Translations under genes and position numbers: made by a program
Shown: positions 1 through 64,000 of the stretch, piece by piece
Layout of the letters: each line of letters opens with the position of its first letter
Position numbering within the stretch: the first letter of the stretch is position 1
The notes under the pieces: model-generated
Seen by the model: the letters and a program-made list of their open reading frames with translations, nothing else
The model's database searches: none
What the model was told of the DNA's origin: nothing
From: a virus
Lineage: Duplodnaviria; Caudoviricetes
Virus record (IMG/VR): IMGVR_UViG_3300031867_000018
Location: 32,001-96,000 of that record
Length of the DNA stretch: 64,000 nt
Direction: 5' to 3' (one strand)

Positions 1-2
1 CA

Positions 3-338
3 ACTAAACAGAAATCTATTTCATTTGAAGTTACTTCTCTTAAATCACAGCCTAAAAAAATGATTCATAAGCATCAAATTGAGGGGTTAATGAAATTTAG
101 AGAATATGATTATGTGGTTTCAGGGTTTGTTTTTAATTTTCGAGATGAAAAAAACAAGATAGAACATACTTATTTTCAAAATATAGATGATTTTAATATT
201 ATGGTAAAATCATTAGATAAAAAATCGTTTAATGAAAATGATTTAAAGAAAAATAAATCTTTAGAAATTGAAGGCACTTTGAAACGGGTTAATTATATTT
301 GGGATTTAGGTAGTTTCTTTGAAATAGAGAATAAATAG
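3..338 (+). CDS. recU: RecU-like Holliday junction resolvase (5'-truncated by window edge)
   Basis: Open frame from the window start; K-S-I-S-F...IHKHQIEGL...SGFVFNFR pattern typical of phage RecU family. Confidence 0.6.
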   Translation, partial: TKQKSISFEVTSLKSQPKKMIHKHQIEGLMKFREYDYVVSGFVFNFRDEKNKIEHTYFQNIDDFNIMVKSLDKKSFNENDLKKNKSLEIEGTLKRVNYIWDLGSFFEIENK

Positions 339-351
339 TTGAGGTGATTAT

Positions 352-561
352 ATGAGAGTAAAAAGAAATGATTGTGTCGGTTGTAGCAGTCAATTTGGGT
401 ATTGTATCGGTGAAGCCTGTCGATATTATGGGGAATATGAAGTTTTAGAATGCGATGACTGTGGAGTTCAATCAGAATATTTATATAAGTACGAAAATAA
501 AGAAGTTTGTGAAAATTGTTTACTTGAATATTTCGAGAAAGTAGAATTGGAGGAAAATTAA
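352..561 (+). CDS. Small Cys-rich zinc-ribbon hypothetical protein
   Basis: GAGGTG RBS; CxxC pairs (CVGC, CDDC, CENC). Confidence 0.6.
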   Translation: MRVKRNDCVGCSSQFGYCIGEACRYYGEYEVLECDDCGVQSEYLYKYENKEVCENCLLEYFEKVELEEN

Positions 562-563
562 TT

Positions 564-920
564 ATGGCAAGAACAAAAAAAGAAGTAGTGGAAACCAAAT
601 CAATAGAAGAAATGACAATCGAAGAACAGAGAGAATACGCAAAAGAAAACAATCCTCTGCTTGTGTATAATGCTTTATTCAGATTAAACAAATTTTTAGA
701 TGTTATTGAAGCACTGATTCCTAATCAGGAAAATATTCCTGAACTGATAGAAATAGGTAAAAGTTTAGCAGATGAAAATACGAGAAAAGAAACAATTGAA
801 ACAATATTAGATATACGTCAAAGAGAAGTGCAGAGAGAAGAGGAATTTAAAGATATAGTCGATCGTCTGGTGGCTAAAATTCGTGAATATGAGCCAAATT
901 ATGGGGTTAAAAACTCATAA
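564..920 (+). CDS. Hypothetical phage protein
   Basis: 118-aa ORF, GGAGG RBS, closely spaced with upstream ORF. Confidence 0.6.
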   Translation: MARTKKEVVETKSIEEMTIEEQREYAKENNPLLVYNALFRLNKFLDVIEALIPNQENIPELIEIGKSLADENTRKETIETILDIRQREVQREEEFKDIVDRLVAKIREYEPNYGVKNS

Positions 921-1001
921 AATGGCAGTTTTATAGAATTAATAGCAAGAATACTCCCGCTTCTGAAGCGGAGAGATGAATTGCGAAAGAGAGGTGATAC
1001 C

Positions 1002-2104
1002 GTGGAAAAAGCGTACAAATACAGAATATATCCAAACAAACAACAGAAAGAGTTAATCGCTAAAACTTTTGGTTGCGTTAGGTTTGTTTATAACTACTAT
1101 CTCGCACAACGTATCGAGAAGTATAAAGAAAATAAAGAAACAATATCATACAATGAATGTTCTGCTGACTTAACTCAATTAAAGAAAACGGAAGAATACC
1201 AATGGTTGAAAGAAGTAGACGCGACAGCATTACAATCGTCTTTGAAAAATCTTGATGTGGCTTACCAAAAGTTCTTTAAAGAGCATAGTGGCTTTCCTAA
1301 GTTTAAGTCAAAGAAAACGCATAGACATTCTTATAAAGCCAAATGTATAAATGGCAATATTCAGTATTTAGGTAAATGTATTAAACTACCTAAACTCGGA
1401 ATGGTAAAAACGAAAACTAAGTTAGTACCACAAGGCAGAATATTAAATGCTACGGTATCGCAAACACCAAGCGGTAAATATTACGTTTCGATCTGCTGCA
1501 CAGGTGTTGATATTAAACCTTTACCTAAAACAAACAACACGATAGGTATTGACTTAGGCATTAAAGAATTTGCTATTACAAGTGATGGGAAAATGATAAG
1601 TAACCCTAAATTCTTAAAGAAGTCTTTAGATAAACTCGCTAAATTACAAAGACAATTATCTCGAAAACAAGAGGTAGTTCAAACTGGAATAAAGCAAGGA
1701 TAAAGGTAGCAAGGCAGCACGAAAAGATTACTAACCAACGTCAAGACTTTTTACAGAAATTATCAACGGAAATTATTCGCAATAATGATGTTATCTGTGT
1801 TGAAGATTTGAGTATATCGGGAATGCTACAAAATCACAAGCTTGCAAGGTCTATATCCGATGTATCGTGGAATGAGTTCATAAGACAATTAGGTTATAAA
1901 GCTGATTGGTACGGCAGAAAACTTGTTAAGGTAGGAAAATTCTATGCAAGCAGCCAAACTTGTAATCATTGCGGATATATCAATAAGGGAACAAAAGACT
2001 TATCCGTAAGAGAATGGACTTGTCCTGAATGTGGAGAATATCACGACCGAGATGTGAATGCCGCAAAGAATATACTTGATGAAGGATTAAGGCTTTTAGC
2101 CTAA
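1002..2104 (+). pseudogene. tnpB: TnpB RNA-guided endonuclease, interrupted by a 1-bp deletion in the A-run at 1664-1667
   Basis: HTH_OrfB N-terminus (AYKYRIYPN), RuvC-I IGIDLG, RuvC-II VEDL (second frame), Zn finger CNHC/CPEC, RuvC-III DRDVNAA. Adding one A restores ...[18 protein letters not shown]... Confidence 0.85.
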
Positions 2105-2221
2105 ATTATACAACATAGGGTAGGAAATACCCGAATATACGCCTGTGGAGTTAGTAGGTTACGAGGACGATGAAGCAGGAATCTCCCACTTCTTAACAGA
2201 GTGAAAGTGGGAGAGGTTCAA
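2105..2221 (+). ncRNA. Putative omegaRNA/reRNA scaffold at the IS right end
   Basis: GC-rich structured segment between the tnpB stop and the right-end hairpin, the established position of TnpB guide scaffolds. Confidence 0.55.
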
Positions 2222-2334
2222 TTTAGTGTTAATCGGAACAAATATGTATAAAAAAATAAAAATCCATAACAATATTTATTAGTTTATTTAATTTTATAAC
2301 GGATTAAAAAAATATCATCAAAAGGAGAATCTAT

Positions 2335-2649
2335 ATGAATAATTTTTACAAATTAGAACCGGTATTTAAAGCTGTATCGGAGAAAGAATATAAAAAGTTT
2401 ATTGATGAATACCCTCGGAGATTGGAACGTGGTTGGTCAGGAATATCATCTCCACCTTTAATTTCTTGGAATGATTGGGAATTAGCAAACAGATTTCCTT
2501 TTAGTGTAGTCGCTGAAACTTACCAATATACCGATAAAAAAGGAGATATGTGGTATAAAGCACCTGAAGATAGAGAGTTTCTCATTATGGAAAACTACAA
2601 AGAAGTGTTTAATAGCAAAACAGGATATGTAGCAAAAAATAATGAATAA
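2335..2649 (+). CDS. Hypothetical protein
   Basis: 104-aa ORF with AAGGAG RBS. Confidence 0.6.
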   Translation: MNNFYKLEPVFKAVSEKEYKKFIDEYPRRLERGWSGISSPPLISWNDWELANRFPFSVVAETYQYTDKKGDMWYKAPEDREFLIMENYKEVFNSKTGYVAKNNE

Positions 2650-3073
2650 TTCTTAGTTCAAAAGAATAAAAGAAGAATAATAATGTCTGATTATAAAATT
2701 GAATGTAATTGTGTGAATATATGGGTGTTGATATTGTAGCAGCTACAACGACTTTGCCAATAGAAAAATAGAAAAAATAAAACAACATTCCGATCGTCTT
2801 GAATCTATACAATTACGTTTTAAGGCTGGCAATTTTATTGAACTTTCGACAGTCCAGATTTACTTATTGATTCTATTGTTCTTATAGGAATAGATACAAA
2901 CGGTGAATATATTGATGATATAGATTTTATGATATATAAAAAGCAGAAAAGCTTGTTTTTGCTTCTATATCAACCTGTTCCTGCTATGTTATGAATGCTC
3001 TTGTATATAACAGTAAAGTACAGTAAAACATCTTACCCCGTTTTTTTGCGGGGTTATTTTGTGAGGTGATATA

Positions 3074-3574
3074 ATGGCAGCGAAAAATATGGCAGACCTT
3101 ATCAAAAACATACGAAAACAACTTGATGCTACAATACTATTGGTGGCACAAGATGTTCAAGAATATATACAAAAAGAATTAGATAAATATTACAGTGAAT
3201 ATGATCCGGCAAAATACATACCCCGTACTCATCAACTCCAAAATTGCTGTGTTGTATCACAGCCACAAATTATCAACAATAGTATCAAGGTAGATGTCTA
3301 TTTAGATATTGAGTCACTTCATTATATCACTAAAGGGGCAGACCCATTTAAAACGGTGGTGTCTGCCGATTATGGTTTACACGGTGGTTGGGATATTGAA
3401 GACAAACATATTGTACCTTGGGAGCAAATAAGTCCTCAAAACACTGGAGATGTTGATACAGGAGGCAATGGAACATCTATATGGACGGTGCCAATTACTG
3501 AAATTTTAACGACTAAAAAAATACGACAATGGTTTATGGAAGCTGCGAAAAAGTACGGCTTGCCACTTAGATAA
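3074..3574 (+). CDS. Putative tail-associated structural protein
   Basis: GAGGTG RBS; directly upstream of tape measure; Y-x-P-x-x-Y-x-x-RT motif seen in SPbeta-like structural genes. Confidence 0.5.
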   Translation: MAAKNMADLIKNIRKQLDATILLVAQDVQEYIQKELDKYYSEYDPAKYIPRTHQLQNCCVVSQPQIINNSIKVDVYLDIESLHYITKGADPFKTVVSADYGLHGGWDIEDKHIVPWEQISPQNTGDVDTGGNGTSIWTVPITEILTTKKIRQWFMEAAKKYGLPLR

Positions 3575-3583
3575 TATTACTTT

Positions 3584-3614
3584 AACTCTCTCCTTTCGAG
3601 AGAGTTTTTTATTT
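3584..3614 (+). terminator. Intrinsic terminator/attenuator
   Basis: AACTCTCTC-CTTTC-GAGAGAGTT hairpin followed by T-run. Confidence 0.6.
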
Positions 3615-3637
3615 ACAGAAAGGAGAGATAAGTAAAA

Positions 3638-6600
3638 ATGAATGACGATTTTAAAATTTCGTTAGTCGGGGTGTTAGATGCTGAAACAACAGCTAATAAT
3701 ATAAAGGGTAAATATGGCGAAGTAAAAGGAAAACTTCCAAATATCGAATTAATAGGACAACTTGATATCACTAATACAATAAACACAATAAATGGTCAAT
3801 TATCAGGAATAACACAACATTTACACTCGTTAAATATAAACGCTAATATCGCAGGTATAAATTTCAACTCGAGTCAGGTTCAGCAACAAGCAAGCGTTAT
3901 AGGTAATCAAATCAACAACGGTATATCACAAGGGGTAAACAGTGCCAATAATATACTTAACCAATTTGTAAATACTCTGCATAGTTACCGATGGAATGAT
4001 AACGAAATTCAAAATGCTGTTTCAGAAATAAACAGGCTTGCACAACAAACAGGGATAACAATAGCATCTTTGAGTCAATCAATATCGGAAGTTACGGGTA
4101 AAAAAGGAACAAAAAGAGTATTAGATGTTAGTGTTGAAGGTATAAATCAGCTCGGACAAGCAACTAAACTTGTAAGACAATGGGATTTGGATTCAGGAAA
4201 TTTAGTAAAAACAACCGACAATTTAAAATCGGGAGTTGTAGCAACTGCATCGGAAATGCAAAAATTAAGCGATCAAATTACAAAAGTCGCAAGTTCTTAC
4301 GAAAATAAAGTGGCAAAAATTAGAGCGAATGTTCAAATTGGGCAAAAACCTATTACACCTGCAATGTCAGCCGATTGGAGTCAAATTGAAAGTCAGATAA
4401 GTGCAATCAATAATGCAATTGGACAATTCCGAAACTCGACATCAGCTACTTTTGCGCAAAATGAAGCAGGTATAAAATCTTCGATAACTAACTTAGAGAT
4501 ATTAATAAAGGATTTGCAAAATGCAAGATATCAGGCAAGTGTACTCCGTGCCAATCCTGTTGAGGTATTAAGACAAGAAGCTATAGAAAAAGTTACGCAA
4601 TTCCGCAACGAATTGGAAAGAGCAAAAGGTGATGTAAGTCAGGTTAATAATGATTCTATACGATGGCTTGCTACCCTTAATAATGTTGGAGGGTTTAGAG
4701 TTACTGGAGCAGAAATCGTTGATATTCTCGACAATATCAAAGTCGCAAGAGAACGCTTGAATACATCGAATAAAAAAGAAGGTATAGATAATAGTCTCGA
4801 AAAAGTAAAGATTCAAGCACAAAGCCTATTGTCCGAAATAGAGAAATTAGAAAAGTCAAAAATAATACCTAACGGCTTTAAGATAGATGTTAATGGTGTA
4901 GAAAAAGGTTTAGAAAATATAAAAAATGAGATATCATTAATATCAAAAACTGGAAAAGGAGATTTATCTGTTTTATCTGCACAGTTTAGTCTTTTCAAGA
5001 AAGAGTTGTCTAAGATGGGTGGAAGTACAACAGCTAACACTAATTTTACAAATTCTATTAATCAATGGGTAACCGAAGCAAAAGGATCGATCAAGAATTT
5101 CGATGCTGTTTTCACTCAAACGATAGAACATATAAAAACTGAAGCGGCAAGTGCTGATAAGATCGCTTTAAGCAATCTTAAATCACAGTTTTCTGATTTG
5201 AAAAATGTATATTCATTTTTACAGAAAATGGAAAACAATACAATTGGTGCGACATTTACGCAAAAATCAGAACAACTCAAAAAATTCGGTAGCGATGGAG
5301 CTACTTCGCTTAACACATTAACGAAAGCCTATAATAGCTTGCAAACGGCAATACAGACAAATGACTTTGCAAAAATACAGGCAGCAATCAAAAATTATGA
5401 TACTGAATTGAAGAAAGCCACAAGTACGGTTAAGACTTTTACGGCACAGGGCAAGCAAATAAATAATATAGCCAATCAACGATTCTCCAATCAGATGGAA
5501 GAATGGCAAATAAAGAATACAAGAGCAGCAAAAGTTTTTGGAAACGAAATAAATCGTATACGGGGAGAGTTAAAAAATGCTGATAAAACCAAGCTGACAC
5601 AGTTAAGATTGCAATTTGATGCCGTACAGAAGTCGGCGAGAGAGATGGGTCTGTTGGGTAAGACATTTACGCAATCTTTTGTAGAAATGAGCAGTAAATT
5701 TGCCACTTGGTTCGGCGTTACATCTCTTATGGCACGAACTGTTATGTTGTTACGGTCAGCAGTAGAAGAGGTAAAGAATGTTGATAAGGCGATGACAGAA
5801 CTCTACCGAGTAACCGACTTAACAGCAAATGGTTATGAGAAATTATACACCAAGATAACTAAGTCGGCACAAGATTATGGTATAAAACTGGACAATCTTA
5901 TATCATCGACTGCAAGTTGGGTCAGGTTTGGTTTTGATACTGATACTGCGGAACAATTAGCTGAAATATCAGCAATGTATCAGCACGTTACAGATCTTGA
6001 CGAAAGTACAGCTGTTAAAAATCTGTTGACGGCATACAAAGGTTATCAAACACAATTGCTTGAGTTAACTGGCGGTGACGAAACGGCTGCGGTCGAACGG
6101 ATTGCAGACATATATGATAAGCTCGGTAACGAATTGCCGGTATCCGCTGCCCAAGTCGCAGAAGGTATGAACGAATGGGCAGCTATTGCTGCAGCTTCCA
6201 AAACAACATTTGAAGAAGCCACAGGTTTAATTGTTGGTGGTGGTTCAGTAACGCAAGATTTTACATCAATGGGTACTGCTTTAAAAATTGTAACCATGCG
6301 TTTGCAGGGGATGAAAGGAAAACTTCAAGAGTTGGGTGAAGAGGTCGATGAAAACATTGTCAGCACTTCCAAGATGCAAACCCAAATACTCAACTTAACA
6401 CATGGTAAAGTCAATATTTTCGAGACGGACGGTCAAACTTTCAGAAGCACATATGAAATCCTGAAGGATATATCCGCCATTCAAGAGGAATTGACAGACC
6501 CCGAAAGAGCAGAATTGCTCGAATTGATTGCTGGAAAAAATCGTGGTAATGCAATACAAAGTTTACTTGGCAATTGGCAGGAAGTCGAAAAGACTGTAAT

Positions 6601-9600
6601 AGCCGCATCTAATGCGGAAGGAACAGCGGCAGCCGAAAACGAAAAATATCTTGCAAGTTTAGAGGGTAAATTGACCTCTTTGAAAGCAGCATGGTCTGTG
6701 TTGGCAAATGATTTCTTTTCTTCTGATTCGTTTAAGGGCATGGTAGATGGTGTTACCGTACTTGTTAATGGAATAAACACATTGATTCAAACACTTGGCA
6801 GCGTACCTACAGTTATGACAGGGTTGGTTGCTGCATTTTCGTTTAAAGGTCATAACTTCTTTGAATACATTAATACAACAGCTACAGGTGCAGCAAACAA
6901 AATAGGCTTTTTAGGTCGGTCATTTAGTGATTGGAAGAACCATAATTACATTAGCCATTCAGATATGGCTGCGTTAAGAGAGTATAATGCTTTGATAGAC
7001 AGTGGTGTTTCTGCTAATGCGGCATGGGATAGAAGTATGTTGAATGCGGGTGCTATGGCTCGCAATTTAGCTAAAGATGCAAGTTTAGTTGCAGATGGTG
7101 TCAATAAAGGCAAAGTCGAAATGGCTGGCTTAGAACAAGCAAGCAGAGCAACGGCTGTTGGTGTTAAATTATTAAATGTTGCATTGAATACTCTTGCTAC
7201 TGTAGTGGTTTCCTTAATAATAAATTCTGTGATGGAACTTATTCAGGAACAACATAACCTACGACAATCGTTAATTGACACAGGCAAAGAAACAGCGAAT
7301 GAAATAAAAAATATCAAAGATTTGAAAAAGGCTTATGAAGACAGCGTAATAGCTTATAATGATGGTATAGGTTCAAAAGAAAATATGATTTCTGCCGCTC
7401 AAACTTTAGCGCAAGAATTAGGTATGGAGAGCGATGTTGTTCAAAATCTCACTAATGATTATAAAGGTTTAAGCGCAGCGATAGATGAAGCCTATATTGA
7501 AAAACTTAAAGAAAAAAGACCTGAATTGCTTGCTGCCGTGCAAGCTACAGAAGAAGAAACAGATTCGTTTTGGAAAAATCCAAGCCAAAATTTTGTAGTT
7601 CCAACCTCACCTTCAGAGGAAAAAATGAGCGATGTTGATAAAGCTATATGGGGAGATTTGCAAAATGAAGGTTTGGCTGTAGCAGGTAAAATCCCCGACA
7701 CTCGAAAAAAAAATAGTCAGTTAATCTTTAGCGACACTACAGAAACAGTTGATGGAAGAGTTGAAGCTTATAATAATTTAATTAAAGCAAGGCAACGAAT
7801 GACTGAAGTTTTCACACCTGATCAATTAGATGAATCGGAATATTGGGACTTAATTAACGAAAAAATTAATAACCAAAAAGACGAAATGGAAGCGTTGATT
7901 TCAGCCCGAAAAGAATACAATGCAAATGTTGTTGAAGAACAGTATTATAATTTAACAAAAGATGATATCCCAAAAACAATAGAAGACTTCAATCACCTTG
8001 AAGAACAAATGAAATCAGGTGTAGAAACAAACGGGAATTATCGTGGAAGTCAGGAGCTTATTAATCAAGCAATCGAAGATTATATACATAATCAGCCTGC
8101 ATATATTAAGGCTTTAGAAGAAGAACAAGCAACCAAAGAAAATAATAATACAAACATCGGAGTTTCAGAGGATCCGTTTTTACAGTTTAAAAATATGGTT
8201 GGCGAAACCGTATCATACACCCAAGAAGAATTTGAGAAACTATTTTCTTTGGGAGATAAAGACAATCCTTTTGACGGCTTAATCAATAGCTCAAACGAAT
8301 ATGTTGCTGCATTAAAGGCTGTTGATACGGAAATGTCAACCGTTGAATCCGCATTAAAGGAATACAACGAAAAAGGTAGTATATCGGTAGAAACAGCGGA
8401 TAAACTTCTTAAAGCAAATGGGAAGTATGGAGATTCTCTTGTTTATACCCAGAATGGTATCGAATTAAATGTTGATGCTTTAAAAAAGGAAAACATTGAA
8501 TATATTGAAATATTAAAGCAAAAATATCAAGCTCAGATAGAAGCTGCAAAATTAGCAGAAGCAGAAGCAAAAGAGGCGTTAAGCCATCAAAAAAATGCTT
8601 TAGCTGTCCAGTTGGAAGAAGCTGCTTTAAGAAAAAAGGAGCTAAATGGCGCAGAAGGGCCATTACAAGGTAATAAATTCAAATATAATGTAGCAAGTCT
8701 TCAAACATCAGGAAATAGAGAAGCTATAAGAGAAGCGGAAATTACAAGAGAGCAAGCAGAACAAGAGTATCAAAAACAAATAGATTTATTAAACAGCTTA
8801 ATTGATAAAATTAACAATCCTGATTTTGGAGCTTATGTTCCACCCGAAGAAAAAAATAATGCTTCATCATCAACACCGAAAACTAAATCCTATGAAAAGA
8901 ATACAAACGCTTACAATTGGGCTGATGCTTGGTTACAAGATCAACAAAATAATGCAGATAAACTCAAAACTGAATACGACAAAATAAACAAGCAGTTGGA
9001 TAAAGCTATTGAGTTAGGTGACGAAAAACTTATCAGAAGTCTTTCTGAGAACGCAGTCGAAAAATCAAAGCAAATACAAGAAGTTCAGGCAAGTGCGGCA
9101 TCGGAAGGTAGAACTCGTTATGCAGACATAATGAAAGAAATTTGGAGTATGGCTCCTGAATTACAAGATAAGAGTATAGACGATATTACCGAAGACGACT
9201 TGCTAAAGGTTGAGAAAAGGCTTGACGACATAATCACCAAGGAGAAAAATATCGCTGTTGATATGTATAATGCAAACAACGATGTTGTTGACCCTAATCA
9301 AACAGCCATTGAAACAGCCGAAAATAATGCAAAGCGTTGGGATGAACTTATTAAAAATGCTCAAGAGTATTATAAAGCATTTGGCGAAGTATCGGGGGAA
9401 GGTTCTTTCGCAGAAGACTGGGCAGAACAAGGCGACAATATAGTTGAAACTGTAAAAACAACTTTCGATGCGGTAAATGACATTTTTGACAAGAGTGTTG
9501 AAAATCAACAGAAAGAACTCGATAAGCTTGATTTGCGTATAGACTTACTTGATGATGACGATTTTTCGGGTCAAATGGATTTAATTGCTCAAAAGTCACA

Positions 9601-10945
9601 AATCAATACTGAAATAGCGAAAAATCTCGCTAATCAAATTGAGTCAATAAAATCTGAATTTGAAGACAGTTTGCTTCCGGAAGACGAATACAAATCTCGT
9701 ATGGAAGAACTGGAAGACCAATACAACGATTGTATTAAAGCCGGAAAAGAATTTGAAGATACGCTGAAAGATATAGCACAAGAACAAATTGATAACATAT
9801 CTTCTGTAGAAGATAATGTTATGAGTTATCTCGAAGACTATCTCAAAGCTGTCGAAGATAACTCACAAAAAGAAATAGATGCTGCCGAAAAAACAGCCGA
9901 TGCAAAAAAGAAGGCACTGGATAAAGCTAAAGATGCCCTCAAAGACTACCAAGATGAACTTGAAAAAGAATGGCAGGCTGAAGATGACAGAGCCGCACGA
10001 CAAGAAAAATTAGATCAGCGAAGTGACCTGTCATCACAAAGAGCTAAGTCTTTAGCCGCTGCTGCTTCGGGTGATTTAGAAGCATTATCTAAAGTTGAGG
10101 AACTCGACAAAGAAATAGCCGACATCGACAAGGACATTCAGGAAGAAGCAACAAAGCAAATCAGGGATATGTTGAAAGATTATATTGCCAAACAGGAAGA
10201 CGACTTAGACAAGCAAGCTGACAAGATAGACGAAGAAATTGACCTGATGAAACAACAGCTTGAAGAAGCCCAAAAAATGAATGAAGAATTACTCAAAGGC
10301 GAAAGCGGTATGGCTTTAGTCCACGCTTTAATGAATGGTGAACCTGTTAAACTGAACGGACAGGAAGTCGATTTAAATACTATAAGAACAAGTGTTGATA
10401 CTGAAAACGGTAATGCTTTTAGTTATGGCTATGAGAATGAGACTTCTGAATGGCAAGAAAACTTGACTAAATCTTTAGCGGCTGTTGCTAATCTTGAATC
10501 TTTGAATGAATTGGCACAAGGTAATTTTACTTTGCAAAATGGCAATATCCTTTTGAGTAACGGGCATAGCTTCGATACTTCTATGTTGAGTACAACTAAT
10601 CCAAATAGTATTGTCAATGGTCTTATTCCGGTCGATCCTAATTTACTTCCTATTGCTCCTCTTGCTAATGGAGAAACCATTATGAGTAGTTTAGGGATAG
10701 GAAAGACTTTGTTTGATAATTCAGAGGTAATTAAAAAGATGGGGGATATACAGAAATCTATTGACAATAATAACAACCCTCCTGTCCTTACGATTCAAGG
10801 CAATTTGCTTAATGTTGAGGGAAATGTTGTGGAAGATACTATTCCAATGATAAATGATATCGTAGCAAAACAGATACCTAACGCTTTAATGAGTTTACAA
10901 AAAGGAGTTAGCAGAAATGCAGCGTTGATAAAGTATAGTAGATAA
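3638..10945 (+). CDS. Phage tail tape measure protein (2435 aa)
   Basis: Very long helical/coiled-coil ORF; TP901-type core (VDKAMTELYRVTD...IAGKNRGNAIQSLL...SLEGKLTSLKAAW); followed by Dit/Tal. Confidence 0.92.
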   Translation: MNDDFKISLVGVLDAETTANNIKGKYGEVKGKLPNIELIGQLDITNTINTINGQLSGITQHLHSLNINANIAGINFNSSQVQQQASVIGNQINNGISQGVNSANNILNQFVNTLHSYRWNDNEIQNAVSEINRLAQQTGITIASLSQSISEVTGKKGTKRVLDVSVEGINQLGQATKLVRQWDLDSGNLVKTTDNLKSGVVATASEMQKLSDQITKVASSYENKVAKIRANVQIGQKPITPAMSADWSQIESQISAINNAIGQFRNSTSATFAQNEAGIKSSITNLEILIKDLQNARYQASVLRANPVEVLRQEAIEKVTQFRNELERAKGDVSQVNNDSIRWLATLNNVGGFRVTGAEIVDILDNIKVARERLNTSNKKEGIDNSLEKVKIQAQSLLSEIEKLEKSKIIPNGFKIDVNGVEKGLENIKNEISLISKTGKGDLSVLSAQFSLFKKELSKMGGSTTANTNFTNSINQWVTEAKGSIKNFDAVFTQTIEHIKTEAASADKIALSNLKSQFSDLKNVYSFLQKMENNTIGATFTQKSEQLKKFGSDGATSLNTLTKAYNSLQTAIQTNDFAKIQAAIKNYDTELKKATSTVKTFTAQGKQINNIANQRFSNQMEEWQIKNTRAAKVFGNEINRIRGELKNADKTKLTQLRLQFDAVQKSAREMGLLGKTFTQSFVEMSSKFATWFGVTSLMARTVMLLRSAVEEVKNVDKAMTELYRVTDLTANGYEKLYTKITKSAQDYGIKLDNLISSTASWVRFGFDTDTAEQLAEISAMYQHVTDLDESTAVKNLLTAYKGYQTQLLELTGGDETAAVERIADIYDKLGNELPVSAAQVAEGMNEWAAIAAASKTTFEEATGLIVGGGSVTQDFTSMGTALKIVTMRLQGMKGKLQELGEEVDENIVSTSKMQTQILNLTHGKVNIFETDGQTFRSTYEILKDISAIQEELTDPERAELLELIAGKNRGNAIQSLLGNWQEVEKTVIAASNAEGTAAAENEKYLASLEGKLTSLKAAWSVLANDFFSSDSFKGMVDGVTVLVNGINTLIQTLGSVPTVMTGLVAAFSFKGHNFFEYINTTATGAANKIGFLGRSFSDWKNHNYISHSDMAALREYNALIDSGVSANAAWDRSMLNAGAMARNLAKDASLVADGVNKGKVEMAGLEQASRATAVGVKLLNVALNTLATVVVSLIINSVMELIQEQHNLRQSLIDTGKETANEIKNIKDLKKAYEDSVIAYNDGIGSKENMISAAQTLAQELGMESDVVQNLTNDYKGLSAAIDEAYIEKLKEKRPELLAAVQATEEETDSFWKNPSQNFVVPTSPSEEKMSDVDKAIWGDLQNEGLAVAGKIPDTRKKNSQLIFSDTTETVDGRVEAYNNLIKARQRMTEVFTPDQLDESEYWDLINEKINNQKDEMEALISARKEYNANVVEEQYYNLTKDDIPKTIEDFNHLEEQMKSGVETNGNYRGSQELINQAIEDYIHNQPAYIKALEEEQATKENNNTNIGVSEDPFLQFKNMVGETVSYTQEEFEKLFSLGDKDNPFDGLINSSNEYVAALKAVDTEMSTVESALKEYNEKGSISVETADKLLKANGKYGDSLVYTQNGIELNVDALKKENIEYIEILKQKYQAQIEAAKLAEAEAKEALSHQKNALAVQLEEAALRKKELNGAEGPLQGNKFKYNVASLQTSGNREAIREAEITREQAEQEYQKQIDLLNSLIDKINNPDFGAYVPPEEKNNASSSTPKTKSYEKNTNAYNWADAWLQDQQNNADKLKTEYDKINKQLDKAIELGDEKLIRSLSENAVEKSKQIQEVQASAASEGRTRYADIMKEIWSMAPELQDKSIDDITEDDLLKVEKRLDDIITKEKNIAVDMYNANNDVVDPNQTAIETAENNAKRWDELIKNAQEYYKAFGEVSGEGSFAEDWAEQGDNIVETVKTTFDAVNDIFDKSVENQQKELDKLDLRIDLLDDDDFSGQMDLIAQKSQINTEIAKNLANQIESIKSEFEDSLLPEDEYKSRMEELEDQYNDCIKAGKEFEDTLKDIAQEQIDNISSVEDNVMSYLEDYLKAVEDNSQKEIDAAEKTADAKKKALDKAKDALKDYQDELEKEWQAEDDRAARQEKLDQRSDLSSQRAKSLAAAASGDLEALSKVEELDKEIADIDKDIQEEATKQIRDMLKDYIAKQEDDLDKQADKIDEEIDLMKQQLEEAQKMNEELLKGESGMALVHALMNGEPVKLNGQEVDLNTIRTSVDTENGNAFSYGYENETSEWQENLTKSLAAVANLESLNELAQGNFTLQNGNILLSNGHSFDTSMLSTTNPNSIVNGLIPVDPNLLPIAPLANGETIMSSLGIGKTLFDNSEVIKKMGDIQKSIDNNNNPPVLTIQGNLLNVEGNVVEDTIPMINDIVAKQIPNALMSLQKGVSRNAALIKYSR

Positions 10946-10955
10946 TTATTATTTG

Positions 10956-10987
10956 AGGTAGGAAAATCACGTTCCTACCTCTTTTTT
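10956..10987 (+). terminator. Intrinsic terminator
   Basis: GAGGTAGGAA...TTCCTACCTC followed by TTTTTT. Confidence 0.65.
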
Positions 10988-11012
10988 GTTGAAAATTCAC
11001 GGAGGTGATTTT

Positions 11013-11843
11013 ATGGGATTTATAAATGATTGCAAAGTTACTTTTAATGGGGTCGATTTAACGACTTATGGATTGACAAATGTAACTATTGGTAATAACA
11101 TAAAGCCTCATATTTTTGGAGCAAATAAATCTATCCAGACCGCAAAATCTTTATATGGAAAAAGAAATGTTATAACAGGATGTAATAAAGAACCAATTAC
11201 TTTCGATTTAACTTTTAGCAAAGGGGATTCAACAATAACCGAAGATTTTTGCAGTGAATTATATCAAATATTCGATGTTACAACATATAAGCCACTTAAA
11301 TTCGGGAACGAAGATATGTATTATAACGCTATGCCAATGGTCGGGTCTGTTAGTGAACTTAATTTATATATAGGTTCAAAAGGATATGTGACTATTCCTT
11401 TCGTGTGTGATGCCGGTAATGGTTGGATAGATAGAGAGTATAATTTTAGCCGCAACTCAGAAACTATAGGTATAACATGGAGTATGAACAACCCGTGCAA
11501 TGTTAAGGATATTAATGATACATATAGAGTATATCCATACATAGAGATACAAGTTCCAGTTAATACTAATTATGTTAGTTTCGGTCTTGCGAGTCTTATA
11601 GATGCAGGAGATAGTAATGCTTGGTTTACACTTGATAATATTTCGGAAAATCAGACGATAGCCATAGACTGTGCGAATAAGCAATGCTACAGCTCAGCAG
11701 GAGACAATATCGTAGACAGTATAAGATATGATCAATTCTTTTTTCTCGAAGGTGGAGACAATACTATATATCATAGACAAATACAGGGTACTACATCTTA
11801 TTATAATATTAATTTTTATTTAAGCTGTCCGTATATGACTTGA
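11013..11843 (+). CDS. Distal tail protein (Dit-like)
   Basis: Position after TMP; FNGVDLTTYG start, F-x-CDAG..W and LEGGDNTI motifs; ATG at 11013 with GGAGGTG RBS. Confidence 0.7.
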   Translation: MGFINDCKVTFNGVDLTTYGLTNVTIGNNIKPHIFGANKSIQTAKSLYGKRNVITGCNKEPITFDLTFSKGDSTITEDFCSELYQIFDVTTYKPLKFGNEDMYYNAMPMVGSVSELNLYIGSKGYVTIPFVCDAGNGWIDREYNFSRNSETIGITWSMNNPCNVKDINDTYRVYPYIEIQVPVNTNYVSFGLASLIDAGDSNAWFTLDNISENQTIAIDCANKQCYSSAGDNIVDSIRYDQFFFLEGGDNTIYHRQIQGTTSYYNINFYLSCPYMT

Positions 11844-11858
11844 ATTGAGGTGAATTAA

Positions 11859-14800
11859 TTGAGATTAAGTAAATTAATTGAAGGTAGGACTTATACCTAT
11901 GAGATGATTTTGAGGAAGCAAGACTTGGTGGCTATCGGTTATATTCCTTATTCAAGTATATCATATACGAGAAAATTTAACGATTATGACGAATTGTCTT
12001 TTACTACATTCAGATATTTATATAGCCAAAAGGATAAATCTCAGTATGTAAATCCTATATGGGAACAACTTACGGCAGGATATGTAGTTGAATTAAGGAT
12101 TTGGGATAGTAATTATGTTGATGAAAATACTATTATAGATAATGTATCAGGGGTAAAAGAGTGTGTTTTTAAAGAATATTTTACTATTTCTAAGCCCGAT
12201 ATGCAAGCAAACGAAACGAGTGATAGTGAGAAAACGATTAATTGTATAGCGCAACATCAAATGGCATTTAAAAAGTTAAAATTACGAGGATTTGATGATA
12301 CAAGAAAACTATACGATTGTCGGTTATCATCAAGCACAAGTTCTTCAGAAGAAATTATATACGATATTGTAACAGATGTTAATGGATATCCGATAGAAAA
12401 CACTTATACTGTTGATAATTCAATAAGCACATACGATCCGACAGATAATACAAAGGGTGGTATATTAAATTATATTTTAAAATATATTTTGCCTGATTGG
12501 AAAGTTAGTTACTATGACGCAGAATTATTGAGAGTAGGACAACAAGGCAGACAAATAAATGTTGACAGAAATTTATTTACAGGTGCAATCGTTATTGGTG
12601 GTGATGATTCGGATGGACACGGCACATTAACGCAAGGTATTGCTACATATTGGAAGACAACAGGTAGAACAATATATAACAATATGCAAACAGCTATAAC
12701 ATCCGCTTCTTATAGTCTATCTGCCGCTGTGGATGGTACAGTAAAAGCACAGTATCAAATTGGTAGTGCATGGGCTAAATATGAAATCTCAAGTTTTTTG
12801 TCGTCAGATCGTGTATGGAATGAAAGCAATATTGATTCGATAATAAATGAACCTTTGAACGGTGCTAAACTGTTGACAGATGCAGAAAGTTTGCTTGTTA
12901 ACACACAAACATTGATCCAAGAATTATATAGTTTTCAATATAACTTTAGTGAGCTAAATAGTATAGATGGTAAAGATATAGATTATCTAAGTCAAGCTGA
13001 AGCATTTGTGTATTTAAATGATTATTGTAATGCACTTCTTTATAAACTTATTGCACCTTTATATATATACAAAACGGCTTCGGGCAATGTGCCTTATCGT
13101 TCTTTGCAACTTGATGGAACACTTGTTGACGTATTTGAAAAGTTGCAAGATTCTTTCTTATGTGTATTCGGATTTGATAACATAAATAAAACAATTCAAA
13201 TCTACAGTAGAGATAATGAAGTAGTAAATCCTAATAGTTCGCTTATAATTAGTCCTGATAATTATATGACGGATATCTCGTATCAGGCAGATACTGATCA
13301 AATAATAACAAGGCTGTATGCTACAGGTAAAGATGACCTGTGGTTAAGTGGAGCAAATATAACGGGACAGCGATTTGTAGATAATTTTGGTTATTTCACA
13401 AGTCAACCAAGTAAATACTTTACGGCGGATTCTGACGGTAACTATCCTCTTGTTACCGCACTTGAAACTTATGCAAGTATACTTGAACATTACTCAGATA
13501 AAAGCAATCAAGCAATAACAAGAAATGATATATTATATGTTTCCGGTAATGTGTATGAATATACGACAGAAACATATAATCTCGAACAGTTGCGAAACAA
13601 AATAAGTGAGTTGAGCGACAGAGTATCAGTATGCCAAAGTCTTGCTAAGCAATGGTCATATGTTTATTACAGTGATACGGCTTCAAGTGGTGCAACGCAA
13701 CAGGTGTCTGCTGGGGCTGTTATTGCTGCAAATAATGAATTATCAGAGATAGAGCAGGATATATCGCAGTATATAGACTTTGAATTGAATGCAACAACAG
13801 TAAGAGCTATCTACGACATTGATAGTGACAGCTTTAACACAAGCGTAGGTATGCCGGGAGAACCAATTGGAACACAAAGTGGTTTCTACTTATACGCAAA
13901 TTTATATCGGCTGCAGGAGGCACTTGTTAATTGGCAAACACAGTTTACTTATGAAAATGTAAGAGACTTGAATGATAATATTATATTCACAACCGAATTG
14001 TTGAATCAGCTTCGTGTGTACATATACGAAGAAGATGTGTCTTTTGATAATATCTCGGACGACAACGTGCTGTATCAATACGCTAAAGACTATCTGGAAT
14101 ATATCAATCAGATACCTATTACTGTAAACATAGGTATGGTGGACATATTAAGTAATTATCAATATCAGAGAGAATGGTCATTGATTACTGATGTGGGTGC
14201 AAAAATAAGAGTAGATTTTAGAGATTTCGACTTGAATATGCACGATACTAAATTAAAATTGATGGAATATACCCATTCTGTTTCTAATGGTCAGCAGGAT
14301 TTAAAAATTACATTATCTAACGCTTATGAGTTGAGAAATGTTTATAATCAAATGTTGCAGAATGTGTGGTATAATTCGTATAAAAACACGAAAGATATAC
14401 AGAGTTATAAAAAGTATTGGGAAGATTTTATCAAGAAACAAGATGATTTATTGTTGCAAGGGCAAACAATAAGTGCTGATGTTAACAATATTGTTGATGG
14501 TTTAGGGAGACCAGTTGTTAACGCAAACGGCTTAGTATTGAGTAAATTCGGTAATAATGCAATAAAATCTAATGCAGACGGTTATTATGTTCATGACCGG
14601 GGTTTCTCCAGTACAAAAAATGGTACGGGGTATACGGCTAATACGGTGTTGCGTCCTAATCAAATCGTTTTTGATAATGCCGATGTTGTCTATGATACAA
14701 GCCCAACAGGATATACTACATTTACGGTTAAGAACGTAGGCAGCAATAGTGGTAATGCAACTGGATTGCCTCGCTATTATACTGCTCCTTTTTGCAGTCA

Positions 14801-15437
14801 AAAATTACAAGCACTTGATATTCGGAATGGTACAAATTACATAACAACCAATTCAAATGGCGATCCTTGTATTTATTATGCAGAAATGACAATGGACTCT
14901 TCATCAGGTAATTTAAACGGTGGAGAATATTTTTATTATATGGCTAAATTAGTGCCTGATACTACAGAATCTGCTGTAAATGGATATGCGGTTCAGCAAT
15001 TTACAGACAACACAGGTAGATTAATGTATTACAATGTAAATGATGACGGTACAATAGATTATAACACTTTGGTATACACTGCCCCCGAAAATGCAGAATT
15101 ACTTGAACAGTCAAAAGTTAAGATATATCAAGCTATATTATATCCAACTATTCAGGTTAAAAGAACAACAAAAGCATCTGATGATCACGTTCCCGATGTT
15201 GTTTTCGGTATAGGAGATTCTAACGGATATGGCAAATTTACCGTAAGAAAATTGACCGATTCTGCTCAACTATTATATACAAGCCGAACGGAAAATGGTA
15301 GGATACGAGGCTTGGAGATAAAAGACAATGGCATATATCAAATACGAGGTAATGAAAGTAATATTATTCCATTTACACATCTTTCTTCAACAGAGCCAAC
15401 AACGGCTGAAGAAGGCGATTTATGGATAAAAACATGA
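11859..15437 (+). CDS. Tail-associated baseplate hub/spike protein (Tal/endopeptidase-like)
   Basis: Follows Dit; FNDYDELSFT and IITRLYATGKDDL motifs; C-terminal EPTTAEEGDLWI. Confidence 0.75.
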   Translation: MRLSKLIEGRTYTYEMILRKQDLVAIGYIPYSSISYTRKFNDYDELSFTTFRYLYSQKDKSQYVNPIWEQLTAGYVVELRIWDSNYVDENTIIDNVSGVKECVFKEYFTISKPDMQANETSDSEKTINCIAQHQMAFKKLKLRGFDDTRKLYDCRLSSSTSSSEEIIYDIVTDVNGYPIENTYTVDNSISTYDPTDNTKGGILNYILKYILPDWKVSYYDAELLRVGQQGRQINVDRNLFTGAIVIGGDDSDGHGTLTQGIATYWKTTGRTIYNNMQTAITSASYSLSAAVDGTVKAQYQIGSAWAKYEISSFLSSDRVWNESNIDSIINEPLNGAKLLTDAESLLVNTQTLIQELYSFQYNFSELNSIDGKDIDYLSQAEAFVYLNDYCNALLYKLIAPLYIYKTASGNVPYRSLQLDGTLVDVFEKLQDSFLCVFGFDNINKTIQIYSRDNEVVNPNSSLIISPDNYMTDISYQADTDQIITRLYATGKDDLWLSGANITGQRFVDNFGYFTSQPSKYFTADSDGNYPLVTALETYASILEHYSDKSNQAITRNDILYVSGNVYEYTTETYNLEQLRNKISELSDRVSVCQSLAKQWSYVYYSDTASSGATQQVSAGAVIAANNELSEIEQDISQYIDFELNATTVRAIYDIDSDSFNTSVGMPGEPIGTQSGFYLYANLYRLQEALVNWQTQFTYENVRDLNDNIIFTTELLNQLRVYIYEEDVSFDNISDDNVLYQYAKDYLEYINQIPITVNIGMVDILSNYQYQREWSLITDVGAKIRVDFRDFDLNMHDTKLKLMEYTHSVSNGQQDLKITLSNAYELRNVYNQMLQNVWYNSYKNTKDIQSYKKYWEDFIKKQDDLLLQGQTISADVNNIVDGLGRPVVNANGLVLSKFGNNAIKSNADGYYVHDRGFSSTKNGTGYTANTVLRPNQIVFDNADVVYDTSPTGYTTFTVKNVGSNSGNATGLPRYYTAPFCSQKLQALDIRNGTNYITTNSNGDPCIYYAEMTMDSSSGNLNGGEYFYYMAKLVPDTTESAVNGYAVQQFTDNTGRLMYYNVNDDGTIDYNTLVYTAPENAELLEQSKVKIYQAILYPTIQVKRTTKASDDHVPDVVFGIGDSNGYGKFTVRKLTDSAQLLYTSRTENGRIRGLEIKDNGIYQIRGNESNIIPFTHLSSTEPTTAEEGDLWIKT

Positions 15438-15455
15438 TATGAGAGGTGATTTATA

Positions 15456-16403
15456 ATGGCTTTAACGCCCGAATCGATAGCGGAGACATGGACACATGGT
15501 GACACAGTAGAAATAGCAACAACAGACGATTGGAATGTGTTTGCAACTTATCTAAACGCAAATCCTACAGCAGGAAGCGTTAGAAGTGCAAGGCTTATAG
15601 ACAATCTGGATTTTACAAACAAAAATTGTATTTTTATTACAGCCACGGGATATACGTCACCAATCACACATCTGTCATTTGACGGAGGGGGTTTTGAAAT
15701 TAGTAATATAGTAGCAACTCTTTCGGGTAATTTCAACGGTTTGGTGTGGTTTCGTGAGACTACTAATACTACTTCCATTAGCGATGTTACGGTAAGGAAT
15801 TGTTATGTTACGACTAACACCGCAACATCAGGATTATTCTGCGTTATGTCTGGGTATGTGGCTGCGAATTGCCATATTACGAATAGTCGATTTAATATGG
15901 GGGCAGAATTTCGTGGCATACATGGAGGAACTGGCGGTGTTGAATCATGCTCAGAAAATATCACAGTTTCTCTTTCGTCAGCAATAACAGGTGGTAGTTA
16001 TGTTGGTATCTATGGTCATCCTATAAACAAATGTGTTGTAATCAACGACATATCTGTAGAGCATAACAATGTCCTTATTACAGATTTTGATGGTTCTTCT
16101 TCCGCAACAACAATAGGTTCATCATTTTCGAGGAGTAGAGTAACAACAAATAACACAGGCGTTACATTCCGACCATTTGCTATACCATATCCAACTGAGT
16201 GCTATTGTGCCAATCCTTTGATAGGAGTTGCTACATACACTCCGTTTTATAATATTAGAACAAATACAAGATCATATTACGATAATTCAATCGAAGGCAA
16301 TCCAACAGCTTCGGCGGGTACAGAGTACGGATTAACTACAGCGGAACTGCAATCAGTTGCGACTATGCAAAGTTTAGGTTGGTATGTAAAGGCGGTGGAA
16401 TAA
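15456..16403 (+). CDS. Putative tail-tip/receptor-binding protein (beta-rich)
   Basis: LIDNLDF...FDGGGFEISNI motif typical of GLUG/beta-helix surface domains; position in tail module. Confidence 0.5.
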   Translation: MALTPESIAETWTHGDTVEIATTDDWNVFATYLNANPTAGSVRSARLIDNLDFTNKNCIFITATGYTSPITHLSFDGGGFEISNIVATLSGNFNGLVWFRETTNTTSISDVTVRNCYVTTNTATSGLFCVMSGYVAANCHITNSRFNMGAEFRGIHGGTGGVESCSENITVSLSSAITGGSYVGIYGHPINKCVVINDISVEHNNVLITDFDGSSSATTIGSSFSRSRVTTNNTGVTFRPFAIPYPTECYCANPLIGVATYTPFYNIRTNTRSYYDNSIEGNPTASAGTEYGLTTAELQSVATMQSLGWYVKAVE

Positions 16404-16406
16404 ATT

Positions 16407-17132
16407 ATGTCTGAAATATCAAATCTTATTACAGCAACACATGATACAAAGCTGGTACATGAGGAGTATACAGGGAAGAGAAATGTATCTATCGCAATAA
16501 GGACATTACGAGACATACGATTACATTCGATTACATTCAAAGGAGTCAAATCTTCATATGTATCGGGTGGCGAAATACAAGACATATCTGTTGCCTGTAA
16601 TATAAGTTCTTATGCAATGACAGCTAATGCAACATATCAAGATATTACGTTTCCACTCAATAATTATGCTGTTGCATATAGGACAACACAAACAATAACT
16701 ATGCAAACAAACCGTACATTTGAGTTGGAAGACGGCATTGATTCTTCGATTGACGATAGTGCGTTAGGTATGGGTATCTTTTTTAATACTATTACTAATG
16801 TGCCATCTTTTGAGATAAATTATTATATTGTTGGCGAACCGTATCTTAGAACTAACAATATAAACGATAATTACCTTTATTTATCAGGTTTCCCGACAGA
16901 TTATGGAGATTACTCAGGTAATAGTAATTGGTGGATAGATACAGACAAAGTAATTAATATCGGTTATCCTTTTATGTACGGTTTCCCGACAGATTACGGA
17001 GATTATAATTTCGGAAGGATTTATGTTAAAACTGCAAGTGGTTTTATTCTTTGTCCGATTTATCAAAAAACATCAAATGGGTTTCAGCCGTCAATTCTCA
17101 AAAAATACGATGGTAATAGATTTGTATTATGA
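16407..17132 (+). CDS. Putative tail-tip protein with internal GFPTDYGDY duplication
   Basis: End of tail module; 26-bp near-perfect repeat at 16887 and 16980. Confidence 0.5.
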   Translation: MSEISNLITATHDTKLVHEEYTGKRNVSIAIRTLRDIRLHSITFKGVKSSYVSGGEIQDISVACNISSYAMTANATYQDITFPLNNYAVAYRTTQTITMQTNRTFELEDGIDSSIDDSALGMGIFFNTITNVPSFEINYYIVGEPYLRTNNINDNYLYLSGFPTDYGDYSGNSNWWIDTDKVINIGYPFMYGFPTDYGDYNFGRIYVKTASGFILCPIYQKTSNGFQPSILKKYDGNRFVL

Positions 17133-17139
17133 TATGAAA

Positions 17140-17167
17140 TGGGCGGTTTCGACTGCCCTATTTTTTT
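17140..17167 (+). terminator. Intrinsic terminator ending the late operon
   Basis: GGGCGGT-TTCG-ACTGCCC followed by ATTTTTTT. Confidence 0.7.
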
Positions 17168-17199
17168 ACGATTGGATTAGAAATGTTTATGATTTGAAT

Positions 17200-17508
17200 T
17201 GGTAATATTTGGTATCTAAACATAGCTGCAAAATAAATTGTGTGTAAAGAGTGTGTAAAATGTATTTTTTATGTATTGAAAGTGGCTTGTTTGCAAGGGT
17301 TTAAAATATTTTAATACTAATTCACTTTCTTTACAATGTGTTTTTATTTTTTTTAAGATAATAACATAATAAATGTGATAAATAAGCCATTTATGAGCAT
17401 CAATAAATCAATTTGTAAACATTAAAAACATTATCATTTGGTATATGATTGCATAATTTAGCACCGTTTATTTAAAAAAGTGTGTAAAAGTGTGTAAAAC
17501 AAATTGGA
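17200..17508. other. Putative attP region
   Basis: Non-coding gap downstream of integrase with paired direct repeats GTGTGTAAA at 17240/17251 and 17480/17490 (arm-type sites) flanking an AT-rich core. Confidence 0.65.
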
Positions 17509-18690
17509 TTATTTTACCAATTTCATCAACTCATTTTCTTTTACATCTTCTTCGATTTCGGTATAAATATTCATTGTTAATTTAATATCTGAATGCCCCA
17601 TAATTTCTTGCATAGCTTTAGAATTAACCCCTTTGGCATACATCATCGAACAAAACGTATGTCTTAATGTGTGCGGAGCTAAAAAGTGTATTTTTAAAGA
17701 TTCATTGCTTTGATGTTTGTTGTAAGTTTGTTGAACCACTTTCAGACTTGTATAAATTTGTCTTTGATTGGTTACATTTCCGTTTTTTGTGCAAAAAACA
17801 AATCCAATCCATTCGTTTTTGTATACAACTATATTTTGATTTTGTTTTATTTCAAATAATGTTTTTCTAACAATAGGAAGCATAGGAATGTCTCTCATAG
17901 AACTCTCCGTTTTTGGGGTTTGCAGATAATATCGATAACCTCCGTCTGGAGCTGACGCATATATCAAGTTGTGTCTTATGTGTATGATATTTTCTTCAAA
18001 ATCAACATCTTCCCATAAAAGACCACAAAGTTCAGAGGCTCTCATTCCTGTATACAGTAAAACAATAACTTTGGCATAAATTAGTTTTCGCTGAGGCGTA
18101 TTCAAAAAAATTAAAAAAGCTTCAACTTGCTTTTCTGTTAAGCAATTCCCATTTTTTGTGGTTTCTTTACATTTTTTAACGATTTTATTTATGCTTTCTA
18201 AGGTATAAGTGTTTGGATTGTGTATTATAATTCTGTTTCTTATCGCAAATTTTATAATAGAGTTGACTATGCTATAGATTCCTTTAATTGTTTTTAAAGC
18301 CAATTTTTTATTTATGGCTAAGTCTTGGTAGAAATTTGTTAATAAAGCATAATTAATGTCGTTGATTCTCACTTGTGCAAGTTTTGGTTGGATATGACGG
18401 CTATAATCTCCCATATAACGCACAAGAGTTGTTGGTTTTATGTTTACCTTTTGGATGTTCATCCAAGCTTCATACAATTCATAAAAAAACGGATTAATAC
18501 TACTGCAGGGATTTAAATATTTTTGTTTAACAATTTCTTCCTCTTTTTCTCTTAGTTCTGCAAGATCATGAGCATAAATATACATCCACTTATTTGCCAA
18601 TTTGTCTTTATACCTATATTGATAAGTTCCATCTTTACGTTGACTTTCTCCTGTTTTTAAAACTCTACCTTTATTATCTTTCCTGCTCAT
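17509..18690 (-). CDS. int: Tyrosine integrase, Tn916/Tn1545-type
   Basis: N-terminal RKDNKGRVLKTGESQRKDG..YRY arm-binding domain; catalytic GMRASE, HTLRHT, MGHSDI..T..IY. Confidence 0.95.
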   Translation of the reverse strand: MSRKDNKGRVLKTGESQRKDGTYQYRYKDKLANKWMYIYAHDLAELREKEEEIVKQKYLNPCSSINPFFYELYEAWMNIQKVNIKPTTLVRYMGDYSRHIQPKLAQVRINDINYALLTNFYQDLAINKKLALKTIKGIYSIVNSIIKFAIRNRIIIHNPNTYTLESINKIVKKCKETTKNGNCLTEKQVEAFLIFLNTPQRKLIYAKVIVLLYTGMRASELCGLLWEDVDFEENIIHIRHNLIYASAPDGGYRYYLQTPKTESSMRDIPMLPIVRKTLFEIKQNQNIVVYKNEWIGFVFCTKNGNVTNQRQIYTSLKVVQQTYNKHQSNESLKIHFLAPHTLRHTFCSMMYAKGVNSKAMQEIMGHSDIKLTMNIYTEIEEDVKENELMKLVK

Positions 18691-18746
18691 ATTCAGTTCC
18701 TCCTTTTCTTAAAAGTAAAAAGAGCAACTATGTTTAGATATTTTTG

Positions 18747-18775
18747 ATTATATCACACGATTGCTCTTTTTACAA
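18747..18775 (-). promoter_or_regulatory. sigmaA-type promoter for int
   Basis: TTGTAA-17 bp-TATAAT on the minus strand. Confidence 0.55.
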
Positions 18776-18782
18776 CAATTAT

Positions 18783-18986
18783 TTATACACTATATTGATT
18801 TAGTAACCATTTCTCAAACTCTTTTCTTTTTATTAAGTATTTACTCTTCACCCTCAAAACAAACACACATCTTTCATCTCTGACCCATTCATATAACTGT
18901 TTCGTGCCGATATTAGACAACTTAGATGCTTCTACTATTGTTAGTAATATCTTGTCTTTAATTTCAACTTCCGTTGGTGCTTCCAA
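18783..18986 (-). CDS. xis: Excisionase (Tn916 Xis-like HTH)
   Basis: KILLTIVEASKLSNIG...LIKRKEFEKWL; TTG start with GGAGG RBS overlapping the end of dut; adjacent to int. Confidence 0.8.
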   Translation of the reverse strand: MEAPTEVEIKDKILLTIVEASKLSNIGTKQLYEWVRDERCVFVLRVKSKYLIKRKEFEKWLLNQYSV

Positions 18987-19554
18987 ACCCTCCACTCCTT
19001 TTCTTGCCCGTAAAATCATCGTCTTTTACAAGTAAAAAATTAGCAAATTGGAATTGGCAGAACGCTGTTCCTTTCTTGATTTCCATAGGTTTATTCCCGT
19101 TATTTTTTATGCCGACCCAAATATGCCCTTCATTTTCTTTATTATCAACATAATCCTTGTCAATTATACCCACAGTATTCAATAATTGACAATTATATTT
19201 AAAACCAAGAGAACTTCTTGGGTATGCCTGTAATACTTCCCCGCTATTCATATATGCTTTTAAATAGGTGGGAACTTTTTTTGTTTCTTTTGGGTCGAGT
19301 ATAAAATCGTATGGTGCATACACATCGTAGCAAGCTGAATCTGCCGTTGCTCTTTTAGGTAATGGCGGTTGGAAATTATGCAATTCTTTACATTCTTTCA
19401 CAGCTTTTACATACTTGAAATACCTATTTTTCTGCTTTTCTTTTTCTATTTTTGCAAGTTCCTGTTTCACATCTGTTTTCGTAATACTGACAGTGAGAAC
19501 GATATCTGTAACAATAAGTGTTAATAATATTATAAATAATAATGCTGGTTCCAA
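18964..19554 (-). CDS. dut: Trimeric dUTPase with N-terminal hydrophobic extension
   Basis: Motifs SACYDV, YPRSS, GIIDKDY, FCQFQF, RSGGFGST. Confidence 0.9.
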   Translation of the reverse strand: MEPALLFIILLTLIVTDIVLTVSITKTDVKQELAKIEKEKQKNRYFKYVKAVKECKELHNFQPPLPKRATADSACYDVYAPYDFILDPKETKKVPTYLKAYMNSGEVLQAYPRSSLGFKYNCQLLNTVGIIDKDYVDNKENEGHIWVGIKNNGNKPMEIKKGTAFCQFQFANFLLVKDDDFTGKKRSGGFGSTNGS

Positions 19555-19555
19555 T

Positions 19556-19765
19556 TCATCTACCTTCTTTCTTTTGAATATACCTTTCTAATTTTATAGG
19601 ATTATCCGCAGTTTTCTTTGTTTTTATAGCTTTGTTGTTTTCTATTTTGTATAAGAAATAATCACTACGATTTTTGTCGCTTGTAATTAAGTATCTATTT
19701 CCTGATCTCGTTTCGTAATCAAGGAAGATACGTTCATTTTTATCTATTACAAATTCATTTTTCAT
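19556..19765 (-). CDS. Hypothetical protein
   Basis: 69-aa ORF with GGAG RBS. Confidence 0.5.
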   Translation of the reverse strand: MKNEFVIDKNERIFLDYETRSGNRYLITSDKNRSDYFLYKIENNKAIKTKKTADNPIKLERYIQKKEGR

Positions 19766-20274
19766 CTTGATTCTCCAATACTAAAAATACCTCGGCATAA
19801 CTAATACCTCTTTTAAGAGCTTCTTCGTGTGTTGAAACACAAAAATCAATTCGATTGCCTTGAATGGCACTTCCCGTTCCTTCAGCTACATAAGCTTCTC
19901 CGTCAATCATTATTTTGCTTCCTAAAGGAATAACATTAGGGTCAACAGCCATAGAGTGATAAGAAATGATAGGAGTTCCCATCGCCGTAAAATTATATCC
20001 GCCATTACATATTTCACAAGGACAATAATAAGTTTTGAAATGTACCTAAACTAATTATCTGAGTATTTGAATTAGTTGCTGTTTCATTTTCTGTAGTTAA
20101 TTCTGTTGTTGATTCTGTACTTGCTATTTCTGTAGTTGATATGATAATGCTTGATTTTGATATATCGTCATTGATATTTACCGAAACAGTTTTGTAAGCA
20201 ACAATAATAATTAATGTTGTTAGTACGAATATAGCAACTTTGTTGATTAGAATGACGAATTGCTTATTAGACAT
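19755..20274 (-). pseudogene. Membrane-anchored 3D-domain cell-wall protein, frameshifted near 20038
   Basis: N-terminal TM segment and Thr/Ser/Glu linker; removing one T gives LGTFKTYYCPCEIC..TAMG..AVDPNVIPLGS..AEGTGSAIQGNRID. Confidence 0.75.
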
Positions 20275-20339
20275 GGAATCTCCTTTGTGTTTCAATTATT
20301 TTGATGTATGTGCTTGCAGAATGATACTTTTTGTGGCAC

Positions 20340-20537
20340 TTAGTCCATTATAAGTTTATATAGCCCACAGTGGCACTCTCCTTCGATTTGATTGTCCATC
20401 ATGTTTCTAAAATCTTTGCACATACATTTAGTGTCTGGACTTTTTTCAATTTGGCAAGGACAATAATTATCATTATCTTTTAATTTTTGCCGAATCTCAT
20501 TAACATATTCAGCGTTTGAGTTTAATATTACTCTCAT
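20340..20537 (-). CDS. Ferredoxin-thioredoxin/disulfide reductase catalytic-subunit-like protein
   Basis: YCPC...CMC...CHCGLY signature. Confidence 0.8.
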   Translation of the reverse strand: MRVILNSNAEYVNEIRQKLKDNDNYCPCQIEKSPDTKCMCKDFRNMMDNQIEGECHCGLYKLIMD

Positions 20538-20545
20538 ATTTCCTC

Positions 20546-21037
20546 CTAAGATATTTTTTTAGCATATTGATTGTCACTGGCAAGATTTACTCCAAGTACA
20601 TAGTCGTAATGAGACTGTTGGTCGGGAATAAATCTACCAAATTTAATAATTATATTAGATAATTTTTTAAACTGCTCTAAGTAGTCTTTGTATTTTTGAT
20701 TTACTTCTTCCTCTGTGTAACCTGTGTATATGACGATATCGTCTTTAATATTATTTATATTTCTTAATTGTATAATAAATAGCAACACATTATCTATGTC
20801 ATCGAAAGGCTCTAACCCTCCAAATATTACAGATTTGGAAATATCGTTGTTTAAATATCTATTTATTATGTTTCGTATCGGAATCTCAATATCCGGAGAA
20901 TTAGCAAGTGCGCCGTTTTGACACACTTGCTTTCTGCACTCTTTGTCACATTTAAAAGTACAAGAATGACAACCGATAAACATTGAAGGAAGTTTATAGT
21001 TGACAAAATCTTCATCTATGACATATTTAACTTTCAT
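20546..21037 (-). CDS. nrdG: Anaerobic RNR activase (radical SAM)
   Basis: Cys cluster CTFKCDKEC..CQN, GGLEPF, IYTGY; overlaps nrdD stop. Confidence 0.85.
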   Translation of the reverse strand: MKVKYVIDEDFVNYKLPSMFIGCHSCTFKCDKECRKQVCQNGALANSPDIEIPIRNIINRYLNNDISKSVIFGGLEPFDDIDNVLLFIIQLRNINNIKDDIVIYTGYTEEEVNQKYKDYLEQFKKLSNIIIKFGRFIPDQQSHYDYVLGVNLASDNQYAKKIS

Positions 21038-24000
21038 CCTATAACCCCGTCATTTCGTAAAACATTCATCCATTGACGCTTATCAAATTCTCTTTTACGA
21101 ATATTTTGATAGCTGCTTGTGGGTGTATAGAATCCGACTACCCTTGAATATGTATCTGCGATTGCTTCTCCGCAAACAGGGCACATCTTTTCTGAGATGA
21201 ATGCGTGTTTATGCACACATGTGCTAATTTTTGTCGTGAAAGCAAAATATATAACTCCTTGAGACGCAACATAATTAAGCATATCCCATGCAGTTTCTTC
21301 ATTTGGAAACCTGTTTTCAATATTGATATGAGCTATGCAACCACCACCACATTTTTTATCAAATAAAGAGCCTACTCTACACTTCTCCTGAATAGTGCAT
21401 TTCTCCATTAAAGGAATCCACTGATTCGAGTAGATAAAGTATTTGTTTTGTTCAAATAACAGATTATCCGCCTTACACATAACACCAGCACAGTTTTCAG
21501 CAGGTATCATTTCAATGTTAAAAGTAAAATCACACTCAAAATTGTCTTTTACCTCGTTCATAATATCAAGAATTTTAGTTGTAAATGCGATAGCTTCATC
21601 AGAATAACTTTTACAACCTATCTCATCTGTATTTATTAAACCAAACAAATCCATTACTTCGTATATTCCAATACCACCGATTGTACAGAATTGCTTGTCT
21701 AATTCTACTGCGCCGTCACAATAATTAGGAAGCAAACCCTTTTCAATATTACGCTTAATAATATGGCGCATAGAAGACAATGCTTTACAATCAAGTAAAA
21801 CTCTTTTCTTTAATATCTGTAAGTATTTTGATTGATTAAATTCGCTTTCATAAGCAATGCGCACAAGGTTAATTGTACTTACTCTGCACGATCCAACCGA
21901 AAGAGCAGTTCCACCTATTGAATTAATAAAAGCGTCAAGTTTCTGAGTATCGCTTAATAAACGACAACAATTGGATAATACACCAACATTATCACTTACA
22001 AAGAAGTTACTATCTGACCATTTGATATTATGGTTTGAACACCAACGAGCAAAATCTTCGTCTGCAAACTTGCCGTCTTTGTAAAGTAGTGAATATGTTA
22101 ATACGGGGTATGTAAACATATTAATTTCCCTTGTTTCACTTACAACTTCCATGAAGATTTTTTGACATTCTATCAAATCTTCAATGTGGTCGATAGCAAG
22201 GGTGTTATCAGGAAACTCTACTCCACCGAAAAGAGATTCAAGGTAAGGTCTATCAAATATAGACACATTTGTAACCTTTGTATTCGCAACGGTTCGCTAC
22301 GCCGTTACCGCCCATTAAGGGCTGCTCTATGTCACCATAGAGAGTAGACTATATCACAAACTGTTAAAAACAGTTTCCTTGCACTTCCACCGTCAATCGC
22401 TTACGGTGTACTCCCTTGCGGGATAGTCGTTGAACCTTCCTCATTAGAAGCTTGGCTGCTAATTGTCTTATGTCTTTTATAATTATGTATTTTAAATAAG
22501 TGGCAATCTTTACAATAAGTAATCAAGTTATTATCGTCAAGGAATCTGCTATCTTGAACGATAATTTTATATAAAGCTATCCGTTCATCTATTGTATTTA
22601 TATCATGCTCAGGATGTTCTTTAATTATTTCCTTAATAATATCAGAAAAATGCTTAATATGATGAATGTGTAAGATGGTGTGGGTAGCTCCGCATAATTG
22701 ACAAGTATAATTATCTCTTTTAGCTATTTTAGGCACTTGATTTACTGTAAAATATTCTCTCAATAACAAATATAATGGAGTAATCCCACCTTGCCAATTA
22801 GGATGATTTTCTCCTGTCATTAGCCCTATTTTTGATTCGGAATTATTCATCGTTTCAAGACCCAATCTGTGCATTTGTCTTCGTACTGTACCTGCGTCTA
22901 TTCCGTACATATCTCCTATAGCTTTGCAAGTTAAATGTTGATTCCAGTGCAAGTCGTTCATTTTGTCAATGTTTAACAAATCGGGATGTATTTCTTTGCC
23001 ATTATAATTAAATTGAGCTTCCGACATTCCTCTTGTTTTAATACCTGACTTGGTTAAATATCTGCGGATTGTTCCATTATCGGTATTAAAAAGTAAGCCT
23101 ATTTTATAAGCAGATAACCCTTCGTCACAGTATAACTCAATTATTTTTTGTATTTCATCATCTGTAAATTTATAATGTCGATTTTGCTTAATGATTTGAA
23201 TGCCGTTCTTTTTAAGATTATTATGAATAGCGTCATAAGATACTTTATTTTCTTTGGCTATCTGAGAAACAGACTTGCCTAATTCAACATGATTGTGATA
23301 TAAATATTCATATAATTCATGCTGTTTCTTTTTTCTAACGTGTTTGGTTATAGGTTTGGAAATTTTATGTTTTAACAACCACTGTTGAATTGTATTTTGT
23401 TTACATCCATATTCCTCTGCAATATCTTTAGTACGGCGATCTTTGACTACATACTCTTCATATAACCAATCTTTATCCATCCACGGTTTTTCTCCAGTAT
23501 AACGATTTTTAGGATAATTCATTTAAACACCTCCTTTATTTTATATTCTATTTTTTTATAAGACATAAGATTTTTCAGCAATTCACAAGGTTTGCTATGG
23601 CGGTCGCCCACCATAGGCGCAAACATTTACGCACTTTGGTCAATTCTTAAAAACGGTTGATTTAAACGGAATATCAGCTTTTGAAACTGCTGCCTTAAAT
23701 AATAGTCGGGATTTTTCATATAATATCCGTCTTCACAGTCTTTCTTCCAAAAATACCACGCCCAAATAAGGATATTCGGCATACCCACAGCTCCCGATTG
23801 GCGGTTAGATAAGAAAGAAACAAACTCTATCACATCGTCAAAATATGTTGTTAAATGCTTGGGCGGCTGATTATTGTAGTTTTCAAGAAAAAACAAACCT
23901 TCCGTTGCCAATCTTGTAAAATCATTTGCCCAACAATAAGGGAAATAACTTGCAGTTGTGCTGTCATTCAAATAAAAGCCACGACTAAATTCTTGTTCCA

Positions 24001-24313
24001 ACCACTGCTTTGCGGTTCTTAGCCCCCACATCTTCTTGATTTCGGTAAAAATCTTATTTAACCCAAACAGTTTATCTTCACTTTTGCCTTTTTCACTCAT
24101 AAAACTACGAATGTCTTTGTGATTTGCGTTAGCGTTTGGGTCAACGGAAGCGTCAGCAACGGTATCTTTGTCTATAAAGTTTTCAATAAACTCAGAGAAG
24201 TCAAGTTGATTTGGGTGAACCCCATTAATATACTCAAAATCTTCTCCATATTTCTTTTTTAGGTCTTCAAGACAACGCTCGAAGTCTTTCGATAATTTTA
24301 ATTGTATTTCCAT
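21034..24313 (-). CDS. nrdD: Class III anaerobic ribonucleotide reductase, two exons (24313-23629 joined to 22274-21034)
   Basis: Spliced join reads RIDQSA-F-TNVSIFDRPY; SNCCRL, IPAE and SRVVGFY glycyl-radical motifs; no ATP cone evident. Confidence 0.92.
22275..23628 (-). mobile_element. Group I intron in nrdD
   Basis: 5' exon ends in U, intron ends in G; core elements GAAUUGCUGAAAA (P), AAUUAGCAGCC (Q), UCAACGACUA (R), GAUAUAGUC (S). Confidence 0.9.
22401..23522 (-). CDS. Intron-encoded HNH homing endonuclease with tandem HTH repeats
   Basis: GENHPNWQGG, RDNYTCQLCG, LHIHHIK, NLITYCKDCH; four HTH-like repeats. Confidence 0.88.
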   Translation of the reverse strand: MNYPKNRYTGEKPWMDKDWLYEEYVVKDRRTKDIAEEYGCKQNTIQQWLLKHKISKPITKHVRKKKQHELYEYLYHNHVELGKSVSQIAKENKVSYDAIHNNLKKNGIQIIKQNRHYKFTDDEIQKIIELYCDEGLSAYKIGLLFNTDNGTIRRYLTKSGIKTRGMSEAQFNYNGKEIHPDLLNIDKMNDLHWNQHLTCKAIGDMYGIDAGTVRRQMHRLGLETMNNSESKIGLMTGENHPNWQGGITPLYLLLREYFTVNQVPKIAKRDNYTCQLCGATHTILHIHHIKHFSDIIKEIIKEHPEHDINTIDERIALYKIIVQDSRFLDDNNLITYCKDCHLFKIHNYKRHKTISSQASNEEGSTTIPQGSTP

Positions 24314-24322
24314 ATGTGCCTC

Positions 24323-24526
24323 CTACTGTTCGTTTATCCATTTTGTTGCTGTTGAAAAATCCATTAATTCGCCGTTGACCGCCAGCATAGGAACCGAGGA
24401 GATACCCAAATCAAGCATTGTTTCAACATTGTCATTTTCGGTGTAAGTTATCTGTTTGTTATTCAGCTTCTTCTTTAGCACCTCACATCTTGAACATCCC
24501 GTTGAATACAATATAATTTCTGACAT
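24323..24526 (-). CDS. nrdH: Glutaredoxin-like redoxin NrdH
   Basis: LYSTGCSRC..LKKKL..SVPML; directly upstream of nrdD. Confidence 0.8.
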   Translation of the reverse strand: MSEIILYSTGCSRCEVLKKKLNNKQITYTENDNVETMLDLGISSVPMLAVNGELMDFSTATKWINEQ

Positions 24527-24635
24527 AAACTCACCTCTTTGAAATATAGTATCTATATAAACGCTATTGCGGAATTGAAAGGAATTTATGGGCAGATTGT
24601 TATTCTCTGCCGTTGAGCCATTTCAGGCATTGTAT

Positions 24636-25202
24636 TTAATGGAATAAAAGTTGAAATATTTGCATAGATTTATTTATGTTTTTATATGTTTCTGGGAAGT
24701 CATTCCAACTATCTATTGTAGATAACATTTTGCCCCATTTATTATTTTGATTCCAAGGTTTTGAAAATAGTACAGTATATCTACAAGATGATTTGTTTAA
24801 ATGTTCTATACAATCATCAATAAGAATATCTCCTGCGACCATACCTTTATCATGACAGATTATCAGCTTGTCCGAATGATAGAACGGAAAATGTTTTTGT
24901 AACCACTTATGTTTAGGTAAAACTGATTTTGGGTGTGCCGCTGTTAAGAAATAAACATCGTTATCTTGTGATAACTCCGTTAGAACTTCGACTGCACCAT
25001 TATTAACCTGTAAATTTTCAATCAAATCGTCCGACATAAATTCCTTAAAAATATCGGAACATTCGGGTTTTAAAAATTTATGAATATTATATTCAGTGAT
25101 ATCATCTGTAGTAATGTCATCTTGATATTTAGCATTATAAATTGGAAGTATAGTTTCAATGAGATTGTTAAGTGTTTCGTCTATATCAACCAGAATTTTC
25201 AT
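24636..25202 (-). CDS. 5'(3')-deoxyribonucleotidase (HAD, NT5C family)
   Basis: ILVDIDETL, K..WL.KHFPF, DILIDD, PWN. Confidence 0.85.
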   Translation of the reverse strand: MKILVDIDETLNNLIETILPIYNAKYQDDITTDDITEYNIHKFLKPECSDIFKEFMSDDLIENLQVNNGAVEVLTELSQDNDVYFLTAAHPKSVLPKHKWLQKHFPFYHSDKLIICHDKGMVAGDILIDDCIEHLNKSSCRYTVLFSKPWNQNNKWGKMLSTIDSWNDFPETYKNINKSMQIFQLLFH

Positions 25203-25232
25203 ATTATCACCACCTATTAATATCTTAATTTT

Positions 25233-26000
25233 TTAATTATCAAGATTGATATTCAGCCATCTTTTACCCTTCCAATATTTCCACTGCAAATTTCCCCCCG
25301 ATATTCGTGTTTCAATTTCTTCAATATTGCCTTGTGCTAATAAGAAGTTTCTGTATTTTTGCTTTAATTCATTAGTACACGGTAGTTGTGATAAAGTGTG
25401 TAGTATCTGTTCATAAGACCAATCAAAATCGGACAATTTGCTTTGTCTATATAATTCGTCTTCGTATTCCTTTACAGCAGCCTTCGCTTCTTCGTAAGTA
25501 CCGTAAACATCCCAGTAATTAAGCGATGTATGTTCAGGTTTTCCTAAATCTGTAAATCTATCTACGATTCTCCAACCTTCCTTTTTGTCGATTTCTGTGT
25601 CTAAGGTTATGTGGCAATTATCTTGAACATTGACTAAAATACCCTTTTTATATAAATCAAGAATAAGATCGGGGGTTTTTATATAGTTGCTCGGTATAGA
25701 TTTTAAGATTTCTCTACCTTTTTTTACGCTTTCTTCATCGATAGACCATAGTACTGTATCATAAGACCATCCTTTGGGGAGTTTCTTCCAACGTGAAGGT
25801 ATGTGATTATTTACAAAATCTTTATAGGGTATTCCGTCAATAGTTCTGACATCAATCAATTCTATTAATTGCAAACAAACTGTTTTGGGATAATGATCTT
25901 CGATAATGCCGTAATTGATATATTTTTTATTGTCGCGTGTCTCAAGAAAATAAACAACACTGCCTATTGGGTAATTTCGAGGATTCCATATTGTGTTCAA
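25233..26000 (-). CDS. Hypothetical phage protein
   Basis: 255-aa ORF, GGAG RBS. Confidence 0.6.
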   Translation of the reverse strand: MNTIWNPRNYPIGSVVYFLETRDNKKYINYGIIEDHYPKTVCLQLIELIDVRTIDGIPYKDFVNNHIPSRWKKLPKGWSYDTVLWSIDEESVKKGREILKSIPSNYIKTPDLILDLYKKGILVNVQDNCHITLDTEIDKKEGWRIVDRFTDLGKPEHTSLNYWDVYGTYEEAKAAVKEYEDELYRQSKLSDFDWSYEQILHTLSQLPCTNELKQKYRNFLLAQGNIEEIETRISGGNLQWKYWKGKRWLNINLDN

Positions 26001-26017
26001 TTATTTACATCTCCCTT

Positions 26018-26506
26018 TTAGTCTATATAAGTTTCTTTTATTTCTTCTCCGAAAATTTCAAGAGCTTTTTCAGCAAGTTCTTCGCTTGAAAACCATATTT
26101 CATATGTATTGACATATGTATGTTCACCTATCACAAAATCATGAATTTCTTCGTCATAATAAATATGATATTTCTGCTGTTCCATATTAGTCCAATCAAT
26201 CTTATCGTTATGCTCATCAGCCCATCTTTGCATACGAAGCATAAGACTTACACGTTTTGCCATTTTTTCGCCAAGGTGAAAATCAGAAAAATAATTCCCG
26301 CTTTTATACGATTCCTCGTCTGTCGTATCGGAATTTTCGAAGTCTAATTTTAAACTACAATCATAGGCTATAAAGTAGTACTGATTACCCGGCTGAACCC
26401 TCTCCCAGCCTGTTTTTTTCTTTTCTTCTATTCCCAAAGTTTTAGCTTGTTCATCTGTCAATTCAATATCAACACTCTTGCCATTTGCTGTAATTGTTGC
26501 TTTCAT
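26018..26506 (-). CDS. Hypothetical phage protein
   Basis: ATG (MKATIT) after GGAGG RBS. Confidence 0.6.
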   Translation of the reverse strand: MKATITANGKSVDIELTDEQAKTLGIEEKKKTGWERVQPGNQYYFIAYDCSLKLDFENSDTTDEESYKSGNYFSDFHLGEKMAKRVSLMLRMQRWADEHNDKIDWTNMEQQKYHIYYDEEIHDFVIGEHTYVNTYEIWFSSEELAEKALEIFGEEIKETYID

Positions 26507-26520
26507 ATTCCTACCTCCGT

Positions 26521-26817
26521 TATTCAGAATCAATCTCTTCAAATATCTGTTTTGCTACTTTTGTTTTTGATAGCCTAAATGCTAACTTTTCTGCTGCGGC
26601 GTTTATAATTTCATCTTTATGTGTTTCAAAAAAGTTATCAAAATTCTGACGAATCCAATTTTGAAAACCTCTTTCAGAATCAAAAATATGAGAACGGAAA
26701 GCTTGCTCTATATCTCTTGTTAATTTTTCAATAACACGGTTTTCTGCTGTCGCTTCAAGTTTTTTGTTTTACTGCATTGTCATCAAAGTTAAAAGCTACA
26801 TTGATAATGTGTTCCAT
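26521..26817 (-). pseudogene. Hypothetical ORF broken by an extra A in the A-run at ~26760
   Basis: MEHIINVAFNFDDNAVKQK then frame change to LEATAENRVIEKL...; AGGAG RBS. Confidence 0.5.
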
Positions 26818-26830
26818 ACTTTATTCTCCT

Positions 26831-27364
26831 TTATATATTTTCTTCTATCGCTAAATTTCTTATTTCTTGTGCTGTTAATCTACTATCCTCGTTAATAATA
26901 GAATAACTCGCTATGTATTGAACATTTTCAAAAGCATCGGAATCGTACTGCTTGCGGCTTCTTATTGCCTCTATATTATCACCTCTACCTTTCATTCTTT
27001 CTTCTCTGACATTTTCAGGGACATATAAATACACTATTATATATTCTTTATTGCCTTTATAGTGATTTATAAAATATTGTATCCCTAATAGATCAATCAC
27101 ATACACATCCGATTGGTCTACTTGTTGACTTGTACCACAATACCTATAACCGTTGTATTTTGTATAAGCGACCATATCTTCGGGTTTTATATTGTCAAAC
27201 TCTTCTTCGGTAATGAAGATATGTCCTGTTTCACCCTCAAATCTCGGTGGACGTGTTGTGTATGATTGCAGTTGTTTCATACCGTATATATCTTCAAGGA
27301 GTGTGGCAACGGTTGTTTTGCCGCTACCCGACTCTCCACAAAGTAGGATTATTTTGTTATTCAT
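26831..27364 (-). CDS. gmk: Guanylate kinase-like protein
   Basis: GESGSGKT P-loop, SYTTRPPR, YNGYRYC. Confidence 0.85.
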   Translation of the reverse strand: MNNKIILLCGESGSGKTTVATLLEDIYGMKQLQSYTTRPPRFEGETGHIFITEEEFDNIKPEDMVAYTKYNGYRYCGTSQQVDQSDVYVIDLLGIQYFINHYKGNKEYIIVYLYVPENVREERMKGRGDNIEAIRSRKQYDSDAFENVQYIASYSIINEDSRLTAQEIRNLAIEENI

Positions 27365-27481
27365 TTCGTATCTCCATTTCTGCCTTATGTTTATTTATTC
27401 TGTCTTGTGCAAGTTCAAAGTGGGATTCGTCAAGCTCTATATCAACAAAGTTACGATTAGTGTTTTGGAATAAGATTTATG

Positions 27482-28066
27482 TTATACAACATAATTTTCA
27501 TATACCATTTTCACCCATTCTTTAAATTCGTTTTGTGTCATTGTGTGTTTAGCAATATTACATTTACAACAACAAGTTACCACATTGTTATTTTCATATC
27601 CTTTACTGCTATCAATTCTATCTATGCCATTAATTTTTACAACCGTATCACTTATCTTTCCTTTTGATTTCATCTCATTGTATCTATCTTCCAAAATTCT
27701 TGAGTATTCTATATCACAATAATAGCATCTCATTTTTGATAGTTTACAAAACTCATCAAAAGAAATAATCTCTGAAAAGCCTTTGTTCTTATTTCTTCTT
27801 TTTAAGTGTGAGTACTGAATTTTTAATATAGCAATTTCTCTATTTTCGTTTCTCTTGAATTTATTCTTCTCAACAAATTCTTTTTTAAAGCAACCACAAC
27901 TTTTAGATTTTCCAGAACGTAACGATTCTCCTGTTACAATATGTTCGTTCCCGCAATCACATTTACATAAATATTTTAATTGTCCTTTATTCCCTTTTTC
28001 ATCTAATAGTTTGATAACTAACAATTTACCGTATCTATTTCCAATAATATCTTTTATTTTTGCGAT
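27482..28066 (-). CDS. Free-standing HNH-type homing endonuclease
   Basis: GNRYGKLLV, CKCDCGN, KSCGC, GIDRIDSSKGY..NVVTCC.KCNIAK; probable ATC start at 28066. Confidence 0.75.
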   Translation of the reverse strand: MAKIKDIIGNRYGKLLVIKLLDEKGNKGQLKYLCKCDCGNEHIVTGESLRSGKSKSCGCFKKEFVEKNKFKRNENREIAILKIQYSHLKRRNKNKGFSEIISFDEFCKLSKMRCYYCDIEYSRILEDRYNEMKSKGKISDTVVKINGIDRIDSSKGYENNNVVTCCCKCNIAKHTMTQNEFKEWVKMVYENYVV

Positions 28067-28116
28067 TAAATCATCTCCTATGTATTCATGTATAATTAGT
28101 CATAGATAGTAAACCA

Positions 28117-28359
28117 TTATAAGTAAGTAGCTATAGTCTCAAATAAAGTCATATCCGCATTAGGTATATTCTCTGTTTCGGGAGCGGGATATACCTCAAT
28201 AGGCTTTCCAAGGTCAAGGCTGAAAATACCCATGATAGATTTTGCGTCTATTGTGTATCTGCCGTTGCTCATAAGTACAGCAAATGGTACTTTCTGAATA
28301 TCGTTGACAAAAGATTTAACTTTGTCTATAGTGTTGATGTTAATTATATATTTTGTCAT
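28117..28359 (-). CDS. HPr-family phosphocarrier-like protein lacking the His15 motif
   Basis: IDAKSIMGIFSL (Ser46 motif); no His in the protein. Confidence 0.8.
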   Translation of the reverse strand: MTKYIININTIDKVKSFVNDIQKVPFAVLMSNGRYTIDAKSIMGIFSLDLGKPIEVYPAPETENIPNADMTLFETIATYL

Positions 28360-28360
28360 A

Positions 28361-28993
28361 TTAGTTCTCCTTTACTTCAATATCCGAAAACAGTACAGGT
28401 AATTTTTCTTTAAACTCTTTCAAAATCATATTGGCAATCTCTCTCATAGATGGATGTGCTGCGGAAGATGTACGGAGTTTAAAGAAATGTCGCCACTCTC
28501 TGATATTCATTGTAACAACGATTTCGGTTTTGGTGCTGTTAGGTAGAATCACTCTTGCTTCTTCGGGTTTAGCTCCCTTTTTTATCAAACCAAAATATAC
28601 GCTTTCAAGAAGTTTCATCGTTGCAGACCAATCGTTATATTGGTCTGAATGCTCATTCCAAAAACAAGGTTTAATAAAAGTTAATTCATTGTCAAATTTA
28701 TCGTTGGTGTAGTTGCAATATCTTTGAGATTCTTGACTATACGATGCTATCCTATGTCTTACAATTTCGTGACTTACTGCCCTATCGCAAATAATTCGTA
28801 CCGTCACTTTCTCGTGTTCCAATACACTTTCGTGACCTCGTTTGATGATGCCTGCGATAAATTTTTCGGCAGAACCTTCACCGATTTTATCTTCGGATTT
28901 ATAACAAGTGCGCCCTGCGGCTTCGATTGTTTTCATAATTGTTTCCGGGTTAAAATAACCCTCGATTTTAAAACTCGGTTTAACTATTTTCAT
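28361..28993 (-). CDS. thyX: FAD-dependent thymidylate synthase
   Basis: GHESVLEH and RHRIASYSQESQRY motifs. Confidence 0.95.
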   Translation of the reverse strand: MKIVKPSFKIEGYFNPETIMKTIEAAGRTCYKSEDKIGEGSAEKFIAGIIKRGHESVLEHEKVTVRIICDRAVSHEIVRHRIASYSQESQRYCNYTNDKFDNELTFIKPCFWNEHSDQYNDWSATMKLLESVYFGLIKKGAKPEEARVILPNSTKTEIVVTMNIREWRHFFKLRTSSAAHPSMREIANMILKEFKEKLPVLFSDIEVKEN

Positions 28994-28995
28994 TG

Positions 28996-29760
28996 TTACC
29001 TCCTACTTGTATATTCTCTATTCTTTCTTTGGCTATGTTGAAATAATGCTCGTCCAATTCGATACCGATGAAACGGCGGTTGAGCTTTTTGGCAGCTACA
29101 CCTGTACTGCCAGCCCCCCATATAATTATCAAGAACGATATTATTTTCTTTTGTATAGGTCTTGATTAAATATTCAAGTAATGACATAGGCTTTTCTGTC
29201 GGATGTAGTTTCTTTGCGGGTGTGCTGAATTGTAAAATAGATATAGGCATCTTATCTTCATATAATTTATAGTTGTTAGCTGTTTTGTATGTATGTAATA
29301 AGTTATTACTGCCATATATTTTCACATTTGCCTTGCGTGGAGTTTCTCTTTTCTCTTTGATTGGAAAATAATTTATTTTTACGCCGTTTTTTGTATAACA
29401 GGCTTTAGCTTTGCTGAACACCATTATATTTTCTTGAACTCTACCCGGCTGATAATTCATTAACTGAAAATTGCTTGGTTTTTGTTTTTGCCATACCCAA
29501 TCATACCTATACATTTCAAGGTTTGATGTTCTTAGTAAACTGCTGAATGGTTCTTGCCCGAAAAGTACGATACACGCATTATCTTTTATAATACGTTTGT
29601 ACTGATTCCACAATTGGTCAAAAGATATATTGCAATCCCACTTGCAAGCAGTTATTCCGTAAGGCGGATCGCATAGCACCAAATCAATCGACTTATCAGG
29701 TATCTTCTTCATCAGTTCAAGGCAATCGCCTTGCCATAATTCAATATTATTAATAAACAA
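28996..29760 (-). pseudogene. N6-A/N4-C DNA methyltransferase (beta class), frameshifted in G6 tract at 29114-29119
   Basis: DPPY, HPTEKP; removing one G restores DNYMGAGSTGVAAKKLNRRFIGIELD. Confidence 0.8.
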
Positions 29761-29811
29761 CGCCTCTCAATAATTTGTTATCAACACCTCAACATCTTTG
29801 CTGCGGTCTAT

Positions 29812-30627
29812 TTATTCTTCATTCTGTATCAACATCTTTTCGCTTGCTTGTTTGTAAAATTCCTTTGACACTTCAAATCCATAACAATCTCTACCTAATT
29901 CCTGACAAGCTCTCAATGTTGTACCTGAACCTGCTACGGGGTCAATTACAACATCTCCTTCGTCTGTAAAAATTTCAATCAGTTTCTTTAAAGTATTGAC
30001 AGGTTTCTGTGCAGGATGTATCTTTGGAATATCTTTGCCGTCTTTCTCCCAATTAAACCAGTTAAAAATCATTTTACCTGTACCTCTAATCGTTTTACCG
30101 TTTTCATCGGTCTGCGCACCGTTTCTGAATTTCGGCAGCTTATCACGGTACAGAATCAAAGCGTATTCTGTTGCTCCTACGACACGCATATTTGCTTTAA
30201 GCACCTGTGGACTGTAGTTTTTGATAAACACAAGTGGGATATTATGTTTAAATCCGTGTTTTTCGGCATATTTAATTACCATTGGCATTTGCTCAAAGGA
30301 ACAAAAAACTATCATACACGGTGCGTCACTGCTTCGACCTCTCGCACCTGCTTTTTTTGGTTCTTTCTTTAAAAGCCTGTTGCAGAAATGGAAGTATTCA
30401 GCGATATTGAAGTTAAAATCGGTGTTAAATGCTGCTTTGCCTGCTAATTTACTTTCACCATTCTTATTGTCTCCGCCGTTATACCACATAGGGTTACTGC
30501 CATAGAAGTTAGTTCCGACATTATAGGGAATGTCGGCGATTACAAGCTGCGCTCTTGGAATACCATATCTTTTGTAGTTCTGAAAATTATCGTTATAAAG
30601 TTTACATTTTGACATTTTGTTTTTCAC
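29812..30627 (-). CDS. N6-A/N4-C DNA methyltransferase (beta class)
   Basis: DIPY, HPAQKP, DPVAGSGTT. Confidence 0.9.
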   Translation of the reverse strand: MKNKMSKCKLYNDNFQNYKRYGIPRAQLVIADIPYNVGTNFYGSNPMWYNGGDNKNGESKLAGKAAFNTDFNFNIAEYFHFCNRLLKKEPKKAGARGRSSDAPCMIVFCSFEQMPMVIKYAEKHGFKHNIPLVFIKNYSPQVLKANMRVVGATEYALILYRDKLPKFRNGAQTDENGKTIRGTGKMIFNWFNWEKDGKDIPKIHPAQKPVNTLKKLIEIFTDEGDVVIDPVAGSGTTLRACQELGRDCYGFEVSKEFYKQASEKMLIQNEE

Positions 30628-30821
30628 TAGAAAGGCAGAAATTTCTCTTAGGTCGCGACACCTTTGTCCTTTCTTTAGAATTTATAAAATGAGATTTCTA
30701 TTCGGTCAATTATCAAACCGGAATTCTTTTGCAAATATCTCCAGTTGTTTCGTCAGGAAGTTTGGGTATTAACTTAATTTTGCCTGTATAAGAAACTATC
30801 TCACTCATTTTATGTACTCCT

Positions 30822-31577
30822 TTACTTTAAATTTGGGAATTGTGATTTCAACACATCTATAATATGAAATTGCTGAATTTTTCTCATAGCAATACAATTC
30901 AAATAACCTCGCCAATCAAAATTTGATAAATATTCTATTATTTCAGACTTCATATCTTCGTTATGTATCTTAATTTTATATTCTGCGGAATAATTCTCTC
31001 CGTCTTTTAATATCTTTCCTGCTGTTCCGTCACCCCAGTGACACATACGAATATCAAACTCTTTGTCAGCATATCCTTTACTATCTTGCCGATATATAGA
31101 TATGTCTTTGAGTTTTGCGGTTGGTTTCTTGTTTAATTCTCCCTGTACAGGTCTTCGATAAATATTAAAGCAACAATGTAATTCTCTGTCGGTGTAGGTA
31201 TGCTTGTCCAAATCTTCGCTATAAATCAAGTCAAACTCATACATTGAATGAGTATTGTTTAGTTGACTGATAGGAAGTATAAAAGCTATATAAATTGAAA
31301 ACGGCGGGTTTGTTACAATAATATCCCATTTGTCTGGCTGGTATGTAAAGAAATCTTGCCCTTCCTCTATACAACTTCTGACTACTTGATACCCCCCCAT
31401 TTTTAAACTGCGGTAAAAAGCCGACCACTCTGCATCACAAGGGCTCCAAATTATCTTGTCTTTTGGCAAATATTTTAAAATTGGTTCTACCGCATAATAT
31501 GGAGTGTACGATTCATCGGCTTTTGCAGATTTATCGCTGGTTAAATAGCCTATATTTAATGCCAATTTATCACTCAC
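30822..31577 (-). CDS. Adenine DNA methyltransferase-like protein, apparently chimeric, G7 tract in frame
   Basis: DESYTP, IIWSPCD, IVTNPPFS; G7 at 31392-31398. Confidence 0.65.
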   Translation of the reverse strand: MSDKLALNIGYLTSDKSAKADESYTPYYAVEPILKYLPKDKIIWSPCDAEWSAFYRSLKMGGYQVVRSCIEEGQDFFTYQPDKWDIIVTNPPFSIYIAFILPISQLNNTHSMYEFDLIYSEDLDKHTYTDRELHCCFNIYRRPVQGELNKKPTAKLKDISIYRQDSKGYADKEFDIRMCHWGDGTAGKILKDGENYSAEYKIKIHNEDMKSEIIEYLSNFDWRGYLNCIAMRKIQQFHIIDVLKSQFPNLK

Positions 31578-31594
31578 CTTACTTTTATCAGCAT

Positions 31595-32728
31595 TTATGA
31601 TATATGTTTATATTCTTCCTTTGTTTCAAAATCAGAATATTTCAAATCAAAATACTGCACTGCTAATTCTGGCATATCATTTTCGATCTGATTTACATAT
31701 CGTAAATAAGCACATTCTTTAATCGTTCTCTGCTGTAATACATCCACAAATTGTCTTAATGACTTTTTCTTAAAGAAACTCGGACTATTACACCAATTTG
31801 CCAAAAGAATATACATACCTCGATATGGTGATTCTTCATACCTGTTAAATCTCATTATGTACGGCAAACACTGATACTTCATAAGAAGCGCAATTCTTTT
31901 AAATAAATCCCACAAATCTTGTCTCCAAAAATCTAAGTCCCATTTATCGCTTCTATCAAAGCCACAAAACGTATAAAATTTAGGAACTTTATTGGTATAT
32001 TTACGGAGCATTATTAACTTCTTTTCTATAATTTTATAATCTGCAACATTATCAAAAGCGAAAATATAATCCCCGTCATATTTACTTTTGAATAGCAATT
32101 CACATTTTTCGTCTGTTAAAATCCTCTCGTCAAGACCTTGCTTGAATTGAAACGACTTACCTGTTGACTGTAACTCTAACAACATTTCTTTCCAATTATG
32201 ACAGCCTAAAAAATTATCATCCAGTAAACAAATCTTCTTTCTTGTTGGGTCAAGAAATTCAGATAATGAGCTGTGTTGCTCTACCCTTTTATAATTCCTG
32301 TTTACACAGAATTGGCATTGACGAAAACAGCCTCTTGTCATAAAACCTATTGAATAATCAAGATAGTATTTGAAGTCGATTCTTTTGCCGCCGTTGTCAA
32401 GTTTGGATTGTACCCACTCATCGTACAAATGATAATCGGGGAAATGATGTTCAATCTCATATGGAAGTTTCGGAGCTTTATCGTAATAAAACCCCGTTCC
32501 TCCATATTCAACATTTGGCAGAGTCAAGATATTTTCACCTATCGGTGTGTCGGTGAAAACTTTGGAGATAAAAACCTTATCATAGTCTTCGAGATTTTCG
32601 TAATCTGTTTTTAATTCGACTGAATGACCTTTTTCTTTATAGTAGCCCGAAAGTTTCAGGCACACTAAATTAGGAAATCTGTGTTTATTTCTGCCGATTA
32701 AATCAGCGTCTATTATTGCAATTCTCAT
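31595..32728 (-). CDS. Radical SAM protein
   Basis: TRGCFRQCQFC CxxxCxxC, FPNL...LSGYYK N-terminus, LLDDNFL. Confidence 0.85.
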   Translation of the reverse strand: MRIAIIDADLIGRNKHRFPNLVCLKLSGYYKEKGHSVELKTDYENLEDYDKVFISKVFTDTPIGENILTLPNVEYGGTGFYYDKAPKLPYEIEHHFPDYHLYDEWVQSKLDNGGKRIDFKYYLDYSIGFMTRGCFRQCQFCVNRNYKRVEQHSSLSEFLDPTRKKICLLDDNFLGCHNWKEMLLELQSTGKSFQFKQGLDERILTDEKCELLFKSKYDGDYIFAFDNVADYKIIEKKLIMLRKYTNKVPKFYTFCGFDRSDKWDLDFWRQDLWDLFKRIALLMKYQCLPYIMRFNRYEESPYRGMYILLANWCNSPSFFKKKSLRQFVDVLQQRTIKECAYLRYVNQIENDMPELAVQYFDLKYSDFETKEEYKHIS

Positions 32729-32825
32729 TCGCACCTGCCTTTTCTGCATTCCGATAAAATTCGCCTTTTATTTACTTTTTTAGGTCTTGAAACCCACTGT
32801 TTAAGCCACTTTCAGGTTTTGCATT

Positions 32826-33434
32826 TTAGCAATTCGCAATACTTTCAGTCTCTTTTCTCAAAATTTCTATTATTAGTCCAATTTCATTCTTTGAAAAGTA
32901 TGTAATGCCATGTTTTTCTTTAAATTTGTCAGCACGCTTGGCAGGGTTCCTTACCTCTGGAAAGTGACTTAATAAATCAATCATTTGTTTTCGGGTAAAG
33001 ATTGAATCTTTAAATCTCAATAAAAACATAGTTAAGTTTAAATAATTTCGTTCTTTTGCGGGTTTCTGAATATCGTTCTTATAAAGTAGTTCAAGGTGCT
33101 TGTTCTGCTCTATCTGCATATCATCAAAACACGCTTTTGCTCTATCGAGTCGTTTCACCCACTGTTTTAATATGCCAGTATTTAAGGGCATTACATTTTT
33201 AGAATTGTATTGTAAAGGCATATCACACCAAGCGGCTTTGGCAACAATATTAGTTAGTTTATGCTCTTTGGCTAAACAAAGCTGAAACATTCTGTTTAGT
33301 TTGAGAATATCATCAGGATTTATTAAATCGTGTTTTACTAATATATCATTTGTTTGATTTGCAAATTTTGAATATCCCAAAATAGTATTGCTACGTTTAT
33401 ACATTTGAATACTTCTCCCTGTTTGTAGTGTCAA
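32826..33434 (-). CDS. Hypothetical protein
   Basis: ORF coupled to neighbour by ATGA-type overlap. Confidence 0.5.
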   Translation of the reverse strand: MTLQTGRSIQMYKRSNTILGYSKFANQTNDILVKHDLINPDDILKLNRMFQLCLAKEHKLTNIVAKAAWCDMPLQYNSKNVMPLNTGILKQWVKRLDRAKACFDDMQIEQNKHLELLYKNDIQKPAKERNYLNLTMFLLRFKDSIFTRKQMIDLLSHFPEVRNPAKRADKFKEKHGITYFSKNEIGLIIEILRKETESIANC

Positions 33435-33871
33435 TCTTCGTACTCAACAAAGTGATTTTTGAATACACAACGACCAACTGAATCAGTTTCTCCATTGGTA
33501 AAAGCAGATGTCAATAGCTTAATCATATTGGCAACTTCTAACTGGCTAAATACTGCAATCCTCACTTCGTCTAATGGAAAATTGTCAAAAAAGGAATCTT
33601 GATATGTGTGATAAGTTGTTCTTTCTTTTTCTCTGTTAAGACTATGCCCGTATTTAGTTCTTACGTCTGGAAAAATATTCATCGCACAAAATCCGCCCAT
33701 TTCAGTAGGGTCTTCAACTCTGATATATAACCCCCCTTCAAATTCAGGTCGATATTCAACCTCTTCTTTTATGTGTTCATCATATTCAAGATAGTCGCTA
33801 TCTTCGGCAATCTTACAGAATACTGTTCCCATTGGTACGTTTCTTAATTCATCTCTTGTTATTATTTTCAT
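33431..33871 (-). CDS. Hypothetical phage protein
   Basis: MKIITRDEL start after GGAGG RBS. Confidence 0.55.
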   Translation of the reverse strand: MKIITRDELRNVPMGTVFCKIAEDSDYLEYDEHIKEEVEYRPEFEGGLYIRVEDPTEMGGFCAMNIFPDVRTKYGHSLNREKERTTYHTYQDSFFDNFPLDEVRIAVFSQLEVANMIKLLTSAFTNGETDSVGRCVFKNHFVEYED

Positions 33872-33872
33872 T

Positions 33873-34604
33873 TTATACCTCCGTTTTATAATTGCATTTA
33901 TGTACAAAAAGTTTCTCAACAACCTTAAATTGATTATTTTTGTTTCTGTCAAGCGTTCTTGTAAATGGTTTTTCCCAAATTGCAACAAAATCATCGGGAG
34001 CTTCAAGCTCGGAAATAAACATTTGATGTTTTTGACTTGTCTGTCTTGCGTACTCCCAAAATTCTTCGCTGTTAAATTTGGCTGTTGTATAACCTGTCGT
34101 GTTGTTGTATGGTGGGTCTGCATATATCACGCAATTTTCGGGTAATCCTACATCTCTATAGTCTTTACAGATAAATTCAGCATGCGACATTTTAGATAGT
34201 ATCTTTAAGGTGCTGTTTTTGCTTTCTTGATAATGACTTCTTTCACTGCCGTCATATTTTTTGCTATGTCCATACCCGCCAAACCATTTACCTCCAAAAG
34301 AACAAGCAAATCCAACAAAACCTGTCAATACTGGATCGTCATCTTTATGGTTTTTAATATACTTATATTCTTCTTCTGAAAAATCAGTAGGGAGTTTATA
34401 TCCGTGCTGTATTCCGTTTAATGCTTGTATTAAATAATAGTGATTATCATTACATATAACCCTATCAAATTTTGGGGCTAATTCACTTTCGACTGAGCAA
34501 GCCCCACAGAACAAACTTACGAAAGTCGTATTACTCTCTCTCTCTCTCTCGATTGCTTGCGCAATCGACTTCGCTATTCTGCTCTTTCCTCCTTGGAATC
34601 GGAT
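33873..34604 (-). CDS. Dam/D12-class N6-adenine methyltransferase; ATC start; in-frame (GA)8 repeat
   Basis: (M)RFQGGKSRIAK, SLFCGACSVE, SFGGKWFGGY, IYADPPY; GAGGTG RBS; in-frame TGA just upstream rules out a canonical start. Confidence 0.85.
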   Translation of the reverse strand: MRFQGGKSRIAKSIAQAIERERESNTTFVSLFCGACSVESELAPKFDRVICNDNHYYLIQALNGIQHGYKLPTDFSEEEYKYIKNHKDDDPVLTGFVGFACSFGGKWFGGYGHSKKYDGSERSHYQESKNSTLKILSKMSHAEFICKDYRDVGLPENCVIYADPPYNNTTGYTTAKFNSEEFWEYARQTSQKHQMFISELEAPDDFVAIWEKPFTRTLDRNKNNQFKVVEKLFVHKCNYKTEV

Positions 34605-34656
34605 AAGACATCACCTCTTATTTATATTGTGTATATGATTTCATTGTGTACCTCCG

Positions 34657-37600
34657 TTATCCTATAATGGTATAATCCCACAAATACCAATAACCTTTGT
34701 TGTTTTTATTAAGCTGTGCTGCATAAATAATATCAAGTTTATTTATTGGTTTTGCGTTGTAAATAAATGATTTGACGGTGAGTGCAGCAGTCTTTCCTGA
34801 CCCAACGGATTTGGTTTGTATTCGATATGCCCACGGTTCCGATGAATCTTTGCTTTTCAGCGGGAAAACATTAATTATTATCAGCTTACGAATATCTTCT
34901 TTTTTATTGGTTGTGAGATTTATAAAACCCAACATTTCCTGCTGATATTTTATTCTCTCTTTGAATGGGATTGCAGGATATTCTTTTGCTTTTACATTTG
35001 ATTCAAGTGCTTTTATCAAGCCGTCCATATCGGCTATTTTATAGTTTGTTCCTTCGCTGCCGTCTTTGTTTTTGTCGGTGGCGTAAAGTTTTAATATCGG
35101 TTCAATCTTCAATTTTTGAGCTTTATCTTTTTTTATTTGTTTAGCTTTACCAAACTTTACAATTTCGTAAGCGTTAAGCATATGAATCAATTCGTTGGAG
35201 TTTCCAAAATCCGAGAAAAAGTCAAATTTAGTAAGTATTTCGGTTTGCTTTTTACTGACACCTTGATCTAAGAGACTTGTTACAAGTTTGTAGAAATTAT
35301 CAAAATGGCGGTTTCTTATGTTATATAAAACATCTCCCATTTGCCTGTTACAATCCTTAATTAACGGTATTCCATATAATATTGCGCCGTTATCTACCGT
35401 ACATTTTCTATGGTCTTGCTTGTAATCAAACGCTTTTATCGGTATATTGTGATTATCTGCATCACCAAGTATTTCTGCGGCGTGTTCTGCCACAAAATCA
35501 CTTTTACCCAAAAACGAATTACATAGTCCCGCATAAAATTCGGCAGGATAATATGCTTTTTGTTTAGCAGTCATATAAGAAATGATGCCGTAAGCAGAAG
35601 AGTGAGAATTAGATACGACTATTCCGTTATTAGCAAGAAAATTATGTGCAGGATCGGACATTGCAATGTCGTATGTCATTTCTTCCCGCATAGGTGTAAT
35701 AGACTTGATTGTATCTATTTCAGTCGGAATACCGTTTTCATACGCTTTTGTTCTGCCTGCAATATACACTTGGTCTCCCACGTTTAAATCCGAAAGCATT
35801 TTATACCCCTTTGGAGTGGGAAATTTATGATTATCCGTACATTCGATCCACTTGCCTGTCGCTGTAACAAGTTTATATACAGTTCTTATACCCGCTTGCT
35901 GAATATCGACAATGTAGTTTTTACGAATACAACCATCCGAAAACATTGATAAGGCGTTACCGTAACCGTTTCTTAAAAATTTAGACCGTAAAGGAACATA
36001 GTTGTTTTTCTTAGCGTACTCTACATCGTTCATTATCAAGTACATTTCTTCTACTGTGGGATGTCTCTTATTTTTTGTTTGCCCTACTCGCATAAGTTTT
36101 GTTGAACCAGCAACACATTTATTGAAACTATAGGAAGCAAAAGCTATCATATCGCTCCATAGTTTTGAAAACTGTTCATCAGTCCAGCCTCTTTTTTTGA
36201 GTTTTTCTTCAAGTTCGGGTTTGACTTGATTAAGCAGCTTAGGATTTTTCTTGCCTGTCGCTTTTCTTAAAAGGTCGGGATTATGTAGCCCTGCAAGCCT
36301 GCCAATTTCTATAAGCTGTTCCTGAAAGACAATAATGCCGTATGTTGCTTTTAATATCGGCTCTAAATCGGGATGCAGATATTCAAATTGTTCTTCGCCA
36401 TTTCTTCGTTTGCAAAAGTTATCTATATACGCCAATGCACCGGGTCGGAAAAGAGCATTTGCGATAGATATATCTTCAATACCCGATACATTCATTTTTT
36501 TAAGAGTCTGCTTCATACCGCTTGAAGCCATCTGAAATATACCCACTGTATCACCGTTTCTAAAAACATCAAGAACTTTTGGGTCTGTATAGTCTTGTTT
36601 TGGGTTTAAAAAATCCTTGGATTCGTGTGACATTTGAAGAGTATCAAACTCTTGGTCTATGGTTCTGAGTCCAAGTAAGTCGATTTTTACAAGTCCGACA
36701 TCTTCAACATCGTGCATATCGCCCTGTAAATATCTGATTCCAGATTCGTCATAATTTGAGGGTAAAAATTCATCTAATTCTCTTGTTGATATGATTTTGC
36801 CGCAACTATGAAGTCCAAAAGATTTAGGCAATCCGTTTAATTTGCGGACATAATCAAACAACTCTTCATAGGTTTGGACATAATATATCGCTTCGTCTGC
36901 TGCTTTTTCTCGTGGTATATCACCGTTAAGCATATTATCAATATCGGATAATTCATACTCACCAAATGATTTTGCGATTCTGTCTGCGGTTTGCAAGTCT
37001 ATATCCAATACCTTGCACATATCACGAATAGTACCTTTAGTTTGGTTTGTGCCGAATTTACCGATAGACGCAACCTTGTCTTCTCCGTACTTATTGTAAA
37101 GATATTGCAAGACTTGTTCACAGCAATCTCCACTGAAGTCAAGATCAATATCCGGAACTTTAAGTTCTTTTGCGGTAATTTCTCCCGATTTTAACAAGTC
37201 AAGTGCCGCCACATCAATAAATCGTTCAAAATACAAACCGTGTTCTATGGGGTCAATGTCGGTAATATTTGTGACATAGTTGATAATGGAACCACCGCCC
37301 GAGCCTCTTGCTATGCCTCGCCTATCTGCTACATTTGCATAAGAATATACAAGCAGGATATAGTCTATAAAGCCCATTTCATCAAGAGCATTTAATTCGT
37401 ATAGGTATCTGTCTATATAAGTATTTATTGTTTCGGGAGAAAGAAAACTCTCTTCATACCCCAAAAATTCTCCTGTTTCGGGGTTGGTTATTTTACTGAA
37501 TATCTTACGTTCAGGGTCTTGTAAAGTTCTATCTTTTACATTAATGTTTAGTTTTGTTTTAAACCCTTCTTCACAAAGATATTCAAGCCATTCTCTGTTT

Positions 37601-38469
37601 GTTTTAAACTGTGGCGGAGTATCTACCTTTGGCATAATCGGAGCAGACAGTGGCATTTCAACATTACATTTATCTGCGATGATATGAGTATTATTTATGA
37701 CTGTATTGATAAAAGTATCGTCAAAATAGTCAAGATTTTCTCTGACCTCCTGTTCAGACTGCACATAACAATCCTTATAGGATTCGCCTTGTTCTTTATA
37801 AGCTCCGTTAAATGCGTATTTACTTTGATATTTAGCATCGTTTTTATAAAGATAATGCGCATCCGTAGTAACTACGCACGGAATACCAAGTTTTTCAGCT
37901 ATCTGTTTGATTTTCTTATTGACCTCTATTTGAGTTTCTTCACGTCTTGCTTGAATTTCAAGGTAATAATCTTCTCCGAAACGATATTTGTATTTGTTGG
38001 CTATTGCCATTGCTTTTTCAGCGTCCTGCTGCATTATTGCCCTGCTGACTTCTCCCGCAAGACAAGCACTTGTTATAATCAGTCCGTCTCCGTATGTTGA
38101 AAGCATATCAAAGTCGATCCTTGGTTTTTTATATTTGTTTTCGGGTCTGCCCGACAGGGATATAAGTTTATTTAAGTTAAGCCTGCCGGTTTCGTTTTTG
38201 CATAAGGCTATAAGATGATAATATTTATTGTCCTTATCTTTTATTTTTACATCATCACAAATATAAAATTCGCAGCCGTGGATATATTTAATATTATTGT
38301 TTTTTAGCAGTTTGTAGATACTGACACCACCGAGGGAATTGCCGTGGTCAGTAATAGCCACGGCATTCTGATTTAATTCCTTTAAGCGTTCAGCAAGTTC
38401 TTCAGGACGAATAATACTGTCCCTTAATGAAAACATAGAGTGTAAATGTAAATGTATTATTTGGATCAC
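34657..38469 (-). CDS. dnaE: DNA polymerase III alpha subunit with intein
   Basis: PHP motifs HLHLHS/AITDHG/TTDAH, RGSGGGS, FERFI, PDIDLD, KIDLLGL. Confidence 0.95.
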   Translation of the reverse strand: MIQIIHLHLHSMFSLRDSIIRPEELAERLKELNQNAVAITDHGNSLGGVSIYKLLKNNNIKYIHGCEFYICDDVKIKDKDNKYYHLIALCKNETGRLNLNKLISLSGRPENKYKKPRIDFDMLSTYGDGLIITSACLAGEVSRAIMQQDAEKAMAIANKYKYRFGEDYYLEIQARREETQIEVNKKIKQIAEKLGIPCVVTTDAHYLYKNDAKYQSKYAFNGAYKEQGESYKDCYVQSEQEVRENLDYFDDTFINTVINNTHIIADKCNVEMPLSAPIMPKVDTPPQFKTNREWLEYLCEEGFKTKLNINVKDRTLQDPERKIFSKITNPETGEFLGYEESFLSPETINTYIDRYLYELNALDEMGFIDYILLVYSYANVADRRGIARGSGGGSIINYVTNITDIDPIEHGLYFERFIDVAALDLLKSGEITAKELKVPDIDLDFSGDCCEQVLQYLYNKYGEDKVASIGKFGTNQTKGTIRDMCKVLDIDLQTADRIAKSFGEYELSDIDNMLNGDIPREKAADEAIYYVQTYEELFDYVRKLNGLPKSFGLHSCGKIISTRELDEFLPSNYDESGIRYLQGDMHDVEDVGLVKIDLLGLRTIDQEFDTLQMSHESKDFLNPKQDYTDPKVLDVFRNGDTVGIFQMASSGMKQTLKKMNVSGIEDISIANALFRPGALAYIDNFCKRRNGEEQFEYLHPDLEPILKATYGIIVFQEQLIEIGRLAGLHNPDLLRKATGKKNPKLLNQVKPELEEKLKKRGWTDEQFSKLWSDMIAFASYSFNKCVAGSTKLMRVGQTKNKRHPTVEEMYLIMNDVEYAKKNNYVPLRSKFLRNGYGNALSMFSDGCIRKNYIVDIQQAGIRTVYKLVTATGKWIECTDNHKFPTPKGYKMLSDLNVGDQVYIAGRTKAYENGIPTEIDTIKSITPMREEMTYDIAMSDPAHNFLANNGIVVSNSHSSAYGIISYMTAKQKAYYPAEFYAGLCNSFLGKSDFVAEHAAEILGDADNHNIPIKAFDYKQDHRKCTVDNGAILYGIPLIKDCNRQMGDVLYNIRNRHFDNFYKLVTSLLDQGVSKKQTEILTKFDFFSDFGNSNELIHMLNAYEIVKFGKAKQIKKDKAQKLKIEPILKLYATDKNKDGSEGTNYKIADMDGLIKALESNVKAKEYPAIPFKERIKYQQEMLGFINLTTNKKEDIRKLIIINVFPLKSKDSSEPWAYRIQTKSVGSGKTAALTVKSFIYNAKPINKLDIIYAAQLNKNNKGYWYLWDYTIIG
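35608..36117 (-). mobile_element. 170-aa mini-intein in DnaE
   Basis: FNK|CVAGST...CTDNHKF...TYDI..HNFLANNGIVVSN|SHS; no endonuclease domain. Confidence 0.9.
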
Positions 38470-40439
38470 CCGCTTACTTTTCCGAAAATTTCTTCTGTCT
38501 CTTTTGAATTTGAGTTATCTGTATATCCGTATTCTTGCGGATAAGGTAATTCATTAGTATATTCTCCGTTATCCCATTTATATTGGAAGTTGTATTCCTC
38601 TTTATTGGTGTAGAAACGCCTTGACGGAACATCATAGTAAAGACCGATAGATAAGTTTTCCCGACCTCTCATTCGGTCTTTCAAAACATCAAGAATAACG
38701 TCATATTTTATAGGTTCTTGCAGCCATCCGTTACCTTTTTGTTTGGGAATACCTTTCTTTTCTTTGGGTGTTACTCTGTAAAGACTAAAAAGACGGTGAG
38801 CCAAGTCAACAATACTACCAAGTCCTGCAACATCGAATTTCTGTAATCTGCGCATTGTCTCAATTTTTTTTGGATGAATAACCAATACGACCACAACATT
38901 ATATTTTTTTGCAAATTCTATCAGATAGTTGACAAAATCGACCTGAACGCCCCACTTATCATTGTCATTACACTTGAAATTGATAGCAGTAAGGTTATCT
39001 ATGATAAATAATTTGCTGCCGTATTTGCGGACACTTGCCTCCATTGATTTTTCTATGTCCTCAATAGTATTTGGGTAGCCGTCCTTATAAATGTAGATAT
39101 GTCCGTTATAGTATTCGTCAATCTTTGATTTAGCGTCATTAGTGACTTTATAATAGACTGCACCTCTGTCTGTGGTATATTCCTTGACGTGTCTGCGCCC
39201 CGCAAAAATGTAGTTTATCCAGTTTTTTGTCATAAAGTTAGGTAATTCTTTGCTGTATTCCCAGACGTCCTTGCCCTGCTCTACAGCTTGGCATATTAGT
39301 TGCGACAAAAAAGAAGATTTGCCCGATCCGTTTACACCCGTAAGAATATTGAAAGTTCCATTATAAAGACGCATAATTTCACGGTCAAATTCTTTAATGC
39401 CTGTATAGATACCGTCAATTTCGGACAAGTCAACTTCTTTTATATCCGAAAAATTTACTACACTATCCACGGGACTATCCTTTGCATGAACTATAATTTC
39501 AAGTACCTTTTCTTTCCCATAAAAGTAAAGCGTTTCGTTTAGGTCGCTTATTTTTCGTTTTGTACCATCGGGCTTTTCGTGAAATTCGGGGACTTGTACT
39601 ACCTTGGTGCGCCAACTGCCTAAACGATAAATACATTCCTTTTGCATTTTAAGCCCGGCTTCGTCATTATCGGAACAGATGATTATACTTTCAAACTGCT
39701 CAAGCCAGTCCCAGTTTTCCTTTATCCAATGAAAATTACCTGCGCCGAGAGGAACACTAACTGTATTTGTATACCCCGATTCTATTGCGGATAGGCAGTC
39801 GATTTCACCTTCACATATTAAAAGTGGCTGCGCTGTGTTTATCCTATTCATATTAAACAGTAGCGGAAATGTGTCGGCATCCTTCTGGCACCAACACTTA
39901 ATCTCGTGCTTTGATTTGTCAATTTTTCTTGCAGGTCTGTACTTAACCATTGTTAAGACATCATTTGTGTCGTAGAAATTAAAAACACAGTTGCCGTTTT
40001 TATCTTCTCGCACATCGGCATAATCTACTGTTTCTTTGGAAATTTTTCTTGCCGACAAATAATTGTAAACTTTTGTCTTGTCCGTTACGGGTTCTTCTTT
40101 TGGGTATCGGTATTCCGATTTGGTTTTTACATTATGTTCTCCGAAACTGTACGGAGTTTTTGTATGTTCAAACAGCTTTGCGACAGCCTGTATATATGTA
40201 AGACCCGACTGCATATACACATCTATGATGTCTACTGTTTTTTGACAGCCAAAACAGTGGAAATTATGTTTCTTTTTGTTATATATAAAACTCGGAGTAT
40301 CTTCTTCGTGGTAGGGACAAAGAGCCTTTAGGTTGCTTTCGTCAAAACCGTCAAGATTTAGTAAATCAGCCATTATATGAGCATTTTCGTCTCCGAGTTT
40401 TTCTTTGGCTGATTGAATTATTTCTTTTTCTATTAGCAA
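38466..40439 (-). CDS. Primase-helicase (CHC2 Zn finger + TOPRIM + DnaB-like helicase)
   Basis: CPYH..CFGC, ICEGEID, DNDEAG, GVNGSGKS, IIDNL, HPKK. Confidence 0.9.
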   Translation of the reverse strand: MLIEKEIIQSAKEKLGDENAHIMADLLNLDGFDESNLKALCPYHEEDTPSFIYNKKKHNFHCFGCQKTVDIIDVYMQSGLTYIQAVAKLFEHTKTPYSFGEHNVKTKSEYRYPKEEPVTDKTKVYNYLSARKISKETVDYADVREDKNGNCVFNFYDTNDVLTMVKYRPARKIDKSKHEIKCWCQKDADTFPLLFNMNRINTAQPLLICEGEIDCLSAIESGYTNTVSVPLGAGNFHWIKENWDWLEQFESIIICSDNDEAGLKMQKECIYRLGSWRTKVVQVPEFHEKPDGTKRKISDLNETLYFYGKEKVLEIIVHAKDSPVDSVVNFSDIKEVDLSEIDGIYTGIKEFDREIMRLYNGTFNILTGVNGSGKSSFLSQLICQAVEQGKDVWEYSKELPNFMTKNWINYIFAGRRHVKEYTTDRGAVYYKVTNDAKSKIDEYYNGHIYIYKDGYPNTIEDIEKSMEASVRKYGSKLFIIDNLTAINFKCNDNDKWGVQVDFVNYLIEFAKKYNVVVVLVIHPKKIETMRRLQKFDVAGLGSIVDLAHRLFSLYRVTPKEKKGIPKQKGNGWLQEPIKYDVILDVLKDRMRGRENLSIGLYYDVPSRRFYTNKEEYNFQYKWDNGEYTNELPYPQEYGYTDNSNSKETEEIFGKVSG

Positions 40440-40457
40440 TTTGTCACCCTCTCTGTT

Positions 40458-41243
40458 TTATGGTTTAAATTCACAGCAGTTATTTCGCTGACTGCACAAA
40501 TAATGACAATAGTAGAAGTCGGGGTTAGGGCTGAATTTTTCTTCGGTACTGATTAAAAACAATGTCTTTTCAGCCCATTTAACAGCTTCTTCGTACTCTT
40601 TTTTATTCCACGGAATTTGATACTCTGTATGGTCTTTAAACAAGTTCCATTTAAGATAATCAACTTGTCCGTATTCTTCGATTATCGGGATAGAGTAAAG
40701 ATATAGCTGTCGTTTGAACTCTAATAGGTGTGCTTCATCAGACTTGCTTACAGAACCGTCTTTTTTAAACTTTAATGAACCACTCTTATGGTCGAGAATT
40801 GTAATTTCGCCTGTTTGTTTGTTACGCAGAAGTAAATCTATATATCCAACAAAATCTTTATCTGCAATCTTGAAATTTATCTTTTTCTCAATACCTAAAA
40901 TCTCATATTGGTCGAGTTTCATATTAAGATTATCAAAATATTCAAGACCTTTATCAAAATATGATTGTCTTATATCGACACTTTTGTTTGGGGGTGCATC
41001 GTGAGGAATTGATGAATTAAACTCTTCTTCATATTTTTGACTGATTTCAAAAATAGATATTTCATTTTTCAAATACCTTTCAAGCAAAGAGTGACATAAA
41101 CTGCCATACTCCGCAAAAAATCCACTCTCTTTTGTTTCGCAGTCAATATAAATTTTCTTCCACTCTCTCGGACAATTATAAAATGAGTTTAGTCTACTAA
41201 AACTCCACTGCATAGTTGAAATAATAAAGTCGTTTTCTGTCAT
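40458..41243 (-). CDS. PD-(D/E)XK exonuclease (RecB/Cas4-like)
   Basis: WSFSRL..CP, GSLCH, GYIDL, DHKS, QLYLY, C-terminal Cys cluster. Confidence 0.85.
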   Translation of the reverse strand: MTENDFIISTMQWSFSRLNSFYNCPREWKKIYIDCETKESGFFAEYGSLCHSLLERYLKNEISIFEISQKYEEEFNSSIPHDAPPNKSVDIRQSYFDKGLEYFDNLNMKLDQYEILGIEKKINFKIADKDFVGYIDLLLRNKQTGEITILDHKSGSLKFKKDGSVSKSDEAHLLEFKRQLYLYSIPIIEEYGQVDYLKWNLFKDHTEYQIPWNKKEYEEAVKWAEKTLFLISTEEKFSPNPDFYYCHYLCSQRNNCCEFKP

Positions 41244-41301
41244 TTTTATCTCCTCTATGTTATTAAAGGGCTTGACCGATAAGCCAAGCCCGACAAATCA
41301 T

Positions 41302-41721
41302 TTAAAATGGAAAGTCTTCTTCGTCAATGTCTTCGGCAGGAGCTGAATAACCGCCCTGATTTTCTGTTGGTTTTACAGCAGCTGTTGTGCCATTTCCTTC
41401 GGATTTCTTGTCACAAAAATCAAAACTGTCAACAATAACATCGGTGCTGTAACGCTTCTGACCGTTATTATCTTCCCAAGTGCTGACCTGTAATTTGCCC
41501 GACACAGCTATTTTTCTACCCTTAGTAAAGAATTTACCAATGTTTTCACCTGTCTTGCCGAATGCTATGCAATTTATAAAATCAGCTTCAGGCTGTCCTT
41601 CTCTTTTATAATCACGCTGAACCGCAATAGAAAAACGCGCAATAGCCATAGCATTTTCGCCTGTTGTATATTTAATTTCGGGATCTCTTGTTAAATTACC
41701 CAGTAAAATCACTTTATTCAT
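41302..41721 (-). CDS. ssb: Single-stranded DNA-binding protein
   Basis: MNKVILLGNLTRDPE...DFPF acidic tail. Confidence 0.95.
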   Translation of the reverse strand: MNKVILLGNLTRDPEIKYTTGENAMAIARFSIAVQRDYKREGQPEADFINCIAFGKTGENIGKFFTKGRKIAVSGKLQVSTWEDNNGQKRYSTDVIVDSFDFCDKKSEGNGTTAAVKPTENQGGYSAPAEDIDEEDFPF

Positions 41722-41737
41722 ATTTTAATATCCTTTC

Positions 41738-42670
41738 TTATTTCATTGCTTCAATTTTTGACAACAGCTCTTTCGCTTTCTCTAAATCCTTAATCTTCTT
41801 AGGGTTACCGTTAGAGGTATATTCTTTTAAAGTTGCCATAAGAGTTTCGTTATCCTGACCGCCTAATTCTCCGCAAAGAGCTATTATTTTACTGTGAATT
41901 TCAGCTAATTCGTCAATAGATTCTGTTTCTTCTTTTCTTACTACAGGAGTATAACCCTCACCTGAATTAGCCCACTGAATTATTTTTTTACCGTGACCTT
42001 CGGTGAGCAATGTTGCGCCTTCGCCCTCAAAAAGATGTGTATTATCTTTCTGCACTTCCGCACAACTCGTCTTCTGGTCGATGAGGAATGTGCAGGTAAA
42101 TTCATATTCAAAACCATCACGCTGCTTTGCGCCTACGCCAAGTTTCTGAACGCTTGCTTTACCAGTCTTATCGTCCTTAACCATTTCGTACTGGTCTTTG
42201 CCTCTCATTGTGGCAATAATATGTATCTGACTATCAGCAATAGCATTGATAAACTTATTGTGACGAGGAGTAACCTTACCCCAAGCCTGATATGTGCCGC
42301 CTGCCTGCTGCTGTAATTCAAGACAACCGCCTTTGCCTTCCCATTCATGAGATGAACTATCAAGAATAAGAATGTCATAGCCTTCCGAAACTGCAAAATT
42401 GATAAGATCAACATACTTTTCGGGGTTATGCGGAGCGTCAATATCAACTATGTCATAATTAAACTCATTGGCATAGTAATAACCTCTCTTCTGCTCGGTA
42501 TTAGCCATAAGGATTTTAGCATCCTTACCTGTTTCCTTTTTGATTTCCTCTGCCATACCCGTTGCAAGACGGAGAGAACTATAAGTCTTACCGCCACCAC
42601 TCGGTGCCATTAAAGCAATCTTTGTGTAAATTTTTTCTCTTGTAGCCTTTTTTACCTGAAATCCTGCCAT
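41738..42670 (-). CDS. Sak4-like AAA recombination ATPase
   Basis: APSGGGKTYSSL, ILDSSSHEW, QRDGFEYEF; ATG at 42670 with AAGGAGG RBS; next to ssb. Confidence 0.8.
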   Translation of the reverse strand: MAGFQVKKATREKIYTKIALMAPSGGGKTYSSLRLATGMAEEIKKETGKDAKILMANTEQKRGYYYANEFNYDIVDIDAPHNPEKYVDLINFAVSEGYDILILDSSSHEWEGKGGCLELQQQAGGTYQAWGKVTPRHNKFINAIADSQIHIIATMRGKDQYEMVKDDKTGKASVQKLGVGAKQRDGFEYEFTCTFLIDQKTSCAEVQKDNTHLFEGEGATLLTEGHGKKIIQWANSGEGYTPVVRKEETESIDELAEIHSKIIALCGELGGQDNETLMATLKEYTSNGNPKKIKDLEKAKELLSKIEAMK

Positions 42671-42699
42671 TCGTTGTCCTCCTTGAATAAAAATAGTAG

Positions 42700-42945
42700 T
42701 AAATAAAAGTTGATCTATCGGACTTATCCGTTTACTAAAAAAATAGCTGGCTGTAGATCTCAACCTCTATCCGATTGAATTTTCTCTCGGAATACTTAGT
42801 ATAATTTTTAGGGTCGTGCAGAGCTTTTCACTCACCGCAAACACCGATAATTCTAATCAGATGATGTTCCGACCGATTACTTCCGTGGAATACTTACGAA
42901 TGTGTAAGCGTAACCTGTGTGGTTTATCTTAACCTAACGACCTAT
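42700..42945 (-). ncRNA. Candidate structured RNA upstream of the recombination/replication operon
   Basis: Nested helices including GGUCGU/ACGACC, GGUUAC/GUAAUC, GCUUAC/GUAAGU, GGUCGGA/UCUGAUU; G-U pairs favour the minus strand. Confidence 0.5.
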
Positions 42946-43083
42946 TATTATATTCTCCATAATTTGTTAGCCAAACTAAAAGAGTGCTGCTAAATTATTT
43001 ATCAAAAAAATTAATCACCGTCCCATACTCCATCGGGTCTTGTTTTAGCCATTGTTAAATTTATTGGGTTGTAACAAACCCAT

Positions 43084-44349
43084 TTATACGAGATTAACCC
43101 GTAACGGGTGTAAACCTACACCCTCTATCCCGTCCGCAAACGCATTCGGGAATACTTTTTTCATTATCTGATAACTGCCGTTTACATCGGCATTTATTTC
43201 TGTTCCATTATTAGATACGAACAAACCTCTATGTACTCTCCTTGACTTATTATAGTTTGCTTCTATTGGCAATTCTTCATCAAGAAAACTTGTACCGCTG
43301 GTGTAACTTTCTTCGGTTTGTTTAAATATAATGCCTGCATTTTCACATTTATAAGCTAACCGAGATACAATACTTAAATATGGTATTTGTGTAAACTTTT
43401 GATTGTTTTGTTTACCTATATCGGAATTTTGTTTCCAGCCTATGTTATATCCGCAAACCAAAGTATCAATATTATGTTCTATGCAGAAGTCAATAACTTG
43501 TTTTGTTGCTTTGTGAATATAGTTGTCTACTTTGCGATTACGCTTTGCCGTAAAATTCTTCATACGATTAGACCAATCTTTGCCGTTGTTTTTCTTTAAT
43601 TCGGAACGCATTTGAGCGATCTGTTTATTATAATATTGGTTTATTGACTTCAAAGGTCTGCCGTTTATTACAAAAGGGTCTGTACCGCAGTTCGTTGTTA
43701 TGGTCATTAAGTTATCTACTCCTAAATCAATAGAAGCTATGCGGCTTGATGTATTGTTTGTTTCGGGTATACCTATTTCGTAAACCACTTCCATTTTATA
43801 TTCTCCGTTTTGCGGGACAAAGCGTATTTGCATGAGCTTTGCGGTGTTTGGGATTTTGGTTTTAAAAATATTATTCATCACTTTCAGCGGTTTCCACGAA
43901 AAATAAATGTAATTATCTTTGACTTTAAATTGATTATTGGCTAAAATCAAAATATAACGTCCGTTTTCCTTGTTGAGGTATTTTGGCATTTTAGGTCTTC
44001 CCGAATATTTTGAGGGATTTTTGCCGTAATCTTTAATGGAAGTGAAAAACGCTTTCCAATTTCTGTCCAAAACACGCAAAGTTTGTTGCCCACATGTTGA
44101 CCCAATGTCTTTATATGGTTCTGAATCTTTTACAATTTTACATAGTTCATAGTATTTTATCCAAACCGCATTTTCTCTTAACCCGTTTTCTTTTTCTTTC
44201 GAGGTTTTTATAAATTCTTGTCGGATAATATAGTTACCATAGTTATATATGTTTTTTGATTTCCAACTAAATTTATCAATTAAAGAAAAATATGGGTTTG
44301 ATGATTTTATGCGATGAGATTCTATTCTATTGGCTTTCAAATTTATCAC
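43084..44349 (-). CDS. tnpB: TnpB-family RuvC nuclease (no Zn finger, rearranged RuvC-II), CRISPR-adjacent
   Basis: SKNIYN..NY.IRQ, ASIDLGVDN, VCGYN.GWKQ, TEESYTS, INADVNG; likely start TTG at 44340. Confidence 0.88.
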   Translation of the reverse strand: MINLKANRIESHRIKSSNPYFSLIDKFSWKSKNIYNYGNYIIRQEFIKTSKEKENGLRENAVWIKYYELCKIVKDSEPYKDIGSTCGQQTLRVLDRNWKAFFTSIKDYGKNPSKYSGRPKMPKYLNKENGRYILILANNQFKVKDNYIYFSWKPLKVMNNIFKTKIPNTAKLMQIRFVPQNGEYKMEVVYEIGIPETNNTSSRIASIDLGVDNLMTITTNCGTDPFVINGRPLKSINQYYNKQIAQMRSELKKNNGKDWSNRMKNFTAKRNRKVDNYIHKATKQVIDFCIEHNIDTLVCGYNIGWKQNSDIGKQNNQKFTQIPYLSIVSRLAYKCENAGIIFKQTEESYTSGTSFLDEELPIEANYNKSRRVHRGLFVSNNGTEINADVNGSYQIMKKVFPNAFADGIEGVGLHPLRVNLV

Positions 44350-44411
44350 CTTTATCTTTATTCACCTTTGCAAGTTTACTGCTTTGTAATTTTATACAGT
44401 TAATTTAATGA

Positions 44412-44711
44412 GTTTTACTGCTATGCAATTTTATACAGTAGTAAACCCCGAAAATAAAATATGCTAAAATAGCCACAGGTTTATTACTATGTAATTTTAC
44501 GCAGTAGTAAAACATATATAAGGAGATCTCTTTAACTTTGTCAGGGTTACTACTATGTAATTTTACACGGCAGTAAAACACCTCGACAAATATGCCACTA
44601 TCATGTTAAGGGTTACTACTATGTAATTTTACACGGCAGTAAAACACCTCGACAAATATGCCACTATCATGTTAAGGGTTACTACTATGTAATTTTACAC
44701 GGCAGTAAAAC
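44412..44711 (-). CRISPR. CRISPR mini-array: five 36-bp repeats, four 30-bp spacers (two identical); type II-A-like
   Basis: Repeats at 44412, 44478, 44544, 44610, 44676 (66-bp period); minus-strand consensus GTTTTACTGCCGTGTAAAATTACATAGTAGTAACCC; ATTTGAG leader end; extra partial repeat at 44373-44400. Confidence 0.9.
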
Positions 44712-45088
44712 CTCAAATTTCTTCGATTTTACTACTGTTCAAATTAAAGTATTTATGAGTTTTACTTCATTGGACGAACCCCACGCCCACTATCTTGTCG
44801 ATTTCTCTTCAAGAATACTTTTATTCATATTTATTTATTCTGCATTTTGTTGTACACTTCGAGCATTCTTCGCCAATTTTCTTTTATTTGTCTTTCGTCA
44901 TCCCAATACGACATTTCATCTTTATAACAATAGTCGTGTTCCGCGTAAAGAGTGGTTGATTAGCCAACTTTCACATTTCTCGTTTTTGACAAATTCGCAC
45001 AGTGGGCAATTTTCACCGTTTCTATCTTGACAATCATCAAAACTATAACACATACGGTTATATTGTTTTACAAATTCTTGAAATTCCA

Positions 45089-45490
45089 TTAAATCACCTC
45101 TTGTATTTTTTGCGACAATTCTTTTACAACATTATCGTGCATTTCATTAGCTGCATTATCTGGTAACTTGTATCTTTCTTTTACTTCTTCCCAAGTGTCA
45201 CCAAAAATCCCCCATTCGCTATCAAAATCAACACTTTGAGAAACATCTGCATCAATATATCTGCCTTTGTTTTCTCCTACAAAAGCCATTGTTTCATACC
45301 AACGGTATGCCCCTATAGTTTTAATTTCGTACTTATTTGTTGTACGATTCCATGTCCTCATACAACCAACAGTTGACACTATCCATTTTCTGTCTTTATA
45401 TTCGAGTAGTGTATTTCTGCGGAATGCACAATTGTCAGAACATATAAAATGTCCTGCCCAACCTCTTTCAGTCACTTTTACTTCGTTCAT
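45089..45490 (-). CDS. Hypothetical phage protein
   Basis: 133-aa ORF with GGAG RBS. Confidence 0.6.
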   Translation of the reverse strand: MNEVKVTERGWAGHFICSDNCAFRRNTLLEYKDRKWIVSTVGCMRTWNRTTNKYEIKTIGAYRWYETMAFVGENKGRYIDADVSQSVDFDSEWGIFGDTWEEVKERYKLPDNAANEMHDNVVKELSQKIQEVI

Positions 45491-45603
45491 ATATTGTCTC
45501 CTATACTTTTAAAATGCGGATTCTATCAAGTTCAAATAACTTGTTCTTCATAGTTCAAATTGAAAGTATGAAAGGCGTTAGAAACACCTCTATCTCCTAT
45601 CAG

Positions 45604-46005
45604 TTAAGCATTGGAGATTACCTTTTTATTAACTGTTAATTCCAATAACAAATTATCTTTTGTGACCGAGGTTAGTGTGTTGCAATAACCATCTAACCTC
45701 GGTTCAAGTTGCTGCTTGGTTTTATTTTTTTCTGTATATCGTCCTCGCATTGCGACACAAATAGTATCACAGGAGTGTAACCGCCTCCCATTCCCATTGC
45801 GGCAGTTAGACAAGGACAGATCCCGGTTGTTATCCATTTTTGATGTTCTTGATACCCGTTTCTTATAGCTATGATTTCTTTCATTTAATCACCTTTGGTA
45901 GGTTCCCGTGAAATTCCGATACGATTGTCGGAGAATAACCTACCGTTATTTGCGGAGATTTATTTTTTTTGCCTTTATCGTTTATGCAGACATTCTGATA
46001 TTTAC
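45604..46005 (-). CDS. Three downstream C5-MTase TRD-like mini-ORFs
   Basis: YSPTIVSEFHGNLPKV, CPCLTAAMGMGGGYTP and CNTLTSVTKDNL modules in overlapping frames. Confidence 0.7.
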
Positions 46006-46516
46006 TTAGTCTGCCTGCGGCTGAGTAAAATTTTCGGCTTCAATATCTCCCGATTCTATATATTCAAAAATTCGGTCTAACCCCGATTCAAAAGCACCGA
46101 TACCCGAAAAATAGCTGCCGACTTTTAAATCGTCAAAAAGATATGGCATAGCTTTATAGAGTTCTTTAAATATGTAGTAAAGTACGTCTACCACGATAGA
46201 ATTTCCTGCTTGCTTATACAACTGCGTTGAAGATACGCCTGCCGACTGTGCGGCTTCAAAATCCTCATCATCAAACCCCATAAGCCGCCAACATTCTTTT
46301 GGTGTGAGTTTGCGGATGCGGTAGTTTTCGGCTACATTCTCCGATTCTTCAATACGGCAAAGACCGTTGCTCTCTGCGGTTATTGTCGGGCAAGTATCTC
46401 CGTTATCCTGTACTCTACCTCGTCTTGTTTTGCTGTTTGGATATGACAAATCTGCCACCCCCCCCTATTTTACATTCAATATATCCTTTTTTGGTTGCTT
46501 GTTTAATTTTTGCCAT
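46006..46516 (-). CDS. C5-cytosine methyltransferase small subunit (TRD + motifs IX, X, I); G8 tract at 46458-46465 out of frame
   Basis: IRKLTPKECWRLMGF, YKQAGNSIV, GSYFSGIGAFE; ATG at 46516 joins in frame if the tract is G7. Confidence 0.85.
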
Positions 46517-47389
46517 CTTTGTCAACTACCAACAACCCCGTCCTTTCAGCTCTTAGAGAAGGAGCGTATTCATCATAAATCCTTATCGGTCTATGATTAT
46601 ATATTGCGTCTATAATTACTATAGATTTACTTTGTTTTGTTTGCATATTGTACCACCACAAAAGGCTGTCTATTGCCGCCTTGCATTGTACCGAGAGTGG
46701 GCGATACCCCCCCTATTTCATAAACTCTGCCTTGATTTGGATTATCTCTTGTTTTAGATTTGAAGAGATTACCTATCTGTTTTACTTGATTCATATATCC
46801 ACCGTTCGATTATAAAAGGCTGCAAATTCCCACCAGCCGCCATATTTGTGAGAGTGGGCGATACCCCCCCCCGACCGAATATATACTGCGACTTTGGGAT
46901 TTTACTCCTTGTTTTGTATTGCCTAATTTTACTACTTTGCTTTCTGTCATTTTGTTACCATAACCTTTGGTGGGTCTTTATAACAGGTAGAAGATATACA
47001 TTGTACGATACCTTCTACTGAATATACCCTGCTTTTTTGATCTGAGCCGATTTCACCTAATTGTATCAATTTGTTATTTGTCATTTTTTCACCACGATTT
47101 TTGGTGGGTCTTTATACTGTGAAGACGGCAAGGTTGCCATGATTCCTTCCGTAGAATAAATCCAGCCTTGCTGCCCCCCTGTTCCTCGATGTATCAAGCG
47201 TATTACTTTATTCTCCATTTTGTTTTACCTTTACGATTATCATAGGTTTATTACCCCCCCCCCACTCATAGTTACGATGGTCGGGGAATATCCATTTATT
47301 GAATATATTGCTCCCCGACCATTGCCACCTATATTTTTGGGGTTGAAGTACGCATCGCCTAATTTTACTGCTTTGTTGTATTCTTGCAC
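46503..47389 (-). CDS. Array of six TRD-like mini-ORFs (47389-47208, 47218-47081, 47084-46947, 46950-46769, 46794-46627, 46646-46503)
   Basis: Each 45-60 codons with own start, SD-like sequence and stop; shared K(L/I)G..(R/I)(V/I)YS..G..PTL...P pattern. Confidence 0.8.
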
Positions 47390-48276
47390 TCTACCACTCC
47401 ATTCATCGGTTGATTTCCGAAACCTTTGTAGTCTCTTGCTAACAAAGTATTTGCAAACTCTGTTTGATTTTCAAATTGACTGCCTTGCTTGGAGATCAGT
47501 CCTGTGATTTGGTCTGTACCATATCCCACTGATGACGGTCTAAGCTTCCTCTCCCCCCTACGGACGGAATTGGAATATTCTTTATCCAGCTTTCCGCTGT
47601 CGAGCAGGTCTTGGATAAGCTGTTTTGCTTTGTCGGTGTTGACATAAAATTTCTCGTCAACTTCATCTTCCAACATATCTCTCAAACGGAGACCGTTGTC
47701 GAAAGGTTCGGGAAATTTGAATTTGCCGTTGTCAAGTTCTTTTTTGATAAAGATAAGATAAACACGTTCTCTGTTTTGAGGTACACCGTAATCTTTAGCG
47801 TTCAATACTTTGTAATGACAGTTATAGCCGTACTCCGTCAATTCATCTATGAACATTTGGAATGTATCTTTGAATTTTTTCCCGACAAGGTTTTTGACGT
47901 TTTCATATATGCCCCAAGACGGTTTATTGTATCTTATAATTCGCAATGCTTCAACCAAGAGAGAACTTCTTGTTTTTGATATGTTCTCACTGCTACATTT
48001 CGGACATTTATCTCTTTTATCGAAATGTACGGTAAGAGGATTCCATTCGGATTTACAGTCTTCGCAAGTCCATACTGAGCCGTTTTGACCTCCTGCTATG
48101 CTGAAATCCTGACAAGGACTGCCAAAACACATAAAGTTGAACGGTTCTAACTTTGTTTCGTCAACATCGTTAATATCGCCTAAATTTTTACTCTCGTCTA
48201 CATTGTGAACCGCACAATAGCTTTTTACGGCATATTTATCAAATTCACAAAAATTTACTAATTCGTATTTTTTCAT
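47365..48276 (-). CDS. C5-cytosine methyltransferase large subunit (motifs II-VIII, no motif I) with Zn-ribbon insert
   Basis: NFCEFDKYA, GSPCQDFS, YENVKNL, YGVPQNRERVY; CEDC/CPKC insert. Confidence 0.9.
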   Translation of the reverse strand: MKKYELVNFCEFDKYAVKSYCAVHNVDESKNLGDINDVDETKLEPFNFMCFGSPCQDFSIAGGQNGSVWTCEDCKSEWNPLTVHFDKRDKCPKCSSENISKTRSSLLVEALRIIRYNKPSWGIYENVKNLVGKKFKDTFQMFIDELTEYGYNCHYKVLNAKDYGVPQNRERVYLIFIKKELDNGKFKFPEPFDNGLRLRDMLEDEVDEKFYVNTDKAKQLIQDLLDSGKLDKEYSNSVRRGERKLRPSSVGYGTDQITGLISKQGSQFENQTEFANTLLARDYKGFGNQPMNGVVECKNTTKQ

Positions 48277-48336
48277 AACATAAGGAGTAAACCCGGATTT
48301 TCTGTGCGCACAAACCTCGCTACTCCTTTCTTAGAT

Positions 48337-49073
48337 TTAATGTATTTCTAAATATTTACTCCACTGTTCACCCATTGCCTTAGCAATACCGGGAAATGTT
48401 TTGCTTCTTGCTTTACCTCTATTTCCATCAAAATCTCTAACCATAAATTCATCAAAGGTAACAGTTTTGCCATTTTTGCATTTGTATTGAATCAAAGTTG
48501 GTTCAACTACATCAGTTGGCACAAGTAATGGCAAACCTTTTAACCACAAACATGTTGTTTTTTTGTGTGGATCGCCAAACATATATGGTTGAATAATCTG
48601 TTCAGGTTTTCTTACAAATTTAGAATATGCAGGAAAATATTTTTCAAGATACGCACCACCCGACATTATGCCGATAGGGTTTTCGACTGCAATGTGTTCG
48701 CAATTTGCATTTAAAAAATTGAGAAAGAATTTAATAGATTCTTCTTGGTTGCCGTTATTTCTCTTGTTTTCAAAATGCCTTGCACCAGATACAGCTAAAT
48801 CTGTGCAAGGTGGGTGTGCAATAATCAAATCCCATTTGCCGTCTATCCTATGTGCTTCTCCGTCCATTGTTTTAAAGACGATACCATAAAACATACTGCT
48901 GATTTGGTGCGGATTTAAAACTTCAAGGACATCGCCAAGTATATGCCATTCAGGATGCCCCCGCTGGGTTTTTGAATATCACAACTGTACGCTTCGTGTC
49001 CTAATTCACGAAAAGCTGCACACACTCGCTGGCTTTCTTCGCAAGCTACTAAAACTTTTAACGATTTTGTCAT
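48337..49073 (-). pseudogene. Phage-type cytosine methyltransferase-like protein, frameshifted in G5 tract at 48958-48962
   Basis: KVLVACEESQRV..SCDI, IAHPPCT, AVENP, KTTCLWL, RSKTFPGIAKAM; adding one G restores SGGHPEWHI. Confidence 0.8.
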
Positions 49074-49183
49074 AGATCTTAACCTCCTGAATAAATTTTT
49101 GACTAATTACGTTGTCAATTATTTATTCTCTGTTTAGATTAAGACCGATGTGTTTAGCAGAATTGATAAAATTCATTTTTTAT

Positions 49184-49429
49184 TTACCAGCGAATAATCA
49201 TATAGTCTGAGCCGAAAACGCCATCTTCCCAACCATATTCAACGGAATATCCTGCACTTCTCAGATAATTGATGACTTTACCGCTGTAGATTTCGTTGAA
49301 TCTGCAATAAGATCTTGCATGTTTAATGCTAAACATGATGTAAGATTGTATTGCCGTTAATTCTTTCTGTATATCTGTATCTTCTATAACTTTTCTTGTA
49401 GTTTTTCTTGCCTCTTTTGCTGTAATCAT
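49184..49429 (-). CDS. Hypothetical protein
   Basis: 81-aa ORF with overlapping start. Confidence 0.5.
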   Translation of the reverse strand: MITAKEARKTTRKVIEDTDIQKELTAIQSYIMFSIKHARSYCRFNEIYSGKVINYLRSAGYSVEYGWEDGVFGSDYMIIRW

Positions 49430-50115
49430 TCTTTTGACCCCTTTAAAAATCCGTCTACCAACATTTTAAATTTAGCGTAACATTCTTCGATACTGTCTGC
49501 CCGAAATGTCTTTGAGAAAACTTCGTTATAAGACAAATCGTAATCCGTATTATAACCTTGCGATAACATCCATTCAGTAAACTTGCCCAAAATATTTTGC
49601 AAATATTTCTTTTGAGCGTCTTTATCCATATAGAAAATCGTTTCTACACTGAATACATATTCTCCGCTTTCTTTATCTTTGACTATATCAAAATCGTTCA
49701 TAGTGTAGTTATTTGCAATTTCTGAACCTGTAAGATCATCTGCCGATTTTATGCCCCAAATAAATTCAAAAGGATTATCTTCGGAAACTTCGTCTTCTTC
49801 TCGCACCCAAAGAACCTCTCTTTCATTATCGTTCATGCCTGTATCAAATATTGAATATGGAGTTAAAGGTAATTCGACAATTATAATATCAAGTTCCTCT
49901 TCTTTTTCTTCTCTATTGTAAGCTATCATTAAATCATCATCGTATTCATCGAATTGACTATAAGTTGTTAAGGTTAAACTTGCTCTGTCAAAGTGTACAA
50001 AAATATCTTTTGTAAAAGATTTGCTTTTTTGACATTCAACATCTCGCAGTACAACATATTCTTCACCGTTCCTGCAAGTTACAATCATACCTGTTTTCAG
50101 ATCAGACTTTTTCAT
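49426..50115 (-). CDS. Hypothetical phage protein
   Basis: MKKSDLKTGM start after GAGGAGG RBS. Confidence 0.6.
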   Translation of the reverse strand: MKKSDLKTGMIVTCRNGEEYVVLRDVECQKSKSFTKDIFVHFDRASLTLTTYSQFDEYDDDLMIAYNREEKEEELDIIIVELPLTPYSIFDTGMNDNEREVLWVREEDEVSEDNPFEFIWGIKSADDLTGSEIANNYTMNDFDIVKDKESGEYVFSVETIFYMDKDAQKKYLQNILGKFTEWMLSQGYNTDYDLSYNEVFSKTFRADSIEECYAKFKMLVDGFLKGSKE

Positions 50116-50116
50116 A

Positions 50117-50770
50117 TTATACCTCCTCAAATAGTTCAGGTAACGCTCTCGGTCTATATTTTTGTTCTTTAATGGCTTTTATTTCGCTAATAATAATATC
50201 TATATCTAAACTGCCCTGAACTTTTTCAATAAACCGTAAAGCATTTTTAACCTGTCTTCTTTTTTCTCTGACAGTTTTTATTTGTTTTGCCAACTTGTAA
50301 CCCTCGCAGGCATTAAAATGGGAATCTTCTATTTTGTGAAGTAAATCACACTGTTGTCTATTATACAATTCTAATAAATCAGCATATCGAGCGTGATTGT
50401 TATAAACATACTCAATCTGCTCTTTTAACTTTTGTATATCATCTAGTTTCGTATCTATATTAAGAAATTCAAAGAAAACTAACCGATCTGTATTTTTTTC
50501 TTCAAGAATATTATTATCAGAAATATATTCTATAGAATTTTCTCGTATCGCTCTATAACACGATTTTACTTCCCACCCTGACGATAATTTCTTTAGTTTT
50601 TTAGGCATAGTAACCAATATCTTACTTGCTTCCGTTTGTGTTTTAAAGAAATTAGCCTCTTCAAATATCTCTGTTGTTTCAAGTTTCCCTGAATAGCTGA
50701 ATTTAATATATAAACCTTTGTAGGACGAAGTTATGTAGTAAGATATATCGTAATTTTTGTTAGCATCCAC
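50117..50770 (-). CDS. Hypothetical coiled-coil phage protein
   Basis: DLLHKIE..FNACEGYKLAK..R.RR.K motif common in Firmicutes phages. Confidence 0.55.
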   Translation of the reverse strand: MDANKNYDISYYITSSYKGLYIKFSYSGKLETTEIFEEANFFKTQTEASKILVTMPKKLKKLSSGWEVKSCYRAIRENSIEYISDNNILEEKNTDRLVFFEFLNIDTKLDDIQKLKEQIEYVYNNHARYADLLELYNRQQCDLLHKIEDSHFNACEGYKLAKQIKTVREKRRQVKNALRFIEKVQGSLDIDIIISEIKAIKEQKYRPRALPELFEEV

Positions 50771-50775
50771 TTATA

Positions 50776-51192
50776 TCACTTCTTTTCTCTCCTTTTAACG
50801 ATCACTATAGGTACTTGACCTTTATCCATTTTTTCTTTGATGACAAGATACGAGCAATATCCGTCAACGAGATAATTGTTGCCATCTATTTTTATAGGGT
50901 TGATTTCAAGCAATCCTTTGTTACATTTATGTTGAAGCTGTCTGTATAACTCTAATTTTTCGGGTTTAGGACTTGTACTTTTGAACCATTTACTAATTTT
51001 TATCTCCGATATGTCAATCATGTTGGTCGTTATTGTTTCAAACCTATTATCATTTATGACTGTGAGTATATCTGTGCGAAATCCGCCTCTTTCACCTAAC
51101 AATTTTATAAGTTCCACTTCACCAACCTTCCAAGATTCAGAGATAATTTTATATATCTTATTGTCCATTTTAACTTTATCGCCTATATTCAT
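50776..51192 (-). CDS. ParB-like domain protein
   Basis: PIKIDGNNYLVDGYCSYL. Confidence 0.5.
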   Translation of the reverse strand: MNIGDKVKMDNKIYKIISESWKVGEVELIKLLGERGGFRTDILTVINDNRFETITTNMIDISEIKISKWFKSTSPKPEKLELYRQLQHKCNKGLLEINPIKIDGNNYLVDGYCSYLVIKEKMDKGQVPIVIVKRREKK

Positions 51193-51217
51193 ATGTTCTC
51201 TCCTTTGATTATCCTGC

Positions 51218-52693
51218 TCACCGTATATTTTCTCTTATAGTTTTCATGTTCCCGTTATAGTAGTCTATATAGAAGCAATACAGCCGTTCAGCCATTTTTG
51301 TGTAATGTTCTTCATCGTCTACAAAATTATCTATAAGCTCAATGTATTGCTCATCCCACGTTTCACTCCATGCTTCAAGCCAATCGACAAACTGGCTTGT
51401 CCGTTTTTCTTTCTTTAACTGGTTATAAAATTTTAAGTATGCTGGTAGTTCTATATCCGATGCCCCTATTTCTGTAACATAGAATACAACTTCCTCATCA
51501 GATAACGGTACTTCTGTAGCATCGTCTATATAACTTTCTTCTGCATTGATATTCTCTTTGGCTTCATCAAAGTAAGACAACCCTAAATCTCCCGTTGAGA
51601 TAAAATTATCAAGAGCATTATCCATCATATCAATTCTTGCTTCAATATTTTTCTTTGATGATATATTCTTACTATCGTCCTCAACTAACGCCTTAAACTC
51701 TTTTGAATGGACACCTTTGGTAAACCATTCACACATAAACGATTTGTATTCTTCTTCTGTGATCACCTCATTTTCTAACATACTCAAATATTTATCTACA
51801 TTCATGATCAGCACAGGAAAATGTTTTTTATTTACATAATCTGTATATAATTCTTTTTCGGGAAGAACATTGTGTAACGCAGTACATATTACCTCTAACC
51901 CCTCAAATGTACTTTCATTCCACCTATTTGAATATTTCTTGACCAATTTTTCTAATTCGGCAGGTGTTAATTTTGAGTATGAAAAATCATCGTATTCTTG
52001 ACCAGTCAAAAGAACTAAAGCACGAAGAATGAGTTCTTCATAAGCACTTTTCTTCTCTTGGGATGGAGCAAAATAAATACTTCCCGATGTAAATAAAGGA
52101 TTGTTATTAATAAGCGATAATATCCTGTTCATCACAGGAATACTTGCAGCGATTTTTGATTTATCAATACTGCTCATTGCAACCCCATTATTCAGGTTGC
52201 TCATTATTCTTTCTATGTCTTCTTTTGTGTAATCGGAAATATTTTTACTATCGAATTTATACTCAAGAATAATATCTTGCACATCTTCTGGTAAGTCATT
52301 AAATGTTTTTCCTGCAAGTTGAACTTCGGACATAACAGGCTCTACTATTTCTCCGTCTTCACTTTTCTTGTACAATGGAACAAAAACAGACGGGATATCT
52401 TTATGCAATTTCATTTTTTTTGTCACAAACTTCACAACGGTAGAAACTCTTTGTTTTCCGTCTATTAACAATTGAGGAACAGTAAAGTTATTATCCGCAC
52501 AAGCTATAAACAACGGAGGAATTGGATCTCCCATTATGATCGATCTTATCAAATTAGATTCTTTGTGACTGTCCCACTGCCCTGCATATCTCTGAATTGA
52601 GAAATCCATTTCAAAACTTCCGGGAGAGCCTTTAGGTTTGCTCATTTTTTTAATCAATCTTTCAACAACTTCCACACTTGGTTTTATTACCAT
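51218..52693 (-). CDS. DUF262 (ParB/GmrS-like) domain protein
   Basis: IQR..QW, LIRSI..G.PIP, IDGKQR, LNNG. Confidence 0.75.
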   Translation of the reverse strand: MVIKPSVEVVERLIKKMSKPKGSPGSFEMDFSIQRYAGQWDSHKESNLIRSIIMGDPIPPLFIACADNNFTVPQLLIDGKQRVSTVVKFVTKKMKLHKDIPSVFVPLYKKSEDGEIVEPVMSEVQLAGKTFNDLPEDVQDIILEYKFDSKNISDYTKEDIERIMSNLNNGVAMSSIDKSKIAASIPVMNRILSLINNNPLFTSGSIYFAPSQEKKSAYEELILRALVLLTGQEYDDFSYSKLTPAELEKLVKKYSNRWNESTFEGLEVICTALHNVLPEKELYTDYVNKKHFPVLIMNVDKYLSMLENEVITEEEYKSFMCEWFTKGVHSKEFKALVEDDSKNISSKKNIEARIDMMDNALDNFISTGDLGLSYFDEAKENINAEESYIDDATEVPLSDEEVVFYVTEIGASDIELPAYLKFYNQLKKEKRTSQFVDWLEAWSETWDEQYIELIDNFVDDEEHYTKMAERLYCFYIDYYNGNMKTIRENIR

Positions 52694-53292
52694 TCTGACT
52701 TCCTCCTTGCCATAATTGCAGAGATTATATTACTATCTTCCGATATTGTTAAAATATCTCCTTTAACGATACATACGGGGATATTTATTTGTTTACTAAT
52801 TTCTTCGGAGTTATATCCTTTGATTAAATATTCTACAATTTTCTTTTTTCTTAAAGGTAAAAATTGAATTATATCTTTTATATATTTTACATAATCATCA
52901 TTTGTTATCTTAGACTCTACTTCTGGTGAATCTGACTGTATTAAATCAATTAGTTCTATTTCACTTTCGTCACTTATTGATTGATTAAGACTTTGAGCAT
53001 AAGTATTAATTTTACGCTTTTCTCTGTTTAAACTTGTAGCATAGGTTTTCATTTTATTATTAATAATTACGCTGCAAAACGTAAGCAGTTTTGCTCCTTT
53101 GTCGCAATCATATTTTGGTATATTTAAACTTATCTCTAATAAAGCCTGTCCTTCAAAATCATCATAAGTCACATTTAACGGAATAAAAAGTTTTTCAAAT
53201 TTCTTTTTCCATAAAACACGAATTTGATTTAGTATCTGATCGTAGTTTTCGGTTATTAAATCTTTACACTTTTGTTCCATCGTCATCTTCAC
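52687..53292 (-). CDS. Phage sigma-70-family sigma factor (SigH-like)
   Basis: DDF...ALL, YD..KGAK..TF, SLNQSI, GYNSEEISKQINI HTH. Confidence 0.75.
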   Translation of the reverse strand: MKMTMEQKCKDLITENYDQILNQIRVLWKKKFEKLFIPLNVTYDDFEGQALLEISLNIPKYDCDKGAKLLTFCSVIINNKMKTYATSLNREKRKINTYAQSLNQSISDESEIELIDLIQSDSPEVESKITNDDYVKYIKDIIQFLPLRKKKIVEYLIKGYNSEEISKQINIPVCIVKGDILTISEDSNIISAIMARRKSEW

Positions 53293-53397
53293 CTCTTTTA
53301 GCCGAAAACAATAATGCGGTTATGAATAAGCCAAACCAACTGCCTAATATGAAACAAATTATATTTGACATTATAATCCCCTCTTTCGTTTTTGATT

Positions 53398-53639
53398 TTC
53401 AAACCCTTTGAGGAACTCCTGAATACCGATTCGTTAGTACTCAGAAGCTCCATGCAGAAAGGAGATATAACACATGAAATTGGAGCATAGCTCCTCAAAG
53501 GGTTTGAATCTCTTTTGTTGTGCAAATTCTCACTCAAACCCACCGAGGAATCCCTCGACCACAAAGCCGAGAAACTCACATTAATGAAAGGAGAAATTAA
53601 TGAATAATAAATGGAGTATGAACTCCTCGTTAGGTTTGA
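53398..53639 (-). ncRNA. Two tandem ~110-nt structured RNAs with anti-RBS/anti-AUG loops
   Basis: Copies at 53398-53508 and 53534-53639 with shared closing stem and internal hairpins. Confidence 0.6.
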
Positions 53640-54299
53640 AACTGCTTTTTTTGATTATCACAGAAAGCATAAACTGTGTAGAGTGTTTCATATCAACGCT
53701 CTGTTTGTGCATTACGATTCCAGTTTCGGCATCGCTTTACTCAGTCCTGCAAGTACACAGTCGGTTTTGTCTTTATTATTTAGTGCCGATATTTTTGTCA
53801 AAATGTCCGCAAGTGATGGCACAGAATAATCGTTTTCTTTCACTTCAATAGTCATATAAATGCCTCCTTTATGTTTATAAGAGTTGTCCTTACCTACAGC
53901 ATTGGTGTACCTTACTGCATACGGTATTGACCTTGCTCAATCAAACAACTAAACTTATTTCCCGCTTTAATCGGCGGGATTTTTTATAATTTTATATTCC
54001 TGCATAATTATTTCACATAATTGCTCGATTTTCTCCTGAACTTCTTTTTTAATGTGAAAAGCAGAACCTATCGTAATCACAGCTGAAATTTTGCCAAGAT
54101 CGTCTTCATACGGAAAAGAAAACTTACTTGATTTTTCTTGATTTACAATATCCCACGGCATATATCCTTCAATATCTATTTTTACTGGATATTCTGAGCC
54201 GTTACGGAATGTTTTATTTATAAGGAATTTTTTGAGTCTATCATTTTATCTCTCTTTTTATATTGTATATTTTTTTGTTTTGTTGTATAATTAAGAAAA

Positions 54300-54533
54300 T
54301 CAAAAATACGGATCAACGTGATTTATAATCTCAACAATTTCATCGTCCGCAGATTGCGATCTAACAAGAGATTTGTTGTCTGGGTTATATTTAATTTCAA
54401 TCGAATCACGCATCTCTCTATAATGATTTTGCATTAAAGAAATCAATTCGTCTGTTTCTTTATAAGTAAATCCTAATCTGTGTAACATCTGAGAAATTTC
54501 AACTAACGCATACATAATTTTATTTTTAAGCAT
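54300..54533 (-). CDS. Hypothetical protein
   Basis: GAGGTGG RBS. Confidence 0.45.
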   Translation of the reverse strand: MLKNKIMYALVEISQMLHRLGFTYKETDELISLMQNHYREMRDSIEIKYNPDNKSLVRSQSADDEIVEIINHVDPYF

Positions 54534-54566
54534 TACAACCACCTCTTTTCGGAAAGGAATGATTTT

Positions 54567-54986
54567 ATGAAACTTACACCTGATTGTGTTAGAGATATAC
54601 TTTTATATCTTGAAAATAATTTAGTAATAGTGAATAGCAATGAATTTTCAGAAATTTCATTAAACCAAATACAAGAAGCTTTGTCTGAAAAATACACAGA
54701 AGAAGATGTGATGTATAATGTTTACCAACTACATCAAGCACACTTTATTAGCGGTAAAATATATAACCATGGTTCATATATTCTTTCTTTATGTATTATC
54801 AATGAAATAACCTTTGCTGGACATCAATTCTTAGAGACGATACGCCCTGAAACTATTTGGCAAAAGACCAAAACAAGTCTTGGGAAAACAGGGTCATACG
54901 CTTTTAATGTTCTTACGCAAGTTGCTCAAAATATTGCTATCGAAACGAGTAAAGAAATTGCTTTGAATGCTTTAGGAGTAAAATAA
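54567..54986 (+). CDS. DUF2513-like protein
   Basis: MKLTPDCVRDILLYLE...ITFAGHQFLETIR..W.KTK. Confidence 0.75.
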   Translation: MKLTPDCVRDILLYLENNLVIVNSNEFSEISLNQIQEALSEKYTEEDVMYNVYQLHQAHFISGKIYNHGSYILSLCIINEITFAGHQFLETIRPETIWQKTKTSLGKTGSYAFNVLTQVAQNIAIETSKEIALNALGVK

Positions 54987-55022
54987 TCTCTTTCCTATCT
55001 ATCATAGAGAATTGAATATTAC

Positions 55023-55256
55023 TCAATTACCAAACCCAAGTAATTCGTTAGGAGTAATCTGCAAGGCTTTGCATAATTTAATAATATCGCTGTCGCTGTT
55101 CATATCTAACCCTTTATCTAATTCCTTTAAATGAGCTTCCAGTTGATTTATTTTTTCTGTAAGCTCTTTTTGTTTGTGTTGCAGTTGATTTATTTTATAC
55201 TGAGTGTCCATTACTTCTTTGAGGTTATATATTTTGTTATTTTGTATAAGTATCAC
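55023..55256 (-). CDS. Small protein with C-terminal XRE-like tail, in the cro position
   Basis: IIKLCKALQITPNELLG; first gene of the leftward transcript. Confidence 0.45.
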   Translation of the reverse strand: MILIQNNKIYNLKEVMDTQYKINQLQHKQKELTEKINQLEAHLKELDKGLDMNSDSDIIKLCKALQITPNELLGFGN

Positions 55257-55321
55257 CTTCTTTGTTTAGTATCGTATGTATTTTTCAATTTTATATTTTG
55301 ATTTGTGCGATTTATGTATTT

Positions 55322-55438
55322 ATAATAGCACGTTATGAAATGTTTGTCAACATATTTTTTCAATTTGAAACATTTTTTTGATTTTTTCTAAATAATTACA
55401 TATTTACTATTGATTTTCGTTTCATTTTGTGCTATTCT
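55322..55438. promoter_or_regulatory. Divergent promoters of the lysis/lysogeny switch
   Basis: Minus: TTGACA(55350-55345)-17-TATTAT; plus: TTGATT(55410)-17-TATTCT with extended TG; palindrome TTTCAATTTGAAA between them. Confidence 0.7.
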
Positions 55439-55461
55439 ATAATAGAAGGAGGTGAGACATA

Positions 55462-56253
55462 ATGTTTCAGGACATTATAGAAAAATTAAGAAAAAAAAGA
55501 GAGCTAAAAAAAGTAGATGTAGCAAAAGCTATTGGCGTCGAAGATAGCACTTATAGAAATTATGCGGCAGGTAGACGAGAACCAAGCTATGAAATTCTAT
55601 GTAAACTTGCAGACTTCTACAATGTTACTACTGATTACCTTCTCGGTCGTGAACAACAGCCACCGCCAGACCCAATTGAACAGTTTGTTCAGGGAATGGG
55701 ACTAAGCGAAAACGAAGCAATACTTGTTAAGACTTTCTTTTCTATAAAGAAAGAAAAAAGAAGGGAATTTATCGAAGCATTTTGCATAGGTGCAAGCGAG
55801 GAATTAGAAAAGAAAAAACAGAAATTAGATGCTATCACCGAAGAACAAACTGCTGCAACAGAAGAAAATAGTGATAATATCGTAGAAATACCACTAATGG
55901 TATCACGAGTGTCCGCAGGAACGGGATGTATGCTCTCGGAAGACGAGATTGACGAGATGTTTGAAATTGACAGAAGTATCTACCCTAAAGCCGATTTTGC
56001 TACTAAAGTCCGGGGAGATAGTATGATTCCCCGATTTAATGACGGAGATGTCGTACTTGTACATAAACAAGAAACGATTGAAAGCGGACAAATTGGGGTA
56101 TTTATGCTGAATGGCGACGGATACATAAAGAAATTAGTCGCTGAGAACGGAAAAACAATATTGAGATCTCTTAATTCGGAATATAAAGACATAGAAGTGT
56201 CTGAAAATGATAATCTTATATGTAGGGGGCTTGTATTGTATAGGTTGGAATAA
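55462..56253 (+). CDS. CI-like repressor (XRE HTH + S24 peptidase)
   Basis: HTH ..REPSYEILCKLADFYNVTTDYLLG; VSAG cleavage site, VRGDSM, YIKKL. Confidence 0.92.
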   Translation: MFQDIIEKLRKKRELKKVDVAKAIGVEDSTYRNYAAGRREPSYEILCKLADFYNVTTDYLLGREQQPPPDPIEQFVQGMGLSENEAILVKTFFSIKKEKRREFIEAFCIGASEELEKKKQKLDAITEEQTAATEENSDNIVEIPLMVSRVSAGTGCMLSEDEIDEMFEIDRSIYPKADFATKVRGDSMIPRFNDGDVVLVHKQETIESGQIGVFMLNGDGYIKKLVAENGKTILRSLNSEYKDIEVSENDNLICRGLVLYRLE

Positions 56254-56259
56254 AATCAA

Positions 56260-56290
56260 AGCCGTCTCATGTCCGAGACGGCTTGTTTTT
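56260..56290. terminator. Intrinsic terminator after cI
   Basis: AGCCGTCTC-ATGTCC-GAGACGGCT followed by TGTTTTT. Confidence 0.65.
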
Positions 56291-56437
56291 CATCAATCTA
56301 ATATGATTTTAGTTCCTTTCAAAAAGCTTGTCAATATATTTTTTAGTTTTTCTGAACTTTTTTATTGTTATTTTATTATGGGTGTAATATAATAATTATA
56401 ACGAGGTGATTTATATGAATAATACATTTTCAAAAAG

Positions 56438-56479
56438 AGTGACATACTCCCACCTCTTAGGTGGTGGGAGTATGTCACT
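56438..56479. repeat. 17-bp perfect inverted repeat resembling IS200/IS605 end sequences
   Basis: AGTGACATACTCCCACC-8 nt-GGTGGGAGTATGTCACT. Confidence 0.7.
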
Positions 56480-56496
56480 TTGTTGATTATGTAAAT

Positions 56497-57189
56497 TTAT
56501 AAACTATTTTCTTTTGTAACTGCTGCGTTATGTATACACGAAACCAAATTGTAAACTTCATTTATGCAGTTATCAACATAGTTCTCGTTTATATCTTCCT
56601 GAATAGCTGTTTCGTGCTTTCTGTCTATTTGGTGGGCAATTTGGTTCCTTCTTTGAAATAAATTTACAACAAATTGCTTTCCTGTTTCGTAAGAAGAAAA
56701 CGCAGACGATAAAACATCTTTGAAAGAAATTCCCATTAAATTTACTTGATCTTTCATTTGTTCAAAACCTAAGTAAACTTCTTTACTGAATCTTTCATTT
56801 AAGTATTCTGTCAACCATTGTACTGATTCGGGTGCAGCAATACCTTTTTCGATATACTTCATCGAAACCATAAGATTTTGATATTTTAAAGATTTTTCCC
56901 AACGACCGACAAACATGCTACTTATTGCATATTTGCTTAGTTCATGAAGATAAAAGTCGAGTATGGATTCGATAAATACTATTTGCGAACGTAAAACATT
57001 CTTTCCTTCGGTTTCCTTTGATTGATTTATTAATTCTCTTGCTATAGGAGTTTGGTTTTTTATATACTCAAGACTTTCGTCAAAATGCTGTTTTATCTCA
57101 TCTAAGCTAAAATTAACTACTGTTTTAGTTGGTATAGGATCACGGGTATTCTCAGGACGCTGAGATAAAGAAAGACTAATATTGTCCAT
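56497..57189 (-). CDS. HEPN-domain protein (putative RNase)
   Basis: RRNQIAH (RxxxxH) motif; ES.LDFYLHE helix. Confidence 0.7.
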   Translation of the reverse strand: MDNISLSLSQRPENTRDPIPTKTVVNFSLDEIKQHFDESLEYIKNQTPIARELINQSKETEGKNVLRSQIVFIESILDFYLHELSKYAISSMFVGRWEKSLKYQNLMVSMKYIEKGIAAPESVQWLTEYLNERFSKEVYLGFEQMKDQVNLMGISFKDVLSSAFSSYETGKQFVVNLFQRRNQIAHQIDRKHETAIQEDINENYVDNCINEVYNLVSCIHNAAVTKENSL

Positions 57190-57190
57190 T

Positions 57191-58447
57191 CTATTCCTTC
57201 TTTCTCTCGGTGAATAATTTGGCAAGATTATTATTTAACATGGGTATTGCTCCGTATTTGCCGTTAATGTAGCCTCTGTGAATGTTATCGTCTTTCCGGA
57301 CATTTTTTATTTCCGCAAGAGAATATAAATCTGTTGACCTATCTTCCTCTTTTAATTCTGTAAACCATATTTGATCCCTTCTGAAAAGAGACAAATCAAG
57401 TATGCTTGTATTATGAGTTGTAAAAAACAATTGAGCCGGAAAAGTATCTTCTAAATCGGCAAAAGTCTTTATTATGTTATATATCAATGCTTCATGGAAA
57501 TTTATTTCAAGTTCATCGCAAAACAAGATTCTATGATTTTCTATAATGTCCATCAAAGGACAAGCAAACTCGAATATTTTTTTTACTCCATCAGATTCTT
57601 CGGACAATAAGTTTGTCTCAAATGTATCATATACTATATATGCATCTAATCGCTCCGAATATGAGTCAATGATACGGGTTTTAAGTTCTTCACTTAAAAT
57701 AGATAAAAAATTATCATTTTTCAAATCCTGTTTTTTTATTTCTATTCTTATGTCCTGTATGTTAACTCCCAAAGCGTTGGCAAAATTAATCACCTGTTTT
57801 TTTACAGCAGGATTCTTTTTGATTGATGTAAGAGATTTTTCCAGCCAATTTTCATTTGTTTTTTTTCCATAAAAAATCATATCGTCTTTAAAGAAGGAAA
57901 ATACATCTTTAACAACATCTACTTGACTAAAATTAGCAGCACATGATAAAAAAAGGCGATTTGGGGCAATAACATCTTTACAAGTATCAAACTTTCTCTT
58001 AAATTTGTCACCTGATGCATAAGAATTATTTTCTCTTTCAAATATTTTTACGGCTCTGCCGTTTGGAAAATAATATAAATACTCCCCGGAAACCTCATTT
58101 TTGCACAACGAAAAACTATATACATATCTTATATTATTTTTGATAAACTGCATATAATACTCGCTTTTTTCATTCTCTCCCAATAATTTATGTGGCAACT
58201 GGTGGATCATCGTACCGGGTTGATGACTGATACTGTTTAGAACTAATCTTTTTACATACATGATGGCATCTATGAAATTACTTTTCCCGGAACCATTAGC
58301 ACCATATATAACAGCACTTTTAAGTATTTTATATTTTCCAAAAGAAAACAATCGTTCTTGAAATGTATCATCTGTACCTGCGAGTGCAGAAAAAGTTACT
58401 TTATCTTTTATGGATTTATGATTAGAGCATGAAAATTCCAACAGCAT
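57191..58447 (-). CDS. AAA_21 / RloA-AbiLi-type ABC-like ATPase
   Basis: IYGANGSGKSN, ESDGVKK, CDELE, QLFFTTH, RRDQIWF, Y.NGKYGAIP. Confidence 0.88.
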   Translation of the reverse strand: MLLEFSCSNHKSIKDKVTFSALAGTDDTFQERLFSFGKYKILKSAVIYGANGSGKSNFIDAIMYVKRLVLNSISHQPGTMIHQLPHKLLGENEKSEYYMQFIKNNIRYVYSFSLCKNEVSGEYLYYFPNGRAVKIFERENNSYASGDKFKRKFDTCKDVIAPNRLFLSCAANFSQVDVVKDVFSFFKDDMIFYGKKTNENWLEKSLTSIKKNPAVKKQVINFANALGVNIQDIRIEIKKQDLKNDNFLSILSEELKTRIIDSYSERLDAYIVYDTFETNLLSEESDGVKKIFEFACPLMDIIENHRILFCDELEINFHEALIYNIIKTFADLEDTFPAQLFFTTHNTSILDLSLFRRDQIWFTELKEEDRSTDLYSLAEIKNVRKDDNIHRGYINGKYGAIPMLNNNLAKLFTERKKE

Positions 58448-58471
58448 AGTAAAACCTCCTCGATTGCACAT

Positions 58472-58500
58472 ATTATACCACCTTTCTTATGATTTGACAA
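58472..58500 (-). promoter_or_regulatory. sigmaA promoter for the ATPase-HEPN operon
   Basis: TTGTCA-17 bp-TATAAT with TG extension. Confidence 0.65.
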
Positions 58501-58595
58501 GTATTTTTGTTATTATTTCTCAAATTTCTTGATATATTCATTAACATGCAGACACAAACAATATATTCTTCATTTTATGATTTGCAATGAAACAA

Positions 58596-58625
58596 AATAC
58601 CGCCTCATAATTGAGGCGGTATTTT
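58596..58625. terminator. Bidirectional terminator
   Basis: AATACCGCCTCA-TAAT-TGAGGCGGTATT. Confidence 0.65.
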
Positions 58626-59023
58626 TATATCTGATATGATTTTAATTCCTTTTTTAATATATCTAAGAATTTTTTAACATCACCAAAATAATTTGGGTAC
58701 GCTTTCTTTAATTGCTGAAAAGAATCCGCAGAAACAAGCACTATATCTGTGTTTGCTATCTTCTGTTCTTCAAGTTGATTATATTTTGCGTTTGCTTTAT
58801 CTACCTGCGAAGCATTATAAGCAGTAACAGTTAATTGTTTTTCTTTAAGGTCAAGCATAAGCAAGAAATATTTCCCTTTTATACTCTTCTGATGTATCAC
58901 CGTATTTAATATACTTCTAATTTCTTCTATTAGCTGATTTTTTCTTAATAGTCTGAGTTCTATAATATCATAATCACTATGTATTTTTAAGTTTTCGGCT
59001 ATTGCTTTTTCATCGTGTGGCAA
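58625..59023 (-). CDS. Orphan C-terminal domain of RelA/SpoT-domain (small alarmone synthetase-like) proteins
   Basis: YFLLMLD...DIVLVSADS...LKKAYPNYF.D pattern; synthetase domain absent. Confidence 0.55.
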   Translation of the reverse strand: MPHDEKAIAENLKIHSDYDIIELRLLRKNQLIEEIRSILNTVIHQKSIKGKYFLLMLDLKEKQLTVTAYNASQVDKANAKYNQLEEQKIANTDIVLVSADSFQQLKKAYPNYFGDVKKFLDILKKELKSYQI

Positions 59024-59122
59024 TAATTTACAAAAAATCTATAATAGGATATATTCAATTCATTTATAAAATAATTTTATCTATACATTTTATTTACAAA
59101 ATAATTTTTATTTATTTTTAAA

Positions 59123-59569
59123 TTATAAATTATATTTGTCTTTTACTTCTTCTATTGTTAAACCTTTTTCAAGGTCTTTACATATTTTTCCCATTTGTTT
59201 ATAACTAAATTTAGGGTCGGCATAAAGTTTAACCTGTTCCATTGTTAAACCATCATCAAAACCATAACGGATTTCACGCATTTGGTCATCATCAAATTTA
59301 GGGTTTGCATAAAATTTAACTTGTTCCATTGTTAAATCATTCATAAAACCCCAACAGATTTCAAGCATTTGTTCATAATCAAAATCAGGATTAGCATAAA
59401 CTTTAACTTGTTCTATAGTTAAACCACTTTCAAAACCATAACGAATTATGTCCAGTTGCTTATCATCAAACTTACCGCTATTTTCACATTCCTGTATAAA
59501 GTTATCTTTATCATTAGCTATTCTTTTAAAACTTGCTTTTTTATTTAATCTTTTTAATATCCTATTCAT
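59123..59569 (-). CDS. Protein with ~29-aa tandem repeats
   Basis: Repeats of LT.EQVK.YA.P.F...QM.EI..GF. Confidence 0.65.
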   Translation of the reverse strand: MNRILKRLNKKASFKRIANDKDNFIQECENSGKFDDKQLDIIRYGFESGLTIEQVKVYANPDFDYEQMLEICWGFMNDLTMEQVKFYANPKFDDDQMREIRYGFDDGLTMEQVKLYADPKFSYKQMGKICKDLEKGLTIEEVKDKYNL

Positions 59570-59591
59570 ATAAACATCTCCTTTTCAAAAT

Positions 59592-59843
59592 TTATATTTG
59601 TATAGATAAAATACTCGTTTTATTGGTATCTTTTAATTTTTTACAATTTATTTTATTATGTTGTATTGCACTTTGTAAATAATCTTCACATTCCCAGATA
59701 TTTATTTCGTCATAATTACTATTAAATGCGAAATCTTCAATCTCGTTTCGGTATTCGCCCTTCGCAATATTAATAGCTGTACTTTCGTCATCAGCATCTA
59801 CTATGTAACTAAAATGTTTTGTAAACCATACATTATATCTCAT
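59592..59843 (-). CDS. Hypothetical protein
   Basis: AAGGTGG RBS. Confidence 0.45.
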   Translation of the reverse strand: MRYNVWFTKHFSYIVDADDESTAINIAKGEYRNEIEDFAFNSNYDEINIWECEDYLQSAIQHNKINCKKLKDTNKTSILSIQI

Positions 59844-60095
59844 ATTTCTGTGCCACCTTTCATTTATAATTCCCTCATCAATATTTCCGAAATCGTTATC
59901 TGATGAAATTCATTTATTTTTAGAGTCATAAAAATATTCCCAATACATCTCATCGTAATCACCGTATTTCGTCAAAAATTTTTCATGCGCTTCATTCATG
60001 GCTTCTTTTAATGATTCTGTTTCAATTATATATTCTTCTTCTACTAGTTTCCTTACTTTAACTATGTATTTTGTCATTTATAATCATCTCTTTCC

Positions 60096-60782
60096 TTATT
60101 GTTTTTTCTTATTGTTTAAATAGTCGCAAAACTTTTGACATTCTTCTTTATCAAAGAAAATTATTCCGTCGTATACACTTATATCTTCATATTTTTGCCA
60201 TTGATATATTTCCGATGTTTCACAAAATGTATATTGATCGGTCTCATCTCCATCACAATTTTTATTTCGGCTATACCTAAAATAAAGATATACATCGCTA
60301 TTTTTCCTGTGTTTGGGTATAAATTGAGATATTTCAAAACGCTCTGCTTCAACAGGATAATAAATACATTTTTGTTCTCTGCATTCGCACTTTTCTGTTT
60401 GGTCACGTCCTCTCGGTGATTTGTAGTGAATATACCCATCTTTATCACATTTTTCACACTTATCATGAATATATTCGTACTTATACTGAACTGCCCAAGC
60501 CGTTTCTGTAAATGGTTTTATTATTTCATAAAGTCTTGCTTTTTTCACTTCATTCTCTGCCTGAGATATTTTAATATTCAATTCGGATTTAAGATTTTCC
60601 AATTCTCTGATTTTTGCTTCCCAATTCTCTTTTATATCTGTTAATTCTGCGTTGTCTTTTTCGAGTTGTGATATTTTATCCAAAATTTCTTGCTTTACAG
60701 ATTTCCTCAAAGAATTTTTCAACTCTTCGATTTGCATATCAAATTCCGATGGCTCGTAAAAATCTTCTTCGTCATACCACAT
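60096..60782 (-). CDS. Hypothetical phage protein (coiled coil + CxxC)
   Basis: 228-aa ORF, GAGG RBS. Confidence 0.6.
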   Translation of the reverse strand: MWYDEEDFYEPSEFDMQIEELKNSLRKSVKQEILDKISQLEKDNAELTDIKENWEAKIRELENLKSELNIKISQAENEVKKARLYEIIKPFTETAWAVQYKYEYIHDKCEKCDKDGYIHYKSPRGRDQTEKCECREQKCIYYPVEAERFEISQFIPKHRKNSDVYLYFRYSRNKNCDGDETDQYTFCETSEIYQWQKYEDISVYDGIIFFDKEECQKFCDYLNNKKKQ

Positions 60783-60784
60783 AT

Positions 60785-61189
60785 CTATTCCTCGCTTTCT
60801 ATAATTGTTTCTGCACTTATAATCTCATTTAATGCTGCTTCTGCACCATCAGCTTTATAAGAGTATGCTCTATACCTTCCGAAACTTTTATCCGTATCAA
60901 AATAAACATCTGGGTGATAGCACTTCCCCGATGTTGTTTCAAATTTTTCAATAAGATTATTTATTTTCGTTGTTACTTTGTCTTTGTTTATTAATTCACC
61001 ATGCTTTTTAGGTATCTCTACAAGTGGGCATTCTTTATCTCTTATCAATTCATTTTCCAAACGATGAAAATTAACTAAACAAAAATAATTGTCTACTACT
61101 TTATTTCCAACTATTTCATTTTCAAATTCAAGAAAATTACAAGTTCCACAGCATTTCGGCATTTCCATACCTTTAATCAAAACACTCAT
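60785..61189 (-). CDS. Hypothetical phage protein
   Basis: MSVLIKGMEMPKCC..C..CPLVE pattern. Confidence 0.6.
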   Translation of the reverse strand: MSVLIKGMEMPKCCGTCNFLEFENEIVGNKVVDNYFCLVNFHRLENELIRDKECPLVEIPKKHGELINKDKVTTKINNLIEKFETTSGKCYHPDVYFDTDKSFGRYRAYSYKADGAEAALNEIISAETIIESEE

Positions 61190-61485
61190 TTATTTCCCTC
61201 CCAATCCAACTTCTGACCGCAATTACCACAATAATTTGTTTTACCTGTTCCTTCGATAAATGCAACATTACAATTAGGACAACGATACTTCCCAACAGGT
61301 GTTCTTTCTTTTTTGAGAATTTTGGGGATTTGTTTTCTAAGAATTTCTATTGCACTATCTAATGCTGCAATCATCTTATTCCAATTTTCATTTTGCATAC
61401 CCGTTCTCAATTCATGGTGTTTGCGGACAATTCCAAGATATTTAATAATATCACCTATGTTTATATCATTTTCTTTCTCATACAT
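61186..61485 (-). CDS. Zn-ribbon phage protein
   Basis: KQIPK..CPNC..NYCGNCGQKLDW. Confidence 0.65.
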   Translation of the reverse strand: MYEKENDINIGDIIKYLGIVRKHHELRTGMQNENWNKMIAALDSAIEILRKQIPKILKKERTPVGKYRCPNCNVAFIEGTGKTNYCGNCGQKLDWEGNK

Positions 61486-61506
61486 TCGATTATCCTCCTT
61501 TACGTT

Positions 61507-61701
61507 TTAAGCTAAATAATATCCTCTACTTTTGACATTTTTCCATTCGTCTGCGAAGAAAATTTTCTCTGCTTCCGATAAATTCCCATAACAATTAACT
61601 ATCATCTTAACCTTGATGATGCTTCTTCCACCTATGCAATTTACTATTTCTTCAGAATATATTTCTTTTATATAATTTTCCAGTAGATTAATTCTTTTCA
61701 C
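61507..61701 (-). CDS. Hypothetical protein
   Basis: 64-aa ORF in operon orientation. Confidence 0.45.
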   Translation of the reverse strand: MKRINLLENYIKEIYSEEIVNCIGGRSIIKVKMIVNCYGNLSEAEKIFFADEWKNVKSRGYYLA

Positions 61702-61724
61702 CTCGTTCAGTCAATATTTGTTTA

Positions 61725-63278
61725 TTATCCTTTTTTACTTCCAATAGCATCTTTGATTCCTTCTGCAATTTTAGTTGCTAATTTTACAGGGACAGCATTA
61801 CCGATCTGAGTGTACATTTTATTCAGACTTCCGGTAAATTCGTATGATAAAGGAAATGATTGCAGTATAGCACATTCTCTGACACTTAATCTTCTCAGCT
61901 TATTAACATGGATCTCAGGGCTGGTCGCAGTGATCGTATCGCTTGGTCGATCCCAGTTAGTGATCCTTAAAGATTGCTCGAATTGTATTTCCTTTTCGAC
62001 CATGGTAGTTACGACTTTATCGTATTTATCATCGAAACCAAGTATTCTTTTTAGTTCCCACCAATCACTCGGCTTGGGTATACTTCCGGAATTATTATCC
62101 TTTCTGAACCAATGACCTGCTGTATATGAATATCCGAAGTGTTCATCGATTTTTTTTGTAGTCCATTGAGTACCGTCACGCCATTTTTTTAAATAATCGC
62201 AGATATCATGCTGATCAACTTCATATTTCCTTCCCCAGAAGGTATCAGCGACATTTTCGGAAGCGATATGATTTTTAATTATTATTTCATCACAGTCTTT
62301 ATCGACTCCAAGTATTGAATAAAATCCATCTATATCACAAAGTCCTGTCTTTTTGATATGTTCTTTGATCTCATTATTACTGATACAGATATCTTTTTTT
62401 GTAAGCATTTTATCTGCCAAAAAACCTATAGCCTGTTCGGTAGTTATAGCAGGGAGCAATTCATCGGAAGGCTTGGAAATTCCTTCTACAAAATGTGTTT
62501 TTACGGGATAGGGGTTTTCGACACCGATCCTGTTGCCGATTATAACAACTCTTTCTCTTGTCTGAGGTACACCGTATTCAGCGGCATTAAGAATAGCTGC
62601 ATCTACTTTATAACCTATAGTATTACCGTCTTTATCCTTTAAATTTTCAAAATCGGATTTGATCATTTCAAAAACTTTGCCGTTTTCAATGGATAGTAAA
62701 CCTTTGACGTTTTCTGCAACGAAAAATTTTGGCTTTTTATCCGAAATAACACGAAGCATTTCTTTATATAAGAAATTTCTTTTATCTTTCATAGATCTTT
62801 TGGTATTTGCAACCGAAAAACCCTGACAGGGGAAACCGCCGATTATAACATCGGCATCATCGGGTATATCACTATCAGATATTTTAGTTATATCCCCGTG
62901 TATTATGTGCTTGCCGATATTTTTTCTGTAGGAATCCACTGCTTCTTCAAAAAAATCATTAGCCCAGATTATTTCAAATCCGGCATTGACAAATCCCATA
63001 TCCATGCCGCCGGCTCCTGAAAATAATGAAACTACCTTTAATTTGTCGGGATCATTCTGAATAACATATTCTTCATTTTCGTCCCTGACTAATTCAAAAA
63101 TATCACTTATATCACAATTAAGAACATTACATATTTTAACTAATACATCGGAGCTGACGATCTCCTGCTTTCCTATTTTAGCAAGGGTGTTGCTGCTGAT
63201 CTTTGCCTGTTTACGAAGATCTGTTTTAGACATGTTTTTATCTATCAATAATTTAAGTAATTTATTATAACATGCTTT
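61725..63278 (-). CDS. C5-cytosine methyltransferase with N-terminal XRE HTH
   Basis: HTH (KLLIDKNMSKTDL..KICNVLNCDISDI), SLFSGAGG, GGFPCQGFS, AENVKG, VPQTRER, RRLSVREC, QIGNAV. Confidence 0.92.
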   Translation of the reverse strand, partial: KACYNKLLKLLIDKNMSKTDLRKQAKISSNTLAKIGKQEIVSSDVLVKICNVLNCDISDIFELVRDENEEYVIQNDPDKLKVVSLFSGAGGMDMGFVNAGFEIIWANDFFEEAVDSYRKNIGKHIIHGDITKISDSDIPDDADVIIGGFPCQGFSVANTKRSMKDKRNFLYKEMLRVISDKKPKFFVAENVKGLLSIENGKVFEMIKSDFENLKDKDGNTIGYKVDAAILNAAEYGVPQTRERVVIIGNRIGVENPYPVKTHFVEGISKPSDELLPAITTEQAIGFLADKMLTKKDICISNNEIKEHIKKTGLCDIDGFYSILGVDKDCDEIIIKNHIASENVADTFWGRKYEVDQHDICDYLKKWRDGTQWTTKKIDEHFGYSYTAGHWFRKDNNSGSIPKPSDWWELKRILGFDDKYDKVVTTMVEKEIQFEQSLRITNWDRPSDTITATSPEIHVNKLRRLSVRECAILQSFPLSYEFTGSLNKMYTQIGNAVPVKLATKIAEGIKDAIGSKKG

Positions 63279-63517
63279 CATCTTTGTATTCCTCTCCATA
63301 CACAGATATTTATTGTGTTTTCGGTCGGCACAATATCCTCAACATACAAATTCAAGAATGACCTTATAAATGGTTTGATTTCCAGTAATTCTCCTCTGAA
63401 AGATGTTCTAACTCCACTATCGTCCTCTACGAATATGCAAAAATGTATTTTATATACTTTCAAAATTTCCAATATATCTATTACTTCTGACAGGGTTTTC
63501 TTTTCCAATTTTACCAC
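63278..63517 (-). CDS. Hypothetical protein
   Basis: 79-aa ORF. Confidence 0.4.
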   Translation of the reverse strand: MVKLEKKTLSEVIDILEILKVYKIHFCIFVEDDSGVRTSFRGELLEIKPFIRSFLNLYVEDIVPTENTINICVWRGIQR

Positions 63518-64000
63518 CTCTTTTAATTACTCTTGTTTGCTTCTATGGCTTCTTCCTCACTCACATATTCTATATTGTCAGATTTTCCAATGTAACTGTA
63601 TGCAGTAAACATATATTCTTCTTCGTTGTCAAAATTGTCACATAACGGCATATTACTCCCTCTCCTTTCTCTTTCTGTTATTTTTCCACAATTAATTCGC
63701 CTATTTCCCCGTCGAAACTTTCTCTGTCGATTTCCCATATTAATCCGATATATGCACACCTGAAAACATGCGAATTATTCTTAATCAAATTCTTTTTAGC
63801 ACAATTCGGGATTAGAACATCGGGAGTGTTTATTTCATTTACGCAATAATGTATCTCACTTTCAACAAACTTGTCCCAATTTTCCTCAAAATCCTTATCA
63901 GTCGATGTTGTATGCTCAAAATAGTGCATCTGCTCGTTGAAAAAATCATACTGTGTGATAAATTCCCAAGATGTGTCATATCCAACATCGCTAAGAATAC

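What the first reader, a model, noticed from the sequence alone, without database searches (positions are those of the whole stretch)
43084..44770. Type II-A-like CRISPR mini-array directly upstream of an intact TnpB, with no cas genes
Seen: five 36-bp repeats and 30-bp spacers (44412-44711) plus a partial repeat ending about 30 nt before the tnpB start, all in the same inferred orientation. There is no room for, or sign of, an IS left-end hairpin or tnpA between array and gene. The TnpB keeps RuvC-I D (IDLG), the displaced E (TEESYT) and RuvC-III D (NADVNG). Established: Cas12 effectors arose repeatedly from TnpB by association with CRISPR arrays, and phages also carry mini-arrays that use host Cas proteins. 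Inference: either a nascent type V-like system that captured a Cas9-type array, or a host-Cas9-hijacking mini-array beside an unrelated TnpB insertion.
Basis: partly seen in the sequence, partly recalled or inferred. Interest (0 to 1): 0.85.

Follow-up and report, generated by a model that had tools for sequence, protein, structure and literature searches.

The report
Phage TnpB with captured CRISPR array
A cattle-gut phage carries a small transposon-type DNA cutter (TnpB) permanently joined to a tiny CRISPR array that looks borrowed from a Cas9 system and is preceded by a spare copy of TnpB's own guide-RNA scaffold, which looks like a transposon nuclease turning into a virus-borne CRISPR weapon.

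Summary
Five 36-nt repeats with 30-nt spacers (44412-44711, period 66; the two newest spacers are identical) read on the minus strand into an intact tnpB (43084-44349). The 109-kb phage has no Cas9 or Cas1.

The pairing is not a chance insertion. Of 43 full-length viral relatives, 25 have the same layout: leader, 1-4 spacers, then tnpB, usually behind a truncated or degenerate last repeat. In the tree, all 24 array-linked TnpBs form one clade (97/94).

The array leader is a diverged copy of TnpB's own omegaRNA scaffold. A covariance model built only from tnpB 3' ends finds the leader in every array-linked locus searched. The array therefore begins about where a guide would.

Repeat ends, the leader end and the spacer length are type II-A-like. 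Spacers turn over at the leader end. Three spacers of a sister subclade hit one rival phage contig. I found no host array with this repeat.

Best reading (0.55): a phage TnpB-centred, TranC/type V-U-like system that captured II-A-type acquisition signals. Hijack of host Cas9 is not excluded. This scan has noted the same design before on other genomes.

The parts
44712..44821 (-). Array leader. It holds a diverged copy of the TnpB omegaRNA scaffold (three hairpins), then repeat-derived fragments, and ends in ATTTGAG (44712-44718) directly before the first repeat.
   Evidence: A covariance model built from native tnpB 3' ends hits 44753-44821 (33 bits, E 3.6e-4). RNAalifold on 11 leaders gives three hairpins, with compensatory changes in 8 of 18 pairs. 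The motif was also located.
44412..44711 (-). CRISPR mini-array of five 36-nt repeats and four 30-nt spacers. The three leader-proximal repeats are identical and the two distal ones are degenerate. The two newest spacers are identical.
   Evidence: The repeat folds into a strong hairpin (-10.9 kcal/mol, z -4.3).
44374..44400 (-). Partial repeat (the 3' 27 nt of a repeat) between the array and the tnpB ribosome-binding site.
43084..44349 (-). tnpB, 421 aa (418 aa if it starts at the TTG at 44340), with an intact RuvC D-E-D triad and no zinc-finger cysteines.
43059..43162 (-). Native omegaRNA scaffold. It overlaps the tnpB 3' end and continues through a hairpin (43066-43081) and a short A/T tail (43059-43065).
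   Evidence: Model hit at 43081-43158 (81.5 bits). In 16 native sequences helices P1 and P2 are 100% and 97.5% paired, with compensatory changes. The hairpin and tail are conserved in relatives.
43039..43058 (-). Predicted native guide of the 3' omegaRNA. This is an inference from its position after the scaffold end.
   Evidence: Position relative to the conserved scaffold end. It was not tested.
42947..42974 (-). Sigma-70-like promoter (10 of 12 consensus positions, 16-nt spacer).
42732..42940 (-). Small RNA gene of about 200 nt between tnpB and the AAA_24 replication gene. It has a structured 5' part followed by a third, partial scaffold copy whose second hairpin and T-run form a terminator.
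   Evidence: Model hit at 42732-42798 (27 bits, E 0.005). Terminator at 42749-42765. Motif copy located. BLAST similarity to other leaders covers only the scaffold part.

Best explanation
This is a phage-borne, TnpB-centred CRISPR-like module. It resembles the TranC and type V-U intermediates between transposon TnpB and Cas12.

An ancestor of this phage TnpB clade gained a second, non-coding copy of its omegaRNA scaffold. A short array sits where that copy's guide would be.

The repeats and the leader end of the array are of type II-A kind. New spacers are therefore most likely added at the leader end by the host's type II-A Cas1-Cas2-Csn2 machinery (inferred).

Scaffold copy, array and tnpB lie head to tail on one strand and are probably read as one RNA; no promoter was found directly upstream of this window's leader. 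TnpB binds the scaffold copy and takes spacer-derived guides (repeat 3' part plus spacer), in cis for the first unit or in trans for the others. It then cuts matching DNA of rival phages next to a 5' motif (inferred).

This window's TnpB also keeps its native 3' omegaRNA, so it probably has two guide sources.

Shown here:
- the array
- the conserved linkage
- the scaffold paralogy and its covarying structure
- spacer turnover
- spacer matches to a rival phage

Inferred:
- who inserts the spacers
- that TnpB, and not Cas9, uses them
- how the RNA is processed
For: 1. Linkage. Of 43 full-length viral loci, 25 plus the window share the layout. All 24 array-linked TnpBs in the tree form one clade with 97/94 support and one change on the tree; none of 500 label shuffles clustered as tightly.

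2. Scaffold paralogy. Model R1 was built only from 16 native tnpB 3' ends. It finds the leader, on the tnpB strand, in all 16 array-linked loci searched and in the window (30-44 bits, E 2e-6 to 1e-3). It finds nothing beyond the native copy in four array-less loci.

3. Leader structure. The leaders alone fold into the same three hairpins with compensatory changes. The distance from the conserved motif to the first repeat is about the same as from motif to guide in the native RNA: 101 versus 107 nt in L135 and 109 versus 99 nt in the window (counted by hand on the sequences printed).

4. Loss of the native guide source. In one subclade (L147-149, 167, 169) the native scaffold is degraded (19 bits) and has no 3' tail, and the next gene's RBS follows the stop codon. 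tnpB stays intact in L147-149 (read as truncated in L167 and L169) and the leader copy is kept. That leader also carries a significant anti-repeat (z -4).

5. Live array. Related phages share tnpB-proximal spacers and differ in leader-proximal ones.

6. Targets. Three spacers of that subclade match one other viral contig at 30/30, 27/30 and 24/30 (the first 16 nt perfect). All three lie on the same strand and have TA as the 5' flank.

7. Spacer bias. The first spacer nucleotide is T or C in 28 of 29 TnpB-linked spacers. This bias lies at the repeat-proximal end, where a type V or TnpB motif would sit.

8. Second family. A Cas12f-like gene in phage G020 (P0122; PDB 8HR5, E 1e-87) has the same layout of array, truncated repeat and RBS. 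At least 12 metagenome contigs show it too. One phage carries four different repeat types.

9. No Cas9 or Cas1 in the phage. No long array with this repeat core in the GTDB or metagenome scans.
Against: - No experiment or RNA data show which nuclease loads these spacers.
- The repeats are clearly II-A-like. Subclades A and B share 28 of 36 positions, including the first 15, with a Listeria array that lies beside csn2. A host that can add spacers would also have Cas9.
- In this window I found no significant repeat:scaffold complementarity.
- The repeat hairpin is strong only in the window and one subclade.
- Spacers chosen by II-A machinery would not be selected for a 5' motif.
- The 5' TA rests on three sites in one contig. 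Three random sites share some flank dinucleotide with probability 0.049.
- No target was found for the window's own three spacers.
- No promoter was found directly upstream of the window's leader.
- The first repeat, not a spacer, sits at the exact guide position.
Confidence: 0.55

Rival explanations
1. The mini-array hijacks host Cas9. The array is processed with the host tracrRNA and its spacers are used by host Cas9 against rival phages. TnpB stays linked only as a co-inherited selfish or homing partner that uses its own 3' omegaRNA. The scaffold-like leader is a relic of an old duplication that now serves as leader or promoter region. Dual use by Cas9 and TnpB falls under this heading too.
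For: - Repeat 5' ends, the 36/30 geometry and a leader ending in ATTTGAG match type II-A. The comparator is a Listeria array lying beside csn2.
- Acquisition at the leader end implies a II-A host, and such a host has Cas9.
- In most lineages the terminal repeat keeps only its first 21-24 nt, which is the part a Cas9 crRNA needs.
- The native omegaRNA of this window's TnpB is intact.
- Viral mini-arrays that use host Cas proteins are established (PMC11656645).
Against: - It does not explain why the leader keeps a covarying omegaRNA-like structure with an invariant core motif in non-coding DNA.
- It does not explain why one subclade lost the native omegaRNA tail yet keeps tnpB intact in three of its five loci.
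- One phage carries four repeat types that differ through positions 9-24, so a single host tracrRNA could not pair with all of them.
- The same truncated terminal repeat occurs before a Cas12f-like gene, so it is not specific to Cas9.
- No host array with these repeats was found.
- Spacers show a bias at their 5' end, not their 3' end.
Confidence: 0.2
2. The repeat itself is the guide. TnpB loaded with the leader scaffold copy uses the first 16-20 nt of the first repeat as its guide and is aimed at type II-A CRISPR repeats. The targets would be host arrays (an RNA-guided anti-CRISPR or host-damage function) or arrays of rival phages (homing of the cassette). Spacers would then be by-products of host acquisition.
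For: - The first repeat begins about where the native guide begins (motif-to-junction lengths counted on the sequences).
- The first roughly 20 nt of the repeat are the best conserved part across subclades.
- The module sits in varied genomic contexts.
Against: - The phage's own repeats would be targets unless a 5' motif is lacking, and that motif is unknown.
- All 26 loci keep at least one spacer, with turnover and matches to a rival phage. This argues that the spacers matter.
- No host array with the window's repeat core was found in the GTDB or metagenome scans; the other subclades' repeats were never scanned.
Confidence: 0.1
3. The array and scaffold copy are a decaying relic with no present function and are merely carried along with tnpB.
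For: - The window's two distal repeats are degenerate, one spacer is duplicated, and there is a partial repeat.
- No targets were found for the window's spacers.
Against: - The design is conserved down to about 50% TnpB identity.
- The leader hairpins covary and spacers turn over.
Confidence: 0.05

Closest known systems
TranC (transposon-CRISPR intermediate) systems and the candidate type V-U branches. TranC is from Jin et al. 2025, as summarised in PMC13565253 and bioRxiv 10.64898/2026.03.27.714800. The V-U branches are from Altae-Tran et al. 2023, PMC10691335.
   Same: - A TnpB-sized effector is stably linked to a short CRISPR array with no other cas genes.
- A scaffold RNA derived from the omegaRNA is present.
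- The native omegaRNA is still present in most members, which suggests both guide sources are in use.
- Some TranC systems are phage-borne (CauTranC9).
   Different: - The array lies upstream of the gene, whereas known conserved Cas12-array links are almost all downstream.
- The scaffold next to the array is a separate duplicated copy.
- The repeats are not derived from the omegaRNA 3' end. They are type II-A-like and follow a II-A-type leader end.
- No clear anti-repeat was found in this window.
Cas12r-CRISPR of Thermus Lalka phages (bioRxiv 10.64898/2026.04.20.719267).
   Same: - A phage-encoded miniature type V effector with a short array and no adaptation genes.
- Its spacers are aimed at rival mobile elements.
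- Its locus is highly expressed.
   Different: - It is a different protein family with a different repeat (29 nt).
- It works with crRNA alone.
- No duplicated omegaRNA scaffold and no II-A-like signals are reported.
Viral CRISPR mini-arrays that use host Cas proteins, such as the SPV1/SPV2 portogloboviruses (reviewed in PMC11656645).
   Same: - One to a few spacers in a virus genome that has no cas genes.
- Host-type repeats.
- Spacers against related or rival viruses.
   Different: - Here the array is fused to a TnpB guide-RNA scaffold copy and to tnpB across a whole clade.
- Repeats identical to a host array were not found.
Canonical type II-A CRISPR arrays. The comparator is the Listeria array beside csn2, locus L179.
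   Same: - 36-nt repeat, 30-nt spacers and a 66-nt period.
- The repeat 5' end is shared.
- The leader ends in a II-A-type anchoring motif.
- Acquisition is polarised toward the leader.
   Different: - No cas9, cas1, cas2, csn2 or tracrRNA in the phage.
- The window repeat shares only 21 of 36 positions with the comparator and has a strong internal hairpin that the Listeria repeat lacks.

Membership tests
CRISPR array (generic) | At least three near-identical direct repeats at regular spacing, separated by unique spacers of similar length. | tested here: met
   There are five repeats with a period of 66 nt and three distinct 30-nt spacers. This is the only such cluster in the window.
CRISPR array (generic) | Spacer turnover and matches to foreign DNA. 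| tested here: inconclusive
   Turnover and three protospacers are seen in related loci. No match was found for the window's own spacers.
Type II-A CRISPR-Cas | Repeat and leader end of II-A type, with a 36-nt repeat and 30-nt spacers. | tested here: met
   The comparator is a Listeria array next to a Csn2 gene (Pfam E 9e-60). Subclades A and B share 28 of 36 positions with it and the window shares 21 of 36. The leader ends in ATTTGAG. That this motif is the II-A anchoring sequence rests on my recall of the S. pyogenes literature.
Type II-A CRISPR-Cas | cas9, cas1, cas2 and csn2 adjacent to the array. | tested here: not met
   The Cas9 (TIGR01865) and Cas1 (PF01867) profiles find nothing in the whole 109-kb record.
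Type II-A CRISPR-Cas | A tracrRNA with an anti-repeat followed by nexus and terminator hairpins. | tested here: not met
   Rfam finds nothing. Complementarity between repeat and flanks is not significant in the window. A host-encoded tracrRNA could not be tested.
TnpB / OMEGA (IS200/IS605-IS607 accessory nuclease) | A RuvC-like nuclease with the D-E-D triad and a TNB domain. | tested here: met
   Pfam and NCBIfam guided_TnpB match (178 bits against a cut-off of 100). The triad is conserved.
TnpB / OMEGA (IS200/IS605-IS607 accessory nuclease) | An omegaRNA scaffold that overlaps the gene's 3' end. | tested here: met
   Helices P1 and P2 covary within coding sequence. The window's native hit scores 81.5 bits.
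TnpB / OMEGA (IS200/IS605-IS607 accessory nuclease) | A mobile IS context: tnpA, left and right ends, and multiple copies. | tested here: not met
   There is no tnpA and no space for a left end. The only other tnpB in the genome is a broken one. Array-less relatives with an IS607-type serine recombinase do exist.
Type V CRISPR-Cas / TranC | An evolutionarily conserved link between a TnpB-derived effector and a CRISPR array. | tested here: met
   The array-linked TnpBs form one clade, with one change on the tree.
Type V CRISPR-Cas / TranC | A scaffold or tracr-like RNA derived from the omegaRNA next to the array. | tested here: met
   The leader is hit by the native-scaffold model in every array-linked locus searched and its hairpins covary.
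Type V CRISPR-Cas / TranC | Spacer-derived guides loaded by the effector, and a 5' PAM/TAM next to targets. | tested here: inconclusive
   Three protospacers share a 5' TA, with a chance probability of 0.049. The first spacer nucleotide is a pyrimidine in 28 of 29 spacers. RNA loading cannot be tested with these tools.
Virus mini-array using host Cas | Repeats identical to those of the host's CRISPR array. | tested here: inconclusive
   No multi-copy array with the repeat core turned up in one genome per GTDB species or in metagenome contigs, where the maximum was four repeats, mostly on contigs that carry or border the Cas12f-like gene. The host is unknown.

The most novel reading that the evidence does not exclude
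The spare scaffold copy uses the first CRISPR repeat as its guide. This phage TnpB would then be aimed at type II-A CRISPR repeats themselves. That would make it either an RNA-guided nuclease that attacks the host's Cas9 array or one that homes into the mini-arrays of rival phages. The spacers may serve as a second guide pool.
Probability: 0.1. Interest if true: 0.9.

Novelty: new variant of a known kind. Interest (0 to 1): 0.72.

Why it matters
How Cas12 systems arose from TnpB is an open question. Two routes are proposed: an array grows by duplication of omegaRNA segments, or tnpB lands near an existing array. The second route 'cannot be ruled out' according to PMC10691335.

This clade looks like the capture route caught in several stages:
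- The native omegaRNA is kept.
- A duplicated scaffold is fused to an array of foreign (type II-A) kind.
- In one subclade the native guide source has been lost.

If TnpB uses these spacers, the system would pair one system's spacer-acquisition signals with another system's effector, inside a virus. It would also offer a roughly 420-aa nuclease with a natural, updatable guide array. The hypothesis can be tested directly with a 2-kb cassette.

Tried and rejected
**Target searches for the window's spacers (all negative)**
- INPHARED phages.
- 38 related viral records.
- An exact 24-mer in IMG/VR and a second spacer there.
- An exact 22-mer in metagenome contigs.
- The phage's own genome.

**Target searches for spacers of relatives**
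- L144, L142, L148, L132 and L147 found only their own arrays or chance hits.
- A local BLAST of 73 spacers against everything fetched added nothing beyond the three G039 sites.

**Host array searches**
- The repeat core gave only single chance hits in IMG/VR and in one genome per GTDB species.
- The WIN/Y-type core gave only arrays of up to four repeats in metagenome contigs.

**Prophage search**
- About 800 Clostridia genomes yielded only array-less relatives.
- The one carrier genome checked for Cas9 had none.

**Other negatives and unavailable tools**
- RNAduplex of the repeat against leader, native scaffold and downstream RNA was not significant, except in subclade C (a first run timed out).
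- My by-eye idea that the window's promoter and 5' RNA part (about 42800-42975) is the same cassette as the array promoters of other phages was not borne out. BLAST similarity covers only the scaffold motif.
- Rfam found nothing.
- No supplement is held for PMC10691335, and the TranC paper itself is not in the library.
- No RNA holder is listed for this DNA. Laying contigs showed only assembly breaks in the array.
- The listing of cluster members gave no names.
- I considered and rejected an intact IS with the array as cargo. The left hairpin candidates do not resemble the right end, and only 10-60 nt separate the last repeat from the start codon.
Full report
**What is there**

The window is bases 32001-96000 of a 109,015-bp IMG/VR phage record with 82-bp terminal repeats. 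Its only full holder is a bovine gut metagenome run.

On the minus strand the locus reads in this order:
1. A leader (44821 to 44712).
2. Five 36-nt repeats with four 30-nt spacers (44711 to 44412).
3. An 11-nt stretch and then a partial repeat (44400 to 44374).
4. A ribosome-binding site.
5. tnpB (44349 to 43084).

The three leader-proximal repeats are identical and the two nearest tnpB are degenerate. The two newest spacers are identical.

TnpB is intact. It matches Pfam OrfB_IS605 and the TNB domain, and NCBIfam guided_TnpB. RuvC D208, E347 and D388 are conserved across relatives.

The flanking genes are a phage replication module (AAA_24, SSB, PD-(D/E)XK nuclease, primase-helicase) on one side. 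Small ORFs and a split C5 methyltransferase lie on the other. Cas9 and Cas1 profiles find nothing in the whole record.

**The linkage is conserved and monophyletic**

A scan of IMG/VR for relatives of the TnpB gave 45 loci. Of the 43 full-length ones, 25 have the same layout directly upstream of tnpB:
- A conserved leader that ends in ATTTGAG or a one-letter variant.
- One to four spacers of 29-32 nt.
- 36-nt repeats that start like type II-A repeats.
- A last repeat that in most lineages is cut to about 21-24 nt and runs into the tnpB ribosome-binding site.

In a maximum-likelihood tree all 24 array-linked TnpBs (23 loci and the window) form one clade with 97/94 support. The label needs a single change on the tree. 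None of 500 label shuffles clustered as tightly. Within the clade, identity to the window's protein falls to about 50%. The sister clades are array-less phage TnpBs. Two array-linked loci, L167 and L169, were left out of the tree because their ORFs read as truncated.

Searches of about 800 Clostridia genomes found only array-less relatives. One of these is an IS607-type copy with a serine recombinase.

It came out in favour of linkage.

**The array leader is a copy of TnpB's own guide-RNA scaffold**

The last roughly 100 nt of tnpB and the 25 nt after its stop codon carry the expected omegaRNA scaffold. In 16 native sequences, two helices inside the coding region are 100% and 97.5% paired, with compensatory changes. 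A terminal hairpin and a short A/T-rich tail follow the stop codon in most relatives.

Reading these 3' ends, I noticed that their conserved motif and hairpins recur in the array leaders. I tested this with a covariance model built only from the 16 native 3' ends. The results were as follows:
- In a 213-kb search the model finds the leader, on the tnpB strand, in all 16 array-linked loci searched (30-44 bits, E 2e-6 to 1e-3; the E-values are rough).
- It finds the window's leader at 44753-44821 (E 3.6e-4).
- It finds nothing beyond the native copy in four array-less loci.

RNAalifold on 11 leaders alone predicts the same three hairpins. Eight of 18 pairs show compensatory changes, and G-U pairs fit the tnpB strand. 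The core motif between the first two hairpins is invariant in this non-coding DNA.

The distance from the motif to the first repeat is about the same as from the motif to the guide in the native RNA: 101 versus 107 nt in L135 and 109 versus 99 nt in the window. I counted these by hand on the sequences printed. The array therefore begins about where a guide would.

The window holds a third, partial copy at 42732-42798. It lies at the end of an RNA gene of about 200 nt with its own sigma-70-like promoter and a hairpin-plus-T-run terminator, between tnpB and the replication operon.

**Stages of change within the clade**

In subclade C (L147-149, 167, 169):
- The native scaffold scores only 19 bits.
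- There is no tail after the stop codon, and the next gene's ribosome-binding site follows at once.
- tnpB stays intact in L147-149, with the catalytic triad checked in L147 and L148; in L167 and L169 the ORF reads as truncated.
- The leader copy is kept at 35 bits.
- The leader has a significant stretch complementary to the repeat (z -4, none of 40 shuffles as low).

This subclade seems to depend on the upstream cassette for its guides. The window's TnpB keeps both sources.

**What kind of array it is**

BLAST of a related array hit contigs filed under Listeria phage names that hold a long array with 36-nt repeats and 30-nt spacers. The gene next to that array is Csn2 (Pfam E 9e-60). This gives a tool-derived type II-A comparator.

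Repeats of subclades A and B share 28 of 36 positions with it, including the first 15. The window's repeat shares 21.

That the ATTTGAG leader end is the type II-A leader-anchoring sequence rests on my memory of the S. pyogenes work and is marked as such.

Related phages share tnpB-proximal spacers and differ in leader-proximal ones. Examples are L144/L146/L168/L171, L148/L149/L169 and L137/L150/L165. This is the signature of ongoing polarised acquisition. The most economical reading is that the host's II-A adaptation proteins add the spacers. That reading is an inference.

**Who uses the spacers**

Points in favour of TnpB:
- The scaffold paralogy and the subclade that lost its native omegaRNA, described above.
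- One phage (G020) carries four different repeat types. They agree at the ends but differ through positions 9-24, so a single host tracrRNA could hardly serve them all.
- A second, distantly related effector in that phage is Cas12f-like (462 aa; PDB 8HR5 E 1e-87; 22% identical to this TnpB). It has the same layout of array, truncated repeat and ribosome-binding site in at least 12 metagenome contigs, plus a scaffold and array downstream. The truncated last repeat is therefore not a mark of Cas9 use.
- No long array with the window-type repeat core exists in the metagenome contigs scanned; the maximum is four repeats, mostly next to that Cas12f-like gene.
- The first nucleotide of 29 TnpB-linked spacers is T in 18, C in 10, A in 1 and G in 0. 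The bias sits at the end where a type V or TnpB motif lies.
- Three subclade-C spacers match one other viral contig, all on the same strand and with TA just 5' of the match. The matches are 30/30, 27/30 and 24/30, the last with its first 16 nt perfect. Three random sites share some flank dinucleotide with probability 0.049, so this is only a hint.

Points against TnpB:
- There are no RNA or activity data.
- No significant repeat:scaffold pairing was found in the window.
- The repeat hairpin is strong only in the window and subclade C.
- II-A acquisition would not select a 5' motif.
- A host able to add spacers would also have Cas9.

I put TnpB use at 0.55 and Cas9 hijack (including dual use) at 0.2. 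The reading in which the first repeat itself is the guide gets 0.1, and a functionless relic gets 0.05.

**Comparison with what is known**

The closest described things are:
- The TranC intermediates and the candidate V-U branches (PMC13565253; bioRxiv 10.64898/2026.03.27.714800; PMC10691335).
- The Cas12r system of Thermus phages (bioRxiv 10.64898/2026.04.20.719267).
- Viral mini-arrays that use host Cas proteins (PMC11656645).

This module differs from them in four ways:
- The array lies upstream, whereas PMC10691335 states that conserved Cas12-array links are almost always downstream.
- The scaffold beside the array is a duplicated copy.
- The repeats are of foreign, type II-A kind and are not omegaRNA-derived.
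- The native omegaRNA coexists with the array in most members.

I found no paper that describes this design. The TranC paper and the supplement of PMC10691335 could not be read, so one of their unnamed branches may cover it.

Earlier notes of this scan describe the same design on other genomes. I reached the scaffold paralogy before reading those notes, but they are not independent evidence.

**Verdict**

The 'unrelated insertion' reading is rejected. The 'type V-like system that captured a Cas9-type array' reading is favoured but unproven at the step that matters most, which is which nuclease loads the spacers.

It is a new variant of a known kind, of high interest for the origin of type V systems, and testable with a 2-kb cassette.

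Noticed in passing
window 1491-1834 (+) (G000 33491-33834): A second tnpB-like stretch is broken by TAA and TAG stops. It is a decayed copy elsewhere in the phage.
   Followed up: no
window 42732-42975 (-): This is a discrete RNA gene of about 200 nt. It has a sigma-70-like promoter, a structured 5' part with two copies of the conserved motif that opens the scaffold, a partial omegaRNA-scaffold copy and a terminator. It lies between tnpB and the AAA_24 replication gene. It could be a trans-acting scaffold piece or an attenuator of the replication operon.
   Followed up: partly
window 45545-45624 (-): The native-scaffold model gives a weak fourth hit here (22.8 bits, E 0.044), among small ORFs upstream of the array.
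   Followed up: no
L183 (G020:C1:57500-64500), minus strand 2700-5000: The phage behind L150 has a second locus with three more mini-arrays of three repeat types. It also has a 462-aa Cas12f-like gene (P0122). That gene is preceded by an array whose truncated last repeat runs into its ribosome-binding site, and is followed by a roughly 110-nt scaffold and another array. The same upstream 5' element heads both loci in that phage.
   Followed up: partly
L225 and L216; window 44580-44675: The newest spacer is duplicated in the window. The same is seen in an unrelated human-gut contig of the Cas12f-like family (L225 compared with L216). This is either a recurrent double insertion or slippage at the leader end, or a shared assembly artefact.
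   Followed up: no
L147-L149, L167, L169 (about 4198-4280): In this subclade the native omegaRNA tail is gone and the scaffold is degraded, while tnpB remains intact in L147-L149 and the upstream scaffold and array are kept. In L167 and L169 the tnpB ORF reads as truncated at about 320 aa.
   Followed up: partly
L132 2283-2359 (-): There is an extra scaffold-like copy on the opposite strand, about 300 nt upstream of the array leader (37.6 bits, E 4e-5).
   Followed up: no
L163 and L228: Array-less relatives of this TnpB sit directly after an IS607-type serine recombinase gene. The wider family is therefore IS607-like.
   Followed up: no
window 43116-43158: This 43-nt piece of the tnpB 3' end (the scaffold core) reaches about ten times the local depth in the source run. 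It is also present in sheep, goat and other gut runs, so many related copies share it.
   Followed up: no
window 42844-42956 versus sheep-gut run X2: A sheep-gut contig matches the small-RNA region. Beyond 42956 it continues into different sequence that begins with a repeat-like fragment. This hints at a relative with a different arrangement at this junction.
   Followed up: no

Follow-up and report, generated by a model that had tools for sequence, protein, structure and literature searches.

A putative phase-variable, split and permuted C5 cytosine methyltransferase with multiple target-recognition cistrons in a tailed phage

Homology confirms that the minus strand of positions 45604-48276 of the window (by which we mean the whole 64,000-nucleotide stretch of Caudoviricetes DNA analysed here) carries a predicted C5 cytosine methyltransferase of the lineage of the multispecific enzymes of Bacillus phages SPR and phi3T. 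The best overall explanation of this locus, to which we give a probability of roughly 0.55, is a phase-variable, split and permuted methyltransferase encoded by multiple cistrons, on whose core free target-recognition domains (TRDs) would dock. It is likely that the enzyme is phase-variable, split and multi-cistronic, and free TRDs may, at somewhat less than even odds, act in trans. Multispecific phage methyltransferases provided the classic proof of the modularity of C5 enzymes, and phase-variable methyltransferases are a classic bet-hedging device of bacteria; the locus appears to unite both themes in a virus, in that the specificity modules are cistrons of their own, each switchable individually, arranged around a core that is both split and permuted. 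A phage population carrying such a locus can probably vary which DNA sequences are methylated.

The full set of motifs I, IV (PCQ), VI (ENV), VIII (QxRxR), IX and X was located (Table 1), and both parts of the core score above the curated PF00145 cut-off of 22 bits. Instead of the canonical order from I to X in a single polypeptide, the arrangement is II-VIII, TRDs and IX-X-I, spread over at least two ORFs: the core is split into an N-part with motifs II-VIII, which lacks motif I, and a C-part with motifs IX, X and I. The predicted core is therefore circularly permuted, motif I coming after motif X. Its closest characterised relatives are the homologous multispecific enzymes of Bacillus phages: the N-part is 32-36% identical to M.SPRI, Phi3TI, Rho11sI and H2I, with alignments starting at their residue 26/27, the motif IX-X region is 71-75% identical to the Bacillus phage enzymes, and the motif I segment aligns with their N-terminal residues 4-38. 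The permuted order is also found in full-length relatives with 2-7 TRDs per single chain. Motif X lies ahead of motif I in the permuted C5 methyltransferases M.BssHII, M.Alw26I, M2.Eco31I and others as well; in the window enzyme, the breakpoint of the permutation is between motifs I and II. The motifs are divided over two ORFs and the break falls within the variable region, an arrangement of the type known from M.AquI (alpha + beta), whose motifs are distributed over two polypeptides, and such halves reassemble (PMC5944983, PMC3404938). M.AquI differs in consisting of two pieces with a single specificity and in lacking free peptides made up of a TRD alone, and no natural C5 enzyme of three or more pieces is described in the literature searched.

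About 220 related loci were used for comparison. The ORFs, peptides and G-runs on which the original prediction had been built lie where it placed them, and the split enzyme that it proposed stood up in the relatives: when tracts of G5 or longer were edited by +1/-1 in 26 fragmented loci, none of the combinations yielded one ORF, the best achievable N-part ending just past TRD1 in most of them and earlier (TRD0 or before) in a few. Therefore, these loci do not encode a single polypeptide comprising the core and all TRDs. The fragmented architecture was seen in 33 loci (some being the same contig present in two collections) and in further loci from genome assemblies, and in the tree it appears in no fewer than two positions with supported branches between them. 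A DNA-level search of the phage collection gave short core matches only, and the metagenome search gave no relative closer than 75%, so the orthologous junctions of this exact phage are not comparable.

Twelve TRD-like modules were counted within, between and 3' of the two core parts, nine ahead of motif IX and three behind motif I, in line with the approximately 12 originally predicted. TRD0 and TRD1 occupy alternative frames where the N-part ends, each of TRD2-TRD7 forms an ORF by itself, TRD8 is joined to the C-part, and dn1-dn3 lie downstream. Eleven modules have relatives in other loci or in Bacillus phage enzymes, and the weakest match is that of TRD2 (36-49% identity, E ~3e-4 to 5e-4). 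TRD6 is shared with phages phi3T and H2 (61% identity over 28 aa to the M.H2I TRD and 64% over 22 aa to M.Phi3TI), and TRD1 weakly matches a TRD of SPR. The TRD7 module type is located in relatives in the frameshift extension behind motif I.

Table 1. Features of the methyltransferase locus, with positions in the window
Feature	Position	Strand	Remarks
N-part ORF, 303 aa	47365..48276	(-)	PF00145, 157 bits
Motif II	48261-48229	(-)	within N-part
Motif IV, PCQ	48123-48100	(-)	within N-part
Zn-ribbon insert	48066-47995	(-)	within N-part
Motif VI, ENV	47907-47887	(-)	within N-part
Motif VIII, QNRER	47778-47761	(-)	within N-part
TRD0, alternative frame	47496..47570	(-)	stop 47496-98; matches in 17 loci, 71-88% identity; pN/pS ~0.3
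Tract 1, G6	47553..47558	(-)	three-way selector at N-part end
TRD1 core	47454-47389	(-)	N-part tail in present phase, after garbled TRD0
TRD2 cistron	47208..47389	(-)	GTG start 47389; 25-nt overlap with N-part end; SD -6.7 kcal/mol; now OFF at G10 with stop at 47240, in-frame version ends at 47208
G10	47254-63	(-)	in TRD2; OFF, in frame with +1 or -2
TRD3 cistron, 45 aa	47081..47218	(-)	71% identity to module in L018/L019
G6	47174-79	(-)	in TRD3; in frame
TRD4 cistron, 45 aa	46947..47084	(-)	without tract; ATGA overlap at each end
TRD5 cistron	46769..46950	(-)	G9 tract, now OFF
G9	46864-72	(-)	in TRD5; OFF, in frame with +1 or -2
TRD6 cistron, 55 aa	46627..46794	(-)	G7 in frame (ON); matches in 70 loci
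G7	46707-13	(-)	in TRD6; in frame
TRD7 cistron, 47 aa	46503..46646	(-)	own ORF, without tract
C-part	46006..46516	(-)	ATG at 46516 opens TRD8; PF00145, 59 bits
G8	46458-65	(-)	in TRD8/C-part; OFF, in frame with -1 or +2
Motif IX	46320-46273	(-)	within C-part
Motif X	46218-46180	(-)	within C-part
Motif I, FSGIGAF	46113-46087	(-)	C-end of C-part ORF
Predicted -1 frameshift signal	45985..46033	(-)	heptamer A_AAT_TTT (46033-46027, zero frame), 8-nt spacer, stem-loop
dn1, TRD module	45881..46039	(-)	in -1 frame of C-part tail; 83% identity over 36 aa to L032 extension
dn2 cistron	45693..45884	(-)	ATGA overlap onto dn1 stop; SD -6.9 kcal/mol; 51% identity to internal L013 module
dn3	45604..45780	(-)	VAMRGRY...QQLE...NTLTSV..KDN type; 70% identity to second extension module of L010

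The TRD array is an operon-like string of small overlapping cistrons between the core parts, and most of its modules possess the separate starts that the original prediction had attributed to them, as expected of specificity subunits. Seven modules have their own start at or overlapping the preceding stop (GTG in TRD2, ATG in TRD3-TRD8), ATGA overlaps are present at TRD3/4, TRD4/5 and dn1/dn2, and a terminator scan found no terminator-like sites on the coding strand within the array; dn3, whose frame differs from that of dn2, lacks a start codon at its module boundary. The Shine-Dalgarno (SD) pairing energies of the TRD2-TRD8 starts range from -3.1 to -6.7 kcal/mol, compared with medians of -1.5 kcal/mol for internal ATGs and -8.1 kcal/mol for real gene starts in the window; these SDs are only moderate, and conserved Val-Val codons (GTGGTG) at the module ends account for part of them. 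Among the relatives, 14 of 19 module starts have an SD energy of -4.9 kcal/mol or better, L001 has AAGGAGG-N6-TTG ahead of a module, and L178 and L216 have a stand-alone TRD cistron after motif I with GGAGG (SD -10.7). In fragmented loci, 33 of 40 contexts have a Met no more than 10 aa ahead of the module boundary, versus 3 of 44 in continuous ones; the module start codons are a specific feature of the fragmented lineages. Some modules of relatives have no recognisable start (for example, TRD2 in L001) and one module of L017 contains an in-frame stop, which indicates that not every module is maintained. Module pN/pS values, which speak for selection on the modules, are mostly 0.1-0.55 (up to 0.67 for TRD2) with synonymous sites near saturation and are biased downward since they were taken from best protein matches; the core has 0.17-0.20. 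In a group of loci with 90-97% identity, the summed counts in the module frame are 18 synonymous to 22 nonsynonymous changes and those in the off frames approximately 16 to 61, the counts per module being small and too few to stand alone.

Six runs of G6-G10 are present on the coding strand of the locus, all inside modules. Among the ten G/C runs of at least 6 in the 64-kb window, six fall within the 2.7-kb locus (binomial P ~1e-6), including all those of at least 8. The frames originally assigned to these runs hold, with G7 in frame and G10, G9 and G8 out of frame, but the list had missed the in-frame G6 of TRD3. Runs of G6 or longer occur in none of 113 continuous-gene relatives versus 32 of 33 fragmented relatives, and GGGGGG encodes none of the 409 Gly-Gly pairs in 101 continuous ORFs. 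The lengths of orthologous tracts with near-identical flanks vary (7/9/12, 7/8/9, 5/6/7 and 7/7/10), and the orthologue of the TRD2 G10 is G7 in L001 and L017, which have the same flanks. Over 4.5 kb, L005 and L086 differ by one mismatch and one indel (G12 vs G11); between L082 and L104, a comparison over 4 kb shows 4 mismatches together with 4 indels, the latter all in G or C tracts and two of them of 2 bases; and L178 and L216 also differ in tract length. Tract differences among low-coverage metagenome assemblies could include some sequencing error. The length of these poly-G tracts in TRD coding sequences evolves far more rapidly than the remaining sequence, and the tracts behave as the hypermutable switches that had been predicted, with the two hallmarks of contingency loci: homopolymers in coding sequence beyond chance, and lengths that differ among close relatives while the flanks are conserved.

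Tract 1 determines whether the N-part ends in TRD0, in TRD1 or without a TRD. In its present phase the tail is TRD1; with one more base it becomes TRD0 (GGRGSLDRHQWDM type, stop 47496), and the third phase leads to an early stop without any TRD. The frame choice foreseen at this G6 is observed in nature, in that the nearest relatives show TRD1 (P0002), TRD0 (P0022) and none (P0015), and the three phases occur at approximately 12:9:10 among fragmented loci, as read from ORF ends. At G10 and G9, all reading frames end at or before the start of the next cistron, which means that a slip truncates its own module and translation of the next need not stop. The last tract (G8) gates TRD8 together with the C-part and hence probably the whole enzyme; the C-part is out of frame there in the window consensus, and the whole enzyme is probably switched off as assembled. 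Of the 58 tracts that could be scored clearly, 27 are in frame, 18 would be restored by -1 and 13 by +1, which shows no bias in direction. Systematic under-calling of long G-runs was considered and rejected on these counts and on the different directions needed by the three out-of-frame tracts of the window.

Behind motif I, a conserved predicted -1 ribosomal frameshift signal leads into further TRDs. The heptamer A_AAT_TTY is found 25 nt ahead of the stop in 89 of 112 loci, and past the stop the -1 frame is open for at least 40 codons in 76 of the 112, the +1 frame in only 1. The downstream stem-loop, whose loop contains the zero-frame stop, is 89.6% paired versus 40-47% in slid controls, with compensatory changes in 8 of 10 pairs; the signal of L022 folds at -18.9 kcal/mol (z -5.8), and the stem of the window itself is weak (z -1.6). 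All the elements of a programmed -1 frameshift are present, namely a zero-frame heptamer, spacer and structure, as well as a -1 ORF that is conserved as coding and naturally fused in frame in L030 and L011. According to the frame layout, which recurs in 76 of 112 loci, dn1 is reachable only via frameshifting. These arrangements are evidence that TRDs can be attached in unusual ways.

Several known systems resemble this locus in part. The Bacillus phage enzymes (M.SPRI, M.Phi3TI/SPbeta MtbP, M.Rho11sI and M.H2I) have a homologous core, a phi3T-type Zn-ribbon insert and tandem TRDs between motifs VIII and IX in common with it, and all are phage-borne with a presumed role in self-protection against restriction. 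However, they are single chains in the order I to X that contain 2-4 TRDs and lack both simple-sequence tracts and a frameshift extension, whereas in the window motif I is C-terminal, the core occupies two ORFs and the TRDs are mostly separate cistrons, six with poly-G. Slippage at homopolymers or simple repeats toggles methyltransferases such as Type III mod phasevarions and the Type IIG cj0031 (poly-G) (PMC4889913), and C-terminal sequence switching at homopolymers has also been described (PMC2823697). As in the locus studied here, slippage in coding sequence switches the enzyme or its C-terminal part in those systems, and the tracts are polymorphic among close relatives; however, those are cellular genes with one tract switching the whole enzyme or one tail, whereas the window has a phage enzyme with up to six tracts, each in a different specificity module insulated as its own cistron. 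Type I HsdS likewise encodes specificity apart from catalysis, with known phase-variable TRD shuffling, but it is unrelated in both protein family and enzyme class, works in a defined complex, and would resemble only the proposed mode of action. This organisation was not found described in the literature searched, whose coverage lies outside most subscription journals, including the original Trautner-group papers.

We propose that the locus encodes an anti-restriction C5 methyltransferase, carried by a temperate phage whose hosts are Clostridia of the gut or rumen, and that its ancestors were the multispecific enzymes of the Bacillus phages SPR, phi3T and SPbeta. By analogy with M.AquI, the N-part and C-part would assemble, and free TRD peptides would dock between them, each conferring one methylation specificity; docking of switchable TRDs would thus provide a phage population with many methylome states. 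This could serve as a bet-hedge between hosts whose restriction is blocked by a methylation and hosts with methyl-dependent nucleases attacking it. In its fullest form, which we regard as slightly more speculative than trans action itself, the free TRDs of 45-60 aa would be interchangeable trans-acting subunits, each switched by poly-G, with the frameshift adding TRDs and dozens of methylomes arising stochastically. If the free modules do act in trans, C5 methyltransferases would gain a Type I-like specificity-subunit mode, phages of gut/rumen Clostridia could match host restriction combinatorially, heritably yet reversibly, and the small modules would represent a natural toolkit for programmable cytosine methylation.

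The same array could also be read, although we consider this unlikely, as a two-subunit enzyme with a store of silent cassettes, in which only attached TRDs work as in M.AquI (TRD0/TRD1, TRD8, and dn1 by frameshift) and the middle modules are spares moved by recombination into expressed positions. Exact or near-exact repeats common to modules at tracts and junctions are consistent with such a store: a junction unit at TRD4 (repeat D1, 61 nt) recurs at 134-nt spacing, which is not a multiple of 3, and TRD5 and TRD6 have an exact 21-nt repeat (D2) in common. Recombination is also suggested by P0123, a 58-aa ORF from another metagenome that joins the first half of TRD5 to the second half of TRD6, and by L002, which equals L001 minus 92 nt between two poly-G tracts and has two half-modules fused; moreover, closely related loci are mosaics with differing module sets, and module types shift among internal, C-terminal and stand-alone positions. 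Yet silent cassettes need no starts, SD or hypermutable tracts, whereas the Met starts are specific to fragmented lineages, SD-like sequences precede most module starts, and long unbroken G-runs are retained in free modules though GGG is a rare Gly codon here.

It is improbable that recoding instead fuses the modules in cis, with slippage on G-runs and frameshifting at A-rich ATGA junctions producing fused chains. In favour of it, the family already possesses a -1 frameshift signal after motif I, an A4-A6 run precedes each of two ATGA junctions, so that slipping by -1 ahead of the stop would lead into the next module, and long homopolymers, here G9-G12, could promote polymerase slippage. However, the seven junction shifts in the window are of mixed direction (three -1 and four +1), a slippery heptamer or downstream structure is missing at most junctions, and several junctions have an 8-25 nt overlap with the start upstream of the stop, which re-initiation fits better; a single chain would need at least seven recoding events.

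A decaying array, in which a dead multispecific methyltransferase gathers frameshifts and stops, is more improbable still. Three of the six tracts are out of frame in the consensus, including the gate of the C-part, and the startless dn3 and the nonsense codon of L017 would also suit decay; but the architecture recurs across the fragmented and genome-assembly loci and at separate, supported tree positions, the modules are conserved at the protein level while synonymous sites are saturated, and Met starts and tracts are conserved features. Random stop positions in homologues were to be the mark of decay, and the stop after TRD1 is at the identical place throughout. As judged from sequence comparison, the related loci make decay unlikely and rule out artefact.

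The idea that the locus is truly one continuous ORF with miscalled homopolymers, to which the frame breaks at error-prone long G-runs and the low coverage of some related contigs might lend colour, has very little chance of being correct, since tract edits give one ORF in 0 of 26 loci, seven window junctions are not at homopolymers, the out-of-frame tracts need both correction directions, isolate genomes have the same layout, and the other long window ORFs (2435, 1270 and 1192 aa) are intact despite many A/T runs of 6-9, indicating that the assembly is not generally indel-ridden. An alternative genetic code was also rejected: reading TGA as sense meets further stops, and the long ORFs elsewhere are intact under table 11. 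The cultured isolates with this design are the Clostridia Ruminococcus sp. YE282, Dysosmobacter segnis BX15 and Hominicoprocola fusiformis CLA-AA-H269, and its presence in them makes the design directly testable.

Comparison with related loci establishes the C5 cytosine methyltransferase locus as a predicted split, permuted enzyme with multiple target-recognition domains (TRDs), laid out in overlapping cistrons and carrying a putative frameshift-dependent extension. PF00145 was matched by both the 303-aa ORF and the 152-aa open frame on the minus strand, and TRD-like modules lie between these two parts and downstream, with the frame changing from one module to the next; the ORFs, module peptides and G-runs described in the original prediction were found in place. 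Downstream of the G10 and G9 tracts, a stop is reached in each of the three frames, either ahead of the next start or a few codons beyond it, so a slip would truncate one module and leave the ribosome beside the following start. A scan of the coding strand found no terminator-like site in the array. The consensus state of the window is probably enzyme-off, because the C-part as assembled is without a proper start.

Features of the methyltransferase locus (ON, module in frame; OFF, module out of frame)
Feature	Position	Strand	Start	G-run (coding strand)	State as assembled
N-part with TRD0/TRD1 (303-aa ORF)	47365-48276	minus	ATG 48276	G6, 47553-58	TRD1 phase
Motif II (N-part)	48229-48261	minus			
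TRD2	47208-47389	minus	GTG 47389	G10, 47254-63	OFF
TRD3	47081-47218	minus	ATG	G6, 47174-79	ON
TRD4	46947-47084	minus	ATG	no tract	
TRD5	46769-46950	minus	ATG	G9, 46864-72	OFF
TRD6	46627-46794	minus	ATG	G7, 46707-13	ON
TRD7	46503-46646	minus	ATG	no tract	
TRD8 + IX, X, I (C-part)	46006-46516	minus	ATG 46516	G8, 46458-65	OFF
152-aa open frame	46006-46464	minus			
Motif I (C-part)	46087-46113	minus			
Putative frameshift signal (also L022:6644-6700, L004:6538-6600 and many other related loci)	45985-46039	minus			
dn1 (downstream module)	45881-46039	minus	no start (-1 frame)	no tract	
dn2 (downstream module)	45693-45884	minus	ATG (ATGA overlap)	no tract	
dn3 (downstream module)	45604-45780	minus	no start at module boundary	no tract	

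The N-part contains motifs II, IV (PCQ), VI (ENV) and VIII (QNRER) and a Zn-ribbon insert; motif I is absent from it and instead follows motifs IX and X in the C-part (FSGIGAF). Against the multispecific Bacillus phage enzymes M.SPRI, M.Phi3TI, M.Rho11sI and M.H2I, taken from the phage collection, the N-part shows 32-36% identity and the motif IX-X region 71-75%. Alignment of the N-part starts at their residue 26/27, and the C-terminal motif I segment corresponds to their N-terminal residues 4-38; on these alignments, the window enzyme is a circularly permuted member of this classic lineage, broken between motifs I and II. For natural C5 enzymes, PMC5944983 reports variable-region permutations only. 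The same permuted order is seen in full-length relatives (430-645 aa), which carry 2-7 TRDs in a single chain.

That most modules have their own starts, as originally proposed for the six internal ones, is borne out by comparison: a Met lies no more than 10 residues upstream of the recognisable module N-boundary in 33 of 40 distinct contexts from fragmented loci versus 3 of 44 from continuous ones. Shine-Dalgarno (SD) pairing at the window's module starts ranges from -3.1 to -6.7 kcal/mol, and six of the seven are at or below -4.0 kcal/mol, as are 18% of internal ATGs. In relatives, 14 of 19 module starts have SD energies of -4.9 or better; one locus (L001) has AAGGAGG-N6-TTG ahead of a module, and two isolate genomes (L178 and L216) carry a stand-alone TRD cistron after motif I with a GGAGG site at -10.7. 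The same 134-nt unit, bearing the ATGA overlap, recurs at the TRD3/4 and TRD4/5 junctions. A 58-aa ORF from another metagenome, P0123, resembles the window's modules in its start and end. The modules are conserved as proteins while their synonymous sites are nearly saturated: pN/pS lies mostly between 0.1 and 0.55 for the modules (up to 0.67 for TRD2) versus 0.17-0.20 for the core, values subject to ascertainment bias, and within a single 90-97% identical group the summed modules show 18 synonymous and 22 nonsynonymous changes in module frames, compared with about 16 and 61 in off frames.

Six of the window's ten G/C runs of at least 6 fall in this 2.7-kb locus (P about 1e-6), as does every run of at least 8 in the 64-kb window, whose G+C content is 34%. 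In 101 continuous relatives, GGG accounts for 10.7% of Gly codons and GGGGGG encodes none of the 409 Gly-Gly pairs, indicating that the tracts are not a by-product of coding. Comparisons of close relatives show that the tracts in specificity modules are in all appearance hypermutable, in agreement with the slippage that had been predicted. Among orthologous tracts whose flanks are nearly identical, lengths vary (7/9/12; 7/8/9; 5/6/7; and 7/7/10, the last including the window's G10). A comparison of L005 with L086 over 4496 nt shows a single mismatch and a single indel, the latter being G12 versus G11; between L082 and L104 (4041 nt) there are four mismatches plus four indels, each of these indels falling in a G or C tract and two of them amounting to 2 bases; and one tract is of unequal length in L178 and L216 (G7 versus G9). 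Of 58 unambiguously read tracts, 27 lie in frame, and the others would need a correction, of -1 in 18 and of +1 in 13. The G6 tract of the N-part (tract 1) had been proposed to decide between TRD1 and TRD2; the frame choice including TRD1 holds, but the alternatives are TRD0 (+1) or, in the third phase, no TRD. Its phases are roughly equal across loci (about 12:9:10, by our reading of ORF ends), and the window's nearest relatives, P0002, P0022 and P0015, are each in a different one. In L082 and L104, a coding-strand poly-C tract (AAAGAT-C8/C7-A) within the KDPP segment of a module also differs in length.

How such a locus might work can be outlined as follows. The N- and C-parts would reassemble as in the split enzyme M.AquI, predicted free TRD peptides would dock onto this core in trans, each tract would turn one specificity on or off independently, tract 1 would select between two tails or none, and the last tract would gate the whole enzyme. 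Independent switching would need the cistron structure because motifs IX, X and I would be lost too whenever a single chain slipped; this logic, together with the occurrence of tracts in those lineages that also have module start codons, forms the main, indirect argument for trans action. Methylation blocks some restriction enzymes, while methyl-dependent nucleases attack methylated DNA, and a plausible benefit would be a bet-hedge between hosts of these two types.

The strongest rival is a two-subunit enzyme whose middle modules serve as a recombination store. Repeats are common to the modules; L002 differs from L001 in lacking the 92 nt that separate two poly-G runs, so that two half-modules are fused (about 6450-6545 in locus coordinates); and P0123 joins the first half of the window's TRD5 to the second half of its TRD6 via a common 21-nt repeat. 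Module sets are also mosaic among close loci. The tracts are sites of recombination and may act as joints for module shuffling too. However, a store leaves the starts, SD sites and tracts of the free modules unexplained. It is possible that recoding joins the pieces into longer chains, which two A-rich ATGA junctions would permit, but many events of mixed direction would be needed.

Decay and artefact were weighed on related loci from viral contigs (80), metagenomes (80) and species genomes (79), continuity (one ORF from motif II to motif I) being scored in the first 160, i.e., viral contigs and metagenomes, plus the window. None of the 113 continuous loci has a G6+ run, and 32 of the 33 fragmented loci do. 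In a quick N-core tree the fragmented state is clustered (6 changes versus about 20 in shuffles), and supported branches require at least two gains or losses of it. Decay is poorly supported given the protein conservation of the modules, their starts and the tract pattern across loci. A sequencing or assembly artefact is likewise poorly supported: in 26 fragmented loci, editing the G5+ tracts by +1 or -1 in every combination never restored a single ORF, the best-edited N-part stopping in most a few residues past the TRD1 motif (ANTLLARDYKGFGNQ.MNGV) and in a few earlier, at TRD0 or before, and the layout is shared by the cultured isolates Ruminococcus sp. YE282, Dysosmobacter segnis BX15, Hominicoprocola fusiformis CLA-AA-H269 and Clostridiaceae strain 9. 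Window ORFs of 2435, 1270 and 1192 aa are intact despite many A/T runs. The split, poly-G-gated design is found in prophages at the isolate loci L166, L178, L179 and L216, which are ready experimental systems.

Behind motif I is a putative -1 frameshift signal conserved across the family: A_AAT_TTY lies in frame 25 nt before the tail stop in 89 of 112 distinct loci. The -1 frame is open for at least 40 codons past the stop in 76 of these 112 and the +1 frame in only one; the -1 frame codes for additional TRDs, one or two in number and varied in type, including a homologue of an internal TRD of M.Rho11sI and M.H2I. A 10-bp stem-loop begins 5-6 nt after the heptamer, with the stop inside the loop. 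Across 23 distinct sequences, 89.6% of cells pair (40-47% with slid partners) and 8 of the 10 stem pairs are changed on both sides; folding energy is as low as -18.9 kcal/mol (z -5.8), and the window's own stem is weak (-10.1 kcal/mol, z -1.6). In L030 and L011, the extension is joined in frame. The window's downstream modules are, by this comparison, a local form of a family-wide feature, and TRDs outside the usual VIII-IX position evidently function, or at least are maintained, in the family.

Multispecific TRD arrays, split C5 enzymes, permuted C5 enzymes and poly-G phase-variable methyltransferases are each already known separately. In the literature searched, whose coverage was incomplete, we found no description of their combination, of tracts placed in individual TRD cistrons, of the motif I/II permutation or of the frameshift extension.

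Directly upstream of the locus lies a second methyltransferase-like gene (48337-49073, minus strand) with a PPC motif and no Pfam match, cut into two ORFs exactly at a G5 (48958-48962), where removal of one base would join them. More DNA methyltransferase genes occur at 28996-34550 (two N6_N4, one EcoRI-methylase-like and a D12/Dam-like in two overlapping ORFs); of the four G/C runs of 6-7 outside the locus, C6 at 29114, C7 at 31392 and C6 at 33731 are inside these ORFs. Relatives carry selfish insertions: an HNH-endonuclease ORF, read in a different frame, sits between motifs IX and X of L016 (6488-7096), and an intein with Hint-domain matches is inserted at the catalytic PC motif of P0002. 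In the window, a DNA polymerase III alpha gene (34657-38469) has a weak intein-splicing domain match at residues 849-954, and downstream of the array, at a distance of about 1.3 kb, is a TnpB gene (OrfB_IS605 and Cas12f-like TNB; 43084-44349).

Follow-up and report, generated by a model that had tools for sequence, protein, structure and literature searches.

What is encoded by a gap of 340 nt without genes in the early operon of a phage, and on what would its products act? Two tandem, paralogous units of approximately 108-111 bp occupy this gap, both in the same orientation as the operon. The first-pass annotation regarded them as small RNAs with a common scaffold and variable loops antisense to translation start sites, and proposed that they form a programmable array with swappable guides. 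In this work, the fold, the strand, the loops, the possible targets and the relatives of the units were analysed, and the explanations that they allow were compared.

The window (the whole stretch of DNA analysed, 64,000 nucleotides) is part of a virus record of 109,015 bp with direct terminal repeats and a G+C content of 34%. The portal protein of this phage (L027:1370-2974, plus strand, equivalent to G000 21370-22974) showed approximately 42% identity to those of SPR/SPbeta-type Bacillus phages, which makes the phage a member of the wider SPbeta-like group; the same protein was also approximately 42% identical to the portal of a 176-kb human-gut phage record, and the DnaE-like polymerase was 42% identical to that of Brevibacillus phage Sundance. 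The host is Gram-positive-like, and a host search with the portal protein gave no match in 401 sampled genomes of one phylum. The phage carries a cI-type S24 repressor despite its SPbeta-like affiliation. Two strong bidirectional terminators (56259-56284 and 56436-56481) part the repressor gene from a HEPN/ATPase cassette, a pair of AAA_21 ATPase and RiboL-PSP HEPN genes (56497-58471, minus strand) with its own near-consensus promoter (58472-58500, minus strand).

The location of the units in the early leftward operon, as originally described, was confirmed by the presence upstream of the cI-like S24 repressor gene and of a strong leftward promoter (Table 1), which is, on sequence grounds, the likely source of minus-strand transcripts running through both units. 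The 47-aa ORF on their upstream side had no relatives, and the neighbouring small ORFs were singletons in the protein collection; no relatives were found for a neighbouring protein of 491 aa, and the putative sigma factor had a single one (47% identical), encoded on a 1-kb contig. On the downstream side, the SD sequence of the 35-aa ORF starts approximately 10 nt past unit 1, and this ORF overlaps the start of the sigma-like gene. The 35-aa product resembles small membrane peptides of the holin, toxin or anti-sigma kind, and was also a singleton in the protein collection. Two further promoter candidates flank the units: the one on the minus strand would place the transcription start 4-6 nt ahead of unit 2 and is at chance level for AT-rich DNA; the one on the plus strand has a poor -35 and a pyrimidine start, and is also at chance level (88 promoter-like sites were found vs. 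76 expected). No intrinsic terminator was found after either unit on the minus strand, which fits RNAs that are embedded in an operon and need processing.

Table 1. Features of the locus and its neighbourhood (positions in the window; helices and loops refer to the minus-strand RNA).
Feature	Position	Strand	Description
cI-like HTH-S24 repressor gene	55462-56253	plus	upstream of the units
Strong early leftward promoter	55322-55350	minus	near-consensus (TTGACA, 17 nt, TG-TATTAT); faces the cI-like repressor gene
Intrinsic terminator	53960-53985	plus	canonical; 7-pair G+C-rich stem followed by six T
47-aa orphan ORF	53712-53855	minus	strong SD; upstream neighbour of the units
ORF-B	53600-53851	plus	83 codons; starts at the loop 2 SD-ATG; second half mirrors the 47-aa ORF in antisense
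Candidate extended -10 promoter	53654-53682	minus	TCTACA, 17 nt, TG-n-GATAAT; weak
Unit 2	53533-53640	minus	5' unit; -40.2 kcal/mol, z -5.9
Unit 2, P1 arms	53620-53640 and 53533-53552	minus	
Unit 2, P2 arms	53612-53617 and 53574-53580	minus	
Unit 2, loop	53581-53611	minus	31 nt; anti-SD UCUCCUUUC at 53586-53594, CAU at 53600-53602
Unit 2, P3 hairpin	53553-53572	minus	
Spacer between units	53509-53532	minus	24 nt
ORF-A	53474-53584	plus	36 codons; starts at the loop 1 SD-ATG
Unit 1	53398-53508	minus	3' unit; -51.0 kcal/mol, z -7.8
Unit 1, P1 arms	53489-53508 and 53398-53417	minus	
Unit 1, P2 arms	53481-53486 and 53447-53452	minus	
Unit 1, loop	53453-53480	minus	28 nt; anti-SD UCUCCUUUC at 53457-53465, CAU at 53474-53476
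Unit 1, P3 arms	53436-53445 and 53418-53427	minus	8-nt hairpin loop
Candidate promoter	53349-53377	plus	ATGAAA, 17 nt, TATAAT; 20 nt before unit 1
35-aa ORF	53264-53371	minus	one hydrophobic helix and acidic tail; downstream neighbour of the units
Sigma-factor-like gene	52687-53292	minus	approximately 199 aa; next downstream gene of the same operon

The three-stem architecture attributed to the two adjacent units was found in both. Each was closed by a helix of 20 pairs (P1), unbroken in unit 1 and with one A.G mismatch in unit 2, and inside this helix were located a 6-pair helix (P2), which closes the long loop, and a hairpin (P3). The resulting three-way junction was the minimum-energy fold of unit 2, whereas in unit 1 it was 1.1 kcal/mol above an alternative conformer. 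This second conformer, preferred by RNAalifold, differed in energy from the three-way junction by no more than approximately 1 kcal/mol in either unit. It combined the outer part of P1 with a 5' hairpin of 5 pairs and a longer P3, and converted the loop into a single-stranded linker; the segment of approximately 30 nt was consequently free in either conformer. Four covarying positions preserved both conformers, and the maintenance of the second one in the two copies is a hint of a switch.

The minus strand was also upheld as the strand of the transcript. Folding of the plus strand was weaker (-39.6 kcal/mol for unit 1 and -26.3 kcal/mol for unit 2), the scaffold of unit 2 collapsed when folded in this orientation, and the whole stretch of 261 nt had a z-score of -7.3 on the minus strand vs. 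-3.9 on the plus strand. Eleven G-U pairs were present on the minus strand and no A.C mismatches, corresponding to approximately 7 independent events. When the window was searched with a covariance model built from unit 1 alone, unit 2 was the only match (45 bits). In the structural alignment fitted to this model, 70 of the 72 cells were paired, compared with only 29-54% in slid controls, a difference to be read with the fitting of the alignment to the structure in mind. Both sides had changed in 9 of the 36 pairs (4 in P1, 1 in P2 and 4 in P3); RNAalifold counted 8 doubly changed pairs, and the two clearest double changes of P1 were also present in a plain MAFFT alignment. The excess of G-U pairs over A.C mismatches (11 vs. 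0), together with the compensated helices, argues for selection on a folded minus-strand RNA and not on a DNA palindrome. Since no homologues were found, this covariation is that of two paralogues only. The two units are a real orphan pair of structured RNAs of the minus strand, shaped by selection and bearing anti-start-site loops.

Relatives of the units were sought in several collections. Rfam gave no match at gathering score in the window, nor at E-values up to 10 between 53300 and 53750, the C4, DicF and csRNA models being included in these searches, and a tRNA/tmRNA scan gave nothing. No homologue was retrieved by blastn against 50,697 phage records or by two scaffold patterns in IMG/VR. 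A scaffold-pattern scan of JGI metagenomes gave 2 matches, both unrelated, and a scan of 185,579 species genomes gave 18, which were at chance level and confined to the closing stems; the two of them that were folded were simple long palindromes. One chance match of the pattern scans in a Bacillota MAG (L012:6431-6550), unrelated to the units, was a near-perfect hairpin of approximately 120 nt (z -12.6 on one strand). Covariance model R2 found no further copy in the phage's own genome, and none in one IMG/VR relative, SPR, Sundance or the portal-related gut phage. By sequence and model comparison, the units belong to none of the DicF, C4 and csRNA families. A hammerhead or other ribozyme was rejected on account of junction strands that are too short and the lack of an Rfam match, as was kinship with the TnpB/CRISPR region of the phage, to which no similarity was found.

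The loops corresponded to the earlier description of them as complements of translation start regions: both were exposed, exact complements of AAAGGAG-N6/9-ATG, in which CAU precedes the anti-SD sequence UCUCCUUUC by 9 nt in unit 1 and by 6 nt in unit 2; this anti-SD sequence matches the 3' tail of 16S rRNA. The probability that this 9-mer is unpaired was 0.93 in unit 1 and 0.96 in unit 2, calculated in a context of 651 nt. The genome contains 46 copies of the motif CTCCTTT, and nearly all of them are complementary to a gene start. Within the block of minus-oriented genes (approximately 17.5-73 kb), the two loops are the only places where the motif is on the sense strand, and these copies are therefore not background. 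The helices are kept by compensation, but the proposal that the scaffold is conserved while the loop differs was overstated. The loops were identical at 17 of 31 positions (55%, shuffle p 0.016), as expected of diverged homologues, and they had diverged like the stems, for which identity ranged from 50 to 68% (14/21 and 14/20 in the P1 arms, 5/10 in each P3 arm). The 9-nt anti-SD block was the same in both loops and the remainder had drifted.

No phage target stood out for these loops. A whole-genome duplex scan of the phage (45-nt windows) gave no outlier, the best non-self duplexes of loop 1 (-26.5 and -25.8 kcal/mol) falling within the continuum, and neither did a scan of 301 candidate start sites in the phage (mean -12.8, sd 4.2), among which the neighbouring sites (47-aa ORF, sigma-like gene and 35-aa ORF) ranked from 26th to 127th. 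The longest exact loop matches elsewhere in the phage genome were of 11-12 nt and represented generic SD sequence; the sole perfect partners of the loops were the start sites on the plus strand of the same locus. The specific phage targets envisaged by the first-pass annotation were thus not recovered, the best non-self duplexes (-25 to -26.5 kcal/mol) being part of a continuum, and the resemblance that it noted between copy 2 and the start of the ORF at 2335 was generic (-18.9 kcal/mol). It had also named, beforehand, loop matches no better than generic SD complementarity as a result that would refute it, and those in the phage were no better than this. The best non-self phage partner of loop 1 was the start of the ATPase gene of the AAA_21/HEPN pair, with pairing at 20 of 21 positions, including 4 G-U pairs; it was no statistical outlier. 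Two other roles for the loops were considered and rejected: sequestration of the SD of the following gene (pairing was weak) and a ring like that of phi29 pRNA (the loops are not complementary to each other).

Outside the phage, the 23-nt core of loop 1 had no exact match in 185,579 species genomes. Searches of IMG/VR with a 21-mer and a 24-mer of the loops, calibrated against 108 control start sites, gave a few matches. The sense sequence of loop 1 had a 24-nt match to a gene start in contig L032, from an unrelated virus (44% G+C), where it is the start site of an orphan 35-aa gene (L032:7738-7845, minus strand) just upstream of an SSB gene; there was no scaffold around it. Beyond the 24-mer, the following codons agreed at 7 of 15 nt, 5 of them consecutive, the first five codons resembling those of ORF-A; among the matches listed, a comparable 5-nt run was seen for none of the 108 control start sites of the same class, and the probability of the exact spacer was 1.3-1.9e-5. 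Loop 2 had a weaker match of 25 nt in viral contig L035 (27% G+C). The rough chance expectation of these 24- and 25-nt matches in viral contigs is approximately 0.02-0.15; as sequence matches they are at most suggestive, and the one in L032 is better taken as a lead than as a result.

The explanation preferred here, though tentatively, is that the units are operon-embedded RNAs that would block translation by antisense pairing, in the manner of DicF or C4. The modules would be made from the minus strand within the early leftward transcript, with additional transcription possibly starting at the weak promoter just upstream of unit 2, and a double-strand-specific RNase cutting the closing helix would probably free them from the operon transcript. 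The 20-pair helix would hold the two hairpins and leave approximately 30 nt free, carrying the mimic of the 16S tail, UCUCCUUUC, and CAU at start-codon distance; this segment is predicted to pair with at least one mRNA over its ribosome-binding site and start codon, which would probably block the initiation of translation. The target may be a host mRNA, an mRNA of a competing phage or the plus-strand transcript of the locus itself. Support for antisense action comes from the minus-strand fold, far stronger than the plus-strand fold and than shuffled sequences, and doubt from the failure to find a phage target beyond generic SD complementarity. The plus strand, moreover, bears all the signs of real start sites, so the content of the loops could be selected from the other strand.

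According to this last, rather unlikely explanation, the SD-ATG sites of the loops start small ORFs on the plus strand (ORF-A and ORF-B), and the minus-strand RNA would be their cis-encoded antisense partner. The plus-strand transcript would oppose the early operon and end at the intrinsic terminator listed in Table 1, with the loops making kissing contacts; variants are a pair similar to type I toxin-antitoxin systems and a convergent-transcription switch gating the sigma-like gene. P22 sar/ant, IS10 RNA-OUT/RNA-IN, hok/sok and pCF10 prgQ/prgX offer models of a start-site complement presented in a loop. The start sites themselves are credible: AGGAG-N5-10-ATG occurs 59 times in the genome and approximately 50 of these are real gene starts, so that the loop sites could also be genuine; nearly all the copies of CTCCTTT, as described above, mark a gene start on the opposite strand; the stop codon of ORF-A immediately precedes the SD of ORF-B; and the start and first five codons of ORF-A are like those of the real small gene in L032. 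What follows the start sites is less gene-like. Codon usage was non-coding-like in both ORFs (-6.25 for ORF-A and -6.02 for ORF-B vs. -5.4 to -5.5 for real genes), ORF-B scored in its second half as the antisense frame of the 47-aa ORF, the two peptides shared only the translated scaffold, and the compensatory changes of the stems were non-synonymous in both. No homologues of these ORFs were found, and the gene caller of the protein collection chose minus-strand ORFs instead. The translation of the plus strand from these ATGs, which the first-pass annotation had named as a threat to its own reading, is weakened but retains some probability.

Transcription signals at the locus can also be read from the plus strand. 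The face-to-face promoter-like sites flank the two units exactly, though both are weak and at chance level. The plus-strand terminator, located 110 nt past ORF-B, is among the few convincing ones in 18 kb; it lies inside the minus-strand gene block, overlapping the stop codon of a 64-aa minus-strand ORF, and implies some plus-strand transcript, possibly antisense to the start of the 47-aa ORF. Folded as plus strand, however, unit 2 loses its scaffold and its SD is only 21% unpaired. As for the toxin-antitoxin variant, a small hydrophobic toxin ORF conserved between the copies and opposite to, or overlapping, an antisense RNA was not found: ORF-A is hydrophilic, and the hydrophobic 35-aa ORF shares its strand with the RNA instead of lying opposite it.

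An unlikely alternative is that the units are cis-acting leader or processing elements, that is, RNase III-type sites, stabilisers or a bistable leader for the 35-aa ORF and the sigma-like gene, in which the anti-SD sequence would have no role in trans. Repeated processing hairpins are present in the early transcripts of phages such as T7 and SP82, and P1 has the form of such a hairpin, a helix of approximately two turns within the predicted operon transcript; its 20 pairs are close to the length required by a double-strand RNase. The SD of the next ORF lies approximately 10 nt beyond the units, the interval containing no terminator, and both units fold into two near-isoenergetic conformers preserved by the four covarying positions, as would be the case for a switch. 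This alternative, however, gives no reason for an exposed and conserved 9-nt anti-SD sequence accompanied by CAU at start-codon spacing in both units. The pairing of the loops with neighbouring start sites was, furthermore, unremarkable, and there are no downstream terminators calling for an antiterminator.

An extended form of the proposed array would comprise operon-embedded antisense modules that can be cut out, each displaying captured complements of foreign start sites on a constant three-helix scaffold and each silencing one specific gene, either of the host or of a competitor phage. Should this be true, the match in L032 would be a real target or the source of a guide, and the locus would represent a natural, RNA-only interference system directed at start sites. 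This form appears improbable. The programmable array with swappable guides is not supported by the present evidence: there are only two units, and their loops are diverged homologues (p 0.016) no more different from each other than the stems are. Two copies of a miniature inverted-repeat element or other palindrome acting at the DNA level, with no RNA function, are hardly credible, since the length of approximately 108-111 bp, the terminal inverted repeats of 17-20 bp and the tandem arrangement that suggest such an element are outweighed by the presence of only two copies in the genome and of none in the viral, metagenome or genome collections, by the absence of target-site duplications, and by the 11-to-0 ratio of G-U to A.C and the compensated internal helices, which point to a selected minus-strand RNA.

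Taking the preferred reading of operon-embedded antisense RNAs, the units may be compared with several known systems. [quoted passage not shown] Like DicF, the units would be non-coding RNAs of an early operon, just below a cI/cro-like immunity switch; unlike DicF, a single RNA of 53 nt with a terminator-like 3' end, they are two closed three-helix modules of approximately 110 nt.

The C4 RNA of P1 and P7 has three stems and is released by processing of a longer transcript; its specificity resides in the loops, one of which occludes a ribosome-binding site (PMC5320573). The units share with it the closed three-helix architecture with a terminal helix, and their excision from an operon transcript is predicted. 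They differ in that the targets of C4 are downstream in its own operon, where no such sites were found in this case, and in that C4 uses two short loops, whereas each unit exposes one long segment running from SD to AUG and has no RNase P-type features. The P4 CI RNA is grouped with C4 as a closed antisense RNA processed from an operon.

The csRNAs of streptococci carry anti-SD and anti-AUG sequences and show that these are functional in low-G+C Gram-positive bacteria (PMC4507080). Similarly, the units are sibling RNAs with unpaired anti-SD and anti-AUG sequences, which in the second conformer lie between two hairpins. The csRNAs are encoded in the chromosome, each with a CiaR-dependent promoter and a terminator of its own; the units, on the contrary, have no terminators, lie inside a phage operon with one weak promoter-like site, and are enclosed by a 20-pair helix. 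With the cis-encoded pairs (P22 sar/ant, IS10 RNA-OUT/RNA-IN and hok/sok), the units have in common an exact start-site complement in a loop and a potential target site on the opposite strand, but the target in those pairs is a clear protein gene, whereas the plus-strand ORFs found here are non-coding-like and different between the units.

If the RNAs are made and act as predicted, a Gram-positive, SPbeta-like example would join the few phage RNAs that mask start sites (C4, CI and DicF), and would do so with an unusual design: a closed, excisable scaffold that displays the complement of an entire start site, from the SD through the AUG.
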